64,000 nucleotides of DNA from a virus: UHGV virus genome UHGV-1353844; one strand, written 5' to 3'. The notes beneath the pieces were generated by a model, which saw only the letters and a program-made list of their open reading frames with translations, was not told the DNA's origin and did not search any database. The number at the start of each line of letters is the position of its first letter. Within the stretch, counting starts at the first letter, position 1. The position numbers and the translations under genes were made by a program. This document shows, piece by piece, positions 1 through 64,000 of this stretch.

Positions 1-558
1 GTCGATTTTCGCACTGTAGAACGTTGCATCTTTCATAAAGCTCGCCATTTCTCGTTGTGCTGCCCGAGACTTGCTTTTAATCCTGGCGTGTGCACCACTT
101 TCACCCCAGTGATAAGCCAATGCAATTTCTGCAATAGTGGGCTTGCGTTTGAGTCGTTTAGTCAACCCCTTTTCTAAATGTTTAACGTAGACGGAAGCCA
201 ATAGCACCGCATTACGAGGATTGTACAAATCCGCATTGCGACTAAGTCCGATTTCGGCACCGTAGAGTTTTAGCAAATTGCGCTTTGTGCTCGGTAGCAT
301 CTGAACCAGACTGTGCGCTTTAGACGTTCGATTATACGCCTTCGGATTAAACCGTGACTCTCGATAGATTAGCGTGGTCATCAAATTAGGATCGACACCC
401 TGCTTTCGAGAGATTTCCACAATCAACGGTTTTACCCGTTCGAAACGGTCTTGAATCATTTCGAATTCACGATGGTGTTTGGCATTGGGCGCGGATTTGG
501 ATGCGTATGCGTTAAACGCGAAAAGTGTTACCAGTAAAAGAAAGAAAATACGAAACAT
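1..558 (-). CDS. secreted lytic transglycosylase (SLT domain); 3' end truncated by window edge
   Basis: ATG at 558 preceded by GGAG; N-terminal signal peptide MFRIFFLLLVTLFAFNAYA; SLT-like catalytic region RESRFNPKAYNRTSKAHSLVQMLPS (E-S...NP...LxQM). ORF runs off position 1. Not in supplied ORF track because partial. Confidence 0.55.
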   Translation of the reverse strand, partial: MFRIFFLLLVTLFAFNAYASKSAPNAKHHREFEMIQDRFERVKPLIVEISRKQGVDPNLMTTLIYRESRFNPKAYNRTSKAHSLVQMLPSTKRNLLKLYGAEIGLSRNADLYNPRNAVLLASVYVKHLEKGLTKRLKRKPTIAEIALAYHWGESGAHARIKSKSRAAQREMASFMKDATFYSAKID

Positions 559-658
559 ACTAGTTCTCCAGTTGGATTTATACATTTCCGTGTTCCGTAG
601 AACGAAATCACGGCGCGGACAGCTGGAACTCCTTTGTTGTGTGCCCTAATGATAATAT

Positions 659-1183
659 CTATTTAAAAAGGTTTGGAATTAAAGGTTTTGCTTCTTGGTA
701 AAGCGTATCGGGTAAATAGAAACAGTATTGTTGTCTCCTTGGTACGAGTTTCTTTTCGATAAACAAAAAGATTTGTTGACGTTCAGCTTTTGTCAACCAA
801 CCGTTAGCCATCCCTAACGGCGGTAAAGCCACCCCACCCTCTAAGTTTTCTGCGGCATCTGCCAACGCGGTGATACCCGCGATAACATAAGAAACCTGGG
901 ATTTCAGTTTCCAATGTGTTTTTGTTGGTAAGAGAATGCAGTTTTCCTCGGGATAAACGTACACATTCCCTATTCGTATTTCGTTAGCGAAGCAACGTTC
1001 TCGGTAGTCCTGATAAAGCTCAGGATAGCGTTCTCTGCACGCTAAAGCGATACCCCGACCCATTGCCCCTACGCAATTTATCGTAACGACCTTGAAGCGC
1101 TCAGGGGCGTTAAACAGGTCGTTGTCAATAACCGATTCTGGAAGTATCGTTAGCATAACGGTCTTACCGAGTGAGGTAAGCAT
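659..1183 (-). CDS. macrodomain protein, TARG1/DarG-like ADP-ribosyl hydrolase family (putative)
   Basis: 174-aa ORF; motif TINCVGAMGRGIALACRERYPELY resembles the TARG1-type 'C-x5-MGAGIA-x2-FKK-F' signature; size typical of a stand-alone macrodomain. Start may be the second Met (MLTILPES). Confidence 0.5.
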   Translation of the reverse strand: MLTSLGKTVMLTILPESVIDNDLFNAPERFKVVTINCVGAMGRGIALACRERYPELYQDYRERCFANEIRIGNVYVYPEENCILLPTKTHWKLKSQVSYVIAGITALADAAENLEGGVALPPLGMANGWLTKAERQQIFLFIEKKLVPRRQQYCFYLPDTLYQEAKPLIPNLFK

Positions 1184-1256
1184 AATTGATGCACAGGGAT
1201 AAACCGCGTTCCGCCAATCGCTAACTCAACCAAAATCGCTATATACGTTTTAGACA

Positions 1257-1631
1257 TTAACGATTCCTTTTCACCCATTGACTGATAACGGACTCTAGCC
1301 CTTCATGCTCGAGACCGAGGCGTTTCATGGCAAGGTGCAATTCCAGCGTGTGCGTAATCTGTTCTCGGGTTTGGGCGTCGTTCATCTTCTCCCAGACCTT
1401 CTCCAGATTAATGTTAAATCTTGACAGCATATACGCTTCACGACACGCACCACGACGCCACAAACTCGGTTTAACGAACGGTAATTCGATTTCTGGAATC
1501 AGCCACAGTAGTTTATTAACCCGCGTAAGTTCACTGCCACCGATTTCGTGACACTGATAACAGATTTGTAAGATGTCGCTGTTATCCAGTGGTTCACTAA
1601 ATAGGTACGGGGTTTGGGTTCCTGGTAACAT
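1257..1631 (-). CDS. hypothetical protein
   Basis: 124-aa ORF in co-directional gene string; no recognisable motif. Confidence 0.4.
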   Translation of the reverse strand: MLPGTQTPYLFSEPLDNSDILQICYQCHEIGGSELTRVNKLLWLIPEIELPFVKPSLWRRGACREAYMLSRFNINLEKVWEKMNDAQTREQITHTLELHLAMKRLGLEHEGLESVISQWVKRNR

Positions 1632-1833
1632 CTGGATTCTCCTTAGGCTCGAAAGGTGATTCAGGTGGCAGCGTTCCTAACGCGCCTTGAATACAGGCCG
1701 TCAGTTCAGGTTTACCAAAACACACCTGACCGATCTTGCCCACGTTGGGATGCTGGAGAAATGCTTTTGCGCGTTCGTATTCTTTCCAGCAAATGCTTGT
1801 ATCCATTCCACCTACACCGAAACTGTTTAACAT
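1597..1833 (-). CDS. hypothetical small protein
   Basis: 78-aa ORF, short overlap with downstream gene; no motif. Confidence 0.3.
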   Translation of the reverse strand: MLNSFGVGGMDTSICWKEYERAKAFLQHPNVGKIGQVCFGKPELTACIQGALGTLPPESPFEPKENPDVTRNPNPVPI

Positions 1834-1899
1834 AAGTAGCTCTCCTGACGTAAAAATCTCACACTCATAGTGAGGAACGTCAAGAGAGCCTTTATTGTT

Positions 1900-2343
1900 T
1901 TAGAAAGTTTTGCTGAAATCCACCCATTCTTTATCGTGAGAATAGGTTGCTTTGTAGCCACGACGAATGAAATACTCTTTCGCTTCTTTGCACTTCGTGT
2001 ACATCCCAATGGCAATTTCACCGAATGCTTCATCAGCGGCTATCGCTTTGAAGATTTCTTTCATTACCCCGCGCTGACGGTAATCAGGCAGCACGTATAA
2101 CGAACGAATTTTGAGTACCCCGTTGCGATTACGGTAACTGCAATAACCTACCGCAACATCGTCGATATAAATCAGAACAACACAGTTGCCTTCGATCAGT
2201 TGACGCACGTTTAATTTCGGTACAGCGGTTTTGATTTTCAGCATCGTTGCTTGGTGATCTAAGTAACGGTAATGGAGTGCGAGTAAATCTTTCGCTTGTT
2301 CTTCACCGATTTTAGAAAGTGCGTTCAACAAATAAATTTCCAT
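1900..2343 (-). CDS. GNAT-family N-acetyltransferase
   Basis: 147 aa; acetyl-CoA binding-like segment LYVLPDYRQRGVMKEIF (R/Q-x-x-G-x-A/G) and size consistent with GNAT fold. Confidence 0.55.
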   Translation of the reverse strand: MEIYLLNALSKIGEEQAKDLLALHYRYLDHQATMLKIKTAVPKLNVRQLIEGNCVVLIYIDDVAVGYCSYRNRNGVLKIRSLYVLPDYRQRGVMKEIFKAIAADEAFGEIAIGMYTKCKEAKEYFIRRGYKATYSHDKEWVDFSKTF

Positions 2344-2375
2344 TTATCAGACCTTACAGACGCAAAAAGATGAAA

Positions 2376-2504
2376 TTAAAACCAACGTCCAATGATAAAA
2401 GCGGCTGCGGCGAGAAGCAGTACGGTAATAAAACCCGCACCCCATGTTAGTTCCGCGTTATATAAAGCGCCGATTGCAGCATTGGTAGTATTGACAACAG
2501 TCAT
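2376..2504 (-). CDS. small hydrophobic membrane protein (42 aa)
   Basis: Hand-called; GAGGG SD upstream of ATG at 2504; product MTVVNTTNAAIGALYNAELTWGAGFITVLLLAAAAFIIGRWF is largely one TM helix. Below ORF-track length cutoff. Confidence 0.3.
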   Translation of the reverse strand: MTVVNTTNAAIGALYNAELTWGAGFITVLLLAAAAFIIGRWF

Positions 2505-2661
2505 GGTTTTCCCTCGTAAAACGCCCTCCCAGTTACCCAGGAGGGGGTTCTAACTTAACTGTGCGTAGAGCCTTTGAAAGCCCATCCGTACTTATTAATC
2601 AGCCAGTTGAGAGATTTCCCAATAACCCACAACGACCCAAGTGTTAACAGAATACCCTCAA

Positions 2662-2862
2662 TCATGACTTCCCTCCAACACACCGCCACTCACATTCGCG
2701 TTGGTGCCAAATTGAACCCCAGGCGAGTCTAATCGCGTACGCTAAGACCACCCATAAAATCGCCGTTATACAAAATAGCACGTACAGAATGGCAACCAGC
2801 ACCATGACGCTAAACCCTAAAACGCTTAGTAACTGACGCCACCAATCAGTTTGCGTAGACAA
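2662..2862 (-). CDS. small membrane protein
   Basis: 66 aa with long hydrophobic stretches; overlaps end of upstream ATPase gene by 17 nt; stop overlaps ATG of a further 36-aa hydrophobic ORF (2555..2665) in ATGA arrangement. Confidence 0.35.
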   Translation of the reverse strand: MSTQTDWWRQLLSVLGFSVMVLVAILYVLFCITAILWVVLAYAIRLAWGSIWHQRECEWRCVGGKS

Positions 2863-5350
2863 TTTTTACTCCTTCGTTGTAAACCGCAGGCAGTGTTACG
2901 CCTTCAGGTTCAATAACACAGTATGCGGCTTCGTTAAGTTTTGAATGAATTTCTGCTTCGTGAGATACCACCAGTAACTGAGAGAACTCACCGGAATTCG
3001 CCAGGGTTTTAATAAACCCGACAAGATTATTTCGGTGTTCCTCATCCATCCCTTCTGACGGTTCATCCAACAGTAGCGGATACTGATGAAGTTTCAGGGC
3101 TTTGTAAGCGGTTAAACGAAACATCAAATTAAAGATGGCCCGCTGCGCTTTCGACCCTTTCCGCACGTCAGGTACCGGTTCAGGATGAGTTTTCAACTGC
3201 ACTGGGAACGTGTAGTCTAAGTCACCGTCGGTTAAGTCACACGGCATGACCCGCATAGGGTAGGTCCAGACTTGTTCGATATATCGCGTCATTAATTCTG
3301 TGATTCTCACGATAGCGTTGTAGAAGTATTTGCGTAATACCCCTTTCTCGGGCGAGAACGCTTGAATCATCAGCTTGTTATTAAATTGCTGCGCTTGTAA
3401 ATCCGATAACTCCTTTTCTAACGCAGTAAGTTGGTTGAGTTCGTTTTCCATCTGACGGTACCTTTCCCGTGCTGTGGTGAACGCATCCAACTTGTTTTCT
3501 CGGGCGTTTAATAACGTTTCGACCACCGTGTTGGTTAATGTTACCTTAACGTCGTTCTCTAAACGCTCAAAAACCGCATTAAAATTGTCTACAGTGACTT
3601 TAAGTTCGTTTAGATAACAAAAGGTATCATTAGCAACTGCGTGCTCTCTACGGCGCTCTGAGAGCGTTTCTGTTGCCTTACCCAAACGTTCCTGCTGGAA
3701 GGCAATTTTCTGCTGTAGTGCACCGTCAACGTTACCTACCGCTGCAACCGCATTTTCCCACTCTTTTTCCGCTTTAGCAAAACGCTGTTTCGTTTCGTGG
3801 TACTCAATTGCGGAATAAAGTTCACGATCGAACTCTGCGCACAGACTGCCAAACTGACTGCGGTTATCCGTAAAGACATTCCGCTCCTGGAGACGTTTAA
3901 AGAACAAACTCAATACCGGGTCTTTCGAGTATGTTAAAACGATTTCCCGTACTTGACGCATGTAATTAACGTCCGACTCTAATTCCGTACGGTCTCGCAA
4001 TACGGAATCAAGTTGAGTCTGTAACGTATTACGTTGCTCCATTTGTCCACGAATGGCTTCTTCCAATTCAGGCAAAGAACGACGGACACCCGGACGGAAT
4101 TTAAATTGACACTGCGGACAATCAACCTCGGCGGTTTCCAAATAGTGATTCCGTTCGTGGTTGAGATTCTGCAATACATTTTCAACACGCTGTAACCTGT
4201 CACGCAACCCAGATGAGTTTTGGTCTAAGGTCAACAGTTTCTCTTCCAGTACGTTCAACCGCTCCGTTGACTTAATAGCATCCAGTGTTGTTCCTAAACG
4301 TTGTCCCCAGACACGCGCATCGGTTGCTGCTTTAAGCTGGTCGATGTTAACGGTCTCTGCAAACAGTTCAGGGAAAAGGTGCTCAGTGTCCCACTGCTTT
4401 ATTAACTCGCGTAGTTTCGCAACCGTGTTTTTTAACCCCTCGTGATTCCGCATCAGGTAATCTTGGCGAGTGGACTCGTCCATCAACAAAGACAAATCTT
4501 TGTTTAGCATGGATAGTTCTGTTTCAGCAGAGACCACCGCTTCACGGGCAGTGGCTTCAATCCGTCGTGCTTCCTCTACTTGTTCTTCCGTAGGTAATCC
4601 GCCACGGTGTTCCAAGATAGCATTAATCGGTGCTTCGATTTTAAGCAATAGCGATTGAATCGTTGCCACCGTAACGTCACGATTCAGACCAGGCAGTTGT
4701 TCAATCTGTTTGTTGAGTTCACGTAAATCCGCTTCTAACGCTTTTAACCGCGTTGCTAATTGCTGACGTTCCTCTTCGTTATCAATTACGCGGGTACGCA
4801 ACTCTGCAATCTTGCGGCTGGTGATTTCAATACCACCGTTTAGCATCGTCAGGTTTTTTCGTAAACGTTGATAAAAACCTAACGCGTAAGTTAAGTCTGA
4901 CGTACTTAAACGGTAGAACCACTTACGGCGCAGTTCCGTTCCTGCATCCGTTAAAAGCACTTCCCCGTTCAGTAACTCTTTAATCTCTTTTGTAATGCCC
5001 GTGATTTCTTCTACGCGAGAGTTATACACTTTCGCATTACCTTGCTCGACGATTTTGGTACCCGTCGTCAGGTTCTCGATATCGCAAACCAATGAGTTGC
5101 CTTTACGTGCAACCTTAAATTTGTAACGATGGTCGTTAACCAAACAGATATTGGTGTAAGAACCCCCGTCACGGAATTCGGATTTCGAAGGTGCGATAGG
5201 TAGAAACACGGACAGTAAGCTGGTCTTACCGCAGCCGTTACCACCGAGGATAATGGTGGTTGGGGAATGGATAGTAAAATCGAAGGTTTCGATTTCGTGT
5301 AACCCCATTCCGGTAAATCCTTTAAGTACAATACGTTCAACTTTTAACAT
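2846..5350 (-). CDS. SMC/Rad50(SbcC)-like ABC ATPase with central coiled coil
   Basis: Walker A GGNGCGKTS near N-terminus; long heptad-rich middle with CPQC (zinc-hook-like); C-terminal signature-like GSKAQRAIF, Walker B LLLDEP and H-loop SHE. Start moved to ATG at 5350 (GGAGG SD 5 nt upstream) rather than GTG at 5368. Confidence 0.6.
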   Translation of the reverse strand: MLKVERIVLKGFTGMGLHEIETFDFTIHSPTTIILGGNGCGKTSLLSVFLPIAPSKSEFRDGGSYTNICLVNDHRYKFKVARKGNSLVCDIENLTTGTKIVEQGNAKVYNSRVEEITGITKEIKELLNGEVLLTDAGTELRRKWFYRLSTSDLTYALGFYQRLRKNLTMLNGGIEITSRKIAELRTRVIDNEEERQQLATRLKALEADLRELNKQIEQLPGLNRDVTVATIQSLLLKIEAPINAILEHRGGLPTEEQVEEARRIEATAREAVVSAETELSMLNKDLSLLMDESTRQDYLMRNHEGLKNTVAKLRELIKQWDTEHLFPELFAETVNIDQLKAATDARVWGQRLGTTLDAIKSTERLNVLEEKLLTLDQNSSGLRDRLQRVENVLQNLNHERNHYLETAEVDCPQCQFKFRPGVRRSLPELEEAIRGQMEQRNTLQTQLDSVLRDRTELESDVNYMRQVREIVLTYSKDPVLSLFFKRLQERNVFTDNRSQFGSLCAEFDRELYSAIEYHETKQRFAKAEKEWENAVAAVGNVDGALQQKIAFQQERLGKATETLSERRREHAVANDTFCYLNELKVTVDNFNAVFERLENDVKVTLTNTVVETLLNARENKLDAFTTARERYRQMENELNQLTALEKELSDLQAQQFNNKLMIQAFSPEKGVLRKYFYNAIVRITELMTRYIEQVWTYPMRVMPCDLTDGDLDYTFPVQLKTHPEPVPDVRKGSKAQRAIFNLMFRLTAYKALKLHQYPLLLDEPSEGMDEEHRNNLVGFIKTLANSGEFSQLLVVSHEAEIHSKLNEAAYCVIEPEGVTLPAVYNEGVKIVYAN

Positions 5351-5380
5351 GTCCACCTCCATATTCACGGAGCGTGGTGT

Positions 5381-5428
5381 AAAAAGAAAAAAAATAAAAG
5401 AGAAGGGAGAGAACCCGAAGGTTCTCTC
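5381..5428 (-). terminator. rho-independent terminator (minus strand) upstream of ATPase gene
   Basis: Stem GAGAGAACC / GGTTCTCTC with 4-nt loop, followed on minus strand by long T-rich run. Confidence 0.5.
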
Positions 5429-5434
5429 GCGGTA

Positions 5435-6043
5435 TTACGGCTGGTAGAGTTTGTAACCCATCTCCTGCCAGTTTTGGATATTTTTCGATTGCTCAACCCA
5501 AGCCTGGCCTGCATCTGACGCAACAACTTCCATCGTCAGTAAACAAATCAGATTGGTAACGGGAACACATTTCCCTGGTGTAACGTCATCCAAATACACC
5601 GGATACAGATATGGCGATTTGATGCTTTGGTACGGATAGGAATAATGTGTTCCTGCAACCCAACCTTCTTCCACTGGGCAGAGGTTAAAGGTACGCGTTT
5701 CTGGGATTTCCCCTTCAGAGATCCAATTTACAACGTCGGCCTTAATACGCCCGTTGTCGATGTAGTAGAACACAACACGTTGTGGGATACCTGCACCCCC
5801 GGTAGGGTCTATTGCTTCCAGCGCTTTAAACGGTGTGGTGTTCAACGTAGTACGGTTATCTAACGCGTACATTAGCTTTTCGTAAGCGGTTGGTGTTTTA
5901 CGTTCAAAATATGCTTTCAAACGCGGGTACGCTAAGAACCCTTCTACTTCTTCTTCCATCAAATCAATAAATAACGGAGAGTGTGGATTAGCTTCGTTTT
6001 GACGCATCGCTTCAATAAAACGAACCAAAGTAATTTCGTTCAT
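5435..6043 (-). CDS. hypothetical protein
   Basis: 202-aa ORF upstream of the ATPase, separated from it by a terminator-like hairpin; no metallophosphatase (Mre11/SbcD) motifs seen. Confidence 0.45.
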   Translation of the reverse strand: MNEITLVRFIEAMRQNEANPHSPLFIDLMEEEVEGFLAYPRLKAYFERKTPTAYEKLMYALDNRTTLNTTPFKALEAIDPTGGAGIPQRVVFYYIDNGRIKADVVNWISEGEIPETRTFNLCPVEEGWVAGTHYSYPYQSIKSPYLYPVYLDDVTPGKCVPVTNLICLLTMEVVASDAGQAWVEQSKNIQNWQEMGYKLYQP

Positions 6044-6060
6044 GTTTCAGTTTCCTTGGG

Positions 6061-6089
6061 CAAAAAAGAAGCCCCGTACACAGCGGGGC
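6061..6089 (-). terminator. rho-independent terminator (minus strand)
   Basis: GCCCCG-TACACAG-CGGGGC hairpin followed on minus strand by TTCTTTTTTG. Confidence 0.5.
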
Positions 6090-6097
6090 CGGGCTAA

Positions 6098-6574
6098 TCA
6101 CAGCCCTAAGTGCGTGAGTGATAAGATAGGCTGTGAGACACCCTGGATAGTAGCGTGGGAACGATACATTTCAGCGTTGGTTGAGAATACCTCGTTAGCG
6201 ATAATGCATTCACCCGTCTCTAAAGATAGGAGATAAATGTAATCGCTCCATACGCTTTGTACCAAGACCCACTCTAAGGATGGACCACAGTCTGATGTTG
6301 CTTGCAAATAGTGGAAATAAGGACGTATCGCATCCACCGCCGCATTAAAGCGACGATGATAAATTCGAGTTAAGTCAAACGACCAAATTGTTTCCAGATC
6401 AATAGGGCGTAAAGTACGCACGGTTTTGATAATAGTTTCCTGGTCGTTGTGTCGTGCTGCATCAGCAATCAATAACAGTTTCCAAGCCACCGTTAAGTTG
6501 TGGCGAATATACTCAGGCTTAGCCGTCAGTTCGTGATGGAATTGGGCCGCTTGATAAACATTAGATAAACGCAT
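6098..6574 (-). CDS. hypothetical protein
   Basis: 158-aa ORF flanked by hairpin terminators. Confidence 0.45.
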   Translation of the reverse strand: MRLSNVYQAAQFHHELTAKPEYIRHNLTVAWKLLLIADAARHNDQETIIKTVRTLRPIDLETIWSFDLTRIYHRRFNAAVDAIRPYFHYLQATSDCGPSLEWVLVQSVWSDYIYLLSLETGECIIANEVFSTNAEMYRSHATIQGVSQPILSLTHLGL

Positions 6575-6602
6575 TTTTAATTCTCCTTTAGGTAAAACAG
6601 GT

Positions 6603-6642
6603 CGTAAAAAGGACCCCGGACGAATCGGAACGAACCGGGGTC
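6603..6642 (-). terminator. terminator-like hairpin (minus strand)
   Basis: GACCCCGG…CCGGGGTC stem (15-nt loop) followed by CTTTTTAC. Confidence 0.4.
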
Positions 6643-6653
6643 AAGACTACACA

Positions 6654-7043
6654 TCAGTAATCTAATTCGATAGCGCCTAGCATCTCACCGCGTTCTTCGA
6701 TGACGATAAGATGACGGTCACGTGATTTGCTTTTCGCAAGCGTTAGTACAACTGTGGGGTCACACGTTTTGGTCGTTACAGGAAGCACCTCTTTTGCTAC
6801 AGCGTCAAGTACGAAATAATAACCCGCAGGGCAGGTTGTTCCGCCGTCTGCTTTTACGAGTATATAGCGTCCATCTGCGCCAACTTCTTGGCACTCGCCT
6901 GCATCGCCTTCGCAGACTTCAAAACCCGGTGGGTTGTAGTGATAGTCTGTGTTCGTTGCCGGGGTAAGTAATAAATCGTCGATGTGTGTAGAAGCCATAA
7001 CTCCGATTGAGAAAAACGCCAACAAAGCGCAGATAAGACGCAT
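6654..7043 (-). CDS. secreted small protein (signal peptide, Cys-containing)
   Basis: N-terminal signal peptide MRLICALLAFFSIGVMA; 6 Cys in mature part; member of 5-gene array of exported proteins. Confidence 0.5.
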   Translation of the reverse strand: MRLICALLAFFSIGVMASTHIDDLLLTPATNTDYHYNPPGFEVCEGDAGECQEVGADGRYILVKADGGTTCPAGYYFVLDAVAKEVLPVTTKTCDPTVVLTLAKSKSRDRHLIVIEERGEMLGAIELDY

Positions 7044-7053
7044 GGTTTACTCC

Positions 7054-7464
7054 TTAGATTTTAAGTTTGTCCTGAGCGACAACGATGGGTGCTCCAGAGG
7101 TGTCGATAACACCTACAGTCGGCACACCATTTTTGATTTTGAAGAACGGTTTGTTTTCGCCTGAACACAGTTGGTTGTCTTTGTATTCAATTTTCTGTGC
7201 TTTCCAAGTTTCCAGATTGAGCACCGACATAGGGCTGTCGTAGCACCAGGCACCGCCTTGCTCAACAACGAAAACATACCTGTTACCTTTGTATTCAAAC
7301 AAATTCTTTGTCTGGCAATACAGACCGTCAATTTCTGTGCAGTAGAATTCGTCGGTACTGTTGACGTATTTGATACCCGCCGGTAGTTTTACTGTTTTTG
7401 CTGCTACGTTAAGAGAGAACAGAACAGTTACAGCAACGAGTAAAGTTTTGATAAACGTTTTCAT
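7054..7464 (-). CDS. secreted small protein (signal peptide)
   Basis: Signal peptide MKTFIKTLLVAVTVLFSLNVAA; several Cys (FYCTEIDGLYC, WCYDSP). Confidence 0.5.
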   Translation of the reverse strand: MKTFIKTLLVAVTVLFSLNVAAKTVKLPAGIKYVNSTDEFYCTEIDGLYCQTKNLFEYKGNRYVFVVEQGGAWCYDSPMSVLNLETWKAQKIEYKDNQLCSGENKPFFKIKNGVPTVGVIDTSGAPIVVAQDKLKI

Positions 7465-7479
7465 GACAGACTCCTTAAA

Positions 7480-7962
7480 TTAGTTAACCGCAGCTACGTA
7501 TTTCTTAACCAGATAGGCGAATTCATTAACGCCGATATCGCCAAACCAAACCAGATAACCTGGGTCGACGTTGTAATAGTAACCTACTACGACATGGGTC
7601 TGAGGGTTATAAAGCGTCGTGATGTATTCCCAACCACAAGCATTGCTTTTGCAAGCGGTAGACTCAAGCCAGACTTTGCCGTTGATTTGCACGGGAATAA
7701 CATCGCCGCCAGGACCATTCATTACACCATCTTTACCGAATAATCCGTCTAGTCCGACCGGTTTCAACGCTTTATCGATTGCGGCTTTATAAGTCGCATC
7801 GTCAGTATAGAGTGTGTTGATATCAGGACACGCTCCAGGTTGTTCAGCCCAGGCTTCCGGGTTACAGCTAAGTGCTTGTTTTACGGTAGCCGCTTCTGCG
7901 TTAAAGGTAAAGCCTGTGAACAGAATAGCCACGAAGAACATCAGGGTATGTAAACGTTTCAT
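7480..7962 (-). CDS. secreted small protein (signal peptide)
   Basis: Signal peptide MKRLHTLMFFVAILFTGFTFNAEA. Confidence 0.5.
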   Translation of the reverse strand: MKRLHTLMFFVAILFTGFTFNAEAATVKQALSCNPEAWAEQPGACPDINTLYTDDATYKAAIDKALKPVGLDGLFGKDGVMNGPGGDVIPVQINGKVWLESTACKSNACGWEYITTLYNPQTHVVVGYYYNVDPGYLVWFGDIGVNEFAYLVKKYVAAVN

Positions 7963-7980
7963 TGTAAATTCTCCATTAAA

Positions 7981-8373
7981 TTATTCAGCGCTACGATTTA
8001 AAGTAATACGGCCAATCAGTTCTGCATTATGGAAGAAGTCCACAGCAGTATAGTTTCCGACCTCTAACGGATGAATACTGACCGACATGACTTTTGGTTG
8101 TTCGCAGGCGATATCCGTCAGACGTTGGTAGACTTGTGCACGGGTGTCGGCAATGAGTAATCCGGTACACGTTTCACCGCGTACTAAGCGATAAACTTGC
8201 AGTTTACCGAAACTGCGCATTAACGTAGGTGACTCGTCCGGGTTGATAATGGGTGAGTCAGGAGCCGGTTCGTAATGGCGGACGTCCGAATCGCCGAAAG
8301 CATAAGTGCCAGTAATACCGATTGCACAGAAAATAATGATGGTATAAAGTATAGTTCTGATATTCATTTTCAC
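7981..8373 (-). CDS. secreted small protein (signal peptide)
   Basis: Signal peptide MKMNIRTILYTIIIFCAIGITGTYA. Confidence 0.5.
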   Translation of the reverse strand: MKMNIRTILYTIIIFCAIGITGTYAFGDSDVRHYEPAPDSPIINPDESPTLMRSFGKLQVYRLVRGETCTGLLIADTRAQVYQRLTDIACEQPKVMSVSIHPLEVGNYTAVDFFHNAELIGRITLNRSAE

Positions 8374-8395
8374 GCACTCTAAAAAAGATTATTAG

Positions 8396-8857
8396 TTATT
8401 TGTTAGGACGGGTGTGTCCACAGTTCTGGAAGAAAGTTTCAGATAAACGATCGCCTTCTACGGTAAAGTTAGCGGCATCGTTACCATTGATACTCACACT
8501 GAAAGTTTTGGCATTACCGATAGCATTAACGAAAGCAACCCAAGCGAGTTCTGCTTTGTCACTACCGTCCACGGTAGGGATGTTATAGGTTTTGCCGTTT
8601 ACGACAATATCCATCGTGTTATCTTCAGCGTTAGTTGCACCTACGGGTTCCCCGTAATACCAAACCATCCGACCGTAAAATTTGCGATTCGCAGTTTCAG
8701 TGTCACAGTTGATAGACAGTCCGTTTCCGGCGGTGTCTTCGATTTCGTAAACTACCTGGCCAGGGTTTTGTATTTGTTCCCAGCTATTGATAGCGGCGTG
8801 TGCGCTATTGAGGCCGAAAGTTAAAATGGTTATTAAGAATGTGGTAAAGGTTTTCAT
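8396..8857 (-). CDS. secreted small protein (signal peptide)
   Basis: Start moved to ATG at 8857 (AAGGAG SD 8 nt upstream), giving signal peptide MKTFTTFLITILTFGLNSAHA; track ORF extended to 8899. Confidence 0.5.
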   Translation of the reverse strand: MKTFTTFLITILTFGLNSAHAAINSWEQIQNPGQVVYEIEDTAGNGLSINCDTETANRKFYGRMVWYYGEPVGATNAEDNTMDIVVNGKTYNIPTVDGSDKAELAWVAFVNAIGNAKTFSVSINGNDAANFTVEGDRLSETFFQNCGHTRPNK

Positions 8858-8903
8858 TGAAATGCTCCTTCGGGTTATGGGGAAGTTCCCACAAAACATG
8901 AAA

Positions 8904-9275
8904 TTAAATAACTGTGTTGGGGAATGCTTTAATCTGCGTATAGCTATCTCCGATACCTCTTATCATCTCCAGACGTTCTTCTGTAGAAAGGCTTTGGTTA
9001 ATGTCTTTGTCAAGATTGAACAGTGTCAAGAGTTTTGCAATTGCAACCGTCAGGTTGTCGGACAGCTGGTTGTTTTTACGCCATTCTTCGTTACGGAAAA
9101 TAGAGATAAGGTCTTTCACCTGGCCTTCAGCGTGTGGTTTGGCTAACTGCGCGTCACGCTGTTCGATAAGGTATGCTTCGTTGGCAAGTAAACGTTTCAG
9201 GTCTTCTGGGTTAGTGGCAGCGCGAGTAACGATCAGTAATACAACAAACGGGTCTTTGAACAATTCGCTTTTCAT
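8904..9275 (-). CDS. hypothetical protein
   Basis: 123 aa; preceded (in coding orientation) by terminator, conserved AT-rich motif, hairpin and AGGAG SD. Confidence 0.45.
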   Translation of the reverse strand: MKSELFKDPFVVLLIVTRAATNPEDLKRLLANEAYLIEQRDAQLAKPHAEGQVKDLISIFRNEEWRKNNQLSDNLTVAIAKLLTLFNLDKDINQSLSTEERLEMIRGIGDSYTQIKAFPNTVI

Positions 9276-9305
9276 CGTTAATACTCCTAAAATGGTTTTA
9301 GTTAA

Positions 9306-9347
9306 GTGAGAGCTTTTGTACTCTCACCTAAGTAATATATATCTGAG
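9306..9347. promoter_or_regulatory. conserved AT-rich motif (CTAAGTAATATATATCTGAG) with adjacent 7-bp-stem hairpin; promoter-like
   Basis: One of five copies; sits between a terminator and the SD of the gene starting at 9275. Confidence 0.45.
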
Positions 9348-9365
9348 ATTATTTTTAATGTTAGA

Positions 9366-9397
9366 GAACAAAAAAAAGGTGGGGTTTACACCCCACC
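9366..9397 (-). terminator. rho-independent terminator (minus strand)
   Basis: GGTGGGGT-TTAC-ACCCCACC hairpin followed on minus strand by T8. Confidence 0.65.
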
Positions 9398-9401
9398 GTT
9401 G

Positions 9402-9980
9402 TTAAACGTCGAATCGATACTGACGAGAATTGATTAAGAATTCTGTATTCAGTTCGATCCATTCGAGCAGGTCACCCAATTGTAAACGGCTTGGGTTTTC
9501 TATCTCGATAGTGGCAACCGGATAAGAGTTTACTAATTCCGTAATTGCCTCGATACCTTCTTGCGTTCCATCGTCTTCTAAGGTAATTATAAACGGCATA
9601 TCGGTACGCTCTGCGTTCGGGTTATACAGACTGACTTTCGTTGCCTGTACAAACGCCGAGTAATCGTCACGTATGATCCTAACGTCAGGCGATAACGTTA
9701 CCCAGAGGTGTTGTCCCGGTTGGAGTTTACGTTTTGCGTAGTTTAAGAACGGATTAGCCGGTAAGTTTTCCAAACCACTGCAAATGTTCCGTAAATGAAT
9801 TCCTCGCGGATCTTTATAGTCCACAGTGAAAATTCCTACCGGCTCACGGTCTGCCTGTTTTACCAGAAAGGCCAATACCGTGTCCGCTCTCTCTGGTAAG
9901 GAAAGCTCTATTCCCTCAAGCTCCCCATCGACGAGGTTTTCCAACCAAACGTCTTTTCTCATTTCTATTAATCGGTACAC
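9402..9980 (-). CDS. hypothetical protein
   Basis: 192-aa ORF followed by strong hairpin+T8 terminator. Confidence 0.45.
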   Translation of the reverse strand: MYRLIEMRKDVWLENLVDGELEGIELSLPERADTVLAFLVKQADREPVGIFTVDYKDPRGIHLRNICSGLENLPANPFLNYAKRKLQPGQHLWVTLSPDVRIIRDDYSAFVQATKVSLYNPNAERTDMPFIITLEDDGTQEGIEAITELVNSYPVATIEIENPSRLQLGDLLEWIELNTEFLINSRQYRFDV

Positions 9981-9992
9981 GGTACCACCTCT

Positions 9993-10766
9993 TTAGTTAT
10001 TGAGATTTACATCTGCGATAAACAGCAATTGTTTGCCGTGCTGCTGTACTTCTTTCCAACCTAACTTCATAGCAGTATCAACAACATCAACCATGCTGTA
10101 ACGGGACATCAAAGATTCTGATTTTGTTCCTGACATTAAGTAAAGTGGCTCATTAGGGCTACGGTCACGTGCGTCAGGAAGTTCACGTACGACTGCCGAG
10201 CCTTCGGGTGCGGTAACAACATGAATCACGGTAAATGGCCTCTTGTGCGTTAAATAGATACGAAATCCAACGTGTTCAGATTCATGAAAGATTTTCTTCA
10301 CAATCACATCTTTCAGTGTTGTTTGAACATCAGCCCCAGGCGATATCATAGACTTGCTGGAAACGAAGCAACGACTATTTTCAATCGTGGAGAAATAATT
10401 ACGTATCGGCAAACTGGCGTTATGATCGCGCAGTTTTTTGCTCAGTAGATCGAAGTTCAGTTCTTTAACTTTTTCTAACCACTCTTTGGCCTGTTGAATG
10501 TAATAACTACCAACAGCGCGATAAGTTAATACTTTACCTGTGCTCACTTTCCAAAGCTTGATGGTTAGTGAGTTTGGCTTATAGCGACGATACTCACCCC
10601 GCGTATGGTTGATGCGCTCGTAGCGCTCTACATCGTTAATCGGTGCAGATTCGACCGATTGTAATTGCAACGTTCGATCTAGTCTATCGGCAAATAGTAG
10701 CGACGTTAGCGGGCCTTCGATCATATACGGTTCGGTTTTAAAGATATCGTCTAAATGGACTTTCAT
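9993..10766 (-). CDS. hypothetical protein, paralog family with conserved C-terminal module
   Basis: C-terminus ...GWKEVQQHGKQLLFIADVNLNN shared with two adjacent genes. Confidence 0.5.
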   Translation of the reverse strand: MKVHLDDIFKTEPYMIEGPLTSLLFADRLDRTLQLQSVESAPINDVERYERINHTRGEYRRYKPNSLTIKLWKVSTGKVLTYRAVGSYYIQQAKEWLEKVKELNFDLLSKKLRDHNASLPIRNYFSTIENSRCFVSSKSMISPGADVQTTLKDVIVKKIFHESEHVGFRIYLTHKRPFTVIHVVTAPEGSAVVRELPDARDRSPNEPLYLMSGTKSESLMSRYSMVDVVDTAMKLGWKEVQQHGKQLLFIADVNLNN

Positions 10767-10833
10767 TTCTATTTCCTTCTTAACAAAAGCCGCGACTAAA
10801 GCGCGGCAGTTAGAGAAAGTGTATTTTCACTTA

Positions 10834-11985
10834 TTAAAGGTCAGCAACAAACAGCAGCTGACTGCCGTACGGTTCGACAGATTTCCAACCGTAATCTTTA
10901 CCGATCGTCGTTAAATGGCCGGTATTTAACTTTTTGTCAACCATCCGCAGACGCATCATTAGCGTATTGGATTCTGCCGCATCGAGTAACAACGCAGGTT
11001 CTTTTTCAGTGCGGTCATCCGCTTTCGGGAAGAAACTGTAATATTGACTTTTGGGCAGATCGATTGACAACGTATAATTTTTCTTTGTAACGAATAACGC
11101 CATCCCTTCGAAATTGCAATCGAAACGATATTCCCAACCCGCTTCTGCTAAAACGTCTTTTAGCATTTCCATGACTTTAAGCTGGTTAACGCTGGGCAGT
11201 CGGTAGATTGCAAGACCACTTGGGAAAATGCGTATACCGTCGACGACACTATCGGTGGTCTCGTCAATAAGTTCAGGATAGCGTTGTGAGAAAATGTGTT
11301 CGCTCTTGCTTTTCTCTTCGACGTCACGAATGAATTGGGCTAATTCGTCTCTTAAGGCAGACATTTGATTTTCTCCTTTGTCTTCAATAATCAGGTGGGG
11401 TTCGCCGCTAATTAAAATGTGGTAAACGAGATCGTCGGTAGAACGGTAAGTGAGCTTGATAGCTTTATCACTTAACATTTCGTAGCGGAAGAAACTTTCG
11501 TACCAGGTCGAGCCGAAATCGTTTCGTGTGAGTTCCTGCTCAACTTTGATGGTTTTTGCTTCAAAACCAATTAACCCACTTAATAACGCGAGTTCTGGTT
11601 TAGTTAAAATAGCTGCACCGTGAAAGGACACTTGCTCAAGCTGAAAACATAAACTACTGACTTTACCGCTTGGGAAGACCTTAAACATAATCTTCCGGCC
11701 GCTACTCTTTTCTCTAACAACGAGTTTACGGTAATTTAGTCCAGAATTTGTGTAAACCTCGAACTGGTAACCTTCAATTTCTTCATCGTAAGTACAGACA
11801 TCGACAGGCGCGATAATCTCATCGTATTCACTCAGTACACAGCAGCCCAAGTTATAACCAAACAACTCGCGTTGTAATGAAGACTCGATGGTTAAGCTTG
11901 GCAGAGGCCAAGTCTGATTATAGCATCTGTCCATCAGTTCTTTTAGGATCTTGACATGTCCTGGTTTAGAAATAATATTTCGCAT
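10834..11985 (-). CDS. hypothetical protein, paralog family with conserved C-terminal module
   Basis: C-terminus ...GWKSVEPYGSQLLFVADL. Confidence 0.5.
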   Translation of the reverse strand: MRNIISKPGHVKILKELMDRCYNQTWPLPSLTIESSLQRELFGYNLGCCVLSEYDEIIAPVDVCTYDEEIEGYQFEVYTNSGLNYRKLVVREKSSGRKIMFKVFPSGKVSSLCFQLEQVSFHGAAILTKPELALLSGLIGFEAKTIKVEQELTRNDFGSTWYESFFRYEMLSDKAIKLTYRSTDDLVYHILISGEPHLIIEDKGENQMSALRDELAQFIRDVEEKSKSEHIFSQRYPELIDETTDSVVDGIRIFPSGLAIYRLPSVNQLKVMEMLKDVLAEAGWEYRFDCNFEGMALFVTKKNYTLSIDLPKSQYYSFFPKADDRTEKEPALLLDAAESNTLMMRLRMVDKKLNTGHLTTIGKDYGWKSVEPYGSQLLFVADL

Positions 11986-12014
11986 TTTTACTCTCCTTTA
12001 GGGTTGTTCGTTAC

Positions 12015-12572
12015 TTAAACGTTATAAGCTAAGAACAACAGTTGCTGACCGAGTTTGCGCACTGTATGCCAACCGTGTGCTTTTGCTGTCCCTACCAATG
12101 TTTCCCAGTCATCAATATCACAACCGTCCTTTTTCAGTTCTGTAAGTAGTGCCTCTGCTTCTTTATCTGTTAGTAGTATTCCTGGGTTACTTAACGTACA
12201 CGTAAGTGGGTTAGGGAAATATGCGTAGCGTCTTGCGAAAGTAAAGTTCACGAGATAACGTGCATCTCCTCTGTCTAGAAGGGTAATAACATTGCCACCG
12301 TAGAACGCACTCGTTACTTTCCATCCGGTACCGGAAAACAGATGACGGAATATTTCGGTAAAACTATCTCCGACACTATGATAATTAAGTCGTGAGAAAC
12401 GGCGTTCCCAAACCACAGCATCTCCATCAAATTCTTCAACTTGAAGACCGGTAATCATTGTACCTGGCCGGATAACGTTAGACTGTATAACGCAAGGATA
12501 ATCAAGTTGGTGTTTACCTGCACCCAGCTTAACAAACTCAATAGCTTGTTGTTTCATTTCGATAGTAATCAT
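12015..12572 (-). CDS. hypothetical protein, paralog family with conserved C-terminal module
   Basis: C-terminus ...GWHTVRKLGQQLLFLAYNV; leader CCATTTTAGGAG shared with genes at 9275 and 45066. Confidence 0.5.
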   Translation of the reverse strand: MITIEMKQQAIEFVKLGAGKHQLDYPCVIQSNVIRPGTMITGLQVEEFDGDAVVWERRFSRLNYHSVGDSFTEIFRHLFSGTGWKVTSAFYGGNVITLLDRGDARYLVNFTFARRYAYFPNPLTCTLSNPGILLTDKEAEALLTELKKDGCDIDDWETLVGTAKAHGWHTVRKLGQQLLFLAYNV

Positions 12573-12631
12573 GATATATTCTCCTAAAATGGAATAAGGG
12601 AGTCACTACGTTCCTCTGGGAAGAGTATGTC

Positions 12632-12690
12632 GGTATACTACGTATACCTCCGCTATTTATATCCGTATACATATTGCCCCCTACCCCCTA
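12632..12690. promoter_or_regulatory. operator-like palindrome GGTATAC-TAC-GTATACC plus tandem CCCCCTA repeats in divergent intergenic region
   Basis: 17-bp perfect palindrome at 12632..12648; CGTATAC half-site again at 12664; tandem CCCCCTA x2 at 12677..12690. Confidence 0.35.
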
Positions 12691-12876
12691 CCGGTATCCC
12701 GAGTAGCAGAATAAAGGGACAATCTGTAAATTTTAAGTAATACTATGATTACCGAGGAATAGCCGGGTTGTAGCGTTTGAACAGTACGATGACTTCGTCC
12801 AATCCGCTTTTCTTCTCAGTAGACATTGGTCTGTCTCCTAATCACATGGTAACTCCGTTTCGAAAGAAACGTGCCC

Positions 12877-12931
12877 ATAGGGGCTGAAGTGCGAGTTCAG
12901 CCCCTATTCACTTAAGTAAAATATATCTGAA
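12877..12931. promoter_or_regulatory. conserved AT-rich motif (CTTAAGTAAAATATATCTGAA) with adjacent 12-bp-stem hairpin; promoter-like
   Basis: Hairpin ATAGGGGCTGAA-GTGCGAG-TTCAGCCCCTAT at 12877..12907; motif at 12911..12931, ~27 nt upstream of ATG at 12959. Confidence 0.4.
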
Positions 12932-12958
12932 TTCATTTCCGATCTAAGGAACGACCTA

Positions 12959-13924
12959 ATGGAGAAATCCAGCGTTGACTTTTTCTCGATTGGTATCGTC
13001 GCGGAAGACAAACCCCGTGGTACAGATCGGGTAAAAGTGATACCAATTGAAACCAACTTTGCGAACCCTACCGTTGTACAATCAGTTTCCTCAACCGCTG
13101 AAAAGGTACACGATACTGGGGGTGCTATCGACAACCTAACGATTAAAACCGGTAACACGATTACTGCAAAGTGGTGGAAATTTAATTCCAACCGAATTAA
13201 TTCCCCAGACGTTAAGCGAGAAGATTACGTTATCTTGCTACGTCTAGGGCAAACTGATATTTATTTTTGGATTGATTTGAATTTCGCTAACGTTAAGCGA
13301 TTAGAGGATGCGGTTTACGCGTGGTCGGCTGACCCGGAAAACCAGATGGCGGATGACTTGTCGAACGCGTATGTGTTAAACGTCTCAACGATTGACAAAC
13401 ACGTTACCCTAAGAACAAGTATGGTGAATGGGGAGAAAGCGGCGTGGTTATTCCAATTCGATAACGCTAACGGGTCGTGGCAGTGCGTTGACCATAAAGG
13501 GAATAAGTATTACATTAACTCGGTGGAAGACGATTTAGGTTTTGAGAACGCGATGCTCTCGAAAGTGAACATCAACAAAGAAGATGCGTTCATTTACGCA
13601 AAACGTTCGATTAACCTGGAAACGAAAACGATTAATGAGAAATGCGAAGTTCGGAATACCGAAGCGTCGAAATCGGTTACCTTTAAAACAGAAACCTGGC
13701 TAACTGAAGCTTCTGGTTCAACAACGTATAAAACGCCGAACTTTAAGCAAGAAGGTAACGAAGCGATGTTCACCGGTAATTTGGAAGTTGCTAAGAACTT
13801 CAAATACGGTGGTACGGGCGAAGGCGTGGGTATCTTTACGGTTAAGGATGCGGTGATTTCCGGTATTACCTTCAGCGTACACATCCACGACGGCGTCCAT
13901 GGCCCAACTTCAGGCCCACGCTGA
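12959..13924 (+). CDS. hypothetical protein, possibly virion-associated (C-terminal H-x-H motif)
   Basis: 321 aa; AAGGA SD; first gene of plus-strand structural-like block; C-terminus ...SVHIHDGVHGPTSGPR. Confidence 0.45.
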   Translation: MEKSSVDFFSIGIVAEDKPRGTDRVKVIPIETNFANPTVVQSVSSTAEKVHDTGGAIDNLTIKTGNTITAKWWKFNSNRINSPDVKREDYVILLRLGQTDIYFWIDLNFANVKRLEDAVYAWSADPENQMADDLSNAYVLNVSTIDKHVTLRTSMVNGEKAAWLFQFDNANGSWQCVDHKGNKYYINSVEDDLGFENAMLSKVNINKEDAFIYAKRSINLETKTINEKCEVRNTEASKSVTFKTETWLTEASGSTTYKTPNFKQEGNEAMFTGNLEVAKNFKYGGTGEGVGIFTVKDAVISGITFSVHIHDGVHGPTSGPR

Positions 13925-13944
13925 TTTCCCCTTTTTCTTACGCT

Positions 13945-13961
13945 GGTATTATATATTGTGA
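13945..13961. promoter_or_regulatory. weaker variant of the conserved AT-rich motif (GGTATTATATATTGTGA)
   Basis: Upstream of the DUF1471 gene; partial match to motif. Confidence 0.25.
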
Positions 13962-14042
13962 CCTGACGTTGGTAAGCTTCTTATCAACACTTTTCTTAAA
14001 CCTCATCGTTTAGTTAAGCAGGCCACTTTTTTCGCGCACTCA

Positions 14043-14080
14043 CTCCTCCCTTCGGGGAGGAGCTATCTTATGCTTTGGTT
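14043..14080 (+). terminator. terminator-like hairpin after 12959..13924
   Basis: CTCCTCCC-TTCG-GGGAGGAG followed by moderately T-rich tail. Confidence 0.4.
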
Positions 14081-14123
14081 GTAACACGATACAGTCCTTC
14101 CTTTCTTTAACTGGAGAGTAGCT

Positions 14124-14333
14124 ATGGCTATTAAAGAATTCTCTTCTGCTGAACACATTCCTGAAGAGTTCAAGAAAATTGGTAACGTAAGCGCTTTCGG
14201 TGATACCGTAGACGACGTTACTGCTAAGCTGGCTGTCGAAGCTGAAAAGATCGGCGGTGAAGCGTTTAAAGTTATCGGTATTTCCGGTAACAACAAACTG
14301 CACGGTAACGCGATTGTCTACAAAAAAGACTAA
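14124..14333 (+). CDS. DUF1471 (YdgH/BhsA/YjfY-like) domain protein, no signal peptide
   Basis: 69 aa; resembles the enterobacterial BhsA/McbA small-protein family (…AKLAVEAEKIGGEAFKVIGISGNNKLHGNAIVYKK); own SD; flanked by hairpin terminators. Confidence 0.5.
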   Translation: MAIKEFSSAEHIPEEFKKIGNVSAFGDTVDDVTAKLAVEAEKIGGEAFKVIGISGNNKLHGNAIVYKKD

Positions 14334-14350
14334 GTGAAAAAAACGTGCTA

Positions 14351-14391
14351 CTCCTACCCTCTTAGAGGGTAGGAGGTTACTTATTTTTTTC
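14351..14391. terminator. rho-independent terminator (bidirectional-like)
   Basis: CTCCTACCCTC-TTAG-AGGGTAGGAG followed by TTATTTTTTTC; lies between convergent genes. Confidence 0.6.
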
Positions 14392-15643
14392 TTGCACGGA
14401 AACGATGCATTTCCAAATAGACTTTTTCCCAGGGACCGAAAGGTCCTACGATTGCCTGTGCATCGTTAATTTTCTTCTGGTTATACCAACGGGCCTCACG
14501 GAACACGTAGTTTTGACTGTCGAATTCCGTGGTGTTAAATACCCATTCCCCTTCTTCCCACGTCGGCCAATAAGCAACGGTTTTACCGAAGCGGTTTAAC
14601 AGATAGCCCAGCTGTTTTTCCCCATCAGGGTCATTAGGATCTTTAAGGTATAAACGTCCCCAGATAGCGTTGTGAGAAACCCCCACAACTTCTTCTTCCA
14701 GATACGGATTATCCACCGTAAAGATAAACGACGACTCGTGGGTTAAAAGCGCCTTTAATGTTTCTGGGTTGCGGATACGCTGTACGCTGGTCGGGGATGA
14801 CAGATCGCCAACACCGATGCTATCCCAGTCGTAATAACGTCGGGTTTCTAACACAGTACGCGCAACGTCAAAGTTCGGTAACGAGACCATAATGGCTTTG
14901 TCGGAGAAGTACCCAGTAACCGGTAACCAGTGTATCAGACCCCCGATAACAAACCCCACGGTTTTACCCGTAATAGATTCCGGTAAAGAAATCATTAACG
15001 TGGAATAATAGTCACGGGTGGTGTCGAGTTTGTTTAGGGTCAAGTTAGCAATGGGGTACGTTTTAACATTCCCCAATTTACTAAAGACCATGCAGCCGAT
15101 ATCCGGTGTCCCTGCACGACGTACTATCTTACCCGCGCCCGGTAAACGTACACCAACTGTATCCGACTGATGTGGTACCCATTGACCGTTGATGTTGTAC
15201 AACACCCCGTTACGGTATTTGTCTTTCCATTTATCTTCGCAAACAATCACAACGTCGTCAGCATCGTCTATACTGAAATCTTGACTGTAATGGTAACCGG
15301 GAGGACACAGGTAGGTTTCTACTGGAACATCGGCATTAATCGATTGGTAGTGTGCCCAATCAAACTCTAACGTCGGTAAACCGTCTTTCAACGCAGAGAT
15401 AACCACACCGGCTTTTTCATTCAGCCAGTCTTGTAACGTATCGGTACGGTTTTGTAAGTCAGCGAGGTGATATTGGCTAATTAACGTATAGTCTTTACCA
15501 AGCGCACTCAGACCGACTTCGAAAATATGGTAATCAGAACACAAGGTTTCTAAGGGTTGCGTGACGTCGATGGCTCCCCAGGTACGGGTCTCTCGAGAGA
15601 AGCCAAAAGCGCTGTCAGGCCGCACTTGATAAGCAGTAGTCAC
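14381..15643 (-). CDS. hypothetical protein
   Basis: Track ORF (to 15859) would overlap the divergent fibre gene by 149 nt; in-frame GTG at 15643 has GAGG ~9 nt upstream, giving a 420-aa product and a 67-nt divergent intergenic region. Confidence 0.4.
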   Translation of the reverse strand: MTTAYQVRPDSAFGFSRETRTWGAIDVTQPLETLCSDYHIFEVGLSALGKDYTLISQYHLADLQNRTDTLQDWLNEKAGVVISALKDGLPTLEFDWAHYQSINADVPVETYLCPPGYHYSQDFSIDDADDVVIVCEDKWKDKYRNGVLYNINGQWVPHQSDTVGVRLPGAGKIVRRAGTPDIGCMVFSKLGNVKTYPIANLTLNKLDTTRDYYSTLMISLPESITGKTVGFVIGGLIHWLPVTGYFSDKAIMVSLPNFDVARTVLETRRYYDWDSIGVGDLSSPTSVQRIRNPETLKALLTHESSFIFTVDNPYLEEEVVGVSHNAIWGRLYLKDPNDPDGEKQLGYLLNRFGKTVAYWPTWEEGEWVFNTTEFDSQNYVFREARWYNQKKINDAQAIVGPFGPWEKVYLEMHRFRARKK

Positions 15644-15710
15644 AGCTCTTTTCCTCAATAGATTCAAGTCATAGTATGAACTCGACGCCCACGGACTATA
15701 GGAGTAGATA

Positions 15711-18700
15711 ATGGCTGTCGTCCTAGACCCACACTTCAAAGAACCGGGGAATAAAATAACCGGTGAAGCGGTCGCCGTCATTGGTACGAAGTACCGAATG
15801 TTGGTACCTGCCCACGCCCCTTTTTTCACCACATCCCTGGTGGTCAAGAGCGGCGGCAAAATACTGACCTTAGGCGACGATTACGTTATTACACACCCGT
15901 ACGAGACCGGTATGTTGCGCACAGCCTATCTCGTGCACGGGATGATTTGGATTGTTAATGACAAATACAAATCGAATTTCACGGTAGATTACCACGCCGT
16001 AGGTTGTGGTGAAGCGACCCAAGAACAGATTACCGCAGAACGCGAACTCAATAAAGATAAATACCCGTCTGCGTGTCAATGGGATACCGTTATCGGCGAA
16101 GTTTACTTTCCACCGGTCGATATTCAGTTCGACTGGGAAAACTGGAAAGGTGAACTGGAATTAATGCAGGCCATTGCAGGCTTAGGTGATTCGTTAGGTA
16201 ACGTGGTGAATCGGGTAGACCCGATTGCACGTAACACGTTAGATATCGAGCATCGTGCTAATGGTACGGTTATCACGTCTGAACAGTACGCAACGTACGA
16301 CAACAAAGGTGGGTATACTTACAATACCGCTAAACGCCGTTTCTCCGTTACGTACAAAACCACCACGTTAAATGAATATTCCCTGTCGATGAAATACCGT
16401 ATTCCGGCTATTTTTCCGAATATGGGGAGTATTAATCCGAACGAACAAATCGATTGGATGTTGTGCTACGCGAACGGTGGCGCAAGTATCCTTCGTCTCC
16501 AATTAAAACAACGTAAAATCAGCCTACGACTGACAGTTGCGTTAGGCAGTGGTTCGACCGATTATGATTATACGTTAATCAACGGTTTGACCGACGATGA
16601 ATTAAAAGGCGAATTAACGTTTAGCGTTGTTCGTCAACCGGGTAACGGTGTATACGTTATCGAGGTGACGACTAACAAACAGTCCATGGACTACACCTTT
16701 AACGTTGACACACCGCCAGACGAATTCTCAGCAGGTTACACCAAAACGGATGTTGCGAAGTGGCTGAAGTACAAAACCAACGTTAACTTAAACTGGTGGG
16801 CGGCTGAGAACGATTATGCTCAATTCCTTGCGTTACCTGGTGCGCCAGAAGCAGACGTAAGTAACGACGTTTATCAGTTAATCGTTAAGTACCATCAGTT
16901 AGTAGAACAGCTCTATCGCAACGCGCCTGCGCACGAACACGTCACCCGTAAGGATAACCCACACGCTGACACCTGGGGTCCGATTCGTGCGTTAGAATTA
17001 AACGGCATTGCATCCGACGCAGCATTAGCCTACGGGAAAACTAAGGAGCAATTAACCGATTACGTAAACGCTAAGTACCCAACGCAGGCAACGTTAACCG
17101 CCCAGAAAAAACTGCTTCGTGAATCAGCGAGCAAGAACGTTAACGGCACGATTACAACGCTCCCCGGCTTTACGTCATTTACTACTGAAGTCGACCCAGT
17201 GTCGATGTCGAAGTACGTGAGTCCTTATTTTAGTGAAAGCTATGTTAGTAGTGGCCACAGATATCACGGTGCGCTTCGTTATACAGGAACGAAAAGCGGT
17301 TTCAGTGCTAACTTTAATGCGGTACCTGCCAACCTGCAAGATATTGACTTTATTGTTACCGGACGTAAAACAGCGTCTGGTAATGAAGCGGTCGGTAGGG
17401 TTGGTTTTCGTTTCTACGAAAATCCCGGTAGTAACTCCGGTAAGTACGTAGAGATTACCGGTGAAGTCTGGTCCGGTACTCTTACTATCGAACTGGCGTT
17501 GCACGGTTACGGTAGTCCTGTACCGGCAGTTCGGTATATTTCGCAAGCTCCTAATCCGGCAATACCGGATGGGGATTTTACGCTACGTTTTCAACTGAAG
17601 CGTACAGGGAATGTGTTTGACGTCGTTATTACCGTAAACAGTAAAACGTATAGCGGTCGGATTAACTTCAATAACATGGACGCTGCGTTAGAAGCATTAG
17701 AGAATCAGCACCACTTTAAATCGCTGATCAATAATGTTGCTGACGGCGTCAATATTAGTTCGCAAAACAAAGGTAACACGGTTACCATTAAGAAAGCACC
17801 TGGCGTTGTTGACGAGAGACGTTTAGGTGCTCAGTTTGTCGTTGATCCGAAATCCATTAAGTTCATCGGTCAAGGTTCTACTGACGTTAACGTGGGTAAC
17901 AACCCGGTAACGTTGCAAGCGGGAGATAACCAGCTTGTGCTATATCCTGATGACCGTGGATTACTGTGGCGCGGTAAGAAACTCTTAGACCCCACTACGG
18001 TAGCGCCGTATTTGCCGGGCAATACCGCAGGCGGTACGGGATTATTCTACGGTGCAACTACAGCTACAGTGGAACTTACGGGTAGCGGGATTAAAGCGTC
18101 GCCGTTTGTCGCAACGTTTATTCTTCCGGTTGCCGAAGACGTTACTACGTTAGCGTGTTGGCAGTTAACGGACGAATTCGGTACGGCTGAAAACCTCGCA
18201 GCAACCCCTGCGTTAATTGAAAAACTGGACGCAGAGTTTACCGGTAAGTTAGTTGCCGCCAAGTCGTACATCAACGACATGCAGCTTACCAGTTCGGTTA
18301 CTATCGACAAAATTACCTTTGGTTTAGGTAACGTTGCGAATACCCCGGACGTTGACTTACCGATTTCTGTTGCACAGCAGACCGAGCTGGACAAATACTC
18401 ACCGAAGGTTCACCAACACCCGTCTTCCGTATTCGGTGTTGCGAACGCAGACACCACGAAACGGGGCCTGATTAAATTCGGTCTGGAAGTGGATGATGCC
18501 ACTTTAGCGCTCGACGGTAGTGTGGTGATGGCGCAGACTTCCCAGATTGAAGATTTGGAGAATACCGTCGGCGGGGTTGACTCGGGTGCGCGCGTTGACA
18601 TTATTCGCTTTGGTAAGTCCGGTAACGACCTAATTGACGTTACGGTTAAAGACAAAATCCTAGTGACACTTCCTGCTTCCACGTATTTCGTTGGCGGCGA

Positions 18701-20033
18701 AACGTACGACGTGCCGTTGATGTCGGTTAACGTCACTGAACGTTTCCCGAATCTGAATAAGGAAATTTACGCAGGGATTTTTGTTGACATTGTCGATAAC
18801 AAAGCGAAGTACATTATTCACGACAGCTACAGTCAGGCTGAAACGGATACCATGACGCGCGTGGGTCTAATCGGTATTAACGACCTTTCTGAAGTGTTCG
18901 TTACTGAACTACGTAACGTGACACGGTTAGGCGATTTCCGTGAGCTGAAAGACCACGTCGCCAATGATAACGCACACATTCAGCGTTCTGCTTCACGTGC
19001 AGTGCTGGGGTTAAGCAATTTAACAGTAGGTGCGCCCTGCTGGGCTTCTGGACTTCAAGCGGTTGTGCGTGGCGAAGCAGACTGGCGTTATGTGGTTGGC
19101 GGTGGATATAAAGCACTCGATGGTGTGAAATACGACCAGCTTGCGTCGAAGTGGGTGTTTGATGCAAAAGGGGTAAGTGATAACGTTCACGGGTTTATCC
19201 ACAACCTGTTCCCGGTATTTAACAATGCGGGGATGCGAGTCAGTTGGGAAACCGAAAGCAACGCAAAAACCGGAACGGTGCTAGAAACCATCCTGGCTTG
19301 CTGGAAAAATACCGAAGACGAGTTTATGCGGTTGTCGTTACTTATCACCCGTGGTTATCGTTTAACCGACAGTAACGGTGAGTATTGTTACGCCGGGTTT
19401 GGTTTAAACTTCGGTAACGGGAAATCCGTGGTGTTAGGTTTCACGCCGACCAAACGCGTTACCCCAGCACCGTGGAGTACGTTACATCCTGACGTATCAT
19501 TTACCCACACGCGTGGTGCGAATAACGAATTAACGTTTAACGCAACGCTGACCTTAGCAGGTACTGTTTACACTATTGTGGTGTATTTGTCTGCGGCAGA
19601 TAAATACGTAAGCTGTACGGCGGCAGGTGGTACTACGCAGAAAATCTCGCTGACCGACCGTTTAACTGGGTTCAACCTCGCGCCTATCGTTAACGATCCG
19701 TACACCCCTATTTACTACGGTTTAGGGGGACTTTATGAGGACGAAGTGCGTGCTAATATCCGTTCTACGACAGACAGCATAACCGGGAACAAACTCTACG
19801 GTACGCTGTTGGATTATATCAGCAACTACTCCTCGTTAAATCGTGTACGCGTCATGGAATTGGCCGGGACAAGCTCAGACCCTGAAACGCTTAATGCGCT
19901 AGTGGCAACCGAGTTTAATAACAGCCTGGCGGATTACGCTGCGTTACCGATACCTCCTTATCTTAACAAGGAGCGCGTAATGTCGTTTATCGACACCAAC
20001 AATAAAGTGCAGGCGGTAATCATTCGCGATTAA
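15711..20033 (+). CDS. large fibre-like structural protein (1440 aa) with shared N-terminal anchor module
   Basis: GGAG SD 8 nt upstream; N-terminus carries the P-F-F ... G-D-Y module shared by the next three genes; size and position suggest tail fibre/tailspike. Confidence 0.55.
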   Translation: MAVVLDPHFKEPGNKITGEAVAVIGTKYRMLVPAHAPFFTTSLVVKSGGKILTLGDDYVITHPYETGMLRTAYLVHGMIWIVNDKYKSNFTVDYHAVGCGEATQEQITAERELNKDKYPSACQWDTVIGEVYFPPVDIQFDWENWKGELELMQAIAGLGDSLGNVVNRVDPIARNTLDIEHRANGTVITSEQYATYDNKGGYTYNTAKRRFSVTYKTTTLNEYSLSMKYRIPAIFPNMGSINPNEQIDWMLCYANGGASILRLQLKQRKISLRLTVALGSGSTDYDYTLINGLTDDELKGELTFSVVRQPGNGVYVIEVTTNKQSMDYTFNVDTPPDEFSAGYTKTDVAKWLKYKTNVNLNWWAAENDYAQFLALPGAPEADVSNDVYQLIVKYHQLVEQLYRNAPAHEHVTRKDNPHADTWGPIRALELNGIASDAALAYGKTKEQLTDYVNAKYPTQATLTAQKKLLRESASKNVNGTITTLPGFTSFTTEVDPVSMSKYVSPYFSESYVSSGHRYHGALRYTGTKSGFSANFNAVPANLQDIDFIVTGRKTASGNEAVGRVGFRFYENPGSNSGKYVEITGEVWSGTLTIELALHGYGSPVPAVRYISQAPNPAIPDGDFTLRFQLKRTGNVFDVVITVNSKTYSGRINFNNMDAALEALENQHHFKSLINNVADGVNISSQNKGNTVTIKKAPGVVDERRLGAQFVVDPKSIKFIGQGSTDVNVGNNPVTLQAGDNQLVLYPDDRGLLWRGKKLLDPTTVAPYLPGNTAGGTGLFYGATTATVELTGSGIKASPFVATFILPVAEDVTTLACWQLTDEFGTAENLAATPALIEKLDAEFTGKLVAAKSYINDMQLTSSVTIDKITFGLGNVANTPDVDLPISVAQQTELDKYSPKVHQHPSSVFGVANADTTKRGLIKFGLEVDDATLALDGSVVMAQTSQIEDLENTVGGVDSGARVDIIRFGKSGNDLIDVTVKDKILVTLPASTYFVGGETYDVPLMSVNVTERFPNLNKEIYAGIFVDIVDNKAKYIIHDSYSQAETDTMTRVGLIGINDLSEVFVTELRNVTRLGDFRELKDHVANDNAHIQRSASRAVLGLSNLTVGAPCWASGLQAVVRGEADWRYVVGGGYKALDGVKYDQLASKWVFDAKGVSDNVHGFIHNLFPVFNNAGMRVSWETESNAKTGTVLETILACWKNTEDEFMRLSLLITRGYRLTDSNGEYCYAGFGLNFGNGKSVVLGFTPTKRVTPAPWSTLHPDVSFTHTRGANNELTFNATLTLAGTVYTIVVYLSAADKYVSCTAAGGTTQKISLTDRLTGFNLAPIVNDPYTPIYYGLGGLYEDEVRANIRSTTDSITGNKLYGTLLDYISNYSSLNRVRVMELAGTSSDPETLNALVATEFNNSLADYAALPIPPYLNKERVMSFIDTNNKVQAVIIRD

Positions 20034-20046
20034 GGAGAATTTTTTG

Positions 20047-23000
20047 ATGAAAGCGTATCCTTACGATCCTCGGGGGACGAAAACCGAGAATCACTTCTTA
20101 GAGGAGCGTATCATCGGGTCAGAAAACAACAACGACCGGGTGGTGATTTTAGACCATCGCCCGTTCTTTGAAGACTTAGTCGTCAGACAACCAGGTTCAA
20201 CCACCCCACTGAGCCGTGGGGTGGATTACGAACTGCAATATCAGCTGACGGAACTGGATGACTCGGTAGCAGCCAACGTGTATTGTGGGGTACACCTTAT
20301 CAACCCATCCATCAAAGGCATTGTAACCTTTGAAGGGCAAATGCTCGGCGGTACGTTCTACGACCCGTTCGTTGACATGCTCGACGAGCTGGTGAAATAT
20401 TTGAATAACCCGGTCAGTGCAGACTGGCTGTTGTTAGACGGTAGACCGTCGTTATACCCGGCTACGCCAGCGGCAACGTCCTGGGCGGACTTGCTGAACA
20501 AAAAATATTTAGCGTCAGCGATTCACGATATCGAGCTGAAAACCGATGATGCTAACCAGCTAATTAAAGATAAATTAGCCGAAGTTAAAGCGCTAGTGGC
20601 TGCGTTGGGGAAAGAAATCGAAGCGTTTAACTACCCAGCACATATCGCCGCGACGAACCCGCACGAAACCACGAGCGCACAAATTAATGCCCATCCCGTT
20701 AACCTGAAAACACCTGACACCTTTATGGCGTACGGGTTAAAATTAAAAGCGTTAACGGAAGAACTGAAAGCGTTTCGTTTACCACAGTCAGTTATTGACA
20801 CGTATATCTCCCACTGGATTTCTTCGGAAGTACGGGGCGTGTTTAACTGTACGGTGTCTGGAAACCGCGCACAGTTCCGTTCGAAAAATGGTGAGTCCGA
20901 AATCATTTTTGCGAATGATGGCTTTACGTTAAAATCCAACGGTTCTGTGGTATTGGCGGTAGGGCATCTGGAAGGCACAGGTGCGGGACGTTACATTAAC
21001 TGGCGTGCGGGTAAAAACACCTTACGTATCGAGTCAACCGGTGACGCTTTAGGGATGAACAAACTCACTCTGAACGGTAACCCGTTGTTGACCACCACAG
21101 CGCTGATGGAGTATCAGCAAGACCCTGATGCTGGCGGGAGTGGCGGTAGCGATCCTGATGACTCCAAAGTGTATATCGAAGGCCGTAACGGGATTAGTTT
21201 TACCGGTAAAGGTTCTCGTGCCGATCCTATCGTGGGGACTATCGACCCGACGAAAGCGACCACCGCTGAAAAAGGTGTTGTTAAACTTAAAACCGGTAAA
21301 GGCACAGAAACGGTTGGGGTTGCTGCAACCCCTGCGTCATTAACGCCGTATTCAACCGACTTATCAGGGTACGTGACTAAAACGACCATGATTAACGGTA
21401 AACCGATGAACGACGGTTCCAGGACAATCACAAAAGCTGACCTGGGATTAGGGCAAGCGGATAACACCGCAGACCTCGACAAACCGTTGTCAACCGCACT
21501 GAATGCTTCGGTTAGTGGTTTAGCAGACGTCGGACACCATCACGACTGGTCAGAGTTAGGCATTTATAAAGCCTCGCAGTCGATTTACGGCATCGGTCGT
21601 TACGCAACTAACCAGAACGGCTTAGTTGAAAACCGTGCGGTGGTACCGAACATCTTAAAAGAGCTTTCAGCCCGTTTAGATGTGGTGGCTGCTGCAATTG
21701 CAAACGCGAAAGAAGGCACGGTAACTGATTTTGCTGCTGTGAAAGGTGCAGACTGGCGCTTTAATAGCCAGGGTACGTCAATCTCCGTTCAGGATTTGAA
21801 ATATTTCTATTTGCTGGACGGGACGAAAGGCGACAGCACCGTTACTGGTGCGATTGACCTGCAAACCACCCCGATGTTTAACTGGTTCTCACCGAATAAC
21901 CAGCTTGAACTGACCTGGCCTACGGGTAAGGTGAGTAACGGTACGGGAATCAACTGGACGGGTATTGAAGAACCGCCGTTGATGGGGTTCCAGTCTGTCC
22001 CGGTAGGTAAAACTGCTACACAGATGGGTGACCAGTCAGTCGTTACGGTTCTGGCAAAAACGCGTGTAAGGGCGTACCAATCGAAGCTCTGGGTTTATGC
22101 CGCAGGGGGCGGACCGGTAACCGTTTATATCAACGGTAACCTAGCAGCTTCAGGCGAATCTCCACTCGTTGCAGTGTATGAAACGTCAGCAGACGTTGAA
22201 AACTACACGATTGCGGTTAAAGCTGAATGTAGTGACACGGCTAAGTCCGCAGCGGTACAGTTTGAAGTTTACGATGGGGATTACCCTGTTTACTTCAGTG
22301 GCCCTGAAACGCGCGTAGAGCTTCTCCAGGAGTTTGTTACCACGCACGTAGGGATTCGTCACTATCTGTACGTTAACATGCTCACAGGCTCTCTGTATTC
22401 GCGTGCTGAACCGATTCAGAGCATCGCAGTTGATCCTGAACGTGGTTATATCGGTTACGTTGATATTGTTGCTGGTGAGAATTACGCGAATAAAACGGTA
22501 GGGTTCGAAACCACGTTTGATTTCGGGAAAAGTGCCGAGGTTAGTGAACACATCGACACGCGTAAAGCACACGGACTCAGTTCTGTGGACTGGGCGTTAA
22601 CGGATAACCCACGTTTGCCGTTATTAAACCGTGCTATTGCCGAACCAAGAGCGTGTATCTTTAGGAAAGCGTTAACAGCCGGAACAGGTGATGTTTTCCA
22701 TCTTGTCAGTCGCGGTCTTTATACTTACGCACACAACCAAAACGTGAAGTCCAGTCTTCAGTACGTTGTGATGCCTGAAGGTGCTACACCGTATTGCTGG
22801 TTTACACCGTTTAACCCGAAAGAAAACAACGCACCGACGTTCGAAGGTTCGTTTGCATTCGATGTTGACGACGTCGGTGGAACACAAGCACTTACTGCCG
22901 CACCAGATTTGGTGCTATGTACGTCAACGCAAGGGGCGAGTGTTAAACGTCGTTATGTACGTATTGACCTGACGGACAAAGCGTGTAAGTTGGGGATTGG

Positions 23001-24228
23001 TTCCCGTTCAGTTTCAGACGTTACTGACATTCCGTTGGTAATGGAAGAGTCTGGGGAAACAGCGGTGAATGCAACGTTTAAGGACGTGTTGTTCAACGGT
23101 GAAGAAACCAACCCCGCGATTCTCGATTTGATTGGCTGGGGTGCCACCCGAGATAAAATCTCTGCAAACCATGCACCTCGTGGGATGATTCGTTACCGTT
23201 ATAACGTAAGTACGCGTGTGTTACGTTTAGCGTTGTCGTTCTCGCAGTTTGGGACGACGACAGTTAAACAACGTCAATTGGAGATTCAATTCCCGTTTGA
23301 CTTGGTGGATTATTTCACCGGTGACGGAATAGGGTTGTCGTTTAAAGAACTGAGCGCGAAATGCCGAGTAACAATTAGCCACGCACTGATTGATCCGGTT
23401 ACGAACAACATCGACATTGATAAGTATCATTACTTACGTTCGTTGTTTGAGTCGTATTTGGATTCATCCGTTGGGTATTTGGCTGATAACAAAGACGCTG
23501 ATTATAGTCAGTCTGTGATTGACCCTGCGACTTATGAGATTAGTCAAAAATACCGTGCCACGGAGAGCATTGCCTTGCCAACTGGTCAGGGAAACGTTGC
23601 GGTTTCTCACGATGGGCAGTTACCTGCGCAGTTCTTTGATCGTAAGCTGTCTCGCGGTGCGCTGATGGCGAAGAAAAACGAACTGCATACTTCCTGGAAC
23701 AACGAGTGGAGTACGACTAAGGCTGCTGCAAGTCGTTATCGTCACAAACTCATTCTCCGTTTTGCACAAGGTGCCGATAAACAACAGTACCGAATTGCAA
23801 AAGTGTCAGGAACGATAAAAAGTAACTGGCCAGGTAAGGTGATTATCGGCGACGCAGGGAAAGACCCATTCTTAGCGTCTACTGATAGCGCAGAGTTTGC
23901 TCTGTCAACCAGTGCTGACGTAGGTAAAGCGATTAGTATCACGGCCACCGACTTACGTGTAGGTCAGGACATCTATATTGTCTTAGACCCGCCGGGTGAT
24001 AATCCCGAAGGTTACGAGCTTAACTTTACCTGTTCGTTAGACGTGACTGATGAGCAAAGCACTCGTCAGGATCAGCTTAATGCGCAGAGCTTCGAACTGC
24101 GTAGCGGTGAAAAGCAGTTCTTAATGGAGAAACGCAATCCGTACCATATCACGAGTAAAGCGTGGAAATGGATACTTTCTGTACTGAAACGTGAACTTAA
24201 CGGGAAGCAGTTAGGGGATCGTACTTAG
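20047..24228 (+). CDS. tail fibre protein (1393 aa) with shared N-terminal anchor module
   Basis: ATG at 20047 with AAGGAG SD (track starts at TTG 20044); N-terminal HRPFFEDLVV...GVDYEL module; canonical tail-fibre motifs ATTAEKGVVKLKT and ITKADLGLGQADNTADLDKPLSTAL. Confidence 0.65.
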   Translation: MKAYPYDPRGTKTENHFLEERIIGSENNNDRVVILDHRPFFEDLVVRQPGSTTPLSRGVDYELQYQLTELDDSVAANVYCGVHLINPSIKGIVTFEGQMLGGTFYDPFVDMLDELVKYLNNPVSADWLLLDGRPSLYPATPAATSWADLLNKKYLASAIHDIELKTDDANQLIKDKLAEVKALVAALGKEIEAFNYPAHIAATNPHETTSAQINAHPVNLKTPDTFMAYGLKLKALTEELKAFRLPQSVIDTYISHWISSEVRGVFNCTVSGNRAQFRSKNGESEIIFANDGFTLKSNGSVVLAVGHLEGTGAGRYINWRAGKNTLRIESTGDALGMNKLTLNGNPLLTTTALMEYQQDPDAGGSGGSDPDDSKVYIEGRNGISFTGKGSRADPIVGTIDPTKATTAEKGVVKLKTGKGTETVGVAATPASLTPYSTDLSGYVTKTTMINGKPMNDGSRTITKADLGLGQADNTADLDKPLSTALNASVSGLADVGHHHDWSELGIYKASQSIYGIGRYATNQNGLVENRAVVPNILKELSARLDVVAAAIANAKEGTVTDFAAVKGADWRFNSQGTSISVQDLKYFYLLDGTKGDSTVTGAIDLQTTPMFNWFSPNNQLELTWPTGKVSNGTGINWTGIEEPPLMGFQSVPVGKTATQMGDQSVVTVLAKTRVRAYQSKLWVYAAGGGPVTVYINGNLAASGESPLVAVYETSADVENYTIAVKAECSDTAKSAAVQFEVYDGDYPVYFSGPETRVELLQEFVTTHVGIRHYLYVNMLTGSLYSRAEPIQSIAVDPERGYIGYVDIVAGENYANKTVGFETTFDFGKSAEVSEHIDTRKAHGLSSVDWALTDNPRLPLLNRAIAEPRACIFRKALTAGTGDVFHLVSRGLYTYAHNQNVKSSLQYVVMPEGATPYCWFTPFNPKENNAPTFEGSFAFDVDDVGGTQALTAAPDLVLCTSTQGASVKRRYVRIDLTDKACKLGIGSRSVSDVTDIPLVMEESGETAVNATFKDVLFNGEETNPAILDLIGWGATRDKISANHAPRGMIRYRYNVSTRVLRLALSFSQFGTTTVKQRQLEIQFPFDLVDYFTGDGIGLSFKELSAKCRVTISHALIDPVTNNIDIDKYHYLRSLFESYLDSSVGYLADNKDADYSQSVIDPATYEISQKYRATESIALPTGQGNVAVSHDGQLPAQFFDRKLSRGALMAKKNELHTSWNNEWSTTKAAASRYRHKLILRFAQGADKQQYRIAKVSGTIKSNWPGKVIIGDAGKDPFLASTDSAEFALSTSADVGKAISITATDLRVGQDIYIVLDPPGDNPEGYELNFTCSLDVTDEQSTRQDQLNAQSFELRSGEKQFLMEKRNPYHITSKAWKWILSVLKRELNGKQLGDRT

Positions 24229-24265
24229 GACAGGCTGCCTGCGGGCAGTTGTGTGTCCGTAGGTA

Positions 24266-24300
24266 ACCCCTCCCTGTAATGGGGAGGGGTATCCATTTTA
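24266..24300 (+). terminator. terminator-like hairpin between fibre genes
   Basis: ACCCCTCCC-TGTAAT-GGGGAGGGGT followed by ATCCATTTTATTT. Confidence 0.45.
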
Positions 24301-24322
24301 TTTAAAAGTAGGAGTCTTTACG

Positions 24323-27300
24323 ATGCCGAGAGAAGACGCGGCGCAGTTTAACGGTACGCTAAGCACAGCGACGTACCCTAACCGATTTAACGTGGTCATT
24401 CCGCCTGAAGGACCTTTTTATCGTATCGGATTAAAACTCACAGTAGCCGACGATACCGCGCCTAACGGACGTCGTACTCTGATTGAGGGGTTGGACTACT
24501 ATTTAGGCTATTACTTTAAAGAACTCGCAGAAGCTGAACAAGATCAGATTTACGGCGGGTTTATGTTGCTTACTGCAACAGAAATCGAATATGAGATTTT
24601 AGGGGTAGCACGTCAATACCGTGTACCGCAATCTGAAATCGGGAAGTTCTTAGTTCGTACTGACCTGAAAGACCCACGTAACGTGGACTGGTCTGAACTA
24701 ATGGCGTATGCGCCGGTTATTCAGCCTATCGACCCGCCTGCTAACTTAGAAGAAGCGATTCTGAGGGATGAGGTTGTTAAGGCGTTAGAAGACATTCGCA
24801 AGAAAATCATCAAACGTTCTACGGAATTAGATGCTGCGTTCAGTGAAGTCACTAACTTGATTTACGAGAACGGTAAAAAGGTTTTCGACGAAGAGTTATA
24901 CCAGCATCACCGTAACCCTAACGCGCATCATTATACCACTGATGACATTGCTGCTCTCCCGGTATTAGGTCGTGCTGTTGACGCTACAAAAGCGTTTGGG
25001 TTGACGATTGACGAGTTGGCTACGCTGATGGGTTCAGCGGGTATTGAGCAATCGGACGTTGACCAGTTAATGGGTGAAGCCCTCGGCACCGTTTACGGTC
25101 GATGGGGTACCACGAACGGTAATGAATTAACGTTTAAAACGTCAGGTGGCCACATCATCAGTATTCGTGGTGATAAGTGGTTAATTACCTCGCCACAACC
25201 GTTGGTGATTAAAGCAGACCAGGACAACAACGAATCGGGTTTAGCGGTTGAATTCAGTGCGGGTCTGAATACGCTTTGGGTTCACTCGGGGTCGGAACAG
25301 GACGTATTAGCGCCAGTTTATAACTCCGTGTACCTGGTTACACCAGAAATGGTGAACATGTATCTGACGTCAGTAACGTTGCTTGAAGCAAACGCGTATT
25401 TCAAAGCGTCAGACACTGTAAAACCGTACGGTACCGCAAAACAGACTAACCCGGTTACGTTAAACGCGAATATTCCCACGGCGTCCGAATCAGTTTATGG
25501 GTTGTTCTCGATTACGAATATCTCTACGTCTGCGGCGTTAGGTACTGCTATCTCCCAGAAAGCTGTAACAGAATTAAAAGACCGCTTGGACTTGTACGTT
25601 GACGATGACTATACCGTTAACGGTAAAGGGTTTGTTAAAACAGGCGACAATATGGTGTTAACCTTAACGAAAACCGATTTCGGTATCGATAAGATGGATA
25701 ACACCATACCGAGTGATAAGCCTGTGACAAAAGCGTTAACGAACGTGTTGAAAAACAAGAGTTTGAAAACGCACACCCACACCACTGCTGACTTGGATAA
25801 CGTCCCGATTGGTAGTGCAACGGTTGACGGTATCTTACAGCTCTGGGATGCAATTGACACCACTAACGATAAAGCTGTCACGTCGCGTCAAGGCTGGTTG
25901 TTCGCAAAAGAGATTAAGAAGGTCTCTGATAAACTGAATACCATCTTACCGGCGTGGACGGTAGGTGGAGCGAAATTCGGTAACAAGAACTTCTTACCTA
26001 TCCCAGCGTTAGGTAACTACGCAGGCTATACCAAAAACCAGTCCTACCAGAAAGGGGTTGTTGGGTATCAGCAGGGTAAGGTTTATTCGCTCCGTAACGG
26101 TTCTAACGGCGTGCCGGGTACGGAAGCTATTTATTACGGCTATGCTGACATTGACACGTCAAACGCGTTTGTAAATCCGCAGCAGACCTCAGTGAAATAT
26201 CACCCTGCCGGGATGAGTAAATATCCTGGGGTGACCCTAATAGCGATATTGATCGGTGGCCAGGAAGCGATTATTTGCCTGGGTTCTGACAATAACCGTT
26301 ATTTGGTGCTGTTTAATGGCTCGATGGACCACACTAAGCACACGGTGGTATGTCGCGTTACGATGCCCGTGTACCGTAACGGCAACCCCAGTGGTACTGT
26401 GGAACAAACCTGGAACCCGTGGCCGGAAGCTGACGATGTCGTGTTGGTTGAGGACTACGTTTATCTTCTCCGTTCAACGGTAAATAACTCCGCTTACGCC
26501 GTAGCAGCTTGGCGTCTACGTAAGGCCGATTTGTCTACTAACACTACGTTAGAATTTGAACGTGTAACTCTAACCGGCGAGATGGGACAATTCGGAGATA
26601 ACCTCTGCTTGCGTATTGGTCAGAAAACCGAAGAGTCGCAAACGGGTCAATTCTTTACATATCTCACACCGGAGGGTCGTGCTAAATGGACGATCGGGCG
26701 TAACTTTGTTCACGGTCCAGAATGTAACCACGCGTGTGCTGTGCGCGATAGCGTGATTCGTGTGAACCATATGCCTACCGTGTGGTTTGCAGCGGCCGAC
26801 GGTACGACGATTAATTTCCTTCAATGGGCAACAAGTTTTACAATCGATACGTTGACGGGCAAGGTTACGTTAGAAGGCCGCGAACGCTTCCCCATCAAGG
26901 CTGATGCTACTACTACACTCTCGTTCGCAGATGGTTCAACTGTAGGAACCAATCGTAAGTGGGGTGGTGGCCAGGCAAACAACCGTTGTTTCGCGACGTA
27001 TGCTAAACCCAACGGTACAGGAATGATGCTTTCCTGTTGGCAAATTGCCGATGCGGACCAAATGCCTAATGTTTCTATTAAGAGTACACAAGGCAGAGAG
27101 CTTTTCGATTATCTGCGTTACGATAACCCAAACAACACCTCGGGCGAAGGAACGTTTACCTGGGATAAAGGCCGTGGCTCCATTTACACCATCGGTTTGT
27201 CTTATCCAGTAGGGATTGGTGGTTCGAATAAGGTCTGGTTATCGAACCCTCGTAACCGTTACACGATCGAAGTGGAAGTTGATCCGAACAAACCTTACGA

Positions 27301-29509
27301 TGTTTCTGGGTATAGTGGGTACGGTCCGAACAACAACCGTCGTGAAGTCGATCCAACGCTTTACGAGCAGCTTAGCTGTATGGCTGCGTGCATGATCCCT
27401 GAGGAGCGTCATGGACAGTTGAACGGCTGGTATTTGACCAAAGCAGAAACGTTCCCGTATCGTAACATCTACGGTAACTTCGCATTGTCTTCCGAACGCT
27501 TAACGCTAGAAGAAGCCGATCGGCAGAAAATGATTCGGATGATCGTTGACGGTGCGCCATCTGGTCAAGCAAATGGTTACGCGAACGAACGTATTAGTGC
27601 TGCACATCAAACCGGTAATGCATTGTTTGCTCTTTGGATGTTGGGTATCAACACCGTGTGCGAATTTGACTTGTTGCAAGTTTCGTGCATGAAAACCTCA
27701 AGTAACGGACGTCGAATTCTTGACATCTATTACTTCATGGTGAGCCCATCTAAAGAGAACGGCTACTTACGTTTCAACTCAGCCACCTTTAAGTTGGTGG
27801 ACTGGTTCTTAGACCTCGATTATGGTTTAAGTTATCAGTCACTAAATGGGGGAGCGGGAGGTAAAACGAGGCGCGTGGGGCAGCCTATTTTTGCATCTGC
27901 GGATGGAACTAACTTCGGTATCTGGTTACCTTATACGTTAACTACCCGAAATATCGGGGACTTAAACGCCCTGGGCTACGCTGCTAAATATACCTTCGAC
28001 CCTGGTTCAGGTTGGACACGCGTTGCAGGTAAATCACAGTTACGGCAGATGGCCCCTGAACATAGACCAGAATCTGGGTGCTATATGGGTGCCGGTGATT
28101 GGGACAAGATGGCGTTGATTTACTCTAAAGCTGACCGTGTTTTCTGTTCAGGTAACGCGTATACAGCCGCAGAGTTCGTTAACGACACGACGTTCTCAAC
28201 CGGAGGTCAGGCGGTTATTATTGCCGGTGTGGAAACAGCGGAAGGTTGGATTCTGTATTTGACAGAAGAAGTCAAATTAGATTTCGGTAGCAGCAGTTAC
28301 ACACTCCCAACGTGGTCTGTGGATTTAAGCAGTGAGTTCCCATCCAATCACGCTAACCAGACGTTCTACGTGCACGCTGAGGTGTCGGGTTCTACCGCGC
28401 AATACCGCATCGGTTTGGAGCAGTTAGCCGATACCTCAACAAGACTGTTCGTTGGGACAGTAACCACCGATTCCAGCCGTATTACTGGTATCAGTATCGA
28501 CAAAGTAAAACGTTTGGGTCGTGTGAAAGAACTGGAAGACCACGCAGCAATTATCGACCAACACGATGTAGCAGCAGCGTTTGACAGAAAGACGGGTCCT
28601 CTATTAACACTGGTTAACAAGCCCGTTAAAGCACCTACGGCGTCTGCGTCGAAAGGTGAAGGGTATGTTGACGGTCAGAAATGGGGTTCACTGTCCGGCA
28701 TTACGACGCGTCCTAAGTTACCAATTCAGGAAACGTATTCGGGTTATAAGAGCGTGGCCAGGGTAGCGTATGAGAACTGCGCTGACCAATTCTGGCAGAA
28801 AGCGGTAGCTGCTAACATTGCGACAGCCACTGCTTCTGAGAACATGCAGGCAGCGTCTGCGAACATGAAATGGATTGGTGCGTATACGAAACCGACTACC
28901 GGAACGAATGCTTACTTAGCATTGAGTTTGCGTGTTCAGGTGCCAGGTAATCCAGGAACGGCGAATCGTGCTCTGAAACTACGACTTGCTGCACCAACCG
29001 GTATTGTTGAAGCTCGGTATGCATTAAACCAGGCCGGTGGTACGATGACTGAACAAACGGTAACGTTAACCGCCAACCAGTACCTGGAAAAAGAGCACAG
29101 TGGGTTTAAACCTGCCGAGGAGGTTCGTGTTCATGTCACGTTCGTTATTCCGAAGAACGAGTATGAAAGTTATCGTACGAAGTTTGGGGCGGTACAGTTG
29201 ATTGACGTTGAATCGAACACCATCGTCAAGCAGGCTGATATCGACACACCGTTCTTTGTCTTTACGGACACTGAACTGGCTGCGCAATCTGGTTTGGTGT
29301 ATAAAGCGGTCAAGGGTCAGTTTGACAATCTCCCGAGTGAACCTACGCTCATTGTCCGAGATGGTCAGACCGGAACTAACCCACCGGTGAAATCGTCTTA
29401 CGCTAACGGTACGCTAACCGTTTACGTAGCGACCGCGTACGATGCCGTGAATCCGGCGGAAACTCGCGATATCGACAAACTCCAGTTCAATCTTATGTTT
29501 ACATCTTAA
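24323..29509 (+). CDS. tail fibre protein (1728 aa) with shared N-terminal anchor module
   Basis: AGGAG SD; N-terminal EGPFYRIGL...GLDYYL module; fibre motifs VYGLFSITNISTSAALGTAIS and DKMDNTIPSDKPVTKAL. Confidence 0.65.
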   Translation: MPREDAAQFNGTLSTATYPNRFNVVIPPEGPFYRIGLKLTVADDTAPNGRRTLIEGLDYYLGYYFKELAEAEQDQIYGGFMLLTATEIEYEILGVARQYRVPQSEIGKFLVRTDLKDPRNVDWSELMAYAPVIQPIDPPANLEEAILRDEVVKALEDIRKKIIKRSTELDAAFSEVTNLIYENGKKVFDEELYQHHRNPNAHHYTTDDIAALPVLGRAVDATKAFGLTIDELATLMGSAGIEQSDVDQLMGEALGTVYGRWGTTNGNELTFKTSGGHIISIRGDKWLITSPQPLVIKADQDNNESGLAVEFSAGLNTLWVHSGSEQDVLAPVYNSVYLVTPEMVNMYLTSVTLLEANAYFKASDTVKPYGTAKQTNPVTLNANIPTASESVYGLFSITNISTSAALGTAISQKAVTELKDRLDLYVDDDYTVNGKGFVKTGDNMVLTLTKTDFGIDKMDNTIPSDKPVTKALTNVLKNKSLKTHTHTTADLDNVPIGSATVDGILQLWDAIDTTNDKAVTSRQGWLFAKEIKKVSDKLNTILPAWTVGGAKFGNKNFLPIPALGNYAGYTKNQSYQKGVVGYQQGKVYSLRNGSNGVPGTEAIYYGYADIDTSNAFVNPQQTSVKYHPAGMSKYPGVTLIAILIGGQEAIICLGSDNNRYLVLFNGSMDHTKHTVVCRVTMPVYRNGNPSGTVEQTWNPWPEADDVVLVEDYVYLLRSTVNNSAYAVAAWRLRKADLSTNTTLEFERVTLTGEMGQFGDNLCLRIGQKTEESQTGQFFTYLTPEGRAKWTIGRNFVHGPECNHACAVRDSVIRVNHMPTVWFAAADGTTINFLQWATSFTIDTLTGKVTLEGRERFPIKADATTTLSFADGSTVGTNRKWGGGQANNRCFATYAKPNGTGMMLSCWQIADADQMPNVSIKSTQGRELFDYLRYDNPNNTSGEGTFTWDKGRGSIYTIGLSYPVGIGGSNKVWLSNPRNRYTIEVEVDPNKPYDVSGYSGYGPNNNRREVDPTLYEQLSCMAACMIPEERHGQLNGWYLTKAETFPYRNIYGNFALSSERLTLEEADRQKMIRMIVDGAPSGQANGYANERISAAHQTGNALFALWMLGINTVCEFDLLQVSCMKTSSNGRRILDIYYFMVSPSKENGYLRFNSATFKLVDWFLDLDYGLSYQSLNGGAGGKTRRVGQPIFASADGTNFGIWLPYTLTTRNIGDLNALGYAAKYTFDPGSGWTRVAGKSQLRQMAPEHRPESGCYMGAGDWDKMALIYSKADRVFCSGNAYTAAEFVNDTTFSTGGQAVIIAGVETAEGWILYLTEEVKLDFGSSSYTLPTWSVDLSSEFPSNHANQTFYVHAEVSGSTAQYRIGLEQLADTSTRLFVGTVTTDSSRITGISIDKVKRLGRVKELEDHAAIIDQHDVAAAFDRKTGPLLTLVNKPVKAPTASASKGEGYVDGQKWGSLSGITTRPKLPIQETYSGYKSVARVAYENCADQFWQKAVAANIATATASENMQAASANMKWIGAYTKPTTGTNAYLALSLRVQVPGNPGTANRALKLRLAAPTGIVEARYALNQAGGTMTEQTVTLTANQYLEKEHSGFKPAEEVRVHVTFVIPKNEYESYRTKFGAVQLIDVESNTIVKQADIDTPFFVFTDTELAAQSGLVYKAVKGQFDNLPSEPTLIVRDGQTGTNPPVKSSYANGTLTVYVATAYDAVNPAETRDIDKLQFNLMFTS

Positions 29510-29549
29510 TGACTCGAGACAAGGACGTCTCGAATAAAGGAGAGTGGCC

Positions 29550-30749
29550 ATGGCCTCCATTGTTTATCAATATCCTTTAGATTTAACGGGCTCGCTAACG
29601 TCTAACGCTGTAGAGCGTCAGATTACGTTAGGTACAGGTAAAGTAAACCGTGCTTTTGCTTTTCCTGACGGCCCGTTCTTTGCGGACACGTTCCGTTTAC
29701 GTGTTGCTAACCGACCGGATGCAACCTACGAACGTGGTACCGATTATGAGTTGATTTTTGCACACCCGACTTATGAAAAGCTGACTAAAAACCGCGAGAT
29801 TGTTATGGCGGTGGTGGTCACTAACACAGCGATTCCAACAGATATTACGGTATCTGCGCAGGTCGTTGGTGGTCCACAGTCTGCGAACATTGTGGCTATC
29901 GAACAGGCGATTGCTGAATTAAACCTCGATAACCGTACGATTGCGTTTAAAGACCTGCGTAACGTACCGGATACATTCCCATCTGCACCGACGTATAAAG
30001 ACGTGGGTGACATCTACGGTTTTGAATATATCATTACCGTATTGGCGGGTATTAAAGATGCGATCAGTTCCGGTGACGCGGTACAGTTAGAGAACATTAA
30101 AGCGATTTTAGAAAGCCTGAAAAATGACTTCTTAGACGCTTTAAATGCACACATCAACGCAACCGGTAACGTTCACCATCTTGATATTCATCAGGTTAAC
30201 GGGTTAACAGAAACTGAAATCCGTGCGCTTATTCGTGACGTCCAGTCTGCCATCGACGCAACGATTACGGAAATCAATGCACTGAAGAAAGCGGACGAAG
30301 CTTTAGGTAAGCGTATTGACGCTGTTGTCAACTCTCTGGAAGCGTGGAACGACCAACTTAACGTGGTTGCTCAAAACTACCAGAAAATGGCCTTAGCGTT
30401 AGCGAACCTGAACTCGTTAGTGTTACAACTGCAAAAGAGCATCAACGATTTAAACACAAAACTGAATCAGGTTATTCAGCGTGTTGCCGCGTTAGAGCAA
30501 CAGGGTCAAGAAACCGATCAGAAAATCGATCAGGTACAACAGAACCTGGATGCGCTTAAACAGCAAGTTAACAATAACACGAACGCAATCAGTCAAGCGA
30601 ACCAGAACCTACAAAACCACATCGCGGCAGATAACCCGCACACCGGTTATCTCCACAAGAGATACGGTGGTGTGGTTCAGGCCCCAGTACACGTTAACGC
30701 TAACCTGACGTCTCGTGATGACGTACAGGCGGAAGCGGGTACGAAATAA
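29550..30749 (+). CDS. fibre-associated protein (399 aa) with shared N-terminal module and C-terminal coiled coil
   Basis: ATG at 29550 with AAAGGAG SD (track starts at GTG 29544); N-terminal DGPFFADTFRL...GTDYEL; C-terminal half Q/N/L-rich heptads. Confidence 0.55.
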   Translation: MASIVYQYPLDLTGSLTSNAVERQITLGTGKVNRAFAFPDGPFFADTFRLRVANRPDATYERGTDYELIFAHPTYEKLTKNREIVMAVVVTNTAIPTDITVSAQVVGGPQSANIVAIEQAIAELNLDNRTIAFKDLRNVPDTFPSAPTYKDVGDIYGFEYIITVLAGIKDAISSGDAVQLENIKAILESLKNDFLDALNAHINATGNVHHLDIHQVNGLTETEIRALIRDVQSAIDATITEINALKKADEALGKRIDAVVNSLEAWNDQLNVVAQNYQKMALALANLNSLVLQLQKSINDLNTKLNQVIQRVAALEQQGQETDQKIDQVQQNLDALKQQVNNNTNAISQANQNLQNHIAADNPHTGYLHKRYGGVVQAPVHVNANLTSRDDVQAEAGTK

Positions 30750-30758
30750 TTTAATTAC

Positions 30759-30803
30759 AGGAGGAACTATGCTTATGGCTGGTTCCTCCTCTATTTTAAT
30801 TTT
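30759..30803 (+). terminator. terminator-like hairpin separating fibre module from Cys-repeat/radical-SAM operon
   Basis: AGGAGGAAC…GTTCCTCCT stem (13-nt loop) followed by CTATTTTAATTTT. Confidence 0.4.
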
Positions 30804-30814
30804 AAGGAAGCGTA

Positions 30815-31207
30815 ATGGCGATTAGTGTTAAACAAATGCGCGATCGGTTAACCACAGTAGAAAATACAGTCGCTACCGGCCCTCGTGTCAATGCGCAGGT
30901 CGCATCGAAAGCGCATAACGCGGCAGATTCGTTTTCCGGTTGGACGCCTTCGCGTTTAGACTGCGGAGGAGCGTGTTCGTGGACATGTTCTAACGGATGT
31001 ACTCACGGTTGCTCGAGCTGTTCAGGAAACTGTTCAGCGTCGTGCGTGGGTAGCTGCTCTTCGTCCTGTGGGGGCAACTGTTCGGGATGCTCTGGCTGCT
31101 CGGGGGCTTGTTCTAGCAGTTGTACAAGTACCTGTACTGGAAGTTGTACTGGGCGTTGTTCGCATAACTGTTCGGGTGCTTGCTCCGGCGGTTGCTCTGG
31201 TCGATAG
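30815..31207 (+). CDS. Cys-repeat protein 1 (130 aa): N-terminal leader-like region + (Cys-x3)n core; candidate radical-SAM substrate
   Basis: AAGGAAG SD; C-terminal ~80 aa has 20 Cys at almost strict 4-residue periodicity separated by S/G/T/A/N (…CSWTCSNGCTHGCSSCSGNCSASC…). Confidence 0.55.
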   Translation: MAISVKQMRDRLTTVENTVATGPRVNAQVASKAHNAADSFSGWTPSRLDCGGACSWTCSNGCTHGCSSCSGNCSASCVGSCSSSCGGNCSGCSGCSGACSSSCTSTCTGSCTGRCSHNCSGACSGGCSGR

Positions 31208-31216
31208 GGGGAAGAA

Positions 31217-31612
31217 ATGGCGGTTGGATTAGCTGAATTAGTAAGACGTCTTAATAACGTCGATAGTATCGCGCTGAAAAACACCACAGGTGTACAGAAC
31301 TACATCCGCAATAAGGCCACGAATAACGCGGACCTGTTCGGTGGTCGGAATCGTGCGCATTATGACTGTGCGGGCACGTGTTCCTTTACCTGCTCGAGTT
31401 GCTCTGGTGGCTGTACAGGGAACGCGTCTGGTGGTTGCGGTTCTTCATGCTCTGCAAACTGTACGTCAGGGTGTTCAAGTAGCTGTTCAGGGTGTTCGGG
31501 GAGTTGTTCGGGTGGGTGCGCTAATGCGTGCTCGGGCACTTGTACGGGCGGCTGTACAGCATCGTGCTCCAGTAGCTGTACCGGTGGCTGCTCGTCGTGC
31601 ACAGGACGATAG
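31217..31612 (+). CDS. Cys-repeat protein 2 (131 aa), paralog of 30815..31207
   Basis: Divergent N-terminal ~50 aa then (Cys-x3)n core (…CSFTCSSCSGGC…CSGSCSGGCANACSGTC…). Confidence 0.55.
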   Translation: MAVGLAELVRRLNNVDSIALKNTTGVQNYIRNKATNNADLFGGRNRAHYDCAGTCSFTCSSCSGGCTGNASGGCGSSCSANCTSGCSSSCSGCSGSCSGGCANACSGTCTGGCTASCSSSCTGGCSSCTGR

Positions 31613-31622
31613 GAGGTGAGAA

Positions 31623-31832
31623 GTGATTTCCCTCAAAAATATTCGAGACAGAATCGGTCAGGTTGAAGGCTACATTAAAACCACAGATGCGAATAACTAT
31701 ATTGCTAATCAGGGTACGGTGTCCTCAACGAATAACTTGGCAGGATTACCGTTAACTCACTATAACTGTAATGGGAGTTGTAGCTGGGCGTGCAGTGGTA
31801 GCTGTAGTAAAGGTGCAGGGGGAGGCAGGTAA
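31623..31832 (+). CDS. Cys-repeat protein 3 (69 aa), short paralog
   Basis: GTG start with AGGAGG SD; N-terminal region similar to the other two, short core CNGSCSWACSGSCS. Confidence 0.45.
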   Translation: MISLKNIRDRIGQVEGYIKTTDANNYIANQGTVSSTNNLAGLPLTHYNCNGSCSWACSGSCSKGAGGGR

Positions 31833-31953
31833 GTCTTCTGGTGGTGGTTCCATACCAAGCCCTTCGAAACCATCCTTGATAACAAAGCTGCTGTTTATGT
31901 TGGGTCTGAGCTAGACGCTAAAGATACTACCCGTGAAATAATTGGAGTAATCA

Positions 31954-32841
31954 ATGAAGAACGATCTACATCTTGCATATACGACAACGTTCAATCATCC
32001 ACTTCACATCTCTTCCCCTGATTCGGTACGTCACCATCTTGCTGATGATGTACGCTTAATTGCCATGATTCCTGGGGAATGGCCGAAAGTGCGTGGTCGT
32101 CATATCGCTAATCGTGACAACTTTACGGTTGAGAATACGTTCAAAATTCGTGATATGGTTGGCGAAAGCATCGTTGTCTTTACCGGTGACAACTCACAAC
32201 GCGGTAAACTTATCGACGGTAAATATTTCTTTAGCGACGGTGTGTTAAATAATACAGTTGACTTAGAACTTATGTTCACACCGTTTGAAGAACTCGATGC
32301 TAAACCAATGGCCCGTCGTTGGTGGAGTCCAGACTACCTGGGTGCGTTCCCTAACTATTACGCGTTGGTTGAAAAAGATACCAAAGAGTATTTTGATACG
32401 GAACCGTATATCGATATTGAAGGCTATCAAGAACTCGGAATTACGCATCTGGCCGACTTAATGGCGTACAGCTATAAGTTCGAATGGATTCGTGAACGTT
32501 CGGTTTGGAAAGCCATCACTGACGAACACGTGATTACGAAACGCATTCGTAAACCGTGGATGCAGCATATGGTTCAGGTACGTTTTGGTCAGAGCCCAGC
32601 TACCGAAGCGGACATTTCCAAACTCGTCAGCTTCTTGCTGTCGAAAGTTAAACTGACTGACGAAGAAGCCGAAGCAGTTAAGCCGATGCTTGACCGTGTT
32701 GTGACCTTAGAAGACCTCAAACGGATGAATAGCCGCTACAACGAACTTAACCGTTTACTGGAAGCGTATAATTCGCCACTGATTTTAAAACCCGGTGTTA
32801 ACTTCGACGAAGATCCTTTATTCGCCATCGATTATATTTAA
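31954..32841 (+). CDS. hypothetical protein in radical-SAM operon
   Basis: 295 aa; GGAG SD; between Cys-repeat genes and radical SAM genes. Confidence 0.5.
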   Translation: MKNDLHLAYTTTFNHPLHISSPDSVRHHLADDVRLIAMIPGEWPKVRGRHIANRDNFTVENTFKIRDMVGESIVVFTGDNSQRGKLIDGKYFFSDGVLNNTVDLELMFTPFEELDAKPMARRWWSPDYLGAFPNYYALVEKDTKEYFDTEPYIDIEGYQELGITHLADLMAYSYKFEWIRERSVWKAITDEHVITKRIRKPWMQHMVQVRFGQSPATEADISKLVSFLLSKVKLTDEEAEAVKPMLDRVVTLEDLKRMNSRYNELNRLLEAYNSPLILKPGVNFDEDPLFAIDYI

Positions 32842-32861
32842 AAATACTGGAGCAACCTGCA

Positions 32862-33779
32862 ATGATAGACAATGTGGAATCCAGGATCTCGACGAAGTTG
32901 TACGATAAACCCACTATATTGTCCGTAGTTACGACGTCTAAGTGTAACCTAGACTGTAGTTTCTGCGGTGGAGCCTACTACATGAATCGTGAAGATTCGT
33001 CTCGTGCTTTTCAACGCGAACGTATCCTGGAATTACTACAAGAGAATCCAGCTATTAAGGAAATACATTGGACGGGTGGTGAACCGCTACTCGTCCAACG
33101 TAAGATTGAGGATTTCGTTAACGAACTGAAAGTGTCTCATCCGCACCTTGAGCATCACTTGTATACCAACGGCTTAAAACTGCGTAAATCGCATCTTACG
33201 CTGCTAAAAGACTTTGAGCATGTGTTTGTATCAATTGATGGCTACAAACGTTCTGAGCGCCCTTTTATGCGCTTTATTGAAGAGGATAGCCACGAAGCAC
33301 TGGAAGCGTTATACGAACTCGATAACTTCCAAACCTGGGCTGTGATTACGCGTGACCAGTTAGCCGATAAGCGCTGGTATGAAGATATTGTGGATTTACA
33401 TCGTGCGATGTACCACTATCGTCCCCGTGCGTTTTCTCTGATGTTTGATGCCCAAATGCCAAAACCGTTGTCTCCCGATCACATCATGAACTTCGTTTAT
33501 GGTTATTTAAAGATTCAGGAGAATATGGAACGGCTGAACGTCCAAACCGGAGAATCGTGCGGCGTGTCTGTCAGCAAGATTTTCGAAAACGAGTGTAATG
33601 TCTGTAGCGAAGAGTTGTATTTGAACGCAGATGGAACAGAACATCAGCTTCAGAATGCACCGGCTATCTTAAACGGTGGGTGCAATCAGCTTGCTTGCTC
33701 TATCGGGGTAGGTGCTTACGAGTACATTAAACGCGTGATTTATGCAGAGCGTAAAAGGATAAGCAAAGATGAGCAATAA
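32862..33779 (+). CDS. radical SAM enzyme
   Basis: CxxxCxxC cluster (SKCNLDCSFCGG) at residues ~27-34; GGE motif (WTGGEPLL); additional C-terminal Cys pairs (CNVCSEE…CNQLAC). Confidence 0.7.
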   Translation: MIDNVESRISTKLYDKPTILSVVTTSKCNLDCSFCGGAYYMNREDSSRAFQRERILELLQENPAIKEIHWTGGEPLLVQRKIEDFVNELKVSHPHLEHHLYTNGLKLRKSHLTLLKDFEHVFVSIDGYKRSERPFMRFIEEDSHEALEALYELDNFQTWAVITRDQLADKRWYEDIVDLHRAMYHYRPRAFSLMFDAQMPKPLSPDHIMNFVYGYLKIQENMERLNVQTGESCGVSVSKIFENECNVCSEELYLNADGTEHQLQNAPAILNGGCNQLACSIGVGAYEYIKRVIYAERKRISKDEQ

Positions 33780-35103
33780 TGAAGCACCACGTTCACAACG
33801 TACTTACCAGGTGGTAACGAACCTGTCTTGTAACTTAGACTGTGAGTATTGTTACGAACGTAAGTATCCGCGTAATAACAAAGCGGCGGATATCGTGGAT
33901 TTCTTACACGCCTGTTTTGAGCGTGATAAAGATATTCCGAACATCGACGTCATTATTGATATCATCGGCGGCGAACCTTTTATGCAACCGAAACTGCTGT
34001 TAGCGGCGTTTGAAACCGCAGAACAGTTGTGTAAGGAGCATAATCGACCGTATATGTTCAGTATCTCCACGAACGGGACGTTGTTAGACCGTCCGTTAAA
34101 CCGTGAGATCGTCGAGCGTTGGAAAGACAAACTCTCCATCGGTGTGTCTATCGACGGGCTGCCAGAAGTCCATGACCGTTATCGTATCTTTACCACGACG
34201 CGTCAGGGTTCTTACGAAGCCGCTGTTCGTGGCTATAACTACTTAAAAGAAGTGGGTATTGCTGAACTGGGTATCAAGGCAACCTTTACAACCGAAACCC
34301 TCCCGCATTACGCGGCGAGTATGAAGTCGTTAATCGATATTGCGGGTGGTGGTACGATTTCGGGTAACGTGACGTACGAAGATATCCTTCCACGGAGCAT
34401 GGCAACGGATATTGCGTTGCAGATGATCGAGGTGATGGATTATTGGATTGAGAAAGGGCTGCACACCAATCCACGTAACGTGTTGTCCCACATCATTCCT
34501 GAAGGTCTGGATTTCCGTCAGATTTGGGACCCAGATTGGCGTGATAAACTGCTGTACGACGACACGCACCGTTATAACCCTGAACGTTTACGTCCGTTCT
34601 GTGGGACGTTGACGTTTATGACTTGTTTAGGTTTTGACCGTAAGGTGTATGGTTGTAACCGATTCATGTCAACGGTAACGTCACGCTCTGCGGTGTTTGA
34701 GTTAGTCGGTCGTGAGTTTGTTAGCTTAGACGGCGGGAAACTGCTGGAAGAGATTCAGACGCAATACACCAACTATCCTGAAACGTGCTTAGGTTGTCCG
34801 ATGAAACACGGTTGTGGGAGCTGTGCAGCTGCTTCCTACGAAAACGGTGAAGGGACACTGGAAGACCGTAAGGCGTACCACGCTGAACGACGTCAATGTG
34901 GTTGGACGACCGCAAAACTGATGGCGGCAGAATACTGGCGTCAACGTACAGGCACCGTCCACGCATCGTCACTGCACGATTCGTCTGTTTGTTACTGTCC
35001 GAAATGTACGCGTGAGCGTGAGCAAGCTAAACGTGCGTTAAATGCACAACCTACTGAGGCAAATAATGAAATCAATTCTGATCCACAATTTTACGAAGCG
35101 TAA
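33769..35103 (+). CDS. radical SAM/SPASM-domain enzyme (peptide-maturase-like)
   Basis: CNLDCEYC near N-terminus, GGEP motif, C-terminal Cys-rich SPASM-like cluster (CLGCPMKHGCGSC…); 11-nt overlap with the preceding radical SAM gene. Confidence 0.7.
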   Translation: MSNNEAPRSQRTYQVVTNLSCNLDCEYCYERKYPRNNKAADIVDFLHACFERDKDIPNIDVIIDIIGGEPFMQPKLLLAAFETAEQLCKEHNRPYMFSISTNGTLLDRPLNREIVERWKDKLSIGVSIDGLPEVHDRYRIFTTTRQGSYEAAVRGYNYLKEVGIAELGIKATFTTETLPHYAASMKSLIDIAGGGTISGNVTYEDILPRSMATDIALQMIEVMDYWIEKGLHTNPRNVLSHIIPEGLDFRQIWDPDWRDKLLYDDTHRYNPERLRPFCGTLTFMTCLGFDRKVYGCNRFMSTVTSRSAVFELVGREFVSLDGGKLLEEIQTQYTNYPETCLGCPMKHGCGSCAAASYENGEGTLEDRKAYHAERRQCGWTTAKLMAAEYWRQRTGTVHASSLHDSSVCYCPKCTREREQAKRALNAQPTEANNEINSDPQFYEA

Positions 35104-35632
35104 ACTCCACCTGGTTGAGCGTTTTCTGCGCAAACACAAACTCTATAACGTTCACGCCATTATCCCTGGTGAAGACTTTACAGATGAGATTAAACCTCTG
35201 TTGATTAAGTACGGGCTAAACGTGATGATTCCCGTTTACTGTACAGAGACAGGCCATGAGTCCGTTGTGGAAATCGAAAAACGTAATCCGGGTTTCGAAC
35301 AACGCGTACTGGATTACCCACGCCACAAGATCGAATTGCTTCGTTATTCTGCGGAGAATCCGAGTAGCGCATCTATTGCTGCATTAGCGGTGTCTTTCCC
35401 GCGTCTGCCAATCCGTTGCTTGCGTTCTACGTCTATCTACGATGCTTATTACGTAGAGCATCAGACGTTCAACGAAAATGTGTTACCACAGTTAACGGAT
35501 GAAGAACGCGACATTGCAAACGTGGTGTGGTCAAACGATCTCTCTGAAACCTTCCAGTTGGTTGATTTTGGCTTGCTGCAAGAATTAGGTATGGTTGGAG
35601 AAGAAGAATGTCTGCTTCTAACAAAAGCTTAA
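35066..35632 (+). CDS. hypothetical protein in radical-SAM operon
   Basis: Start moved to ATG at 35066 (GAGG SD) rather than 35042. Confidence 0.4.
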   Translation: MKSILIHNFTKRKLHLVERFLRKHKLYNVHAIIPGEDFTDEIKPLLIKYGLNVMIPVYCTETGHESVVEIEKRNPGFEQRVLDYPRHKIELLRYSAENPSSASIAALAVSFPRLPIRCLRSTSIYDAYYVEHQTFNENVLPQLTDEERDIANVVWSNDLSETFQLVDFGLLQELGMVGEEECLLLTKA

Positions 35633-36282
35633 CGAAAGAAGAGATTCGGGCGCGTTATTTCGCGCACGATCTGCCAATTGACCGCCACGGTAACTACATG
35701 GAACGTGTAGGTAACGAAGACCGTGGTCGTACGGGGTTCTGTGCATTACTGCACTATAAGTTGATTGAAGGGATGAGTGATGAAGAAGCTTTAGCTCAGA
35801 TGCAAACTTACGAAATGTCTCCTATTGAGGCGAAGTTTACACTGAACAAAGCAAAAGAATTCATTACTGACGTTCTGGAGATTAACCTGGACGAGATTCG
35901 TTCGAATATGCGCTCGACGTCTCGCTATATCTATTTAGATATCCAGAAAATCATGTTGGAAATTGAACACCGATACGAAGACCAGCGTCACGGTTATATC
36001 GAAGTTGACGGCCATCATTTCCAAGCGGATGAAACCTCTCGTCAGATGCTGGGTCAATATATCCAGTCTGAAACTGCACCGGATTATTGGCTGGACACGT
36101 CGAATACACGTATAGAACCGTTTACGCTGGAGCAATGTAAAGCGTTAATGGCGGCTATTGTGAAACGTGACCAACAGCTACACAACGCGATGTCTGCCCA
36201 GAAAAGTGAAATTCGTCAGTACGCCGAACAGCGTGACTACGACACGATCCGTGCACTTGCGCTGGAAATGGGATTAGAATAA
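35608..36282 (+). CDS. hypothetical protein, last gene of radical-SAM operon
   Basis: 224 aa; GGAG SD; followed by bidirectional terminator. Confidence 0.5.
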   Translation: MSASNKSLTKEEIRARYFAHDLPIDRHGNYMERVGNEDRGRTGFCALLHYKLIEGMSDEEALAQMQTYEMSPIEAKFTLNKAKEFITDVLEINLDEIRSNMRSTSRYIYLDIQKIMLEIEHRYEDQRHGYIEVDGHHFQADETSRQMLGQYIQSETAPDYWLDTSNTRIEPFTLEQCKALMAAIVKRDQQLHNAMSAQKSEIRQYAEQRDYDTIRALALEMGLE

Positions 36283-36286
36283 AAAA

Positions 36287-36329
36287 TACCTACCTCCGTA
36301 AAGGAGGTAGGTAAACTTATTATTTTTTG
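36287..36329. terminator. bidirectional rho-independent terminator
   Basis: TACCTACCTCC-GTAAA-GGAGGTAGGTA flanked by A-run upstream and T-run downstream; between convergent genes. Confidence 0.65.
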
Positions 36330-36350
36330 TTATAGTAGTTGACTTAGCGG

Positions 36351-36881
36351 TTAAGCAGTAAAACCGTCCAATTCACCGTCGGTGGTGGCCAGGTCAATAC
36401 GATTATCGACTACCTTCGGTGTAATTACGAAAGTTGCCATTACACCCGGTTTATAACGGAGGTTCTGTTCAGTAACGGTGCATGTCACGGTACGCAGAGT
36501 GACGTTTTCATGTTCGTCTTTCTGGTCTTCGGTGCTGTACACAACGTCACCTGGCGCGATAGCGTCGTCAGGTTTTACTTTGTTGATGTATAGCTGTAAC
36601 CAAGCGCGGAGTTCATTTTCTTGAACCCAACGAGACAGATCGTCAGTTAGTTCAATCCGTCCTACAACACCCGGCTCCAGACGATCGTAATGCAGTTCGA
36701 TTTCGCCTTTGAAATTCTCAGAACCCGGTAGTGCGGTCATGGTAACTTTGGTATTCTTACTTTCGCCTTCCAGCGCAGTAGGGAGACCAAAGGACACTTC
36801 TTTATCTGTAATCTGATGCGGTAGCTCAGCGTTAGCAGCATTATAAAGCGCGACCAACATCATCTGGTTAGTAGCGGCCAT
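36351..36881 (-). CDS. hypothetical protein, paralog pair (C-terminus ...ELDGFTA)
   Basis: 176 aa; shares N-terminal pattern and C-terminal GELDGFTA with 36951..37487. Confidence 0.5.
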   Translation of the reverse strand: MAATNQMMLVALYNAANAELPHQITDKEVSFGLPTALEGESKNTKVTMTALPGSENFKGEIELHYDRLEPGVVGRIELTDDLSRWVQENELRAWLQLYINKVKPDDAIAPGDVVYSTEDQKDEHENVTLRTVTCTVTEQNLRYKPGVMATFVITPKVVDNRIDLATTDGELDGFTA

Positions 36882-36916
36882 TATCTTAGGTCCTTAATAG
36901 AACAAGTTAGAGAAAT

Positions 36917-36942
36917 ATCGGGGGAGGTCACCCCCCCCGATT
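36917..36942. repeat. homopolymeric C8 tract (G8 on coding strand) within imperfect hairpin; shared flank TCA-Cn-GATT
   Basis: ATCGGGGGAGG-TCA-CCCCCCCCGAT between the two ELDGFTA paralogs. Confidence 0.5.
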
Positions 36943-36950
36943 TAACTTAC

Positions 36951-37487
36951 TTAGCCACCGACACCCGGTGCAGTGAAGCCATCAAGTTCACCTTCCAGAC
37001 CGCTCAGCGCTACCTTCTCAGGAGCTGGGTTGGAATAAGTGAAGGTGGCAATAGTACCAGCCAGGAATTTAATGTGTGCATCGTTTACTTTGACAGTGTA
37101 AACTTTAGCACCACTATCCCCGTCAGTTTTCTCAATGGTCAGTTCGCTTTCAGCGAAATAGTCATCGACATAACCTTTAGTAACCATTTCTTCGTTCAGT
37201 TTGGTTACAATGGCAGAGTTTTCCAGATCGAGGCTACCGGCTTTTTCGTAAGCTTTGGCACCGATCAGGTCTTGAGAAGCCAGACGAATGTAGTGGAATT
37301 CTTTCTCGCCTTTGAAGTTCTGGCTTTCTGCCTTGGCGGTCAGCGTAATTTTGGTGTTACGACCACCGGTACCGCTGTGCGCTTCGACAGCACCAAAATC
37401 GACATCATCAACCGTCAGATTAGAAGCGGTTCCTGGGTTTTTAGCAATTACAGCTTCGACGAACTGCAGTTTGAAGGTTTTAGCCAT
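36951..37487 (-). CDS. hypothetical protein, paralog pair (C-terminus ...ELDGFTAPGVGG)
   Basis: 178 aa paralog. Confidence 0.5.
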   Translation of the reverse strand: MAKTFKLQFVEAVIAKNPGTASNLTVDDVDFGAVEAHSGTGGRNTKITLTAKAESQNFKGEKEFHYIRLASQDLIGAKAYEKAGSLDLENSAIVTKLNEEMVTKGYVDDYFAESELTIEKTDGDSGAKVYTVKVNDAHIKFLAGTIATFTYSNPAPEKVALSGLEGELDGFTAPGVGG

Positions 37488-37625
37488 CTTTTTACCTCGT
37501 AAGTGGTAGGGGTGGATTGCATAAGAATGTTATTTTAGACATTTCCTAAAATATAGATATGACGGTTGGCAGTAGGCGCTAACCTGAAAAAATTAATTTT
37601 TCTTAATTTTAATAAGGGTGAGATT

Positions 37626-38105
37626 ATGCTAAAACGCATTCTCGTGGTCGTTGCTTTTGTAATGACATTGGCAAGTTGTGCTATTCAGCCGAACGCAGAA
37701 GGTCAGTTCTCCACCGTACCTGTTGACCAACACGATATGGTCATTTACACCTGTACAGCTGCTTCTCAAGAATTCGACGATTTTAAACCGGTACCGTCTA
37801 GCCTAAAACTGATGCCCCTTTCGGTGTTAGTCATGGATACAGGGGCGAATTGGGTCGCTACATGGGACGAAGGTAAAATTGAATCTCCGCAACTTTATAA
37901 AGACCTGTTAGGCAAGGTGGACGGTAACTTAAACGTTGTTACCGGTGAGCGCTATTACCGTGTAAACGGGTTACTGTCGAAAACCCCAACGTTTGCGTAT
38001 TCTACCGTCAACTACAAAACGGGTGAAGGTAAAGGTGTAACGTTCTTCAGATGTCACGAAGGCAGCATTCCGGATACCGGCACTATGTTGCACCCGGTAG
38101 AATAA
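37626..38105 (+). CDS. lipoprotein (signal peptide with lipobox L-A-S-C)
   Basis: ATG at 37626 with AAGGGTGAG SD; MLKRILVVVAFVMTLASC…; only plus-strand gene in a minus-strand region; own terminator. Confidence 0.55.
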   Translation: MLKRILVVVAFVMTLASCAIQPNAEGQFSTVPVDQHDMVIYTCTAASQEFDDFKPVPSSLKLMPLSVLVMDTGANWVATWDEGKIESPQLYKDLLGKVDGNLNVVTGERYYRVNGLLSKTPTFAYSTVNYKTGEGKGVTFFRCHEGSIPDTGTMLHPVE

Positions 38106-38110
38106 TAAAT

Positions 38111-38145
38111 ACCCTCCTGCTTAGCAGGAGGGTAGGCTTATTTTG
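38111..38145 (+). terminator. rho-independent terminator after lipoprotein gene
   Basis: ACCCTCCTGC-TTA-GCAGGAGGGT followed by AGGCTTATTTTG. Confidence 0.55.
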
Positions 38146-38225
38146 TCCGTAAAACGCTCTAGAATGCGTTCTAAGACAGTTTATACAAAATAATGTACAA
38201 TCACCCTAAGTTAAGGATTATGCGC

Positions 38226-38741
38226 TTAGATTTTAACTAAGGCGCTCCAATCGATAGGGCTTTGTTTCACGACTTTCACAGTACCGCGATTCGGTGACCA
38301 GAACGTGATATTCGGTTGGTTACGAACGTCGATATGTAACCAACTGATGTCGCATTCGATAAAGTGAATGAACGGAAATTCGTCAGGATTAGCGGCGATA
38401 TAGTCGTGGACTTGTTTTACCGTTGAGTCTAACAGTGTTGCGTCAAATGCATTACCGAACTTGTGCTGACTCCCTGAATCAGAGTAGAGTTGTAACGCAC
38501 GTTGTTTATAGTTACCACCCTTAGGCTTTTCTTGGTTGATGAAAAAGTCTAAGGTTCTTAGGCCACGCTGTTGCGCAGCAGACGAGTTAATCACCATTCT
38601 GCCGAAACGGTTACGAATCTGTTGTAGCGAAATCATTAACAACGGGTTCATAAACCGAATTGCAGAATCACCGTATTTGGCGATGTACGATTGTGGTACT
38701 AACTCTTTGAGTTTAAAGTTACTCGGATTTGGATGAAACAT
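38226..38741 (-). CDS. peptidase M15-family peptidoglycan hydrolase (T5-endolysin-like)
   Basis: Zn-binding H-x6-D motif (SQHKFGNAFDA) and downstream His (WLHIDV), as in M15 phage endopeptidases. Confidence 0.55.
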   Translation of the reverse strand: MFHPNPSNFKLKELVPQSYIAKYGDSAIRFMNPLLMISLQQIRNRFGRMVINSSAAQQRGLRTLDFFINQEKPKGGNYKQRALQLYSDSGSQHKFGNAFDATLLDSTVKQVHDYIAANPDEFPFIHFIECDISWLHIDVRNQPNITFWSPNRGTVKVVKQSPIDWSALVKI

Positions 38742-39384
38742 CTTCCCTCCCAGACAGAAAAGCCCGTTTGATGTTCAAGTATTTGACATTAACGGGACAA
38801 CCTGTGGTGATATCAACACGTTCGTGGTCAGGAATAGCAGGCTCCTTAAACTCACGAACGAACAAATAGTTTCGATTGTAATCTAACGTACGGTAATCGT
38901 TAGTGGTATAAGACGGCTTCGCGTTAGGGTCTACGTAAGCATCCCAACCGAACCCCGCCACGGCTTTATAAAATGTTTGGCAGATATACGGCGAGATTTC
39001 CAACGACTGCATAATACGCAGGAATGTTAAGTCAGAGAACTCTTTATCGATAATACGCGAAACGTTACCACCCGGTGTCATGGGATAGCTACGCTCCGTG
39101 TTACATTTTTGATAGAGTAAGTCGTGAATGCAGGCCGCAGGTGCCCACGGTCCGTCAGGATGGAAAATTCCCTGTAAGTGTTCAGGAATTGACGCTAAAT
39201 CGGTAACGAACCCTTTCGGAGCGGTTAACCACAGTTGCGTGTCAGGTAATACACCGGTTAAATAAACCGCACGGTCTAAGTGTACGTGGTCGTGATAAAT
39301 CTCACGTAACGTAAACGGATAATGGTAATCCTCCGTTAATACAAACCACTTATTATCTAAACGTTTATATTGAAGCTTTTCCAT
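38719..39384 (-). CDS. DUF1353 domain protein
   Basis: Segment GFVTDLASIPEHLQGIF…AACIHDLLYQ resembles DUF1353; ATG at 39384 with AAGGAAAGG SD (track begins at GTG 39393). Confidence 0.45.
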   Translation of the reverse strand: MEKLQYKRLDNKWFVLTEDYHYPFTLREIYHDHVHLDRAVYLTGVLPDTQLWLTAPKGFVTDLASIPEHLQGIFHPDGPWAPAACIHDLLYQKCNTERSYPMTPGGNVSRIIDKEFSDLTFLRIMQSLEISPYICQTFYKAVAGFGWDAYVDPNAKPSYTTNDYRTLDYNRNYLFVREFKEPAIPDHERVDITTGCPVNVKYLNIKRAFLSGREDVSSKSE

Positions 39385-39399
39385 TACCCACACCTTTCC

Positions 39400-39504
39400 T
39401 TACAAAAACCAGAAGAACTCTTGTCCACGTTTTTCGTCTTTACGTTTCCGTCCAGACGTTAACGCTTTCCACAATAACGCTAAGAGTTTAGCAAACCAGT
39501 TCAT
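39400..39504 (-). CDS. small ORF (34 aa), start overlaps the endolysin stop (ATGA)
   Basis: Hand-called: MNWFAKLLALLWKALTSGRKRKDEKRGQEFFWFL; hydrophobic N-terminus, basic C-terminus. Confidence 0.25.
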   Translation of the reverse strand: MNWFAKLLALLWKALTSGRKRKDEKRGQEFFWFL

Positions 39505-40091
39505 TTTACTAACCCCGCTTTTACCGCATAATCTGCCATTTCTCTGAAGACGCGGCCGTACCAACCGTAGGTGTATTTCTCGTTTCTCTTACGTTTTTCG
39601 GAGATTTCCGTGTAGTAAGTTACTTGGTGCGAGATTAACGCAAAGATTAAAATGCTTAGCCCTTCATCTTTACGATATTTCAGGTACGCGTTCAACGCGC
39701 CCAGCGTTTTAGGCCCCATACCGCCGTCGGTATCGATGTCCGCGTAGAGTTTACCTTCGTTGTTCAACACGTTGAGAATACGCTGTAGCGATTTCACGCA
39801 GTTGGCACGACCTGCGTTAATACCAAAATCAAACATCCGGTCCGCGAGTAACGGTGAGATAGCGAAAATCTCATCAAGTTTGAGCTTCTTCCACCAACCG
39901 CGATCGTAGATATCGAATGCTTGTGCACGGGTAAGGTCTTTCATCTTCCCTGTGTAACCGTACTCACGTGCAGTCGTTACCGTGATACCGTGGTTCGTTT
40001 CTGCACCTAAGTCGTCAGGGTCGTTGACGTACCCGCCTTCCAAATCGGTTTTGGATTCAATGATACCTTCTTTAGACCAACGTTCAGCCAT
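39501..40091 (-). CDS. endolysin, GH108-family muramidase with PG_binding_3-like domain
   Basis: N-terminal EGGYVNDPDDLGAETNHGIT (GH108 signature) and DGGMGPKTLGAL (peptidoglycan-binding motif). Confidence 0.65.
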   Translation of the reverse strand: MAERWSKEGIIESKTDLEGGYVNDPDDLGAETNHGITVTTAREYGYTGKMKDLTRAQAFDIYDRGWWKKLKLDEIFAISPLLADRMFDFGINAGRANCVKSLQRILNVLNNEGKLYADIDTDGGMGPKTLGALNAYLKYRKDEGLSILIFALISHQVTYYTEISEKRKRNEKYTYGWYGRVFREMADYAVKAGLVK

Positions 40092-40110
40092 TTTCGTTTA
40101 ACTCCTCTTT

Positions 40111-40150
40111 TACACAAAAAAGAAAAGAGGGTGGGGATTACCCCCACCCT
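40111..40150 (-). terminator. rho-independent terminator (minus strand)
   Basis: AGGGTGGGG-ATTA-CCCCACCCT hairpin with T-rich runs on both sides. Confidence 0.55.
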
Positions 40151-40154
40151 GTAA

Positions 40155-40634
40155 TTATTTTTTCTTCTTAGCGCGTGATGGCTTAGCTGGCGGTGTTTCA
40201 ACAGCCGGTTTACGTGCAACACGCACCGTAAAACCGCCGACCCAAGTCAGACACTCAGGACGGAAGAAAATACCGTGTTCGATTGCGCTACCGTCCAACG
40301 GTAACTCACCAACCTGTTCTACCCACACGTCGTCTTCTGTAAGGGTTAGGCTGTACTGCTCGTTAATGACGGGCAGTAAGTCAGCGGTAGTCGTTGCAGA
40401 TTCTACCAACAGTTTCGGTAATACGTTCAGGAAATACAAACCTGCGTCAATGCGGTTATACTGGAACGTTTGTTCGTTAGTGTAACCGAGATTCTTAATT
40501 GACGCAACTGTGATTTCGGTATTGTAAGTACCGGTGGTCACAACCGGATCGCCCAGCGTGACTTTGGTGGTGTCGAACTCAGCGTCCGGGTTAGCCTTTT
40601 TAATAAGGTCGAAGATAGTTTCTTGATTGGTCAT
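40155..40634 (-). CDS. hypothetical protein (lysine-rich C-terminal tail)
   Basis: 159 aa, ends ...PPAKPSRAKKKK; N-terminal pattern resembles the small-protein family at 36351/36951. Confidence 0.45.
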   Translation of the reverse strand: MTNQETIFDLIKKANPDAEFDTTKVTLGDPVVTTGTYNTEITVASIKNLGYTNEQTFQYNRIDAGLYFLNVLPKLLVESATTTADLLPVINEQYSLTLTEDDVWVEQVGELPLDGSAIEHGIFFRPECLTWVGGFTVRVARKPAVETPPAKPSRAKKKK

Positions 40635-40647
40635 TACTGTAATCCTC

Positions 40648-41496
40648 TTAATCTAAGAATCCCGGTAAGACCGGATTAGTCTGTGCTAATTCAATCTTCG
40701 ACTTCGGACGATCGGTACCGTTAAAGTGAATTAACAGGTTACCGGTCAGGTTAGAACACAGCGGGCTGAGCGTTAGCACCAACACACGAGTGAACTTCGT
40801 ATTTGCGCCTTCGTAACCTGCGGTTGGACCATCGTAAATAACTTTAGCACCGTACAGGTTGTTAGCCGCGTTCTTAGGTACACTTACCCATTTCTCATCA
40901 ACGACGCCATCCAGTTTAGAGGCTAACTCTACCAAGTCTACGGTGTCGTTGATAGTAATCGGGTCAAGGTAATCTTTTTCTGCGGTGAAATCAATCGGGT
41001 GTGAATAAACCGCAGCGTTACCTTTCTTAGTGGACGGATACTCTACCAGATTCTCTAATTGAGTAACTGGTAAAAGTTCAGTCAGGTCAATAGGATCATG
41101 CAGCGTAAGCGTTACTACACCGCACCACTCGTAAGATTTCTCGTTAGCGGTAAGCTGATGGGTTTCGCCTTCAACTTTTGCGTCAACGATATCCGAGGGT
41201 AAAATATTTAGGCTGTATTTTGCGTTGATCGCATTAAGCAAATCTGATGCGGTTACCACACTGTCGTTACCGAATACCAACTCACCGGTTAAGTAGTCAG
41301 GTAAATTACGACGGTGGTAAGTCACTGTTAAAGTAGTAGACTCATCGCCTTTGAGTTTAGAGGTCAGAACCACCTGGGTATCAACCCCAGTACCGGTAGG
41401 TTCTCCGATATCAACATCACTGAAAGTCAACGGTGGACTAATATTGTTTTCAGTGTTGATGAGTTTTAGCAGTTTCTGTTTTGACGTAAGAGACAT
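40648..41496 (-). CDS. hypothetical protein
   Basis: 282-aa ORF; N-terminal LLKLINTEN…FSDVDIGEPTGTG pattern. Confidence 0.45.
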   Translation of the reverse strand: MSLTSKQKLLKLINTENNISPPLTFSDVDIGEPTGTGVDTQVVLTSKLKGDESTTLTVTYHRRNLPDYLTGELVFGNDSVVTASDLLNAINAKYSLNILPSDIVDAKVEGETHQLTANEKSYEWCGVVTLTLHDPIDLTELLPVTQLENLVEYPSTKKGNAAVYSHPIDFTAEKDYLDPITINDTVDLVELASKLDGVVDEKWVSVPKNAANNLYGAKVIYDGPTAGYEGANTKFTRVLVLTLSPLCSNLTGNLLIHFNGTDRPKSKIELAQTNPVLPGFLD

Positions 41497-41662
41497 CGCG
41501 TTAACTCACAGTAAGTAAAAAGGTTTAAGAGGTCGTTTTACATCCCTCAGCCAGCATAGGAATAGTCGGGTAGGGTGTAAGTAAAGTAGCGTCAAAATAA
41601 CAAAAAAGAAAAGGGAAAGAAAATTAATTCCGCTATAGACCGAAGCCTATAGCGGAGAGAGG

Positions 41663-42094
41663 TTAGCGAACGTTGTGTGCTAGGTACATCAGGGTCCGGG
41701 TGTCGATATCACGAGAAGTTTGCGACATCTGACTCAGTAGAGTGCTGGCAGTAGGGTCGTTGTAAACACGACTTAACCACTCGTCAACCATTTCTGGTAC
41801 AGTGTCGACTAAAAGCGGATAGTTAAGATTTTCCAGTGTGTATTCAACGAATTCGTGCATCAGATTCTGGTCACGATGCATAGAGTCGCCTAATTCACCT
41901 GCGGGATACTCTTCACGAGGACGTTTACCCCAGCTACAGATGTGCATGTAGTTAGTATTCACAATTTCCTGATATTCTTCTAACTTAACTAAATCGAAAT
42001 CAGTATTTGGACGACAGAAACCTGCTAAAACGCCCAGGGCAATCGGGTTGTTGCGAATGTAGTTACGGATATCATCTTTTAATACGAAAAACAT
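41663..42094 (-). CDS. hypothetical protein, paralog of 43352..43783
   Basis: 143 aa; shared N-terminal pattern L..D(I/L)R(N/D)YIR..P. Confidence 0.45.
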   Translation of the reverse strand: MFFVLKDDIRNYIRNNPIALGVLAGFCRPNTDFDLVKLEEYQEIVNTNYMHICSWGKRPREEYPAGELGDSMHRDQNLMHEFVEYTLENLNYPLLVDTVPEMVDEWLSRVYNDPTASTLLSQMSQTSRDIDTRTLMYLAHNVR

Positions 42095-42163
42095 TTTAAT
42101 GCTCCTTTAGGTAAATACAATAATAGAGGGGTGGTTTACCACCCCTTGGACGATTTTAGTTAA

Positions 42164-43330
42164 TTAGCGATGCTTCTGACAGTTAGGGCAGTTGCAACCT
42201 ACGCCAGAAGATATTTCTCTAAAGTACGCGTCGAGTAAGTGCTCGTTATTATTAAGAAAACGAACTGACCACAAGTCACGCAGATGAGTTTTTAACTTTC
42301 CAATAATACCGGGTTCATAGTTGAGTAGAATGGTAAGTGTATCGTTTTTGTAAGTCCACTGACGGACTTTCTCAGGAAACCAACGAGTGATATCACGCAT
42401 AAACGTATCGGCATCTTCTTTCCCAATAGTAGTGATTGTTAGAAGACGTAGACGGTTGTCAACAATCTCATTAATGAGACTATGAATTTCTTCTTCAAAA
42501 GCAATGTTCCACCATTTCCATTTAAAGGTGAGTTTTTCGCCCTCGAGTTTGGTCTCTACCTTGGTAGAATAGAATGCTGTCAAAGTGTCATTAATCGCTT
42601 CGGCATCTGGACCAGTGTATGTAAAGGCTTTCAACACATCGGACTCTTCACGCGGTTGCTCCCCTTCTTCGAGTTGGTTAAGAAAAATTTTCTTTGTTAA
42701 CTTACGCATACAGATGTTCAGTTGATTAATAACAACAGGGTCATTATCAACAAGCACAGTTAGAGTATCGCCAGCATAATTAGACTGGCGAATTTTCTCC
42801 TTGTGTTCGTGAACAACTATACGCATGAATTCGTCCGCTTCACCTTTTCCGATACCTTGAAACGAAATAAGTCGAACGGTGTCGTTATCGATCAGCTCAG
42901 CGACAGAACGTACTTCTTCCATGAGGTTACGATCGTCATTCTTCAATCGAACGACGAGTTTGCTGTTATCCCAGTAAATGCCTAAATCATCGGGATAGAA
43001 GGTCTCTAACGCCTCTTTAATATCCTTAATCTTTTCGCCTTCGTACCAGAGGACGTGCGGTTCGTCTTTCTGCTGCTCTTCGACTTTCGGTTGCTCTGTC
43101 TCGGTTGTTTCTACCGGGTTGAGCAACTCACCGATTTCCACCGCGATAGTGTCGCAAAGGTAATCGTTGCTGTGAGTCCAGTAGAACACGATGCTTTCAT
43201 CGTTGACTTGTTCTACACGGAAATGCACACCTTTATCCAGGAATATACGATAAAGTTGATCGAGTAACTGTGCTTCAGGAACCGGACGGATTTCAGTTTT
43301 AACGAGCGGTGTAATCTCAATATTAAACAT
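42164..43330 (-). CDS. hypothetical protein with internal tandem domain duplication and C-terminal Cys cluster
   Basis: 388 aa; two similar ~80-aa segments; ends ...GCNCPNCQKHR. Confidence 0.45.
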   Translation of the reverse strand: MFNIEITPLVKTEIRPVPEAQLLDQLYRIFLDKGVHFRVEQVNDESIVFYWTHSNDYLCDTIAVEIGELLNPVETTETEQPKVEEQQKDEPHVLWYEGEKIKDIKEALETFYPDDLGIYWDNSKLVVRLKNDDRNLMEEVRSVAELIDNDTVRLISFQGIGKGEADEFMRIVVHEHKEKIRQSNYAGDTLTVLVDNDPVVINQLNICMRKLTKKIFLNQLEEGEQPREESDVLKAFTYTGPDAEAINDTLTAFYSTKVETKLEGEKLTFKWKWWNIAFEEEIHSLINEIVDNRLRLLTITTIGKEDADTFMRDITRWFPEKVRQWTYKNDTLTILLNYEPGIIGKLKTHLRDLWSVRFLNNNEHLLDAYFREISSGVGCNCPNCQKHR

Positions 43331-43351
43331 GGTACTTTTCCTTTTGGTAAA

Positions 43352-43783
43352 TTATTCGTAGTTGTGCTTAAGGAACTCTAAAGCACGTTGGTCATTGGTT
43401 AATGCTACCGCCGACATTTTCTTTAAGGCTTGACGACAGTAAGCGTCACTCACAATACGTTGCTGCCAAGCATTAACAATTTCCGTGACTGTTTCTCCTT
43501 CTACAGCCGTATTGAGTTTATCGATAAAGTGACGTCCCATCAGATACGCAACTGCGTAGTCTGTGAACATCTCTGTACCGAAATCGCCGTCTGGGTAGTC
43601 AGCACGTTTCCGCACTGACATATCGGTAACAATTTGATACGACGACTTCACCACTTCGTGGAATTTTTCTACCGTTAAGGTATTAAGGTCCATACCCGAT
43701 AAAGAGAGTGAAGCCAGTACCGGAATACTGGCTGGGTATTTACGAATGTAATCACGCAAATCAGAATTTAGGGTTTTCATCAA
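43352..43783 (-). CDS. hypothetical protein, paralog of 41663..42094
   Basis: 143 aa. Confidence 0.45.
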   Translation of the reverse strand: MMKTLNSDLRDYIRKYPASIPVLASLSLSGMDLNTLTVEKFHEVVKSSYQIVTDMSVRKRADYPDGDFGTEMFTDYAVAYLMGRHFIDKLNTAVEGETVTEIVNAWQQRIVSDAYCRQALKKMSAVALTNDQRALEFLKHNYE

Positions 43784-44525
43784 TTAATCCTGCCTTTATC
43801 CAATTTAAATAGTTAACACCAACTTTTACCGGAGTAAGTTTGTCGAGTTCCTTTATTAGCAGATCGTAGACGCGACGACCGACGCGGTTGTCACAAGTGA
43901 ACGAAGTTAATCCGTTAGCTCTTACAGTCACGCAAAACATTTCGCGAGTTTGTAAGTAGTCGTCATTGATTTTGTCTACAATTCCTTTGATCTCTTCGTA
44001 ATTGTAATAAGCAATCCGATCTTTGTGTAATAAGAACCATTCCGTAGCCTCGAATCTTCCCGGTACATGCGGAATATAGTCATAACGAATAAGGTTGTTA
44101 GGATGTACTTTTCCGTCGTAAGCGAGGGTGTAAAGATCTACGCAGTATGAAGGGTTGTGTTCAAAAAACTCTCTGAGTTTAGTGAGGTTTTTCTTTGGAG
44201 AATGCTTAAAATAAACAATATAGTTATTGCTATCAACCTCAACGATACCGTATAGTTTCTCAGAAACTGCCATAAATAACTTCTCGGCAGACTTTATGTC
44301 TTCTCCAGGTTTAACAAAGTTCAGAACTAAACAGGTAGCTTCGTCGGCAATAACGTCGGTAATGAATTCGTTTGCCCTATTTAATTCAACTTCATCAAAA
44401 CCGGCAATCTTAAGTTCGTTCCCGTAGAATTGATAAGCTAAATGCGGTGTAGAATTTTTCAGGAAGCTCGTGATAATGTGTCCTTGCTCGCGTACGTTGC
44501 TGTTTTTGAATTCGATAGTTTTCAT
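43761..44525 (-). CDS. hypothetical protein
   Basis: 254-aa ORF. Confidence 0.45.
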   Translation of the reverse strand: MKTIEFKNSNVREQGHIITSFLKNSTPHLAYQFYGNELKIAGFDEVELNRANEFITDVIADEATCLVLNFVKPGEDIKSAEKLFMAVSEKLYGIVEVDSNNYIVYFKHSPKKNLTKLREFFEHNPSYCVDLYTLAYDGKVHPNNLIRYDYIPHVPGRFEATEWFLLHKDRIAYYNYEEIKGIVDKINDDYLQTREMFCVTVRANGLTSFTCDNRVGRRVYDLLIKELDKLTPVKVGVNYLNWIKAGLIDENPKF

Positions 44526-44571
44526 TTTTATTTTTCCTTTTAGATTTACAAGTCGAAGTGTTAATTTAGGT

Positions 44572-45066
44572 TTAGAGATGTTTTCCGATAACTTCCGAAA
44601 CTAATTCGTAAAGGTCATCGTCACTACACACATCCACACTAATTCCGATATCGATACTACGACTACGGAACCCTACTTTGAGCGATTTACCGAATTCGGT
44701 TTGGAGGGCTTTGTAGAGGATGTTCTTATCTTCTTCTGTGAGGTGTGCAGGTAGTCTAACGGTGAACTTGTAATGCTCTTTCGAAACAAGTTCGTTGGAA
44801 TAATTAAGACGATTAGCTCCACGCGTTCCGATAATCTGTGTTACCAGCTTAAACATTTCTTCATCGGTATACGCTGTTGCGCTGTAACCGATATCAATAG
44901 TGTTTCTGCGGAAACCTGCGCAGAACAAAGCACCGAACTGCTCACGGAATTCTTTGTGCAGAACATCTTTTTCTACGTCCAGTAATCCGTAACCCAAGTC
45001 AACGGTGAATTTGTATTTTTCTTTGTCAACTAATTCGTTAGTGTAATCAAGTCTAGTGAAGTTCAT
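44572..45066 (-). CDS. hypothetical protein with internal tandem duplication
   Basis: 164 aa composed of two ~80-aa repeats (RLDYTNELVDKEKYKFTV… / RLNYSNELVSKEHYKFTV…). Confidence 0.5.
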   Translation of the reverse strand: MNFTRLDYTNELVDKEKYKFTVDLGYGLLDVEKDVLHKEFREQFGALFCAGFRRNTIDIGYSATAYTDEEMFKLVTQIIGTRGANRLNYSNELVSKEHYKFTVRLPAHLTEEDKNILYKALQTEFGKSLKVGFRSRSIDIGISVDVCSDDDLYELVSEVIGKHL

Positions 45067-45096
45067 GGTATATGCTCCTAAAATGGTTTTAGTTAA

Positions 45097-45138
45097 GTGA
45101 GAGTAGCTGAACTCTCACCTAGGTAATATATATCTGAA
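45097..45138. promoter_or_regulatory. conserved AT-rich motif (CTAGGTAATATATATCTGAA) with adjacent hairpin; promoter-like
   Basis: ~80 bp here nearly identical to 9276..9347, including hairpin and leader CCATTTTAGGAG. Confidence 0.45.
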
Positions 45139-45148
45139 ATTATTTTTA

Positions 45149-45430
45149 TTAAAACCCCGCAATAAAGCTACCTAACGAAAGCCGCTGTAGGTATTTTGGC
45201 TTACGTGCCAGGTAACAGTTCTTAGGATTACCTATCGCCATCTGTGCAACCGCACGTTCTAAACGCGGTGCTTCTAAGATAGCACGATAGTTCCCTTCGT
45301 AATGCATTAACCATGCACACTCTTCAACAAAACGTTTTGCTTCTCGGTATTCTAACGTACGAATACGTTTCTTACCACGATACAAAACCACATCACCATT
45401 ACTACGAAATACAACCGTTTCACGCTTCAT
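45149..45430 (-). CDS. hypothetical protein
   Basis: 93-aa ORF. Confidence 0.4.
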   Translation of the reverse strand: MKRETVVFRSNGDVVLYRGKKRIRTLEYREAKRFVEECAWLMHYEGNYRAILEAPRLERAVAQMAIGNPKNCYLARKPKYLQRLSLGSFIAGF

Positions 45431-45773
45431 TAATAACCTCCCAATTCGCTCTTATAACTTCACGTTTATAATCATCAATTTCTTTACGGTAGAACTCTGT
45501 TTTTTCTTTTAATAATTTTAATATCTCTTCTTTAGGTAATTTTCCCTCACAACCCAATTCAGCAATAGCACAAACAAGGATGGTCAGATATTCCACTGAA
45601 CCGGTTTTCGCGCGGTATTCAGAGATAAGTTCTTTTTGCGTTTCAACTGTTTCTTCTAATAACTTGATATATTCTTCGTGCTTTGCACACTCTTTGCATT
45701 TTCCGAAACCTAACAATTTAAAAACCATTGTTACCACCGTTAGCAATCCAGGTTGCAACACGAACGTGTGCAT
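45420..45773 (-). CDS. hypothetical protein
   Basis: 117-aa ORF; two CxxC-like pairs (CKEC… CAIAELGCEG). Confidence 0.4.
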   Translation of the reverse strand: MHTFVLQPGLLTVVTMVFKLLGFGKCKECAKHEEYIKLLEETVETQKELISEYRAKTGSVEYLTILVCAIAELGCEGKLPKEEILKLLKEKTEFYRKEIDDYKREVIRANWEVINEA

Positions 45774-46026
45774 TGTGAAAGTTAGAGACTAAGAGTATCA
45801 CGCCACCTAACGTACGTGGAACACGTAAGGCTTCGAAACGACGACAGTAAGAACGTACGCAATACTCAGAACCCAAGATAACGACTTCGCAGTATTCTGA
45901 ACGAATCGGCAGTAGTTGAGAAACGAGTTTATCGCACGTTTCTTTATTGTCTTCTAACAATCCGCCACTGAGAATATAGTTGACAATGTTCTCAGGTGCT
46001 GATGTGTTCGTGATTTTACTTTCCAT
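45718..46026 (-). CDS. hypothetical protein
   Basis: 102-aa ORF, 56-nt overlap with downstream ORF; start uncertain. Confidence 0.3.
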   Translation of the reverse strand: MESKITNTSAPENIVNYILSGGLLEDNKETCDKLVSQLLPIRSEYCEVVILGSEYCVRSYCRRFEALRVPRTLGGVILLVSNFHNAHVRVATWIANGGNNGF

Positions 46027-46029
46027 CTT

Positions 46030-46404
46030 TTAAATCTCCACCGTAGTTCGTTCAGTTTCTTTAATAAATCTATGGACCGACTCACCTAATTTCTTTACAC
46101 TATTACTAAGTTTAATAAGCGTATCGAAATAGTGTTGCGCTGTTCGACCAAATAACATCGGTCCTGCTTTCAGTTCCAATGCAGAAACCAGATAGAGTTC
46201 GGGAAGAAAAATAGCACCGCCTTTACGACCTATCCTGACGGTGATATTGCGTACCTGAACATTAATTAGTTTACCGTCAGGGAGTACCACAATTTCGGTA
46301 TACCAGTCTGTTGCTTTAACGATCGTTCTGACATTCTCACCACAAGCCCAGGTTTTAAACGAGGTGTCTAGCCAACATCTGAATTTGTATAACAGTAATG
46401 ACAT
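46030..46404 (-). CDS. hypothetical protein
   Basis: 124-aa ORF. Confidence 0.4.
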   Translation of the reverse strand: MSLLLYKFRCWLDTSFKTWACGENVRTIVKATDWYTEIVVLPDGKLINVQVRNITVRIGRKGGAIFLPELYLVSALELKAGPMLFGRTAQHYFDTLIKLSNSVKKLGESVHRFIKETERTTVEI

Positions 46405-46446
46405 ATTGTTACTCCACCCTCTCAGGAATTCCTGAGAGGGGTTATA

Positions 46447-46728
46447 TCACAGCTTCTCTTCTATTGTGTCGATTCGAACTAACGCGTCGTGACTGACTTT
46501 CCGTGCGTGTCCAATCGTACTGCCTAAAGCTTTTGTTGTTGGGTCTAAGGTATTCAGACGGTGATACTGATAATCGATATCGCGTATACAGCGCGCCTGT
46601 TGTTTTACCATCCGAATTAACTGTCGTTTGGTTTGACGATTGTTACTAAGCTGCTGCCGTAACCGCGTGTTTTCTTTATAAAGCTCCTGTTGACGTGAGT
46701 TAATTAAACCCAACAACCAATCTAACAT
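46447..46728 (-). CDS. hypothetical protein (coiled-coil-like)
   Basis: 93 aa, Q/R/L-rich. Confidence 0.4.
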   Translation of the reverse strand: MLDWLLGLINSRQQELYKENTRLRQQLSNNRQTKRQLIRMVKQQARCIRDIDYQYHRLNTLDPTTKALGSTIGHARKVSHDALVRIDTIEEKL

Positions 46729-46730
46729 TT

Positions 46731-47246
46731 TTACCCCCGGTGCAAGAAAATACGGTTAGTGTTTTCGAATTTCGGTTCTGTCCACTCTAGTTCCCAGTAA
46801 GCCTGGTTAATATCGCGAGACGTAAGTTTCAGATTCGAAACATTGGGGATATCGCACATTTGAAGTAAACGGATAATCGTCACCAGCTCTTTACGAGGTC
46901 GGTCCCAGATAACCTCCAGATATTCTTTTAAACGTTCTGGATAAGCGACAGGACGAATATAGACCATACCCGACGGATACTCAATCGCTGAAGGTGTTTT
47001 AGGGACTAACCAAACCCAGTCTTTTAATACTGGGCCAGGATGATAATTCGAGAGCTGGGTAAGTGCGTTGGCGACAGAACGGCAACGGAAATACATGATG
47101 TCCCAGTCTTTCTCGAAACAGTTGTGTGCGACAACGACTTTTAATGGGTCGATAGGTTTACCGTCAATCGTAGTAACACCTGGCTGATTAGCCAAGATTT
47201 GACGTTCACGTTTGGTATAAAGATTCATGTTGATTGTTACAGACAT
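46731..47246 (-). CDS. hypothetical protein
   Basis: 171-aa ORF. Confidence 0.45.
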   Translation of the reverse strand: MSVTINMNLYTKRERQILANQPGVTTIDGKPIDPLKVVVAHNCFEKDWDIMYFRCRSVANALTQLSNYHPGPVLKDWVWLVPKTPSAIEYPSGMVYIRPVAYPERLKEYLEVIWDRPRKELVTIIRLLQMCDIPNVSNLKLTSRDINQAYWELEWTEPKFENTNRIFLHRG

Positions 47247-47288
47247 TTAATGCTCCTTTAGGTAAATAGTGGGGTAATTAAGCCTTCG

Positions 47289-48131
47289 TTATTTAAGATT
47301 CCGAACTTCTCTCATCTCGTTACAAAATCTATCAAACAGCTGGGCGTATTCGCCAACGTGAGCTTCTAGCTGTCCAAAAAAGTGGCGTGAAAGTCGTTCG
47401 CTGATTTCTTTTTCGTATTTCTTGAGAACGTGTTTAAAATATTCACCATCTCTCTTAATTTTCTGCGCAAGGGGTTCCAGAACTTTAAGAACCCATGGTT
47501 TGTTTGGGATCAAGAGATTCAGGTTACCTTCAAGATATTTGCTTTGATAAATTATAAATAGATGGTGTTCGTGTTCATCTTTCACTGCGCGAATAAACTC
47601 GGCAGCATCGGCCTCGCTAATATCCTCAACTGTAAATAGCAGAATATTTTCTTTCTCTATGTCATTCAATAGGTTATTTAAAAAAGCGCGATAAGTAGCA
47701 CCTTCATAGTTCACTTTAAGCACGTTGTTTTCAACCAGATAAGTGAATTTGTCGTTGTAAAAAAGGTATAATATCGAACCGATTTTACCTGCCTGTTTGG
47801 GGGTAAGTGGAATCTCGTCTGTGAAGTAAGCGACGTCTTTCGCAGTTGGCTTGTCTTTTAGCCTACAAGTCATTTGATCCGGAATTTCTGGATCTTTAGG
47901 CGTCTCAACAGCCCGTACTAAAATATCCATAACCGCACTAATGAGCTTGTTAGGGAAATCGACCTCGCCTTCTACCCAGAAAATGTTAAACGCTTCTGAT
48001 TTAACTTTATAGTAAAACGTGTACGTGTTTTGTAGCTCAGTGATTTCTTTAATTTGATCCTCAGTAGGGATAGGGGAAATTTTAAACTTGTTGATAACCT
48101 TTTCTTCTTCGGTGAGTTCGAACTGAAACAT
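47289..48131 (-). CDS. hypothetical protein (shares a domain with 42164..43330)
   Basis: 280 aa; segment …ILLFTVEDISEADAAEFIRAVKDEHEHHLFIIY… resembles repeated module of the 388-aa protein. Confidence 0.45.
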   Translation of the reverse strand: MFQFELTEEEKVINKFKISPIPTEDQIKEITELQNTYTFYYKVKSEAFNIFWVEGEVDFPNKLISAVMDILVRAVETPKDPEIPDQMTCRLKDKPTAKDVAYFTDEIPLTPKQAGKIGSILYLFYNDKFTYLVENNVLKVNYEGATYRAFLNNLLNDIEKENILLFTVEDISEADAAEFIRAVKDEHEHHLFIIYQSKYLEGNLNLLIPNKPWVLKVLEPLAQKIKRDGEYFKHVLKKYEKEISERLSRHFFGQLEAHVGEYAQLFDRFCNEMREVRNLK

Positions 48132-48142
48132 GCTACTCCTCC

Positions 48143-48586
48143 TTAAATCATTGCTGGGAATTCGAAATCAATCTTATTTACGATCCCGTAATCTTCTTTT
48201 AGTTGAATGTTTAATGTTCCCTGAAATAACTCAAGAGAACCGATGAAGAACGCTGTGTAACAGTTTCCACGAACAGAAAAGGCAAGATCCAATCCCCTTA
48301 AACAGCGTTTTAAGGTATCGTGTTCTTCTTTACTACCGAACAACTGGAAATTGATAACGGTAATCCGTTTGTTAATGATTGCCATTAACCAATCTTTAAT
48401 TCTTCTCGTGGTTATACTCTCTTTAAAATCGTTAGCTTCTGGTAGCCAGGTAACGTGAACAAACGGTGCAGCATAGTCCACGCAAACCTTTTGCTGCCAA
48501 CGTACTTGCATCAAACCACGAATACGATTTGCTAACGTTTCAGAATCACAAAGTAACATAATGCCGTTAGTAGTATTTGGTTTCAT
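48143..48586 (-). CDS. hypothetical protein
   Basis: 147 aa; first gene downstream of terminator + conserved motif. Confidence 0.45.
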   Translation of the reverse strand: MKPNTTNGIMLLCDSETLANRIRGLMQVRWQQKVCVDYAAPFVHVTWLPEANDFKESITTRRIKDWLMAIINKRITVINFQLFGSKEEHDTLKRCLRGLDLAFSVRGNCYTAFFIGSLELFQGTLNIQLKEDYGIVNKIDFEFPAMI

Positions 48587-48711
48587 AATTGTCCCTCTTT
48601 CTTAACGTAGTCTTCAACTAATTTATCAAACACGATTTTTTATCTTCACCCAATTCACCAGAACAGATAATACGGGTGATAGAACTAATCCTCCTTTCGG
48701 CTATAACTAAT

Positions 48712-48757
48712 AGAGCGAATGTAAATTTCGCTCTCCCCTAGGTAATATATATCTGAG
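48712..48757. promoter_or_regulatory. conserved AT-rich motif (CTAGGTAATATATATCTGAG) with adjacent hairpin; promoter-like
   Basis: Immediately follows (minus orientation) the terminator at 48758..48801. Confidence 0.45.
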
Positions 48758-48801
48758 AAAAAATAAAAAAGAAAGGTAGTAGGGGCTTAGCCCCTACTAC
48801 C
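48758..48801 (-). terminator. rho-independent terminator (minus strand)
   Basis: GGTAGTAGGGGC-TTA-GCCCCTACTACC followed on minus strand by TTTCTTTTTTATTTTTT. Confidence 0.65.
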
Positions 48802-48960
48802 TAATATTTATTTCATTCCGTTCTGAGAAAGCGTTGTCCCTGTAAGATGCGTAATAACGATCTTAACAGGCAATAGACGCTAACACCACCACACCAGTGA
48901 TGTCTTCTGAAAGTGTCGGTAGCTCGCGAATGCGTACCTTTCCTACCAGTTCAGCCACTA

Positions 48961-49473
48961 TTAACCACCAAAGGTTAAGACGCGATTATCTGCGGTAACG
49001 ATTAAATCGTTGTCTTTTACTACAGCGGCTTCTTCGTCGTTACCGAAAACCAGAACGGAGAATTGGCCTTTATAACCTAACGAGTTGGGTGAAACCTGTA
49101 ACGTTACAGCGTCTTTCCCTACGGTAAATGATTCGTCGGTAAGATCGTCGGGTTGTAAATTACAACCGCAAGCCGCGTTAATTCCGTCGATTAGATCGTG
49201 TGCGGTAAAACCATTACCGGAAACCTTTACCAGAATAGGTTGCTGGTTTAACCACCGCTCTGCGGTTAAACGGTTGTAATAGATTTGTAACGTTCTGTTA
49301 CCAGGACGTTTTATCTTTACAACAGCAGTGGTGTCACGATCCATTTCGTTACTGGTCTTTACGTCGCTGACTTCAACCTCGTTCTCTTGCAGGTCGAGCT
49401 GGAGGTCATGGTTAACCAGTGAAATAACCATGTTAAGTGAAGTTAACGACAAATCAGGCGTGAATTGTTCCAC
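48961..49473 (-). CDS. hypothetical protein, paralog of 58897..59460
   Basis: 170 aa; N-terminus PDLSLTSLNMVISLVNHD… and internal …CG(C/T)NLQP(D/E)DL… shared with the 187-aa protein. Confidence 0.45.
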   Translation of the reverse strand: MEQFTPDLSLTSLNMVISLVNHDLQLDLQENEVEVSDVKTSNEMDRDTTAVVKIKRPGNRTLQIYYNRLTAERWLNQQPILVKVSGNGFTAHDLIDGINAACGCNLQPDDLTDESFTVGKDAVTLQVSPNSLGYKGQFSVLVFGNDEEAAVVKDNDLIVTADNRVLTFGG

Positions 49474-49525
49474 GTATGGTTACCTCCTATGATTGGGGAG
49501 ACATAAAATGTTGGCTAAAAACATT

Positions 49526-49542
49526 TCACCCCCCCCCCGATT
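49526..49542. repeat. homopolymeric C10 tract (G10 on coding strand); shared flank TCA-Cn-GATT
   Basis: TTTCACCCCCCCCCCGATTA in the leader of gene 48961..49473. Confidence 0.5.
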
Positions 49543-49572
49543 ACGTTTTCAAGCACATTCGCTTGAAAATTA

Positions 49573-50076
49573 TTAACTAATCTTCAAATCTCTTAATGTG
49601 CCGGTTGATTTCATCACGTTTTGGAAAGCAGTGCTAATGTTAGAGGTCCAGTAATAATGTTGACCATTAATAACCTGCTGATAGGCTACCGTACAAGTGT
49701 TGCCGCCTAGATTTACGGTGATGTTAGAAGCTCTCCCACCTTGTAAATAGACCGCTAAACTTGGTTTTGCATCAGCAGCCAATGTGATCAATAGTAGTTG
49801 GATACCAATAAGTGTGCCTACGCCGCAGCTACCAGGATTCTGAATAGTCCCTTTATTTTTCTGCGCTAACGGCCAGTTTGGTCCCACCGCACCCCAAAAT
49901 TTAGCCATTGAATCGCTATATGCAGCAGTTGCGATTTTACAGCCAAGAGATCGGCCCACCATTTGACTCATCATAAAAGGTCTACCCAATCCTAATTTAC
50001 TACCAGCAGCACTCATCCATTGTTCGCCCGTTTCGTTCTTGGCCGAAGAACCGACCCATCCAGATGCTACCCCCAT
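49573..50076 (-). CDS. gp38-like adhesin paralog (shared N-terminal fibre-binding module, distinct C-terminus)
   Basis: N-terminus MGVASGWVGSSAKNETGEQWMSAAG… matches N-terminus of adjacent glycine-rich adhesin; no glycine-rich region. Confidence 0.45.
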   Translation of the reverse strand: MGVASGWVGSSAKNETGEQWMSAAGSKLGLGRPFMMSQMVGRSLGCKIATAAYSDSMAKFWGAVGPNWPLAQKNKGTIQNPGSCGVGTLIGIQLLLITLAADAKPSLAVYLQGGRASNITVNLGGNTCTVAYQQVINGQHYYWTSNISTAFQNVMKSTGTLRDLKIS

Positions 50077-50136
50077 TATACCCTATCCTTTTGAAAGGTG
50101 TGAGGAGGGGAGTGAGTATCCCCATACTTTTTCAAA

Positions 50137-50919
50137 TTAAACACGTGAACCATATATTGCACCTACTGCGTCCCATCTTGGCGCATTACCTCTAACGGCT
50201 GCACCAGCGGCTCCGCCGTTATATTCTGTACCGTTACCATGAGTATTACATCTTCCTCCAGCAGCACCGACATTACCACCCGAACCGCCTGTATATGCAC
50301 TAAGAGACCCCTCACCAACAGATCCTCTACCAGGAGCGGAAATAGTACCAGCAGCTGCACCGGAACTCATATGTGAGGAAGACCCACCAGCACCGAATGG
50401 GCGACCACCGCCACCACCAAATATTAGTCTACCCCTGTTACCGCCGCCACCGCCGCCACCGCCTCCGGCAATAGCGCCACGGTTGGTTATACGCAGTCTG
50501 TTTCCTATTCCGTTCTGTATTGCGGTTCCACCTGCACCGCCTGGTGAGTTAGAACCGCCGTTGCCTCCTCTGCCGTATACTGTAACCCCAGGATTGATGA
50601 TGAGTGTAATATACGAATTTGGAAGATTGCTAGGGAATTCTAAACAAGGAACCCCGCTACTATAAGACACTAAATCCCCTGTAATGGTCACAACGACAGC
50701 ATTAGAGCCTATAGAACGTAAATAGTTAATAAGCGTATCTTTATTGTAATTGTGATTAGCCCCGATCGAATACTGAACCTCTTTTGATTTTCCCGCCAAT
50801 TGCGACATCCAGCCTGGAACCGGCACACCAAGTGTGCGCATCGCGCCAGACATCCAATCGTTACCAGTTTCAGCTTTTGCTGAAGAACCAATCCAACCAC
50901 CTACGCCGACAACTGCCAT
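50137..50919 (-). CDS. gp38-like tail-fibre adhesin (T2-type, glycine-rich motifs)
   Basis: N-terminus MAVVGVGGWIGSSAKAETGNDWMS… and poly-Gly tracts (GGGGGGGGGN, GGGGGRPFGAGGSS) typical of T2/T6-type gp38; immediately downstream of the long tail fibre gene (TAATG overlap). Confidence 0.55.
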   Translation of the reverse strand: MAVVGVGGWIGSSAKAETGNDWMSGAMRTLGVPVPGWMSQLAGKSKEVQYSIGANHNYNKDTLINYLRSIGSNAVVVTITGDLVSYSSGVPCLEFPSNLPNSYITLIINPGVTVYGRGGNGGSNSPGGAGGTAIQNGIGNRLRITNRGAIAGGGGGGGGGNRGRLIFGGGGGRPFGAGGSSSHMSSGAAAGTISAPGRGSVGEGSLSAYTGGSGGNVGAAGGRCNTHGNGTEYNGGAAGAAVRGNAPRWDAVGAIYGSRV

Positions 50920-53900
50920 TAGGATCTTCCTTTAATTTCGTTAACCTCTTGACGCAACGCTTTCATACCCTCTACTAACAGCGCAATAACGCCATTGTAG
51001 TTTAGACGTAAACGTTTTTCGCCTGAAATGGCATCATCATCCTCAGACACAAGTTCAGGTAACGCTTCTAATGCGTCTTGAGCAATTAGACCTACCGAAG
51101 TGTTCCAACCGTCGTCTGGATGTTGAACCTCGTACAGATAGCCGGTAAGCGCTTCTAACCGATCCAAAGCCTTATCCAGCTTCACCAGATTACGTTTGTT
51201 GCGACGGTCAGAACGAATCTGTACGTCGTTAAACGAACCGTTACCGTTGCTAGAAATGTTATGACCAAAGGTTACTTGACCGTTAGAGTTATTAAAATAC
51301 AACGGACGTAGTCCGTTCCAGGAACCCGTTGCGGCTTGTCCGGAGTCGGTTACTAAGAAATAGGTATTGGCACCATCATTACGTAAAATGAAACCGCAGC
51401 TACCGTAAGCGATTCGGAAATCAGCATACTTCGTAACCAGTTTACCGTTAACCGTTAAATCGCCAGTGACAGTACCGCCGCTGTTCTTCAAAAACAGCGC
51501 ATCAATCCAGCCTGCAAATCCTGACTTATTGATGTATAAATTTCCATCATTTGCCAGAATGCCGCCACCCGGCGTCTTGAGAGGCTGACTCACATTTTGC
51601 AGCGTCAGCACACCATTCAATTGACCGCCAGATAATGGCAACGCCCCAACATCCGCAGCAGTTGGCTTGTTTTTCGTATTGTAAGCGCGACGCCAACCTG
51701 GTGAGTAAGCATCACCGTTATTTACGTAGATAAACTCCGCATTAGTGAGTGCGCCGCCGACGCTCGTCGTTGTGGGGGTCGTTATACGGATCGTGTAGTT
51801 GTTTGCGCTGTTACTAATCACTTCTATAACAGCCCCAGCTAACGGAATAACACCACAACCCGTCTCGCTGTTCGGTATGGACGCACTAGCAGCATAAGCC
51901 CATGCACAGCGAGCAACCCATGATTTTGTGGTAAACGCGCCGTTATTTTGCAATAACGTCACTAGCTGTGCTGTAGTTATTGCGCCGCCGTCTTTACCAG
52001 TCTCCAACCAACCAGTGGGCGAAGCCGGACAACCTATATCGGCAGGCCCTAACGATATATTTCTAGTACCGTCAAATGCGATACCGTTAATGGTACGCGC
52101 TGTCTGCAACTTTGTTGCCGTGGCTGCGTTTCCGGTAGTCGACTGATTACCCGTCTGGTTTACACCGGGCAGACTAATGTCTTGCGAACCGTCAAAGTTA
52201 ACACCGCCGATCTTACGTGCTGTTTGTAACTTAGTAGCGGTCGCTGCATTACCTGTCGTATTCTGGTTGCCTTGCTGGTTAACCCCCGGTAAATTGATAT
52301 CCCCAGTACCGTCAAAGGTAACGCCGCCGATTCTGCGAGCGGTTTTCAGTTTCGTCGCGGTAGCGGCATTGCCAGTAGTATCCTGATTACCGGTGGTATT
52401 TACACCAGGAATACTGTCACGGGCAGTATAAACTTGTGCCCAATCTGACCACGGCGCATCAGCCGTATCGCGTCGACTACGAATATAAACGGGTGCGTGT
52501 GCACCACTCGTGCCCGACCAACCAATTAACAACTCACCTTCGCCTAGCGCATTAGCACCACCTAAGTGCAGCAAGTTACCATAGGCGGTTGGATAACCGT
52601 TATTGTAAACTTCGTACATCTGGATACCAGGTGTACCCTTGTTCGACCCGGTCAGAGCGGTAACCCGTCCACGACCTACCAAGGTGTTGATATTGATGTC
52701 TCCAGAGCCATCGAATTTCACACCGTTAATATTTCTGGCGGTTTGAAGTTTAGTGGCTGTCGCGGCGTTACCTGTGGTGTTTTGATTACCTTGTTGGTTA
52801 ACACCTGGGAGGTTAACGTCGCCGCTGCCGTCGAAAGCGACCCCGCCAATTCTACGCGCAGTCTGGAGCTTAGTGGCGGTTGAAGCATTGCCGGTTAACT
52901 CACCTGCTAACCCTTTTGCAAAGGTCTGTTTCTCTGCCCAAGTGTGGGCTGCGTTCAACACAGGCATCTGTCGTGGCGTAATCGTACGGCTACCCTTCTC
53001 GCCAGCGATACGTACTGCAAAGAAGCGATAGTTAGCAGTAGACACTGTACCGCGCCAGACCAACATACTCCGACCAGTACCGGTGTCCTCTGACGCCCCT
53101 ACGAGAATACTGACCAAGTTACCGTCAATAACACCCCAATCCATTCCCGCAGGAATGTTTTTCATGGTATTCAACGGTGTACTTATCATCTGGCCAGGAA
53201 CGAAATCGAAGGTTTGCCAGTCTAACGGATCGACCTTGGCAGCAACCCCACCGATCCCTAAAGCCAACGGGAGTGAATAGGATGTGAAAATCTCTCGCCA
53301 TTCGCTCCAGGCGTTTCCTGTACGAATTCGTTGGAACTTGCGACCTTTCGTAGTTGCGCCTGTACCGTATGTGGTATAATTTTGTTCAACGCCTGAACCG
53401 TCTAAGCGTAAGGTAACTTCGCAAACACCTAACAAGGTTGCGCCAGCAGAGTCTGTTAACGGACCGTCAGTAGCCTCACCGGTAACACTAAAACGACCAG
53501 GTTTAGTTAAGTCATTAAAGCTACCCTTATAGTAGGCACCGTCTACCTGATACCCAACTTGAATCCAATCTTCCCACTGTGGATTAGACGCATCCCAAGT
53601 CGCAGTCAACCCACGGACATACATCGTACCACGACGAGTGGTGTAACGTTGCATACGTCCGTAGAGACCACCTTCCATTACTTCTAATACACCTTGAGCA
53701 TTACCACCTTCTTCGGGATAATGACGATCGAACGTCGCAAGAGAAGAACTGGAGTTACGCCACTGACCCATGTGTTCAACACCACCTAAAGTGTTAAGGT
53801 CAATAGTGGTGGAGAGCGGACGGTTCGCGGTAGTTGTCATTCTCCAGGGCGACCAAGGGCCGTTAGTACCGTTCCAGGTTCCTGTTAAACGACGAGTATA

Positions 53901-55385
53901 GACGTTACCGTTACGTATGGTAAAACGTTGGCTTCCGCTGTAGTTACCTGCTTTGAATACCTCTAAGTAACCAACTGCATCGTCTTCCGGGAAGTTCTTT
54001 GCAATTGTTGCATTCGTAGACGTGGCTTTAGACCAGACACCCATAAACGCTTCGACTGGGCCGAAGGTGTTGATATCCGCATCTACTGCCATTTCCCCAT
54101 TAAACTTCAAATACGTCTCTGCTGACAACCCGATGTTCTTCGCGAAGGTGACTTTATCTGGAATATCGGCACCGTTAGAACTGCGTTGCATAGCACCCGC
54201 AGCTTTATCAACAGTGGTTTTCAAACCCAGGAAGTTAATGATATCTGCCGTCGACCCTTTCGCTAACAAATCACGCGCAGTCGAGGTGAAATCCGCTAAC
54301 CCTACCTGATTACTACCGGTAAAGTAAGGGAGTTTGTTTGCAGCGGTGGTGACTGCGGCAATCGCTGTCAGTAACGGACTTAACGGCTGTTTACCCGCGA
54401 GTTGGTTCGTCATCGTTGTCGCAAAGTTAGGATCGTTTCCTAACGCAGCTGCAATTTCTGATAACGTATCTAACGTCTCGGGTGAAGAGTCCACTAATTC
54501 AGCAATCGCTTGCCGTACCCATGCGGTCGTTGAGACGCTCGTGTCGTTAGAATCCGAAGCAGGTGTTGGTGCTTTTACCACACCGGTAAAAGTTGGGTTG
54601 TGACGGTTTGCTTTTAACTGCAAATCTTCATTTAACTGCTTAACCGTTGACGGCGTAGCCGCTTCAGTAACAGAGTCACTGCTTAAGGTATTATTAAGTC
54701 TAACGATACCTTTACTGGTCGTTGTTGCATCAACGTTACCTTTTGCAGCGATTTCTTCTGCACGCTTAGCCGCTGCCTCAGAACGCGTTGCCGCATTCTC
54801 TGCGGTTTCTTTGTCTGTGGTAACTTGCGTTGCTGTAGCTTCTACAGCGGCTTTTGACGACTCTACCGACGCGACAGCTTCGTTAACTGCCGTAAGCGAC
54901 TGTTCGACTTGACCGGCTTGTGTGGCAACAGTTTCTGCTTTCTTCGTAACGGTAGTCACCGCTTGTGTGACGTTGGCCTCGCTTGCCGCTACCGCTTGCG
55001 CTTTCTCATTAACGGACACAACCTGGGTATCTACCGCCGTTTTCGCGGCTAACACTTCAGTGTGTTTTGTACCGACTTCAGTTGCTTTTTCGGTTACAGT
55101 TTGCGCTTGTTGAGCAACTGTAGCCGCAACGGTGTCAGTTTGTTGTTTTGCTGTTTCTGCTAAATTCTTTGCTTGTGTAGCCTGAGTTGCAGCTTCTTGT
55201 GATTGTGTTGCTGCTGTTTGTGCATCAGACACCGCATTACGTACGGTGTCAATATCTGCAACGATCTCACGGACAGGTAACTTATAATCTTTCTCATCCT
55301 TGGAAAAAAGTAAAACACCTTCACCTATATCCCCGGTGTATGGACGTAAATCGTGTAAACGAATTTTCTTTACCGCTTTAGCCAT
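50919..55385 (-). CDS. long tail fibre protein with C-terminal intramolecular chaperone (peptidase S74) domain
   Basis: 1488 aa: N-terminal anchor, Ala/Thr/Gln-rich coiled coil, six Phage_fiber_2-type repeats (TGNAATATKLQTAR-I-G--FDGS), C-terminal SDRRNKRNL…GLIAQDALEALPELV matching auto-cleaving chaperone domain. Confidence 0.75.
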   Translation of the reverse strand: MAKAVKKIRLHDLRPYTGDIGEGVLLFSKDEKDYKLPVREIVADIDTVRNAVSDAQTAATQSQEAATQATQAKNLAETAKQQTDTVAATVAQQAQTVTEKATEVGTKHTEVLAAKTAVDTQVVSVNEKAQAVAASEANVTQAVTTVTKKAETVATQAGQVEQSLTAVNEAVASVESSKAAVEATATQVTTDKETAENAATRSEAAAKRAEEIAAKGNVDATTTSKGIVRLNNTLSSDSVTEAATPSTVKQLNEDLQLKANRHNPTFTGVVKAPTPASDSNDTSVSTTAWVRQAIAELVDSSPETLDTLSEIAAALGNDPNFATTMTNQLAGKQPLSPLLTAIAAVTTAANKLPYFTGSNQVGLADFTSTARDLLAKGSTADIINFLGLKTTVDKAAGAMQRSSNGADIPDKVTFAKNIGLSAETYLKFNGEMAVDADINTFGPVEAFMGVWSKATSTNATIAKNFPEDDAVGYLEVFKAGNYSGSQRFTIRNGNVYTRRLTGTWNGTNGPWSPWRMTTTANRPLSTTIDLNTLGGVEHMGQWRNSSSSLATFDRHYPEEGGNAQGVLEVMEGGLYGRMQRYTTRRGTMYVRGLTATWDASNPQWEDWIQVGYQVDGAYYKGSFNDLTKPGRFSVTGEATDGPLTDSAGATLLGVCEVTLRLDGSGVEQNYTTYGTGATTKGRKFQRIRTGNAWSEWREIFTSYSLPLALGIGGVAAKVDPLDWQTFDFVPGQMISTPLNTMKNIPAGMDWGVIDGNLVSILVGASEDTGTGRSMLVWRGTVSTANYRFFAVRIAGEKGSRTITPRQMPVLNAAHTWAEKQTFAKGLAGELTGNASTATKLQTARRIGGVAFDGSGDVNLPGVNQQGNQNTTGNAATATKLQTARNINGVKFDGSGDININTLVGRGRVTALTGSNKGTPGIQMYEVYNNGYPTAYGNLLHLGGANALGEGELLIGWSGTSGAHAPVYIRSRRDTADAPWSDWAQVYTARDSIPGVNTTGNQDTTGNAATATKLKTARRIGGVTFDGTGDINLPGVNQQGNQNTTGNAATATKLQTARKIGGVNFDGSQDISLPGVNQTGNQSTTGNAATATKLQTARTINGIAFDGTRNISLGPADIGCPASPTGWLETGKDGGAITTAQLVTLLQNNGAFTTKSWVARCAWAYAASASIPNSETGCGVIPLAGAVIEVISNSANNYTIRITTPTTTSVGGALTNAEFIYVNNGDAYSPGWRRAYNTKNKPTAADVGALPLSGGQLNGVLTLQNVSQPLKTPGGGILANDGNLYINKSGFAGWIDALFLKNSGGTVTGDLTVNGKLVTKYADFRIAYGSCGFILRNDGANTYFLVTDSGQAATGSWNGLRPLYFNNSNGQVTFGHNISSNGNGSFNDVQIRSDRRNKRNLVKLDKALDRLEALTGYLYEVQHPDDGWNTSVGLIAQDALEALPELVSEDDDAISGEKRLRLNYNGVIALLVEGMKALRQEVNEIKGRS

Positions 55386-55417
55386 GATATTTAATTCTCT
55401 ATCGGGAGCTAAAAGAT

Positions 55418-55444
55418 CTGGGGGAGGTAAAGCACCTCCCCCAA
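55418..55444 (-). terminator. hairpin between 1001-aa gene and long tail fibre gene (possible partial terminator)
   Basis: TGGGGGAGGT-AAAGC-ACCTCCCCCA; weak T-run on minus strand. Confidence 0.35.
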
Positions 55445-55463
55445 CATTTTTATAAGCGGGTTA

Positions 55464-58400
55464 TTATTGCTCCGGTTTTAATGGAACATCTTCTATCGTT
55501 AACGTAACGTCTAAGACCGCTTGACTGTGGTCAGTAATCGCTAAGTCACGATAAATATTAGCGTTGGGTCCGTAGGTTTTATAAGTAACGTAGAGACCTA
55601 ACGCACGTAGCACTTCTCCAGTGTAGAACCCATAAGCCATTCCGTTATCAGAAGACTCTCGAGCGGCTGGAGACCACGCTCCATTAATCGGCTTATTCGG
55701 AATTGAGGTAATCGTAAACCCTTCACCTAACTCCTTAATTGCCGCATTAACCACTTTTTCGTAGTTCGGATTCGTTGCACCGGCGAGTAATGCCCAGCAA
55801 CACCCTGCTAACCACAACCCACACATATGTGCGGTGAAGTCGTTTTCCACCCAAACAGCTTTATCCGGTGCTGTAGGGAACTCGTTAGGAGTGTGGCCGT
55901 TAAACCGATCCACAAACCCACCTAGCCAATTCACCCAGTTGTCAATATAGGTTGTTAACGCCTCGGGAACGTCTTTACCTCGCAGTTTCAGTTCGTACCA
56001 ACACCGACACGCAGCATGAAACGCGCGAGGCTGATACCCTGCCCAAGGATGGTCATCACCCCAATGGAACGTCGTCCAGGTATCCGCTTCTCCGTAGCTG
56101 TAGTTGTCCCAACGGTTCCAGATATAAGCTGCGCAACCAGGTCCTAATTCCCCAATTTGCTGTTGGTAAGCCAACTGCGAATCGTGCAGGAATTGAATCT
56201 GGTTATCTAACCACAACTTATACCGGTCGTCTTTGTGGATACTGTACATAAACGGATACTGATAACCTGGATAAGGCATCCCGTGCCAAGCACCTAACTG
56301 TTCTGAACCTTCTAAGTAGCTGTTCGTGAACGGTATCGTACCCGGACAGTACGCTAACGAATCCAATCGGTAATCTACAATCGTACAATCACCCACCTTT
56401 GCATCAAACTCTGCACCACCGCGTAAGGCAATACGGAAGGTTAAAATATAACCATCGTCTTTATTAAAGACCGGTGGGACATCGTTAACACAATAGTAAG
56501 CAAAGTGTGCATGGTCAACTGTGGAGTCAGGAAGAATCGTGACCTGATCCACCTTATCGAAATTCGGTGCTGAAGGTTTAGGGTCAGCGTCTGTGTGGTC
56601 TGGCTGATAACCGGAAAGTGTGGCTTCATCCGGATTCAACGTTACCTGACGCCATTCGTTGTTTGTGTTGGGTAACATCCACCACCAAAGCCAGTTATCA
56701 CTGTCGACTAAACGCAAGTTAAAATCTGCGTCTGCACGGTAAACAATAGAAACGGGTTTTACCTTCTCTTCAGCGGTTAACCAAAACCCGATAATAAACC
56801 CGGCACTGTCATCAGGAAATTCCGCTTCTACCACGGTACCCGCGCGACCATCGTAAATGCTATCCTCAAAACGTTCTTCCCACGTACAACCACCGTAGTC
56901 CGAACACGCACGGGCTTCAGCTATCAGGTAGTCTCCCCCTTCTGGGGTGGTAATACGGGAAAGTTGGCCTAAGTCAACATCGTACTGTTTAACGGTATTT
57001 ACCGTAGACCGAGGTAAGGTTAAACCGTACCAGTTTACCTCCTCGGTATCAGCTTTCGCAGGGTTAATGTTCACCATCACTTTACAGTAGACAGGATCGC
57101 CATTCTTACAAACTCCACCGTACGTGACACGTAGTTTAGAGTCTTTGTTAATCCTGAACCTAACCGCTTTTTGCTCCATAAAGTGCTGCGCCGCTTCAGG
57201 CACGTGGATGGTAATGTCTCCATTCTCATCACGGCCGTAGGTGGCACTTACGGTATCTGGGTAATCGAAATCGTACGAAATACCGTCAGTAAACGGTGTA
57301 TCCGCAGCGGTAGAACGACGGAAGAATTTATCTGTCGCATCAATATACGTGTACTCATGTGCGGTGTAGAAAGCACAGTCTAATGCTTGTTTGTATTTCT
57401 CTTCACCTGTGATTCGCCACAGCAAATAACAGGCGTCGATAAACCACAGTTCAGCATCAGCGGCGTTACCGTATTGGTTTTTCGACCCTAAGAACGGTGT
57501 GTGGACCGGACGGTTGTGCCACGGCTCATTACGTTTAAATTCGTAACCGCCGTGTTCGACAGGAAGTTTTACCGCGTAGTTAATTAAATAGACACCGTTT
57601 AACTGTGTGTCTTTTAACTGTACGGTACCTTTATCAGCGTCTGCTAATCCCGTCTCAATAATTTCACCATCCTGGATTTTGTTACCCGTCCAGGCAATTA
57701 TCCAGTCAACGTCGTGTTTAGGAGCTTTTGTTGCAGAGCCGCCCCAAAGCGGGGTGTAACCTGTAGTATTATTTAGCAGTGTTGGCCAATCGACCCAAGC
57801 TGTGCTTTCGTAAGGCTTATCAGGATTAGTAATAACGTGAGTTAAAACGTCTTCCCAATTAATCGACCCTTCTTTGTCTTCCTTGATAATCTGTACATCT
57901 GCGTTAATCGCGGCCCAGGCAGGGTGGCCACGATATGCAAACGTACAGATATCCAAATACTCTCCCCAGAAAGGTGCACCGTGCGGTATCTTACATTGGC
58001 CATTTGTAAACCTTACAGGAACACATTTATACCCGCCGTTGGTAGGTTCCGTAGGGTGAATAGGATAGTGTGCTAATACCGGTTCTTTCCCGTTTACTAA
58101 CCAGTTACAAATCCGACGCTGGGGTGTTGTCGGAATAGGCTGTCCGGCGTAGAAGTACGTGTTGTACGCATCCCAGGCGTGTTTCGCAGCATCTAACCAT
58201 CTTTCGTCTTTTGTTGCGATATACATGTGGCAATAACCGATAATGTGTAACGACTGACCCTCGGTCGTTGCGTCACCGTTCGGTTGGTATTCCGCCATGG
58301 TATCAGCGATGAAATGACGGTTATTCGACAGAACACCTTCTTCGTTTTGAATGTAATGATCGATATGTGCGTCGTTAGTCGTTCCCGTATTCCGGGTAAC

Positions 58401-58469
58401 GAAGGATTGGTGACCGTAAGCTAACGATAACGCGTAGCTAATCGCGTGACGCTGAAAATGTTTTCTCAT
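55464..58469 (-). CDS. large Trp/aromatic-rich protein (1001 aa), putative receptor-binding enzyme (tailspike/depolymerase-like)
   Basis: Start codon immediately follows stop of the small anchor-bearing gene (TAAATG); function inferred only from context and composition. Confidence 0.4.
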   Translation of the reverse strand: MRKHFQRHAISYALSLAYGHQSFVTRNTGTTNDAHIDHYIQNEEGVLSNNRHFIADTMAEYQPNGDATTEGQSLHIIGYCHMYIATKDERWLDAAKHAWDAYNTYFYAGQPIPTTPQRRICNWLVNGKEPVLAHYPIHPTEPTNGGYKCVPVRFTNGQCKIPHGAPFWGEYLDICTFAYRGHPAWAAINADVQIIKEDKEGSINWEDVLTHVITNPDKPYESTAWVDWPTLLNNTTGYTPLWGGSATKAPKHDVDWIIAWTGNKIQDGEIIETGLADADKGTVQLKDTQLNGVYLINYAVKLPVEHGGYEFKRNEPWHNRPVHTPFLGSKNQYGNAADAELWFIDACYLLWRITGEEKYKQALDCAFYTAHEYTYIDATDKFFRRSTAADTPFTDGISYDFDYPDTVSATYGRDENGDITIHVPEAAQHFMEQKAVRFRINKDSKLRVTYGGVCKNGDPVYCKVMVNINPAKADTEEVNWYGLTLPRSTVNTVKQYDVDLGQLSRITTPEGGDYLIAEARACSDYGGCTWEERFEDSIYDGRAGTVVEAEFPDDSAGFIIGFWLTAEEKVKPVSIVYRADADFNLRLVDSDNWLWWWMLPNTNNEWRQVTLNPDEATLSGYQPDHTDADPKPSAPNFDKVDQVTILPDSTVDHAHFAYYCVNDVPPVFNKDDGYILTFRIALRGGAEFDAKVGDCTIVDYRLDSLAYCPGTIPFTNSYLEGSEQLGAWHGMPYPGYQYPFMYSIHKDDRYKLWLDNQIQFLHDSQLAYQQQIGELGPGCAAYIWNRWDNYSYGEADTWTTFHWGDDHPWAGYQPRAFHAACRCWYELKLRGKDVPEALTTYIDNWVNWLGGFVDRFNGHTPNEFPTAPDKAVWVENDFTAHMCGLWLAGCCWALLAGATNPNYEKVVNAAIKELGEGFTITSIPNKPINGAWSPAARESSDNGMAYGFYTGEVLRALGLYVTYKTYGPNANIYRDLAITDHSQAVLDVTLTIEDVPLKPEQ

Positions 58470-58934
58470 TTAGTAACCCGCTGCAAGAAGAGAACCTTTC
58501 CAAGTGGCACCCCCGTCAAGGGTATAAAGCGACAGAGTGTCTTCCGCATTTGCCGTGTAGGATAAAACCGGTTTTGCACCGTGAGGCCACTTAACGTTTT
58601 CAGGCCAGGTTACTTTATTCGCCCCTGTTCCCTGCTTAAACGTTAGCATTACTTCGAAACGGGTATTTTCCGCAACGTTAGTAAGGGCTGCGAACGTCAC
58701 CGTAGTAGTGGGATCGTTTAACACCAGAATAATGTCAGTGCTGGTATTGAAATCCAACGTGGCGGCATTATTCGAACCGTTAACCGTGGTGACTGTCGCA
58801 ACCGGGGCTAACTTATCAACATCAATTTTATATTCTTTATTGTCTTTGCTATACAGCAGTACCCCGCCCTGCGGTGTGCCTGCGTAGCTTTCGAGCTCAT
58901 GGAGTCTCGTCTTCTTCAGTGCTGTCGCCATCTG
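58470..58934 (-). CDS. small protein with N-terminal long-tail-fibre-like anchor
   Basis: Start set to ATG at 58934 (GAGG SD): MATALKKTRLHELESYAGTPQGGVLLYSKDNKEYKIDV parallels fibre N-terminus MAKAVKKIRLHDLRPYTGDIGEGVLLFSKDEKDYKLPV. Confidence 0.45.
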   Translation of the reverse strand, partial: QMATALKKTRLHELESYAGTPQGGVLLYSKDNKEYKIDVDKLAPVATVTTVNGSNNAATLDFNTSTDIILVLNDPTTTVTFAALTNVAENTRFEVMLTFKQGTGANKVTWPENVKWPHGAKPVLSYTANAEDTLSLYTLDGGATWKGSLLAAGY

Positions 58935-59460
58935 TAACCTCGAATGTAAGAACGGCATTGTCACCAATACAGAAGATTGCATCTTCTTCGTTTGCTAATG
59001 CCCGTTCGGTTGTATCAAACAACGTCACCATAAACGCGTTCATCCACGCAGGAGAATCGTCGGCAACGTTAACGGAAATGGGATCGTTACCTAAAGTGAT
59101 ATCTGAAGCACGTAAATCCTCGGGTTGTAAGTTCGTTCCGCAGAATTCATTTACAACACTAAGAATGTCACGAACGTTGTCTTCAGTACCGTCTAACGAA
59201 ATCAGAATGGGTTCATACGTTAATACTTCATCTGCGTCGAGTCTGTCGTAATAAACCACAACAGACGCACCATCTGGTTTTCTGATTTTACTGATTTCGG
59301 TAATGGTGTTACGACGCGAAGTTGTTGGAGATGAGTTTGTTACGGTCCCGCTAATACGTATTTCGTTTAGCGTAAGCTGTAACCCATTATCGTGATTGAT
59401 TAAAGCGACCACTAGCTCTGCTGAGGTCAGACTCAAATCAGGTACGTATGGTGTGGCCAC
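58897..59460 (-). CDS. hypothetical protein, paralog of 48961..49473
   Basis: 187 aa; GTG start with GGAGGG SD; acidic C-terminal tail. Confidence 0.45.
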   Translation of the reverse strand: MATPYVPDLSLTSAELVVALINHDNGLQLTLNEIRISGTVTNSSPTTSRRNTITEISKIRKPDGASVVVYYDRLDADEVLTYEPILISLDGTEDNVRDILSVVNEFCGTNLQPEDLRASDITLGNDPISVNVADDSPAWMNAFMVTLFDTTERALANEEDAIFCIGDNAVLTFEVTDGDSTEEDETP

Positions 59461-59474
59461 TTAACCCTCCGAGA

Positions 59475-59520
59475 TCAAAAAAAAATAAAACACCTACCGC
59501 CCATAGAATCGGGCGGTAGG
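59475..59520 (-). terminator. rho-independent terminator (minus strand)
   Basis: CCTACCGCCC-ATAGAATC-GGGCGGTAGG hairpin followed on minus strand by GTTTTATTTTTTTTTG. Confidence 0.6.
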
Positions 59521-59586
59521 AGACTATTCTGTAGTTAAAAATCAAGAATGATTAGTGATTTTTCCGGAAGATTTCGATAGAATTTT

Positions 59587-59961
59587 TTATTCGGTTAATT
59601 CTCCACACAACACAACGTCGATACCAAACATCATTCCCACTTCTTGAAGTTTGTTCGCCAGTAAGTGTCGATGACAAAACTTACCTGCGGGACAATAACA
59701 CATCAAAACCAAGTCATCGTGTCTGAGTAACGACACTAAAACTTCGGCATCAGTATCTAACAGTCGTTCGAGTTTGTACAAATACTTTATCGTGTACTCA
59801 CGTTCAGCGGCAGCGTCCTTGACAGAAGATTTATACGCCATTAGGAAATCCCAGTCGGGGGCGAGTTCCTTTCGACCTGACTTCACGGTGATATCCACCG
59901 CGTGAAATCCTTTCTGCTTAGCTAACCGCCACTTAGCGAGTTGTAGCGTCCAGATACGCAT
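59587..59961 (-). CDS. DUF488-like protein (putative)
   Basis: 124 aa; C-terminal motif LVLMCYCPAGKFCHRHLLANKL resembles DUF488 (YeaO-like) signature C-x-C…C-H-R-x-L-L-A. Confidence 0.4.
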   Translation of the reverse strand: MRIWTLQLAKWRLAKQKGFHAVDITVKSGRKELAPDWDFLMAYKSSVKDAAAEREYTIKYLYKLERLLDTDAEVLVSLLRHDDLVLMCYCPAGKFCHRHLLANKLQEVGMMFGIDVVLCGELTE

Positions 59962-60158
59962 TAGGAGCGAGTCTGCGATTCAGCCATCAACGCACAACTT
60001 TTTACAGCTTGTGCATGAAGCTCTGTACCCGGTGTATAATCCTTTATACAGTCCTGGTACAATTCACGTTTCGTTTCTAAAGTACGGCTATCTAACTCAG
60101 CACTTGCGAGTGCCCCTGCAATAACGATAAAAACTAGAATCGGCAACCAAATTTTCAT
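59961..60158 (-). CDS. small secreted/membrane-anchored protein
   Basis: 65 aa; N-terminal hydrophobic segment MKIWLPILVFIVIAGALASA; two Cys. Confidence 0.4.
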   Translation of the reverse strand: MKIWLPILVFIVIAGALASAELDSRTLETKRELYQDCIKDYTPGTELHAQAVKSCALMAESQTRS

Positions 60159-60367
60159 TTCCCTCCTCCCATTCGATTAGCGTATTCCGTACACGCCATT
60201 ACTAATTCAGCGTAGCGTGGATTATCTACAGTAGTGCCTGACATACATTCACGATAAAGGGAGTCTCTACGTGATTCGTCAGACGTCTTAACGTAGAACA
60301 TCAACATCGCTACAATCAACGCAGTTGAAACGATTGCTGAAATGATATATCCGTCATTTATTTTCAT
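60155..60367 (-). CDS. small membrane-anchored protein
   Basis: 70 aa; TM segment ISAIVSTALIVAMLMFYV; Cys pattern similar to neighbour. Confidence 0.4.
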   Translation of the reverse strand: MKINDGYIISAIVSTALIVAMLMFYVKTSDESRRDSLYRECMSGTTVDNPRYAELVMACTEYANRMGGGK

Positions 60368-60884
60368 CTATAAAACACCAAGGTTCCGGATAAAAGTCTG
60401 TAAGTAAATCAACGTAAAAACTACGTAAATTTGTTAGCCTTATAACACACCCTAACAAATCCTGATCAGTGCGATGATAAATCACCACAGAAGTTTCTGA
60501 TAATCGTTTAACATGTATAAACCCATCATCTTTTATTCTGCGATACAGCATCTTAAAATCGATTTCACCTACCGTATCAGGTTCACCTACGACGGAAAAC
60601 CGAATATGTGGCCGTTCGCTACCTTGGGTTGATAAAAATTCCTCTGTCGTCATTGCATAAACCTGCCCTAAAAAGGATAGGTGTGGAATTACTTCTTTAC
60701 GCAACTCGCTGCTCGAAATCTTAGCAAAAACCTGACGTTCCGTTAAGCGCATTAATCCACCTAATCTCTTCAAGTCTTTGTTATATCTCAAAAAAAGAGC
60801 CACTTTCTCGTCATGCGTAATAGGCGGCCATTCGACCGCCTTTGCACGACATTGCTTAAACCAACCCACAAGTCGTGCTATCAC
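60354..60884 (-). CDS. hypothetical protein
   Basis: 176-aa ORF. Confidence 0.45.
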   Translation of the reverse strand: MIARLVGWFKQCRAKAVEWPPITHDEKVALFLRYNKDLKRLGGLMRLTERQVFAKISSSELRKEVIPHLSFLGQVYAMTTEEFLSTQGSERPHIRFSVVGEPDTVGEIDFKMLYRRIKDDGFIHVKRLSETSVVIYHRTDQDLLGCVIRLTNLRSFYVDLLTDFYPEPWCFIDENK

Positions 60885-60886
60885 GT

Positions 60887-61579
60887 TTAGTAATCCTCAA
60901 TCTGGTTTACTACACTTTGAATACGTGTTGCGACTTCATTAGTGTCCAGGTCAGTTTCGTCTACTTTATCCACGAGTTTCTGTACTTTACGTACATGTGG
61001 CTCGGTGATATCAAAACGACCACGGTCGGCTAACAGCAACGTTACCATATCCTTACGCGAAACCATCAGTTCCTCTTCAGGTAAGTGTAAGGATTTGTCT
61101 AATAGTCCAGAATGCATGAAGTTTTCCAGTAAGCGTTCTTCTCCCTGGTCGAAATCATAGCGTTCATTAGGCGCAGCAACGAAAGCATAGCCGAAGTAGT
61201 TTTCTTCTGTCTCACGTAGCGACTTGATGATTTTGTCGCCGTGCTGACAGAAGTCACTTAACGTGTAGTCGTCAAGCGTGGCCACGACGGTTTCTGCTTG
61301 TACACCATTATCTGTTTCGTACAGATGCGCAACCCAGAGTTTCCAGTTACGTGGTTCGTCAAACAAACCACCGATTAACATATCAGTCGCTGCCATGCGC
61401 ATACGCGGTGACGTTGTGAACTGGAAACCACGACCTGCGTACGGACCAATAGGACGAATAGAGCTACCGACGAAAGTAATACGGTTTAGCGCATTTTCAG
61501 CAATGGTGTGCGCAGTACGGTTAGCAGCCGCTTTCGGGTTATACTTTTTGTTACGAGGTTTCTTTTGTTTGGTAGCCAT
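60887..61579 (-). CDS. hypothetical protein
   Basis: 230-aa ORF; basic N-terminus (KQKKPRNKK). Confidence 0.45.
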   Translation of the reverse strand: MATKQKKPRNKKYNPKAAANRTAHTIAENALNRITFVGSSIRPIGPYAGRGFQFTTSPRMRMAATDMLIGGLFDEPRNWKLWVAHLYETDNGVQAETVVATLDDYTLSDFCQHGDKIIKSLRETEENYFGYAFVAAPNERYDFDQGEERLLENFMHSGLLDKSLHLPEEELMVSRKDMVTLLLADRGRFDITEPHVRKVQKLVDKVDETDLDTNEVATRIQSVVNQIEDY

Positions 61580-62061
61580 TATTTATTCTCAACTAATACT
61601 GTGTGAAATGCTTTGTAAAGAGCTTGACGTGCTTCAATTAATACAGGCCGATTAATCAAGCACATGTATCCGATTTTCCAAGACCAGTAAGACGTGTCAT
61701 CGGTATTTAATCCATAGTCAGGTTCAAGATATACCAAATCCGTGTATGCGTCTGGTATATAAAGACGACACAAACTAAGATTCCAGAAATTCGGTAAATC
61801 TGATTTTGCAAGTTCGGTCATAACCTGCATTGGAATCTGACTTCCAATAGCGTCTGTTGCAAAAACGATATGCAGATTTCCAGGTGACTTAGAATACATA
61901 CCGTGACCTTCACAGCTCCACATTGTCGCCAGGTGCGGATGGTCGTTGATTAGTTTACAGGTATCACGAACACCTTTCTCAATGTAACCGTTTTTGATTG
62001 CAGACTGAGCACGTTCTTTAAACGACGCCAGTCTTTCTGCGCCAACAGAAAATTGAATCAT
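61579..62061 (-). CDS. hypothetical protein
   Basis: 160-aa ORF. Confidence 0.45.
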   Translation of the reverse strand: MIQFSVGAERLASFKERAQSAIKNGYIEKGVRDTCKLINDHPHLATMWSCEGHGMYSKSPGNLHIVFATDAIGSQIPMQVMTELAKSDLPNFWNLSLCRLYIPDAYTDLVYLEPDYGLNTDDTSYWSWKIGYMCLINRPVLIEARQALYKAFHTVLVENK

Positions 62062-62522
62062 GACGGACTCTTCCCTAAAATTATCTCACGCATTTCCAGG
62101 TAGGTGTCAAACGGCACCACGGTGTCTTTATAACGCAACGTTACGTAGGTTACGAAGTGTTGCGGTGCCAGGAAAGCACGTTTTGGCGACCCGTCGTGGT
62201 TGTAATACTGTTTCGGACGATAATTGTTGAAAATATCTTCCCGTGGGAACAGCGATTTCTGAATAACCACTTCCCAACGATGTGGTGTTTCCAAAAGCGC
62301 AATACGACCCAGTATGTCATCTACCCAACGTTCCTTGTTTTCAGTTAATACGAAACTGATGTGGTGATGTTGAACTTCTGCTAATGCAATTTCGGGTTCT
62401 TTATCCAGTTTCAGCAATACCGCAAACAGAGGACGGTAATCGGAATCGTACAAGTCACGGAAAGTGGTTTTCTCACGCTGTTTAAACAACTCAACAATTT
62501 CTTTAGATTCGAAGCAATTCAT
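62058..62522 (-). CDS. hypothetical protein
   Basis: Start set to ATG at 62522, overlapping upstream stop as ATGA (track ORF extends to 62564). Confidence 0.4.
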   Translation of the reverse strand: MNCFESKEIVELFKQREKTTFRDLYDSDYRPLFAVLLKLDKEPEIALAEVQHHHISFVLTENKERWVDDILGRIALLETPHRWEVVIQKSLFPREDIFNNYRPKQYYNHDGSPKRAFLAPQHFVTYVTLRYKDTVVPFDTYLEMREIILGKSPS

Positions 62523-62914
62523 TTTGAAATCCCCAATTCGTAAGTAACTAAATCGAACAAACACATTTCCAGCATTGCCTGATACAAGGTGTGTTCTCCA
62601 TTACCTACAAAACCGTTGGTCAACATTTTATACGTATCTTTCCCAAACATCGTCATGGTGTCAATAGGACGTTTTTCGATAATACGTAGTAGCGAAATTT
62701 CCATTACAATCCAATAAGCAGGTTCAACCCTAATTCTAAATAACGGATCAATTTTACTTATTGTTTTATCCCAAATCCTAAACCAACGAACCCATTCTGT
62801 GCTATTCTGGGGTATACGCAATCTAAGACGCGTATACGGTGAGTTGTTATATTGGTCAATAAATGTCTCAATGACATCAGCTTTTCTTGACATTATACCT
62901 AATATTGCGGTCAT
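62519..62914 (-). CDS. hypothetical protein
   Basis: 131-aa ORF. Confidence 0.45.
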   Translation of the reverse strand: MTAILGIMSRKADVIETFIDQYNNSPYTRLRLRIPQNSTEWVRWFRIWDKTISKIDPLFRIRVEPAYWIVMEISLLRIIEKRPIDTMTMFGKDTYKMLTNGFVGNGEHTLYQAMLEMCLFDLVTYELGISK

Positions 62915-62960
62915 CTCTATATTCTCCTAATCATTAAAATAGCCGCAGTTGTAAAAAAGA

Positions 62961-63482
62961 CTACGGGTTAAAAGGTAGCGGCTTGCAATCCCGCTTTTTC
63001 AACTCTTCTACTAACTCAGGTAATGTACACCAACGTTTAAATTTGTTGTTGGCTTTAAAGTGGCCGAGAATCTCCTCTACGCGTTCAATAGACCACTTCC
63101 CTTTACCCACGTTATCCAAATCTTTACGTACCGAGAGCGTCTCAATGGTAAACGCTAACTCTGAACTATCCGAGTGGTCGTACAACAATCTTACTGGTGT
63201 AGATTGGTGTAGCGTAACACGCCACCCTGACTCTTTAGCCCAGTAGACGTCTTTAATTCGACCACTGACGTCAATTACGGAACTGATATAAGTCCAGTCA
63301 TCTTCCAGTTTATTCTCTTCAGCAGTTAATGCTTCTTCTAATCGTAAAGAGTTAGGAGTCGGAATCCACCAACCGTATTTACTGTAATAGTCGTCTACTA
63401 CAGTAATACCTTCGTAATACAGATATTGTGTTTTTGTATTAACGAAAATTTCATCGCCAATTAAGACAGCGTTTATCTTCAT
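62961..63482 (-). CDS. hypothetical protein
   Basis: 173-aa ORF. Confidence 0.45.
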   Translation of the reverse strand: MKINAVLIGDEIFVNTKTQYLYYEGITVVDDYYSKYGWWIPTPNSLRLEEALTAEENKLEDDWTYISSVIDVSGRIKDVYWAKESGWRVTLHQSTPVRLLYDHSDSSELAFTIETLSVRKDLDNVGKGKWSIERVEEILGHFKANNKFKRWCTLPELVEELKKRDCKPLPFNP

Positions 63483-63970
63483 CGTAAGTGCTTCCTGTAA
63501 AATAAGTCGTACGTTTGTGATGAAGCTGTATCAATCGAACCTACTAAGGGAATGATATTCTTTTCGGTTATACCTGTTGCCCATGCTGCTCGAGCAAAAC
63601 CTTGACCCGAACCCGTTGCCCAAACCGTGTTTTTATTCAGTACACGAGATTCAAATTTACCCTCTAGCAGCCCGAGCCAGTGTGTTTCCTTAGCTGTAAA
63701 AATGATAACCTGATCGAAAAGTTGTTCTTTTTCGATAAGATCTTTAAATATCTCTTCAACCTTAGTTCGCTTTTCTTCGATCAAATATTTTTCTGCTCCG
63801 GACATTATCGTCGTTTTCCAGAGATCCGAGTCCAATACACGTTCCCCAGTGTAAACAACGAATTTGTTTTTGTATTTGTGTAATTTAGGAAGCTCTTTAA
63901 CTGTGCCGCCGTAATCAACCAACCGATCAGCTAAAATGTAATCCTTTGTTACTAATACCGTTGTCATCAC
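63479..63970 (-). CDS. hypothetical protein
   Basis: 163-aa ORF; ATGA overlap with downstream gene. Confidence 0.45.
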   Translation of the reverse strand: MMTTVLVTKDYILADRLVDYGGTVKELPKLHKYKNKFVVYTGERVLDSDLWKTTIMSGAEKYLIEEKRTKVEEIFKDLIEKEQLFDQVIIFTAKETHWLGLLEGKFESRVLNKNTVWATGSGQGFARAAWATGITEKNIIPLVGSIDTASSQTYDLFYRKHLR

Positions 63971-64000
63971 ACACCTCGAAGAAAAATAAAAGTACCCTCT

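Follow-up and report, generated by a model that had tools for sequence, protein, structure and literature searches.

What do three adjacent phage genes do whose products resemble one another only toward their C-terminal ends? The 64-kb window analyzed here, meaning the whole stretch of DNA under study, contains three minus-strand ORFs encoding proteins of 257, 383, and 185 aa (W257, W383, and W185), exactly where the original prediction had placed them. Their source is a Salmonella/E. coli-type jumbo phage of ~222 kb, a distant relative of SPN3US.

Three Paralogs Share a C-Terminal Module

The first gene of the array, W185 (12015..12572, minus strand), joins a unique N-terminal region of ~70 aa to a C-terminal domain of ~115 aa. 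[quoted passage not shown] These had been described as tandem paralogs with diversified N-termini and a conserved C-terminal module carrying a GW..QLLF motif. The C-terminal similarity is significant in every pairwise BLASTP comparison (W257/W383, E=1e-11, 38% identity over 65 aa; W383/W185, E=2e-8, 22% over 110 aa; W257/W185, E=3e-5), the motif is found in each paralog (GWKEVQQHGKQLLFIA, GWKSVEPYGSQLLFVA, and GWHTVRKLGQQLLFLA), and the N-terminal regions, which differ in length, have no significant BLASTP similarity to one another. The conserved module therefore stands, but its proposed length of ~50 aa does not: it spans ~65–70 aa, from a conserved P-D..R-S..E-P loop to ..QLLF-x-A, and the homology between W383 and W185 extends further, over ~110 aa.

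The module occupies aa 116–185 of W185 (12018..12227), aa 313–383 of W383 (10837–11049), and aa 191–257 of W257 (9996..10196), all on the minus strand; in W383, it lies within the larger C-terminal domain (aa 247–383, 10837..11247, minus strand), whose predicted topology is beta-alpha-beta-beta-beta/beta-alpha-alpha-beta-beta. A search of the window in all six frames with an HMM built from seven modules recovers just these three copies (E 2e-29 to 5e-27, with 2e-28 for W257 and 5e-27 for W185; next match, E=0.58), values that are partly circular because the model includes the three window copies. All matches stop 0–9 residues before the stop codon, which places the module at the extreme C terminus. 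The W257 copy is the most canonical, with 38–47% identity to the SPN3US, Phobos, and Stratton modules in the module identity matrix, and W185 is the most diverged, having lost the DRS..EP loop residues; the R and E of this loop are also missing in Huxley copies 2 and 3. In an alignment of 15 modules, the invariant positions are limited to P, P, G, W, and G, and thus no catalytic polar residue is conserved, which points to a structural or binding unit rather than an enzyme. Family proteins are soluble and lack hydrophobic segments; in most members, the module is acidic or close to neutral.

Several further relationships were considered and set aside. The variable N-termini do not behave as diverged copies of a "helix-GW-strand" unit (hhalign E >=0.07 for the N1, N2, C, C1, and C2 sub-alignments of the W383 orthologs), a weak multi-repeat match between W257 and P0008, a repeat protein of 1636 aa, was judged spurious, and two of three word-index homolog searches, those with short module profiles, returned fragments only. 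The 192-aa gene downstream in the same transcription unit (9402..9980, minus strand) is not a diverged paralog; it neither matches the module nor resembles Huxley copy 3, belongs to phrog_20879 (E=8e-32), and is a homolog of SPN3US gp177, with ~30% identity to SPN3US 163921–164469 by tblastn.

A Family in Giant Phages of Enterobacteria

A tblastn search with W257 returned 32 phage records, and searching for the module in other phages, as had been suggested, located it in all 58 deposited genomes with matches, each of which keeps at least one copy and which together represent at least four genera. The nearest known protein is SPN3US gp175 (YP_009153469.1, 412 aa), with homologs in Erwinia, Cronobacter, and Salmonella jumbo phages that include Phobos gp176, CR5_165, Derbicus gp170, Stratton gp194, and Huxley gp185–187. 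What the gp175-like proteins and the window genes have in common is the module itself, at the extreme C terminus (HMM E 1e-13 to 1e-35), the syntenic slot, and, in most lineages, the promoter motif described below; their N-terminal regions are unrelated in sequence. Placing the window copies in this module family by HMM gives E-values of 5e-29 to 5e-23, again partly circular since these copies are in the model. Module-bearing proteins range from 185 to 423 aa, with unrelated N-termini.

The homologs are spread over phrog_26772, 33648, 24489, 18480, 27793, and 22167, all labeled "unknown function," and, being uncharacterized, they add no functional information. The first four of these PHROGs match W257 at its C-terminal end only; the best PHROG E-values are 3.8e-11 for W257 and 1.6e-4 for W383, and W185 is joined through W383 (E=2e-8). 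At least six separate "unknown" PHROGs are thereby joined into one family, which the matches suggest is restricted to one group of giant phages.

Gene order around the family is conserved. The module gene or genes stand first in an operon that is divergent from a baseplate-assembly gene and upstream of an SbcC/SMC-like gene, an arrangement kept in the window, SPN3US, SPAsTU, Phobos, CR5, Derbicus, Stratton, Huxley, ChrisDB, and the relatives L005–L009. Copy number varies from one (SPN3US gp175, the single module gene in that genome) to three or four, with three in the window phage and a possible fourth in its relatives, and tandem arrays occur in more than one genus. A 217-kb contig, P0038, carries a truncated 149-aa form.

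A Putative Early Transcription Unit

The transcription unit of the array opens with an early-promoter-like motif, TCAGATATATTTTAC (12916..12930, minus strand), one base off the consensus TCAGATATATATTAC. The window holds four such motifs against none expected, every one intergenic and correctly oriented. L007–L009 have the exact consensus at the matching place, and in Phobos, CR5, and Derbicus it immediately precedes the module gene; no recognizable motif is present at SPN3US gp175 or the first Huxley copy. Motifs of this kind have proved to be early promoters of the virion RNAP wherever tested (review, PMC7598289), from which we infer that the array is probably expressed early. Another sequence, TAGTATTAC at 12737–12745, was considered as the promoter and is not enriched, and the motif at 12916–12930 is preferred.

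Just downstream of the motif is a GC-rich hairpin, GGGGCTGAA-CTCGCAC-TTCAGCCCC (12880..12904, minus strand), which presumably marks where the transcript starts and is kept in relatives with stem substitutions; the other three motif sites are each followed by a similar hairpin. The 5′ leader also contains an ultra-conserved block of 136 nt (12590..12725, minus strand) that is 97.7–100% identical in L005, L007, L008, and L009, relatives in which the adjoining genes diverge to 44%. When this block was searched for structured RNA, nothing in Rfam and no tRNA matched it, and its folding z-score is −1.3. A consensus scan placed a terminator-like hairpin between W383 and W257 (10789..10807, minus strand), of a kind whose site counts do not exceed those in shuffled sequence, and a strong intrinsic-terminator-like hairpin with a T-run closes the unit (9378..9397, minus strand), beyond which the motif scan places the next early-type promoter motif (9332–9346).

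The list of 83 proteins detected in purified SPN3US virions has gp171, gp173, and gp193 but lacks gp175 (Table S4, PMC5105663). The gp175-type homologs are annotated "hypothetical" and their neighbors "virion structural." By extension from the proteomics of gp175, which pertain to SPN3US only, the array proteins would be cytoplasmic, non-virion proteins. Jumbo phages of the SPN3US/PhiKZ kind do have large head paralog families (PMC5105663), and the array products could on that precedent be packaged "ejection" or internal proteins with the module as a capsid-targeting or assembly signal. Such a role is highly improbable, since the virion list largely refutes it for SPN3US and an early-type promoter does not suit a late structural gene. 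The early-promoter-like motif and the position of the SPN3US homolog outside virions instead fit an accessory role in host interaction.

Recombination, Gene Loss, and Purifying Selection

The locus is dynamic. With modules only 27–38% identical, the duplications are ancient rather than recent. A 244/245-aa gene present in L005, L007, L008, and L009 has been lost from the window, where the alignment reveals a deletion junction (12573..12595, minus strand) at which the W185 start is now joined to the ribosome-binding region left behind by the 245-aa gene; as a possible fourth paralog, that gene is borderline (hmmsearch, 4.4 bits; hhalign, E=9.5e-4 and 5.7e-4, probability 22–30%). In L005, a relative 92–96% identical, the W185 ortholog is nonsense-disrupted by an in-frame TAA, and the W185 orthologs of L007, L008, and L009 are 44–75% identical to the window copy. 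Orthologs of W383 form a series with identities from 97% down to 53%, and N-domain alleles can be only 34–35% identical where the flanking genes are 75–95% identical. The W383 ortholog of L007 matches at 92% in the N-domain and 52% in the C-half, and that of L008 at 35% and 95%. Two halves of a single gene can have dS values more than 10-fold apart (0.16 vs. 1.7), so the diversification reflects recombination between old, divergent alleles, and the N and C halves recombine independently.

A mosaic, host-range-like pattern of this kind might also be expected if the array encoded assembly chaperones or specificity factors, like tail-fiber assembly proteins, for the adjoining tail/baseplate-fiber proteins (paralogs of 1440, 1394, and 1728 aa). 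Chaperones are not found in virions, and in every genome the array has the baseplate-assembly gene and the large gp168-170-like tail paralogs as neighbors. The allele switches, however, do not track the 1440-aa neighbor, of which the first ~500 aa were compared: in L008, the neighbor is 94% identical where the W383 N-domain has fallen to 35%, and in L007 the values are 89% and 92%. Moreover, the array is divergent from the baseplate gene and lies behind an early-type promoter motif, and SPN3US has three large tail paralogs but one module gene. We therefore regard a chaperone function as very unlikely.

The family had also been held to be rapidly evolving. That description suits the locus, with its one to four copies, gene loss, nonsense-disrupted copy, and alleles of 34–35% identity, but not the mode of selection: no segment exceeds an omega of 0.53, and positive selection was not detected. 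Constraint is strongest on the module (omega 0–0.15, with dN=0 for the W257 and L005 modules) and weaker on N-terminal parts, where omega rises to 0.53, except in W257. In W185, omega is 0.11–0.14 in the module against 0.26–0.53 in the remainder of the gene; W257 has omega of 0.06–0.15, and its N terminus is as constrained as its module (~0.1), so that the notion of a variable head does not apply equally to the three proteins.

The same losses bear on whether the array matters to the phage at all. Deletion of one gene in the window, disruption of another in L005, and the truncated form in P0038 would all be expected of dispensable, slowly decaying "moron"-like early genes with no shared mechanism, in which the module is kept for folding or stability of an ancestral domain, and in PhiKZ ~70% of the genes can be dispensed with under laboratory conditions (PMC12676376). 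Nevertheless, all intact copies are under purifying selection (omega 0–0.53), which is very strong on the module, and the retention of at least one copy in 58 of 58 matching genomes of at least four genera, with tandem arrays in more than one, makes simple decay unlikely.

Predicted Structure of the Module

AlphaFold2 (AF2) models of the ~110-aa homologous stretch of the W383/W185 type predict one compact alpha/beta domain, with a score of 86.5 in the best of five models and 51–76 in the other four; the model of whole W383 has a pLDDT of 69. A Foldseek search of the PDB with the latter gave a best E of 2.4e-3 and TM <=0.15, which is meaningless. Pfam, NCBIfam, PADLOC, and PDB sequence-profile searches found no match above noise for the array proteins, and the ~70-residue C-terminal domain appears to be previously undescribed. 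JADA (PhiKZ gp124), examined as a candidate relative, differs in size and locus and is unrelated.

Two nucleic-acid-related assignments can be weighed against these models. A small winged-helix-like domain would make the proteins early regulators or DNA/RNA-binding factors whose N-domains act as effectors or in oligomerization. We consider this quite unlikely: the module gives no significant structural superposition on the winged helix-turn-helix (a three-helix bundle plus beta-hairpin wing; comparators RepE, Nse1, and CtsR), and a conserved basic recognition helix or positive surface is absent, the module pI being 5.1–6.3 in six of the seven members examined, with no invariant K or R. For a nuclease core of the PD-(D/E)xK or VRR-NUC-like type, the conserved residues of the catalytic D ... 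(D/E)-x-K motif (beta2/beta3 strands) are absent in every paralog, and in W257 conservation does not even extend to the corresponding half of the domain.

Discussion

We propose that the array encodes early, soluble, non-virion adaptors in which a common docking or oligomerization domain at the C terminus carries variable target-binding heads, a reading to which we assign a probability of roughly 45%. Each protein would combine a variable N-terminal head with the shared ~70-aa alpha/beta module, which in W383 and W185 would sit within a larger domain of ~135 aa. As a protein–protein interaction domain, the module may dock every member onto one conserved partner; alternatively, it may mediate homo- or hetero-oligomerization through the terminal beta-hairpin (...GW-x-V...G-x-QLLF-x-A). 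Homology, domain layout, family distribution, copy-number changes, mosaicism, and purifying selection are shown by the analysis, and the adaptor or docking function is inferred. The exchangeable heads would each recognize targets of their own, which vary and are most likely host factors encountered as infection begins, and the set of heads could be renewed by gene gain and loss together with homologous recombination that swaps N- and C-halves among co-circulating phages.

A more ambitious version of the adaptor proposal, which we find doubtful, is that the module is a new docking domain bringing recombining, interchangeable heads to a single early-infection hub, in effect a cassette system for counter-defense or host range in the nucleus-forming phages of Enterobacterales. 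Candidate hubs would include the early infection vesicle, the nascent phage nucleus or its import machinery, or a conserved host complex, and the 136-nt leader could serve as a shared regulatory or recombination element. An anti-defense role for the array is plausible and is offered as a hypothesis only, because family, profile, and Foldseek searches revealed no sequence or fold relation to any characterized adaptor, anti-defense, or host-takeover protein.

Most jumbo-phage genes are of unknown function, and early families that pair a conserved anchor with variable heads are a good hunting ground for host-takeover and counter-defense factors. The module is now defined with a domain model that, in its best version, is predicted confidently and has no known structural neighbor. 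Natural presence and absence and the chimeric alleles offer ready-made genetic contrasts, and SPN3US, a tractable amber-mutant system, has gp175 as its single copy. As a by-product, the analysis yields a strong candidate for an early-promoter consensus that is accompanied by a 5′ hairpin and recurs in at least five genera. Should the array genes prove ordinary and dispensable, the finding would be of local interest only.

The adaptor arrangement can be likened, in architecture only, to the ANK/PRANC proteins of poxviruses. We do not claim membership in that group, as the two have no sequence or fold relationship, the N-termini of the array are not repeat proteins, and the host of the array is without a ubiquitin system. 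The poxvirus proteins, which combine ankyrin repeats with a C-terminal F-box-like domain, form multigene families that are tandemly expanded, dock through a short C-terminal module, bind their targets through variable N-terminal regions, and act as early accessory host-range factors, with copy number and alleles that differ between related viruses.

A terminal module shared by three array genes

The array consists of three minus-strand genes found exactly where the sequence alone had placed them, W257 (9993-10766), W383 (10834-11985) and W185 (12015-12572), each named for the length of its product (257, 383 and 185 aa). The original prediction of a common C-terminal module behind differing N-terminal regions, for which formal alignment, a search of other phages and AlphaFold modeling had been proposed as checks, is borne out by pairwise BLASTP: the C-terminal parts are significantly similar (W257/W383, E = 1e-11, 38% over 65 aa; W383/W185, E = 2e-8 over 110 aa; W257/W185, E = 3e-5), and the N-terminal parts do not align to one another. 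At about 65-70 aa, the module is longer than the ~50 aa first estimated, with the consensus ...P-D-x-x-D-R-S-x-N-E-P-x-Y-L-M-S...(about 25 aa)...G-W-x-x-V-x-x-x-G-x-Q-L-L-F-x-A. An HMM trained on seven modules, among them the window's three copies, was run over all six frames of the window and found those three and no others (next match, E = 0.58). None of the three proteins has a hydrophobic segment, and all are soluble.

AlphaFold2 gave a mediocre model of whole W383 (pLDDT 69) and, for its C-terminal domain alone (aa 247-383), a confident best model (pLDDT 86.5; 51-76 in the remaining four), with predicted topology beta-alpha-beta-beta-beta / beta-alpha-alpha-beta-beta, the module forming the second half. 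Foldseek searching of BFVD returned only uncharacterized phage proteins of the same group, several per phage. We consider a winged-helix-like nucleic-acid binder distinctly unlikely. That fold did not pass its defining tests: there are no conserved basic residues, and the pI of the module is mostly 5-6. Nor did a nuclease fold, the D...(D/E)xK motif being absent. No residues beyond P, P, G, W and G are invariant in 15 aligned modules, favoring a structural or binding role for the module over an enzymatic one.

Distribution of the family

W257 matches four PHROGs (26772, 33648, 24489 and 18480), each time at the C-terminal end of the profile, and another two PHROGs hold the second and third copies of phage Huxley; none of the six has a known function. 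Exhaustive phmmer searching of 1.84 billion cluster representatives recovered only about nine module-bearing representatives (226-348 aa), the module always terminal, and tblastn located it in 58 deposited genomes, all of Enterobacterales jumbo phages. Searches of Pfam, NCBIfam, PADLOC and PDB sequences with the family gave no match. As a separate observation, W257 residues 113-162 (gene at 9993-10766) matched a 1636-aa repeat protein, P0008 (phmmer E = 1.7e-21), the score being the sum of 11 weak matches to the repeat '...YF...IFIP.STSISSAADIL.AVK...'; since it has no Pfam support, this relation is probably a statistical artefact of the repeats.

The homolog in the Salmonella jumbo phage SPN3US is gp175, a number fixed by the protein masses given in PMC5105663 (Table S4). 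It is the sole module copy in that complete genome, has homologs in PhiEaH2 and CR5 and none in PhiKZ, and is missing from the 83-protein proteome of purified virions (PMC5105663). This proteome contradicts the idea that the array encodes packaged ejection proteins, which we find hardly credible. The W257 module, 38-47% identical to those of SPN3US, Phobos and Stratton, is the canonical copy, W383 and W185 being more divergent; because the three modules are only 27-38% identical among themselves, the duplications behind the array are old.

Gene turnover and recombination

No deposited phage is closely related to the window at the DNA level; protein similarity and synteny relate it to SPN3US-like jumbo phages (Seoulvirus, Derbicusvirus, Erskinevirus and Machinavirus). 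Its closer relatives, L005 and L007-L009, are known only as contigs (108-224 kb or less) recovered from samples associated with Salmonella or E. coli. Four genes occupy the locus in L007-L009 (244/245, 184/185, 373/383 and 257/259 aa); of these the first is missing from the window, where the junction fuses the RBS region of the lost gene to the W185 start. Membership of the lost 245-aa protein, which ends in ...RGWGCAEITKDYLLLIKTA, in the family is only marginal (hhalign E = 6e-4, probability 30%). Tandem module genes also occur in Huxley (three) and ChrisDB (at least two), and single ones in SPN3US, SPAsTU, Stratton and Derbicus-like phages. The W185 ortholog in L005 (92-96% DNA identity) has an in-frame TAA. 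That these are dispensable genes in decay is nonetheless unlikely in our estimate; every intact copy shows purifying selection, and no segment of the array genes has omega near 1. Against L005, omega is 0.06 for W257 and 0.26 for W383. Taken segment by segment, the module lies at 0-0.15 in W383 and W185, the N-terminal parts of both reach 0.2-0.53, and the N-terminus of W257 is under constraint (about 0.1).

The marked divergence follows a mosaic pattern. For the W383 N-domain (aa 1-205), identity is 92% to L007 and 35% to L008 and L009; for the C-half it is 52% to L007 and 95% to L008. Flanking genes are 75-95% identical. Within a single gene compared in a single genome pair, dS differs more than 10-fold from one half to the other (0.16 versus 1.7); the two halves therefore have separate histories, the product of recombination between long-diverged alleles rather than of rapid evolution in situ. 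The L007 and L008 orthologs of the gene at 10834-11985 (P0027, N-domain 92%, C-half 52%; P0029, 35% and 95%) are natural chimeras, and with P0038, a free-standing 149-aa N-domain fragment on a 217-kb contig, they offer ready-made domain-swap material.

Expression signals and genomic setting

Four copies of the 15-mer TCAGATATATWTTAC lie in the window (9332-9346, 12916-12930, 45123-45137 and 48742-48756), where none is expected. All are on the minus strand, in intergenic gaps ahead of minus-strand genes, and each has a GC-rich hairpin after it; the extended consensus is AAAAATAAT-YTCAGATATATATTAC-YTARGTGAGAG. At the head of the array stands the site at 12916-12930, which departs from consensus at one base. 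Exact consensus stands at the matching place in L007-L009; Phobos, CR5 and Derbicus have it immediately before the module gene, and Huxley and ChrisDB before the second copy. Variants with three mismatches lie ahead of the Stratton and SPAsTU genes, and neither SPN3US gp175 nor the first Huxley copy has a recognizable motif in front of it. In the whole SPN3US genome near-perfect sites number only six, each 70-100 nt ahead of an operon of small genes, and the identical motif, present in all eight of these named phages, spans at least five genera. With its 5' stem-loop it is a candidate virion-RNAP early promoter. Since detectable AT-rich jumbo-phage motifs have proved to be such promoters in every transcript-profiled phage (review, PMC7598289), we infer that the array is expressed early. 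A strong terminator-like hairpin (9378-9397) closes the transcription unit, whose last gene encodes a 192-aa SPN3US gp177 homolog unrelated to the module family.

Within the minus-strand leader, a 136-nt block (12590-12725) is 97.7-100% identical in four relatives, flanking genes falling to 44-95%. It holds a palindrome GGTATACGTAGTATACC, a G-rich repeat GGTAGGGGGTAGGGGG and a uORF start (MYTDINSGGIRSIPTYSSQRNVVT...), has no Rfam or tRNA match, and folds with a z-score of only -1.3. Also in the leader, a 25-codon ORF (12749-12826, minus strand; MSTEKKSGLDEVIVLFKRYNPAIPR) with a good AGGAGA ribosome-binding site, identical in L005, diverged in L008 and L009 and deleted in L007, may encode a small early peptide.

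On one side the array is flanked by a divergent baseplate-assembly gene (12959-13924; phrog_3216, E = 5e-112) and large tail paralogs, on the other by small unknown genes, a run closing with an SbcC/SMC-like gene (2846-5368). That the array proteins are chaperones for the adjoining tail-fibre-like paralogs is very unlikely: array orientation and promoter type are contrary, SPN3US has three such paralogs versus one module gene, and there is no co-variation in the compared part of the neighboring tail protein. The mechanical 492-aa ORF at 14381-15859 (minus strand) overlaps the start of a 1440-aa gene; its true form is almost certainly 420 aa, starting at 15643 (phrog_3337, E = 4e-145), a homolog of the essential tail-associated protein SPN3US gp171. 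A 69-aa YdgH/BhsA/McbA-like (DUF1471) protein (14124-14333, plus strand), without an obvious signal peptide, is conserved at this spot, with tail genes on either side, in every related jumbo phage, an odd place for a bacterial stress/biofilm periplasmic domain. Directly after the early-type promoter at 9332-9346, a 123-aa gene (phrog_27024; 8904-9275, minus strand, and 8877-9320) is inserted that L005, a relative 96% identical elsewhere, does not have; next to it, YfjT-like secreted-protein paralogs number two in L008 versus one in the window (8396-8857), making this region a second hotspot of accessory-gene flux.

Interpretation

The original reading of a rapidly evolving host-interaction or anti-defence family survives in part. 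The array is a diversifying, accessory family, probably early and non-structural; old alleles, turnover of genes and recombination at the domain level, all under purifying selection, account for its diversity, and rapid evolution in situ does not. The anti-defence link is conjecture. The most economical mechanism, to which we tentatively assign a probability of roughly 45%, is an adaptor architecture in which the constrained C-terminal module common to all members would serve docking or oligomerization, and the exchangeable N-terminal heads would engage variable targets, probably host-encoded, early in infection. We found no published work on the family proteins in the literature; they are already databased as 'hypothetical', scattered over several PHROGs, and what is new here is that the family is unified, its domain defined, and its population dynamics and expression context documented. 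The array is an uncharacterized member of a familiar class, the modular, fast-turnover accessory gene families of phages.

Follow-up and report, generated by a model that had tools for sequence, protein, structure and literature searches.

A putative transcription-control junction between a leftward early gene block and a rightward structural operon in an SPN3US-like jumbo phage

The gap and its flanking genes

The stretch of DNA analysed here, which we call the window, is 64,000 nucleotides long. It contains a divergent intergenic gap of 386 nt, reaching, as the initial annotation had it, from a minus-strand ATG at 12572 to a plus-strand ATG at 12959. Left of the gap lie SbcC-like and hypothetical genes with early-promoter motifs; on the right are baseplate and virion structural genes. 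The first leftward gene encodes 185 residues and has homologues only in uncultivated contigs of its own clade. Its start codon, its ribosome-binding site (AGGAGA) and the shared leader CCATTTTAGGAG occupy 12570–12589 on the minus strand, and the same leader also follows early cassettes at 9276–9401 and 45067–45148. The first rightward gene (12959–13924) begins with the ribosome-binding region TAAGGAAC and an ATG at 12945–12961 on the plus strand. It is a baseplate assembly/hub gene (phrog_3216 baseplate assembly protein, E=5e-112), with 73% amino acid identity to phiEaH2. Judged by identity and synteny, the source phage is an SPN3US/phiEaH2-like jumbo phage.

Searching the region against the phage collection with megablast and blastn gave nothing useful at the DNA level, so relatives were reached through the baseplate protein. 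Sampling by DNA pattern returned mostly chance matches and contigs already known in a viral scan, and only SPN3US- and Asesino-like copies in a metagenome scan. The literature yielded no published transcript data for SPN3US-like relatives, and the promoters described below are predicted from motif, position and conservation.

The gap appears to be composed of two layers, an ancestral junction of about 180 bp and a clade-specific insert of about 195 bp. The ancestral junction maps to 12591–12748 and was found in every SPN3US-like relative examined, being common to relatives from Seoulvirus, Erskinevirus, Machinavirus, Wellingtonvirus and Derbicusvirus. It consists of a conserved core, with AAGGAnGTC boxes, a covarying hairpin and a C5-N2/3-C5 tract in that order, followed by an A-tract and TAnTATGA. 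The insert (12749–12945) sits exactly between TATGA and the baseplate ribosome-binding site, and carries a predicted leftward early promoter, a 5' stem-loop and a 25-aa gene. In alignments of close relatives it is present, allelic or absent. The initial annotation had proposed conservation in related genomes as a check; the region is indeed conserved, and its features lie far beyond chance.

The clade-specific insert

The AT-rich motif, of which one copy had been noted in the gap, lies at 12912–12931 on the minus strand (TTCAGATATATTTTACTTAA) and points left. Four sites of the TAAWATATATCTGA type occur in the window, where 0.45 are expected. All four are intergenic, oriented with and located upstream of minus-strand genes, and two of them (9276–9401 and 48587–48960) are preceded by canonical terminators of the previous gene. 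The segment TCAGATATATWTTAC is invariant even in Phobos and SNUABM_38, in genera as distant as Derbicusvirus. In the phiKZ family, promoters of the virion RNA polymerase start transcription about 10 nt downstream of the motif and do so without new protein synthesis. The minus strand here reads AWTTTCAGATATATATTACCTAGGTGAGA, which, with one mismatch in the junction copy (TTTTAC), matches the early-promoter consensus published for phiKZ, 201phi2-1, OBP and N1M2 (PMC7058600, Table 2). The phiKZ consensus is TATATTAC and that of 201phi2-1 is ...TATATTAC...GTG (PMC7058600); a general rule for such motifs is given in PMC7598289. It is thus very likely, on motif and position, that 12912–12931 is an early promoter of the virion RNA polymerase type.

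Like the early promoters of phiKZ-like phages, these sites are present in multiple copies, head operons of hypothetical genes and are conserved across genera, and the sequences are similar (TTTCAGATATATATTAC..GTG here, TTTCARRYAKATATTAT..GTG and TTTRARR.BTATATTAC...GTG there). They differ in that each copy is directly followed by a strong stem-loop, and in that the promoters of SPN3US-like phages are predicted ones. The mismatched junction copy also lies only 27 nt from a divergent late gene.

The stem-loop next to the junction copy spans 12877–12907 on the minus strand. As first described, its stem is 12 bp long; the pairing is perfect (arms 12877–12888 and 12896–12907) and the loop has 7 nt. 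The predicted energy is −22 kcal/mol with a z-score of about −4 to −5 (−4.1), and three independent compensatory pairs are found in the stem among 7 close relatives. The same promoter-plus-stem-loop layout is repeated at the other three early motifs (z −2.5 to −5.7). The hairpin and the AT-rich motif, listed as separate features in the initial annotation, are better regarded as one unit, a predicted promoter and the 5' stem-loop of its early transcript. The stem-loop is downstream of the promoter and lacks a U-run; it probably shields the 5' end of the early mRNA.

This arrangement is reminiscent of the PeSL (promoter-early stem-loop) cassettes of T4-type phages, which combine a sigma-70-like promoter with a stem-loop that is a terminator (PMC2839356, PMC4122927). 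Both are small repeated promoter-plus-stem-loop units that flank small ORFan genes, and in both the adjoining genes differ from one close relative to the next through swaps, replacements and deletions. Unlike in PeSL cassettes, the promoter here is of a phage-polymerase type, and between 12400 and 13100 we found no sigma-70-like promoter (0 sites). The stem-loop differs as well, being placed at the 5' end of the predicted RNA; a scan of the same interval for intrinsic terminators (GC-rich stem with a U-run within 0–2 nt) gave none on either strand. The locus thus illustrates how small genes are moved by promoter/stem-loop cassettes in a jumbo phage. The mechanism is the one known from T4-type phages, except that the promoter belongs to a phage polymerase.

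The gap had been described as non-coding, which does not hold for a 25-codon open reading frame. This micro-gene runs from 12826 to 12749 on the minus strand (MSTEKKSGLDEVIVLFKRYNPAIPR), has a ribosome-binding site AGGAGA at 12834–12839, and its stop codon abuts TATGA. It is conserved at the protein level, with divergent alleles of the same or nearly the same length in L003 (MFAEQKDGIEEVVRLFRHYSPYLPR) and in L159 and L014. We are confident, though less so than for the early promoter, that the micro-gene is real. Overall it occurs as one of three alleles or is absent, as in L006 and L158, and the 25-aa peptide has no database homologue. Separately, a 244-aa gene is present or absent among relatives at the other edge of the region.

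The ancestral junction

The right end of the ancestral junction carries an A/T-tract box, CTGTAAATTTTAAG, and the motif TACTATGA, together spanning 12724–12748 on the plus strand, with a predicted start at G12747 of TATG. The motif (12741–12748) is orthologous to TAGTATGA and TAATATGA in relatives, and the box to CGTAAAAAAG; box D and the TATGA blocks align among relatives, and RAY retains CGTAAAAAA and TATG. In 13 relatives TATG lies 17–25 nt before the baseplate ATG; in the window it is at −215. TAnTATGA is under-represented in the window, with 3 sites against 7 expected, and all three are located at two divergent junctions preceding structural genes. The late promoter of phiKZ is T-3ATG+1 (PMC7598289), and the junction likewise has TATG upstream of a late, structural gene. 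On this basis 12724–12748 is likely to be a rightward late promoter of the phiKZ type.

The resemblance extends to the position of TATG directly before a virion structural gene, to the scarcity of other conservation near the start and to the retention of TATG among relatives. In contrast to phiKZ, SPN3US-like phages have a conserved A-tract box (CGTAAAAAAG) 12–20 nt upstream, the motif in the window is 211 nt from the gene, and some clade members have lost it. Baseplate genes of L006-type relatives lack any recognisable TATG, so the late-promoter rule is incomplete. It is acknowledged for phiKZ itself that late-promoter specificity needs more than TATG (PMC7598289). We also considered whether box D could be accounted for by a leftward promoter motif, TTTTTAC(G), and rejected this: there are 4 sites against 7 expected, and most are terminator tails.

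The conserved core occupies 12591–12718, about 128 nt, and is bounded by the direct repeat GAATAAGGG (12592–12600) and GAATAAAGG (12709–12717). Box A1, GGAATAAGGGAGTCAC (12591–12606), is the upstream copy of the AAGGAnGTC box. Its counterpart in phiEaH2 is a duplicated box (AATAAGGATGTC, twice), and other lineages have AGGTCAAC. Box A2, AGAGTATGTCGG (12622–12633), is a degenerate copy of AAGGAnGTCGG, a sequence that alignments show intact in most other lineages. A possible resemblance of these boxes to the CsrA site (ARGGAUGU) and to the anti-Shine-Dalgarno sequence was among the ideas set aside; box A2 of the window lacks GGA.

Next comes the hairpin HP1, GGTATAC-TAC-GTATACC (12632–12648), followed by box B, CCTCCG (12647–12652). 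The initial annotation described this sequence, GGTATACTACGTATACC, as a perfect 17-bp palindrome. An inverted repeat is present, but it has only 7-bp arms (12632–12638 and 12642–12648) around a 3-nt spacer, because the central TAC is not self-complementary. The CGTATAC half-site noted at the same time is found at 12664–12670. It is a third copy of GTATAC that could form an alternative pairing with either arm of HP1. The 64 kb contain GTATAC 15 times, three of these within 38 nt at the gap; the CGTATAC copy is invariant within the clade and is not kept outside it. The tandem CCCCCTA, also as first described, is present twice at 12677–12690, forming a C5-TA-C5 tract that reads G5-N2-G5 on the minus strand. 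The window has a single C5-N2-4-C5, where 0.07 are expected, and C5-N2/3-C4/5 is found in 18 of 18 relatives, 75–106 nt before the baseplate ATG.

The core is common to all SPN3US-like relatives examined, and its blocks are kept across 15 lineages and across five genera. Within the clade, 12590–12730 is 93–99% identical, compared with 70–94% at third codon positions of the adjacent baseplate gene. The core evolves as slowly as non-synonymous sites and is under purifying selection. It is almost unchanged in the clade members that have lost the rightward TATGA (L006, L014, L158 and L159). A profile HMM of the core has a single match in the 64-kb window (E=1e-14), and there is one copy per genome (contigs of ~220–240 kb). 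Other Chimalliviridae that share the replication and packaging genes lack it, their junction being 20–75 nt long. With the Rfam 15 covariance models, the window, SPN3US and ChrisDB-like loci gave best scores of 9–17 bits against thresholds of 39–71. Two open reading frames across the core, of 37 aa on the plus strand (12627–12740) and 44 aa on the minus strand (12538–12672), were rejected as coding because the ATG is missing in several lineages (AAGGAAGTC, AAGGAGGTC), the frames of the C-tract differ, and the lengths of indels are not divisible by three. As a cis-element, the core constitutes a family not described before; the promoters are of ordinary kinds.

HP1 shows covariation across the core sequences now available, which represent only about 10 independent lineages. 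Its stem sequence differs in 9 lineages and is Watson-Crick in all of them, G-U pairs being absent throughout; pairing holds in 100% of cells, and 3/5 aligned pairs are changed on both sides. Across relatives the stem varies from 2 to 7 bp and the loop from 3 to 11 nt, between asymmetric flanks (GTCGG and CCTCCG), and in L156 the loop is inverted (TAC to GTA). These variable lengths argue for a nucleic-acid structure rather than an operator of fixed spacing. A palindromic operator of a dimeric protein was rejected, as the arms differ in sequence and length and the spacing is not fixed.

For the core of the window, the folding z-score is −2.2 on the minus strand and −0.2 on the plus strand, and in Machinavirus-like lineages the alifold energy is −25.7 for minus against −12.0 for plus. 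A second hairpin has 1–3 G-U pairs and z-scores of −2.3 to −4.7 on the minus strand only; in L151 a C-to-U change within it leaves a wobble pair if the minus strand is read but a mismatch if the plus strand is read. The G-U pairs in relatives favour a leftward transcript. Taken together, the evidence on strand points both ways: on the minus strand L013, L027 and L029–L032 have z-scores close to zero, HP1 contributes no G-U pair, and an outer GGA/UCC pairing has a G-U on the plus strand in Huxley and SNUABM_6. On the minus strand the G-tract could also pair with the reverse complement of box A in all lineages; the pairs of this long-range helix are almost invariant and show no covariation.

Interpretation of the junction and its core

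On balance we favour, as the more probable reading, that the gap is a transcription-control junction between a leftward early/middle block and a rightward late structural operon in a jumbo phage of the nucleus-forming type. The proposal of a bidirectional control region or class boundary is thus partly supported: leftward early and rightward late motifs are present, but they do not make up a single palindrome-dense, regulator-bound region. The ancestral layer would provide a rightward phiKZ-type late promoter, made of the A-tract box and TAnTATG and starting at G, and a core acting as a non-early leftward promoter and structured 5' leader of the leftward operon. The minus-strand RNA of the core would run from G5-N-G5 through one or two hairpins into a pyrimidine-rich tail. 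The second layer would be an inserted cassette, whose leftward early promoter would be recognised by the virion RNA polymerase, with the stem-loop directly after it. Early leftward transcripts would then cross first the micro-gene and next the core before entering the 185-aa gene. Late transcripts initiated rightward at G12747 would begin with a leader of about 211 nt, antisense to the micro-gene, and only then reach the baseplate gene; a leader of that length is atypical.

The assignment of the core as a non-early leftward promoter or structured leader is tentative and falls somewhat short of probable. Besides the minus-strand folding and G-U pairs, it is supported by the near-unchanged core of the clade members that lost the rightward TATGA, and by SPN3US and phiEaH2, where the nearest leftward early promoter lies 3.5–4 kb downstream of the junction, so that the first ~6 leftward genes must be served from within the 180-bp junction (in SPN3US, NC_027402 at about 161.41–161.59 kb). 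In L012, Phobos and SNUABM_38 the core and the leftward gene are separated by an early cassette, and there the leftward gene does not have to rely on the core alone for a promoter. Candidate leftward TnTG sequences after the G-tracts read TATG in only 4 lineages. A more specific version has a low probability: the core would be a structured RNA of a kind not described before, present in single copy and specific to the clade. Made up of G5-N-G5, one or two hairpins and a pyrimidine tail resembling the 3' end of 16S rRNA, it would act as a leftward leader/attenuator or exist as a separate small RNA, and would tie the expression of the leftward genes to the time at which transcription of virion genes begins. 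A single-stranded-DNA hairpin element for replication initiation is less likely.

Structured and conserved non-coding stretches that separate a promoter from its operon's first gene are found in the same family, as short RNAs from the 5' UTRs of phiKZ and 201phi2-1 (PMC10914365, PMC11512511). The core differs from these in having no homology to them and no terminator motif, and its RNA is a prediction. We rejected the idea that it is a homologue of the tail-gene leader RNA of phiKZ gp182 (201phi2-1 sRNA005), which belongs to a different gene: gp182 is a 664-aa gene 55 nt after gp181, and PA7 gp206, the phiKZ-like orthologue of the baseplate gene, has an upstream gap of 64 nt without the core.

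The phiKZ non-virion RNA polymerase did not transcribe from middle promoters in vitro. The junction offers coordinates for a predicted early promoter and the stem-loop that follows it, for a predicted late promoter, and for the conserved core, which may include a leftward non-early (possibly 'middle') promoter or leader. Because the core is conserved, unique, structured and back-to-back with the first late promoter, it is a good handle on late-promoter specificity.

In a different reading, the core works as DNA, as a regulatory region upstream of the late promoter of the baseplate gene; its repeats would bind a phage factor that times or boosts this first promoter of the structural operon, and the hairpin would be incidental or an extruded cruciform. 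We regard this as unlikely. Outside the clade the distance between core and TATG is almost fixed, with the C-tract 50–55 nt upstream, and in L012 and Phobos the core stays on the baseplate side of the early cassette. The boxes (AAGGAnGTC twice, C5-N2/3-C5) are direct repeats, the strictly Watson-Crick pairs of HP1 are expected if both strands matter, loop inversions are a mark of DNA-level palindrome dynamics, and phiKZ late specificity requires something beyond TATG (PMC7598289). However, the core is intact in clade members without TATGA, and in the window despite the 195-bp insert before the gene. The variable stem and loop geometry of HP1 is unlike a protein site, nothing comparable lies upstream of the second late promoter (15672), and the G-U pairs specific to the minus strand are left unexplained.

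It is improbable that the core is transcribed rightward, whether as a long and structured leader of the baseplate operon or as a small RNA derived from that operon's 5' UTR. Leader RNAs from premature termination are common in phiKZ-like phages (PMC10914365), one of them upstream of a tail gene (PMC11512511), and the plus-strand consensus fold is a bulged hairpin (GGA/UCC plus HP1) with a G-U in two lineages. Nevertheless, there is neither room nor a motif for a promoter left of the core, since the ribosome-binding site of the leftward gene is 5–40 nt away and the flank is not conserved. The plus strand folds no better than shuffled sequences and has no U-tract terminator, and the phiKZ gp182 locus has a different gene and context.

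Still less probable is a cis-acting DNA site, either a replication origin or a packaging (pac) signal, with the repeats as iterons and the hairpin forming in single-stranded DNA. The single copy per genome, the architecture of repeats, hairpin, A-tract and promoter, the Watson-Crick pairing throughout the hairpin and the GATC clusters of several relatives would fit such a site, but GATC is absent from the core of the window, no conserved AT-rich unwinding region is present, and the element is missing in other Chimalliviridae with which the genes for replication and packaging are shared. A turn in the cumulative GC skew near 14–16 kb is uninformative because it coincides with the switch in gene strand.

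Finally, a recombination scar or junk spacer whose repeats and palindromes have no function, for which one could cite the changes in gene content at both edges of the core and the degenerate box A2 of the window, is contradicted by purifying selection comparable to that on non-synonymous sites, by compensatory changes in two hairpins and by blocks kept across five genera, and can be set aside as very improbable.

Architecture of the divergent junction

The gene starting at 12959 encodes a 321-aa baseplate assembly/hub protein (phrog_3216, E=5e-112), 73% identical to that of Erwinia phage phiEaH2/Stratton and 63% to that of Salmonella phage SPN3US. These identities indicate that the window comes from an uncultivated SPN3US-like jumbo phage of the phiKZ-related group. 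Phages of this group encode their own virion and non-virion RNA polymerases. No DNA-level match was found in the phage collection. Close relatives with 93–100% baseplate identity are present in IMG/VR and other assemblies (L003–L006, L014, L156–L159), and we refer to these and the window's phage as the clade. The divergent junction is syntenic among relatives: to its left lie hypothetical genes up to an SbcC-like gene (2846–5368), and to its right the baseplate gene, followed by large virion structural proteins. Homologues of the 185-aa protein, whose leftward gene starts at 12572, occur only in uncultivated ~220-kb contigs and two 'Salmonella Enteritidis' assemblies.

All features of the gap (12573–12958) listed in the initial annotation are present in the sequence, but the stretch it called non-coding contains a real 25-codon gene. 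Chance is excluded by the counts in the window (one C5-N2-4-C5 site versus 0.07 expected; four AT-rich motifs versus 0.45; three of 15 GTATAC sites packed into 38 nt of the gap), together with conservation and covariation. Overall, the gap is a well-explained promoter junction plus one uncharacterised, strongly conserved cis-element. Its interest lies mainly in the exact coordinates it offers for mapping transcripts in the SPN3US-like group, which has no such map.

Two layers make up the gap. The junction measures just ~180 bp in phiEaH2, SPN3US and 11 further lineages, where it aligns to 12591–12748. Its ancestral block order is AGGTCAAC/AAGGAnGTCAC box, AAGGAnGTCGG, hairpin, CCTCCG, 10–30 variable nt, C5-N2/3-C5, ~35 nt, CGTAAAAAAG, TAnTATGA, ribosome-binding site and baseplate start. 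The distance from TATG to the baseplate ATG is 17–25 nt in all 13 lineages outside the clade and 215 nt in the window, L003 and L005. The extra ~195 bp (12749–12945) directly abut TATGA at their left end; among close relatives they occur as three divergent alleles or are mostly missing (L006, L158). Because of this variation and the short spacing outside the clade, the stretch is a clade-specific insertion. An 8-nt direct repeat, TTAAGTAA, flanks it at 12733–12740, within the ancestral A/T box, and at 12912–12919, within the early promoter, and may be the microhomology used for insertion. In close relatives one more gene, of 244 or 278 aa, separates the conserved element from the 185-aa gene, at the equivalent of ~12573 (L156, 1242–1976; L158/L159, 1240–1974; L157, 1140–1976). 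It is absent from the window, and the left edge of the conserved element is therefore also a point of gene gain or loss.

The conserved core and its hairpin

Conservation in related genomes, proposed as a check by the initial annotation, is borne out for the core (12590–12730), which is 93–99% identical among clade members. Since their baseplate genes are 70–94% identical at third codon positions and 95–100% at first and second, the core is constrained like protein-coding non-synonymous sites. Neighbouring genes have been swapped on both sides while the core was kept. A core HMM matches the window once (E=1e-14) and each relative once, and the strict pattern occurs once per 220–240-kb contig. 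The core is absent from more distant relatives (PA7/phiKZ-like phages, RAY, AerS_266 and SXP01), where the junction gap is 20–75 nt and SbcC is directly divergent from the baseplate gene. It therefore arose along with the ~10 additional leftward genes that the SPN3US-like clade carries. It matched no Rfam family, and no description was found in the literature; nor is it the phiKZ/201phi2-1 tail-gene leader sRNA.

At 12632–12648 the core contains a hairpin, HP1. This had been described as a perfect 17-bp palindrome, GGTATACTACGTATACC; it consists of 7-bp arms around a 3-nt spacer lacking self-complementarity. In nine lineages the arm reads GGTATAC, GGTATCC, GGTGAC, GGTACTC, GGTACCC, GGTAGC, GGAG, GGAT or GTCT, yet pairing is always Watson-Crick; every cell (100%) is paired, and both sides have changed in three of five aligned pairs. 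The covariation score, computed for HP1 and the helix between the G-tract and box A (AAGGAnGTC-type) together, was reached by none of 500 shuffles, and slid controls scored far lower. The stem (2–7 bp) and loop (3–11 nt) vary, and the asymmetric flanks GTCGG/CCTCCG are constant. These properties argue against a dimeric protein operator and fit a nucleic-acid hairpin.

Several observations point, though not decisively, to the core belonging to the leftward transcript. In the window the core folds with z = -2.2 on the minus strand versus -0.2 on the plus strand; significant structure is seen on the minus strand in about half of 17 lineages and only rarely on the plus strand; and the Machinavirus-like consensus fold is -25.7 (minus) versus -12.0 kcal/mol (plus). 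A second hairpin of 8–11 bp lies between CCTCCG and the C-tract (z = -2.3 to -4.7); its 1–3 G-U pairs form only in the minus-strand reading, where a substitution in L151 gives a wobble, as opposed to an A-C mismatch in the plus-strand reading. The leftward early promoter closest to the junction is 3.5–4 kb beyond it in SPN3US and phiEaH2, so the first ~six leftward genes there must be transcribed from inside the 180-bp junction. The core also persists in relatives that lack the rightward TATGA. Against the minus strand, HP1 has no G-U pair, an outer GGA/UCC pairing includes a plus-strand G-U in two lineages, several lineages lack excess structure, and an early cassette lies between core and leftward gene in L012 and Phobos. 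Our tentative preference is that the core acts as a non-early leftward promoter with a structured leader. Regulation from upstream at the DNA level is less likely, a rightward leader unlikely, and an ori or pac site the least likely of these readings.

Long C runs occur in intergenic gaps of the window's minus-strand blocks (C10, 49529–49538; C8, 36931–36938, part of a G/C hairpin); runs of at least eight C number four, counting overlapping matches, versus 0.7 expected.

The predicted early promoter cassette

The AT-rich motif, on the minus strand AWTTTCAGATATATATTACCTAGGTGAGA, occurs at 9333, 12917, 45124 and 48743. All copies share one strand and sit in gaps upstream of minus-strand genes; two of the four copies directly follow the preceding gene's canonical terminator. 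It is unchanged in Phobos/SNUABM_38 despite 43–46% baseplate identity. Published predicted early promoters of phiKZ (TATATTAC), 201phi2-1, OBP and N1M2 match it (PMC7058600), and it fits the rule that such a motif is centred near -10 of early genes in every RNAP-encoding jumbo phage (PMC7598289). Because the match reads on the minus strand, the copy at 12912–12931 is a predicted leftward early promoter; with the TATG promoter described below, it adds to published motif families.

A strong stem-loop directly follows all four copies (z = -2.5 to -5.7). The hairpin with a 12-bp stem and the AT-rich motif, listed separately in the initial annotation, are indeed both present, but form one unit. At 12877–12907, pairing is kept through three independent double substitutions among seven close relatives, and no U-run adjoins it on either strand. 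Given these properties and its position directly after the promoter, we read it as a stem-loop at the 5' end of the early mRNA, with a presumed stabilising role.

The micro-gene follows the stem-loop (12826->12749, minus strand, AGGAGA-N7-ATG start). The L003 allele of its 25-aa peptide is ~50% identical and of equal length (MFAEQKDGIEEVVRLFRHYSPYLPR). A third allele, of 26 aa as read off the alignment, is intact in L159; in L014 a single-base change within an A-run (A7) shifts its frame, which points to a pseudogene or an error of assembly. What is conserved is the peptide rather than the DNA, and no database homologue was found. The layout resembles the promoter-early stem-loop (PeSL) cassettes of T4-type phages, where ORFans are shuffled (PMC2839356), but lacks two of their defining features, the sigma-70 promoter and the terminator stem-loop; the cassette's behaviour is PeSL-like by analogy only.

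Cassettes of ~80 nt, almost identical to one another, are found at 9276–9401 and, 36 kb away, at 45067–45148 (also 48587–48960), each with early promoter, GAGAG..CTCTC stem-loop and leader ACTTAACTAAAACCATTTTAGGAG; a canonical terminator precedes the promoter at 9276–9401 and 48587–48960. Their leader CCATTTTAGGAG also precedes the 185-aa gene. In L005 and L157 the loop GTGCGAG of the junction's 5' stem-loop (12889–12895 in the window) is TTCGCAC, roughly its reverse complement, and in L156 the HP1 loop TAC (12639–12641) is GTA. Such flips between near-identical relatives suggest that the palindromes mediate inversion of the spacer in the DNA itself.

The predicted rightward late promoter

TAnTATGA is under-represented in the window (three sites versus seven expected) and occurs at 12741 and as a back-to-back pair at 15669–15679, both divergent junctions ahead of structural genes. 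In phiKZ the late promoter reads T-3ATG+1, and each of the four bases is needed in vitro (PMC7598289). Even Erwinia phage RAY, at 25% baseplate protein identity, retains the A-tract box and TATG. We therefore assign 12724–12748 as the ancestral predicted late promoter of the baseplate operon. Late transcripts of the window's phage would begin with a leader of 211 nt running antisense to the micro-gene. L006-type relatives have a small hairpin in place of TATGA and no other TATG was seen, so either another promoter exists there or the TATG rule is incomplete.

The pair at 15669–15679 forms a palindrome, TCATAGTATGA, with TAnTATGA on both strands. Lying at the next divergent junction, it separates a 492-aa minus-strand gene from a 1440-aa virion structural gene and resembles two overlapping divergent late promoters. 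In distant relatives TATG overlaps or directly precedes the baseplate start (RAY, L162, 612–686: CGTAAAAAATAAC...GCTATGG; Shewanella phage SXP01, L034, 872–892: TCTAGTATGAAC), hinting at very short-leadered or leaderless late transcripts.

Follow-up and report, generated by a model that had tools for sequence, protein, structure and literature searches.

The window analysed here, the whole 64,000-nucleotide stretch of UHGV virus genome UHGV-1353844, is, judging from its sequence, a new SPN3US/Erskinevirus-like jumbo myophage related to phiKZ, and it has no phage-collection match above 80% nucleotide identity. It carries four consecutive ORFs, all on the plus strand, which we refer to as A, B, C and D, next to a divergent gene:

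14381-15643, minus strand: peripheral-baseplate protein of the gp130 type, 420 aa, with gp171 as its SPN3US orthologue; starts with GTG, preceded by RBS GAGGA
15711-20033, plus strand: protein A, 1440 aa; orthologue of SPN3US gp170 / Asesino gp190; phrog_7557 E 0, synteny and a 7-orthologue alignment
20047-24228, plus strand: protein B, 1393 aa, ATG start; orthologue of SPN3US gp169 / Asesino gp189; phrog_8078 E 0 and synteny
24323-29509, plus strand: protein C, 1728 aa; orthologue of SPN3US gp168 / Asesino gp188; phrog_7449 E 0
29550-30749, plus strand: protein D, 399 aa, ATG start; orthologue of SPN3US gp167; phrog_2163 E 7e-103

A scan for sigma-70 promoters and terminators gave background levels (21, with 20.5 expected, and 23, with 19.9 expected) and was therefore left out of the operon structure. 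The four ORF lengths given in an earlier sequence-only reading agreed with ours once the true starts were taken, and genes called independently on a Logan contig of nearly identical sequence encode 1440, 1393, 1727 and 399 aa. Two listed gene ends were rejected as over-extensions, namely position 15859 for the gp130-like gene, whose start was set from the sequence and the orthologue alignment, and a mechanical TTG start at 20044 for B, whose orthologues begin with MKTYPYDP, placing the start at ATG 20047. A strong hairpin was seen at 24266-24290.

SPN3US gp170, gp169, gp168 and gp167 are syntenic with A, B, C and D, and gp171 with the divergent gene. We compared this phage with seven relatives (Erwinia phages Asesino, phiEaH2, ChrisDB, Huxley and Phobos, Cronobacter phage CR5 and Salmonella phage SPN3US; the 8-phage set), all of which have the five genes in identical order and orientation; the A-D gene order was kept in 7/7 relatives from four genera, and a paralog had been lost or gained in none of them. 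The other SPN3US-like relatives fetched have the same layout by annotation or synteny. Each of the 15 related loci examined had the divergent gp130-like gene at this position, and in each of the nine phage types scanned with N-module and gp130 HMMs (phiKZ, SPN3US, CR5, LucasX, RP12, PCH45, Ea35-70, KpLz-2_45 and Moabite) it was followed by two to four genes with the N-terminal module described below. Its product matched phiKZ gp130 (BLASTP E 1e-12; hhalign with the 8-phage profile P 6e-13, nearly full length) as well as phrog_3337 (E 6.5e-145), and is predicted to form a docking platform above the fibre base. In SPN3US, proteomics finds gp167-171 all in virions, a tailless mutant lacks gp168-170, and gp171 is essential and tail-associated; gp168-170 have been grouped as 'paralog family C', virion proteins of the tail that resemble phiKZ gp131, and gp168, the C orthologue, as a tail protein that is 'expected essential' (PMC5694885, PMC5105663). 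The D orthologue, gp167, is absent from the family C lists in these papers. As the cluster is already published for related phages (SPN3US paralog family C, phiKZ gp131 family), it is another example of a known arrangement and brings no new biological principle.

The four N-termini had been proposed to share one module within their first ~70 aa. The P-F-F/Y ... G-x-D-Y motif is confirmed (columns without variation when the four are aligned: P39, F40, G58, D60, Y61, G101 and P138), but the true extent of the module is ~210 aa, made up of a beta domain of ~145 aa, a helix of ~50 aa and the motif H-x(4-6)-N-P/V/A-H, which lies at position 408 in A, 200 in B, 195 in C, 201 in D and 185-208 in the phiKZ paralogs:

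15711-16205, plus strand: gp131-like N-terminal attachment domain of A, residues 1-165; phiKZ-only HMM 1.1e-12, hhalign to the phiKZ profile P 2e-17
16788-16970, plus strand: helix and HEHVTRKDNPH of A, residues 360-420; counterpart of the phiKZ six-helix-bundle helix
20047-20688, plus strand: N-domain, helix and HIAATNPH of B, ~214 aa; phiKZ-only HMM 1.2e-14, hhalign B-D P 2.5e-12 over 5-215
24323-24952, plus strand: N-domain, helix and HHRNPNAH of C, ~210 aa; phiKZ-only HMM 4e-3, mixed HMM 2e-36, hhalign to the gp131 class P 1e-21

Direct BLASTP of the N-termini was significant for B-C (7e-19) and B-D (5e-7) only, with A-B, A-C and C-D below significance. When 8-phage orthologue profiles were aligned with hhalign, all six pairs were significant (P 1e-3 for C-D to 1.5e-12 for B-D), each of the four groups matched the N-terminal profile of phiKZ gp131/133/134/135 (P 2e-8 to 1e-18), and A-D matched the gp131-class (L) and short-class (S) profiles at P 1e-19 to 3e-36. 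The N-termini of all four proteins also matched phrog_2163 (E 6e-16 to 7e-103). An HMM built from the N-termini of phiKZ gp131, gp133, gp134 and gp135 and nothing else recovered exactly A-D from 407 six-frame ORFs (D 1.7e-15, B 1.2e-14, A 1.1e-12, C 4e-3), the best ORF outside the cluster having an E of 0.3. The profile pairs and the phiKZ-only HMM rule out chance similarity behind the motif, and the module common to A-D is homologous, as had been proposed. Pfam and NCBIfam searches with whole A-D and with their N-terminal 170-220 aa found no family, the matches of D being coiled-coil noise only, and a phmmer search of PDB sequences with each of the four gave nothing meaningful. Since the ~210-aa unit heads at least 3157 representative protein clusters, with C-terminal parts of 150-2164 aa, yet has no model in the Pfam and NCBIfam copies used, it would be a useful marker for jumbo-phage fibre genes.

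N-domain identity was 15-26% between paralogs versus 38-86% between orthologues, and each orthologue group formed a clade with 100% bootstrap in an NJ tree, which, together with the conserved gene order, suggests that the paralogs are old and non-interchangeable. D fell into the S clade with phiKZ gp133/134/135 (100% bootstrap; hhalign P 3e-36 to S against 1e-19 to L). A and B lay outside this clade, with a link to L that had no bootstrap support; placing them in the gp131 L class was rejected, both being equidistant from the L and S profiles.

Like here, phiKZ has a divergent gp130 gene followed by paralogs with an N-domain, a helix and HxxxxNPH, and the helix and NPH motif lie at an equal distance from the N-domain in the cluster and in the phiKZ paralogs, the helix of A being displaced by a cassette. 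Of the phiKZ paralogs one is long and three are short, whereas here three proteins are very long (1393-1728 aa) and one is short; phiKZ also has an extra small protein, gp132, with the NPH motif only. A phiKZ fibre complex of gp130, gp131, gp133, gp134 and gp135 was reportedly described by Sycheva et al. in 2012. In the phiKZ cryo-EM atlas (2026), fibre-attachment sites are located beneath gp130, and each contains a bundle of six helices together with six N-domains of the gp131 type; its authors suggest a composition of gp131x3 + gp133 + gp134 + gp135, with 12 copies of gp130 and 12 fibres in each virion, and call this stoichiometry 'candidate', the fibre base being at 4.4-4.6 Å with AlphaFold3 models docked (PMC13250141). 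The earlier suggestion that the shared N-terminus is an anchor is borne out by its homology to the domain found at these sites and by the gp130 homologue that adjoins the cluster. Because the six N-domains and the six-helix bundle of phiKZ lie together beneath gp130, co-assembly into heteromeric bases is the likeliest arrangement, and from this comparison we consider it probable that the locus is a conserved peripheral tail-fibre locus with A-D as subunits of one heteromeric fibre base. Each gp130-like subunit would have a single fibre base docked beneath it, formed by six N-domains with their six helices, and the four paralogs would be subunits of that base, not four fibres competing for a site. 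We infer this assembly by carrying the model over from phiKZ, at only 15-30% identity. It would turn genes annotated as 'hypothetical' or 'virion structural' over ~16 kb into a peripheral fibre locus, with a gp130-like platform and four gp131-family subunits, in an unsequenced-isolate-type SPN3US-like jumbo phage.

Beyond the module, the following features were found in A, B and C:

17193-17801, plus strand: insertion of 203 aa in A, residues 495-697; absent from the other seven phages of the 8-phage set
18321-18368, plus strand: degenerate fibre-repeat motif GLGNVANTPDVDLPIS of A, residue 871; phrog_35419 (tail fibre) E 1.8e-4
18609-19010, plus strand: distal domain of A common with C, residues 967-1100; hhalign 7.6e-13, BLASTP 3.6e-7
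21445-21492, plus strand: fibre-repeat motif GLGQADNTADLDKPLS of B, residue 468; phrog_35419 E 1.2e-5
25682-25729, plus strand: fibre-repeat motif GIDKMDNTIPSDKPVT of C, residue 454; phrog_35419 E 1.9e-3
25910-29506, plus strand: distal 1199 aa of C, AlphaFold2 model (mean pLDDT 84.7); consists almost entirely of beta structure, including beta-sandwich and beta-propeller domains
28193-28597, plus strand: distal domain of C common with A, residues 1291-1425; hhalign 7.6e-13, phrog_3573 E 5e-43

The C-terminal regions, which had been called unrelated, are not wholly so, since B and C are homologous over ~500 aa (B33-519 with C24-506, hhalign P 5e-33) and A and C have a distal 135-aa domain in common (A967-1100 with C1291-1425); A360-923 also aligns with B145-520 (P 4e-20). 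phrog_8078 covers B 2-1391 and phrog_7449 covers C 1-1728, while the best stretch of the phrog_7557 match to A is 704-1440, the match being broken by the insertion; C has 57 orthologue clusters. Canonical tail-fibre motifs had been noted in two of the proteins; we found them in three, A, B and C, at a homologous position in the stem, and Pfam does not call them. No canonical fibre-repeat family (Pfam Phage_fiber_2 / PTR and similar) was reached at the gathering threshold, whole A, B and C gave no Pfam family at E<=0.1, and the only match from excised segments was that of C to PTR at E 0.03 (14.8 bits, cut-off 27), so that the motif is supported only by phrog_35419, a tail-fibre family of PHROG, through weak matches (E 1e-5 to 2e-3).

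Protein A consists of the N-domain, a variable cassette, the helix and NPH motif, the stem, the common distal domain and a variable tip, and is 29-54% identical to its seven orthologues (54% to SPN3US). The cassette, residues 167-355 (~190 aa), parts the N-domain from the helix and is missing from Huxley. A database search with the insertion at residues 495-697 detected no homologue, and its origin as an internal duplicate of A 160-400 was rejected (local alignment z = 0.09). Among relatives, identity in A, B and C falls from 70-86% at the N-terminus to 13-40% at the C-terminus, a gradient typical of receptor-binding proteins; the distal regions of this phage are only 13-40% identical to those of its nearest relatives, and the 203-aa insertion in A is unique to it.

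A search of the C-terminal regions for depolymerase or lectin folds had been proposed as a check. C has a lectin/glycosidase-type beta-propeller, and no parallel (right-handed) beta-helix catalytic domain of the tailspike-depolymerase type was found. A beta-propeller is also present in phiKZ gp131C; by sequence, A, B and C showed no similarity to the C-terminal propeller of gp131 past about residues 215-265. The likeness of the C propeller to lectins and glycosidases is at the fold level only (6-12% identity), and its distal region is a candidate carbohydrate-binding or -hydrolysing head according to the model. A, B and C would have a ~500-aa proximal stem in common, followed by large, fast-evolving distal regions towards the cell, and these variable parts, including the C propeller, may carry host recognition; they would be the regions to swap for host-range engineering. 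It is very improbable that A-D are mainly structural baseplate parts, with adsorption by a separate fibre/adhesin and by DUF7941 proteins. A separate canonical fibre like those of P1, P2 and Goslar, bearing Gp34_trimer and S74 chaperone domains, and an adhesin gene are indeed present at 50137-58469, and this fibre could be the main host-range determinant; DUF7941 paralogs, proposed as host-recognition fibres in Goslar, occur in the window, D is uniformly conserved, and Pfam and NCBIfam call no receptor-binding domain in A, B or C. However, A, B and C diverge steeply from the N- to the C-terminus among close relatives and A shows turnover of its cassette and insertion, which together is typical of host-contacting proteins, C has its lectin/glycosidase-type propeller, and the homologue gp131 lies at the baseplate periphery of phiKZ, on the fibres.

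Protein D has a different build, with the N-domain, helix and NPH motif followed by a long helix and a second NPH motif ('S-class', short):

30210-30626, plus strand: long single helix of D, residues 221-359 (139 residues); AF2 H221-359, pLDDT 70-88, predicted coiled coil

Its AF2 model shows a beta domain, helices at 157-203 and the long helix. Identity is flat from the N- to the C-terminus (~77% to SPN3US, 73-77% to the closest listed phages, 43-66% to ChrisDB/Huxley/Phobos/CR5). Being uniformly conserved and mostly one 139-residue helix, D does not look like the receptor-binding protein it had been taken for; the model rather suggests a conserved structural subunit of the ancient 'short' class, probably a trimeric coiled coil. 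A Foldseek search of the D model against the PDB (to 2026-04-08, predating the phiKZ atlas) found nothing at E<=0.001; the weak top matches were podovirus fibre-attachment N-domains of the T7 gp17 type (8ck1_B, 7ey9_a/b, 7boz_c, 8es4_F; E 0.03-0.4, probability <=0.6, TM <=0.35), which, being below significance, are a lead only.

In phages of the CBA120, G7C and phiK64-1 type, several large host-recognition proteins are encoded in tandem; their N-terminal attachment regions are conserved, while their distal domains vary. In such multi-tailspike systems the N-terminal adaptors differ and branch hierarchically, and each tailspike is a homotrimer, whereas here one homologous N-domain serves all members and packs six-fold in the solved relative phiKZ. 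Pfam and Foldseek of the D model gave no sequence or fold relationship between those adaptors and the N-module. The sequence-only reading of the cluster as a receptor-binding apparatus holds in so far as the anchor, the identity gradient and the C propeller agree with it, but not in its picture of several proteins docking independently in a branched manner on one site, as the sole solved homologous system has six N-domains of different paralogs in one hetero-oligomeric base.

The relative amounts of the proteins bear on this question. In SPN3US, spectral counts per kDa are 1.00 for gp170, 1.41 for gp169, 1.08 for gp168, 1.90 for gp167 and 0.74 for gp171, compared to 0.93 for the 12-copy portal (PMC5694885, PMC5105663). 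Each site might hold A+B+C plus three D, or else homotrimers of A, B or C, each with a D trimer. The D:A/B/C ratio in these counts is 1.5-2.4 and not 3, which counts against the proposed assembly. We find it unlikely that A, B and C (and D) form homotrimers that act independently of one another as receptor-binding proteins, each docked through the common adaptor on equivalent baseplate sites or on one another, in a branched apparatus like those of multi-tailspike phages. The common N-terminal adaptor with divergent distal parts would suit such proteins, and the fusion of the module to C-termini of 150-2164 aa across the 3157 or more clusters implies that it acts like a portable adaptor; two-paralog phages exist, which makes hexamers of two homotrimers plausible, and A3D3 + B3D3 + C3D3 would give the same D:A ratio as a heterotrimer. 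Against this, three kinds of homotrimer would be spread unevenly over the 12 six-fold-related phiKZ sites, the counts per kDa of the A, B and C orthologues are close to that of the 12-copy portal, no paralog was lost or gained in the relatives, the gap between paralog and orthologue N-domain identities points to distinct, non-equivalent positions, and D is without a distal domain of the receptor-binding type. The fixed gene number and order in four genera, the paralog-specific N-domain conservation and the near-equimolar A, B and C orthologues fit better with co-assembly into one base.

For such a heteromeric base, we tentatively suggest, as a possibility with the odds against it, that it is conserved across phiKZ-related phages as three 'short-class' and three other N-domains, of which opposite halves have been subfunctionalised: in phiKZ, a gp131 homotrimer would be combined with gp133/gp134/gp135, and in SPN3US-like phages a D homotrimer (the 139-residue coiled coil) with an A/B/C heterotrimer on the 500-aa pseudo-threefold stem. 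The division into long and short classes, and the fact that paralogs expanded in opposite ways in phiKZ and in SPN3US-like phages, make this a testable prediction on heteromeric fibre assembly. If it is true, each of the ~12 fibres would show three different distal heads, and such a heterotrimeric fibre would be unusual among phage fibres.

The four fibre-like genes (A to D) follow one another beside a divergent gene that resembles phiKZ gp130, and the starts of all four are backed by orthologues:

14381-15643, minus strand: gp130-like gene directly upstream of A and divergent from it, 420 aa, GTG start at 15643 preceded by GAGGA
15711-20033, plus strand: A, 1440 aa
16209-16853, plus strand: variable cassette of A, residues 167-381, between the N-domain and the helix
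17193-17801, plus strand: insertion in A, residues 495-697, 203 aa, absent from 7/7 relatives compared
20047-24228, plus strand: B, 1393 aa
24323-29509, plus strand: C, 1728 aa
29550-30749, plus strand: D, 399 aa

These lengths reproduce exactly those of the sequence-only reading; in a nearly identical Logan contig whose genes were called independently, A, B and D have the same lengths and C has 1727 aa. The automatic ORF list had stretched the gp130-like gene by 72 codons to 15859 (492 aa), overlapping A; the GTG start at 15643 leaves a 67-nt divergent intergenic region, and the resulting length of 420 aa agrees with all orthologues. B and C are separated by 94 nt, in which a strong GC-rich hairpin (24266-24290, 11 bp stem with 7 GC pairs) is followed by a T-rich tail; this spacer is about 90 nt in most relatives and just 4 nt in CR5 and Phobos. 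Directly 3′ of D lie tandem paralogs of 130 and 131 aa (30815-31207 and 31217-31612, both phrog_6085), a position occupied by differing small genes in differing relatives. A little further downstream, two adjacent radical-SAM proteins (32862-33779 and 33769-35103, phrog_1802) are encoded; every SPN3US-like relative keeps them just past the fibre locus, as does Ralstonia phage RP12.

We then examined whether the N-terminal module claimed to be common to A-D is real. In a four-way alignment the P, F, G, D and Y of its motif are invariant. BLASTP between the N-termini gave B-C (7e-19) and B-D (5e-7) as the sole significant pairs, and profiles built for each orthologue group from eight phages made all six paralog pairs significant (hhalign P from 1e-3 to 1.5e-12). 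Every group also matched the N-terminal profile of phiKZ gp131/133/134/135 (P 2e-8 to 1e-18). The cleanest control on this homology is an HMM made from the four phiKZ N-termini alone, which retrieved just A-D from the 407 six-frame ORFs of the window, with E-values of 1.7e-15, 1.2e-14, 1.1e-12 and 4e-3, the next ORF being at 0.3. Hence, the shared module is confirmed and statistically solid. Its extent had been under-described: the common unit covers about 210 aa, in which a beta-rich domain (about 145 aa) is followed by a helix some 50 residues long and an H-x(4-6)-N-P/V/A-H motif. This motif stands at similar positions in B (200), C (195), D (201) and all the phiKZ paralogs (185-208); it is found at 408 in A because a variable 190-aa cassette separates the domain from the helix. 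The cassette is absent from phage Huxley, is 63-69% identical in SPN3US and only about 10-13% identical in Asesino, ChrisDB and SNUABM_29.

A search with a profile made from the N-termini of A-D retrieved 3157 representative clusters at E<=1e-3, of which 1823 reach 1e-10. Among the 150 matches listed, whose proteins range from 149 to 2164 aa, the module lies at or near the N-terminus in all 150 (start at residue <=38). The copies of Pfam and NCBIfam that were searched hold no model for it, the phiKZ proteins included.

The reading of the module as an anchor proved right, because the module is the gp131-like N-domain of the phiKZ fibre-attachment site. The gene upstream of A is a homologue of phiKZ gp130 (BLASTP 1e-12; profile P 6e-13, almost full length), and in phiKZ, as in the window, gp130 is divergent from gp131-gp135. 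The outer baseplate of phiKZ carries twelve gp130 monomers with one fibre-attachment site under each, and the fibre base was read by the authors as a candidate hetero-hexamer of three gp131 with gp133, gp134 and gp135 (2026 structural atlas, PMC13250141). In this only solved relative, the paralogs co-assemble in one base, without separate docking.

By megablast and tblastn, the window falls in the jumbo-phage group of SPN3US / Erskinevirus / Machinavirus / Derbicusvirus, and no close nucleotide match was found in the phage collection. A near-identical copy of the locus is present in a public sequencing-run assembly (Logan SRR29999939, contig of 45.6 kb). With 656 member sequences in the 90% cluster of D and 803 in that of C, the phage or its close kin are common in raw data while absent from the curated collection. 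Seven relatives, which represent four genera, keep the five genes in identical order and orientation; in SPN3US, the upstream gene corresponds to gp171, A to gp170, B to gp169, C to gp168 and D to gp167. D shares 76-77% identity with its counterparts in SPN3US and Asesino. SPN3US gp168-170 form 'Paralog family C', baseplate or tail-fibre candidates that are phiKZ gp131-like and missing from a tailless mutant (PMC5694885). The A-D cluster is a further case of a known kind, the SPN3US paralog family C / phiKZ gp131 family. In addition, the tail protein gp168 is 'expected essential', gp171 is tail-associated and essential (PMC5105663), and gp167 is likewise a virion protein (supplement). Since gp167-170 are reported as virion or tail proteins, the orthologous system does not show the absence from virions that would have refuted the sequence-only reading.

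Beyond the module, the C-terminal regions had been described as unrelated, which is true only in part because a stem is common to A, B and C and a distal domain to A and C. B and C are homologous through their first ~500 residues (P 5e-33), A360-923 matches B145-520 (P 4e-20), and a further distal 135-aa domain is common to A and C (P 8e-13). The fibre-like motif G-L-G-x-x-x-N-T-x-D-x-D-K-P-x-S, previously noted in two of the proteins, occurs in all three of A, B and C, at equivalent places of the stem; it has no Pfam call, and its region weakly matches one PHROG tail-fibre family as sole support. Compared with relatives, A, B and C are 70-86% identical at the N-terminus but only 13-40% identical at the C-terminal end, and D is conserved evenly along its length. 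A protein database search with the 203-aa insertion of A found no homologue, and an origin by internal duplication was rejected. AlphaFold2 predicts for C 530-1728 a confident, nearly all-beta structure (pLDDT 84.7, pTM 0.67), whose similarity to beta-propellers of lectin/glycosidase type is at the fold level only (6-12% identity). It parallels the propeller of phiKZ gp131C and is compatible with a head directed at carbohydrates. In the modelled regions, no fold of the beta-helix depolymerase type appeared. For D (pLDDT 69), the prediction comprises a beta domain (10-110), helices (157-203) and a single 139-residue helix (221-359), so that the modelled D is a structural coiled-coil subunit and not a receptor binder.

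We next looked at the organization of the locus across nine phage types (phiKZ, SPN3US, CR5, LucasX, RP12, PCH45, Ea35-70, KpLz-2_45 and Moabite) with N-module and gp130 HMMs. In 9/9, 2-4 N-module genes come after a divergent gp130-like gene, the number being four in phiKZ, three in Ea35-70, where the short genes come first, and two in LucasX, RP12, PCH45, KpLz-2_45 and Moabite. In an NJ tree (150 HMM-aligned columns, 200 bootstraps), D falls with phiKZ gp133/134/135 and the second gene of the two-paralog phages in a 'short' clade (100%), gp131 groups with the first gene of these phages (88%), and orthologue groups A, B and C each form a 100% clade outside the short one. By profile comparison, D is short-class (P 3e-36 vs 1e-19), C is closer to the gp131 class (1e-21 vs 6e-12), and A and B could be assigned to neither class. 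From the tree and the profile classes, every genome combines one or more short-class N-domains with one or more others. The paralogs are ancient and conserved paralog-specifically, N-domain identity being 15-26% between paralogs versus 38-86% between orthologues.

The proposal of multiple receptor-binding proteins is supported in part: the shared unit is an attachment module that bears variable distal parts facing the host, and four independent dockings at one site are less likely than heteromeric co-assembly. Obligate co-assembly accounts better than interchangeable receptor-binding proteins for the constant gene content across genera, and also for the SPN3US spectral counts per kDa (gp170 1.00, gp169 1.41, gp168 1.08, gp167 1.90, gp171 0.74; 12-copy portal 0.93). 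Co-assembly of the paralogs is thus favoured, short of proof, with a stoichiometry that we infer. In a tentative extension that we regard as rather unlikely, the fibre base would be a conserved 3+3 arrangement whose halves were subfunctionalised reciprocally, (A, B, C) + D3 here versus three gp131 with gp133/134/135 in phiKZ. To the known family, this analysis modestly adds D as the fourth, short-class member, a shared unit set at about 210 aa, the long/short class structure across phiKZ-related phages and the lineage-specific insertion in A.

On its minus strand, the window also carries a canonical fibre module apart from this locus (50137-58469) and three paralogous DUF7941 proteins:

36351-36881, minus strand: DUF7941 protein
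36951-37487, minus strand: DUF7941 protein
40648-41496, minus strand: DUF7941 protein
50137-50919, minus strand: 'host specificity' adhesin, 260 aa, phrog_2056
50919-55385, minus strand: mosaic fibre, 1488 aa, Pfam Gp34_trimer and Peptidase_S74 chaperone
55464-58469, minus strand: tail protein, 1001 aa, phrog_2871

The gp131-like module is absent from all three proteins of 50137-58469. The 1488-aa fibre is 51-58% identical to the tail fibres of P1, P2 and Goslar across 44-58% of its length, and the GC content of 0.49-0.50 in this module, against 0.39-0.41 just upstream, suggests a mosaic acquisition. For Goslar, a 2026 preprint proposes that DUF7941 proteins join head to tail into filaments that make up a 'fibre cloud' on the peripheral baseplate. 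Because this fibre module and the DUF7941 paralogs co-occur in the window, host recognition in the phage is likely shared by several systems.
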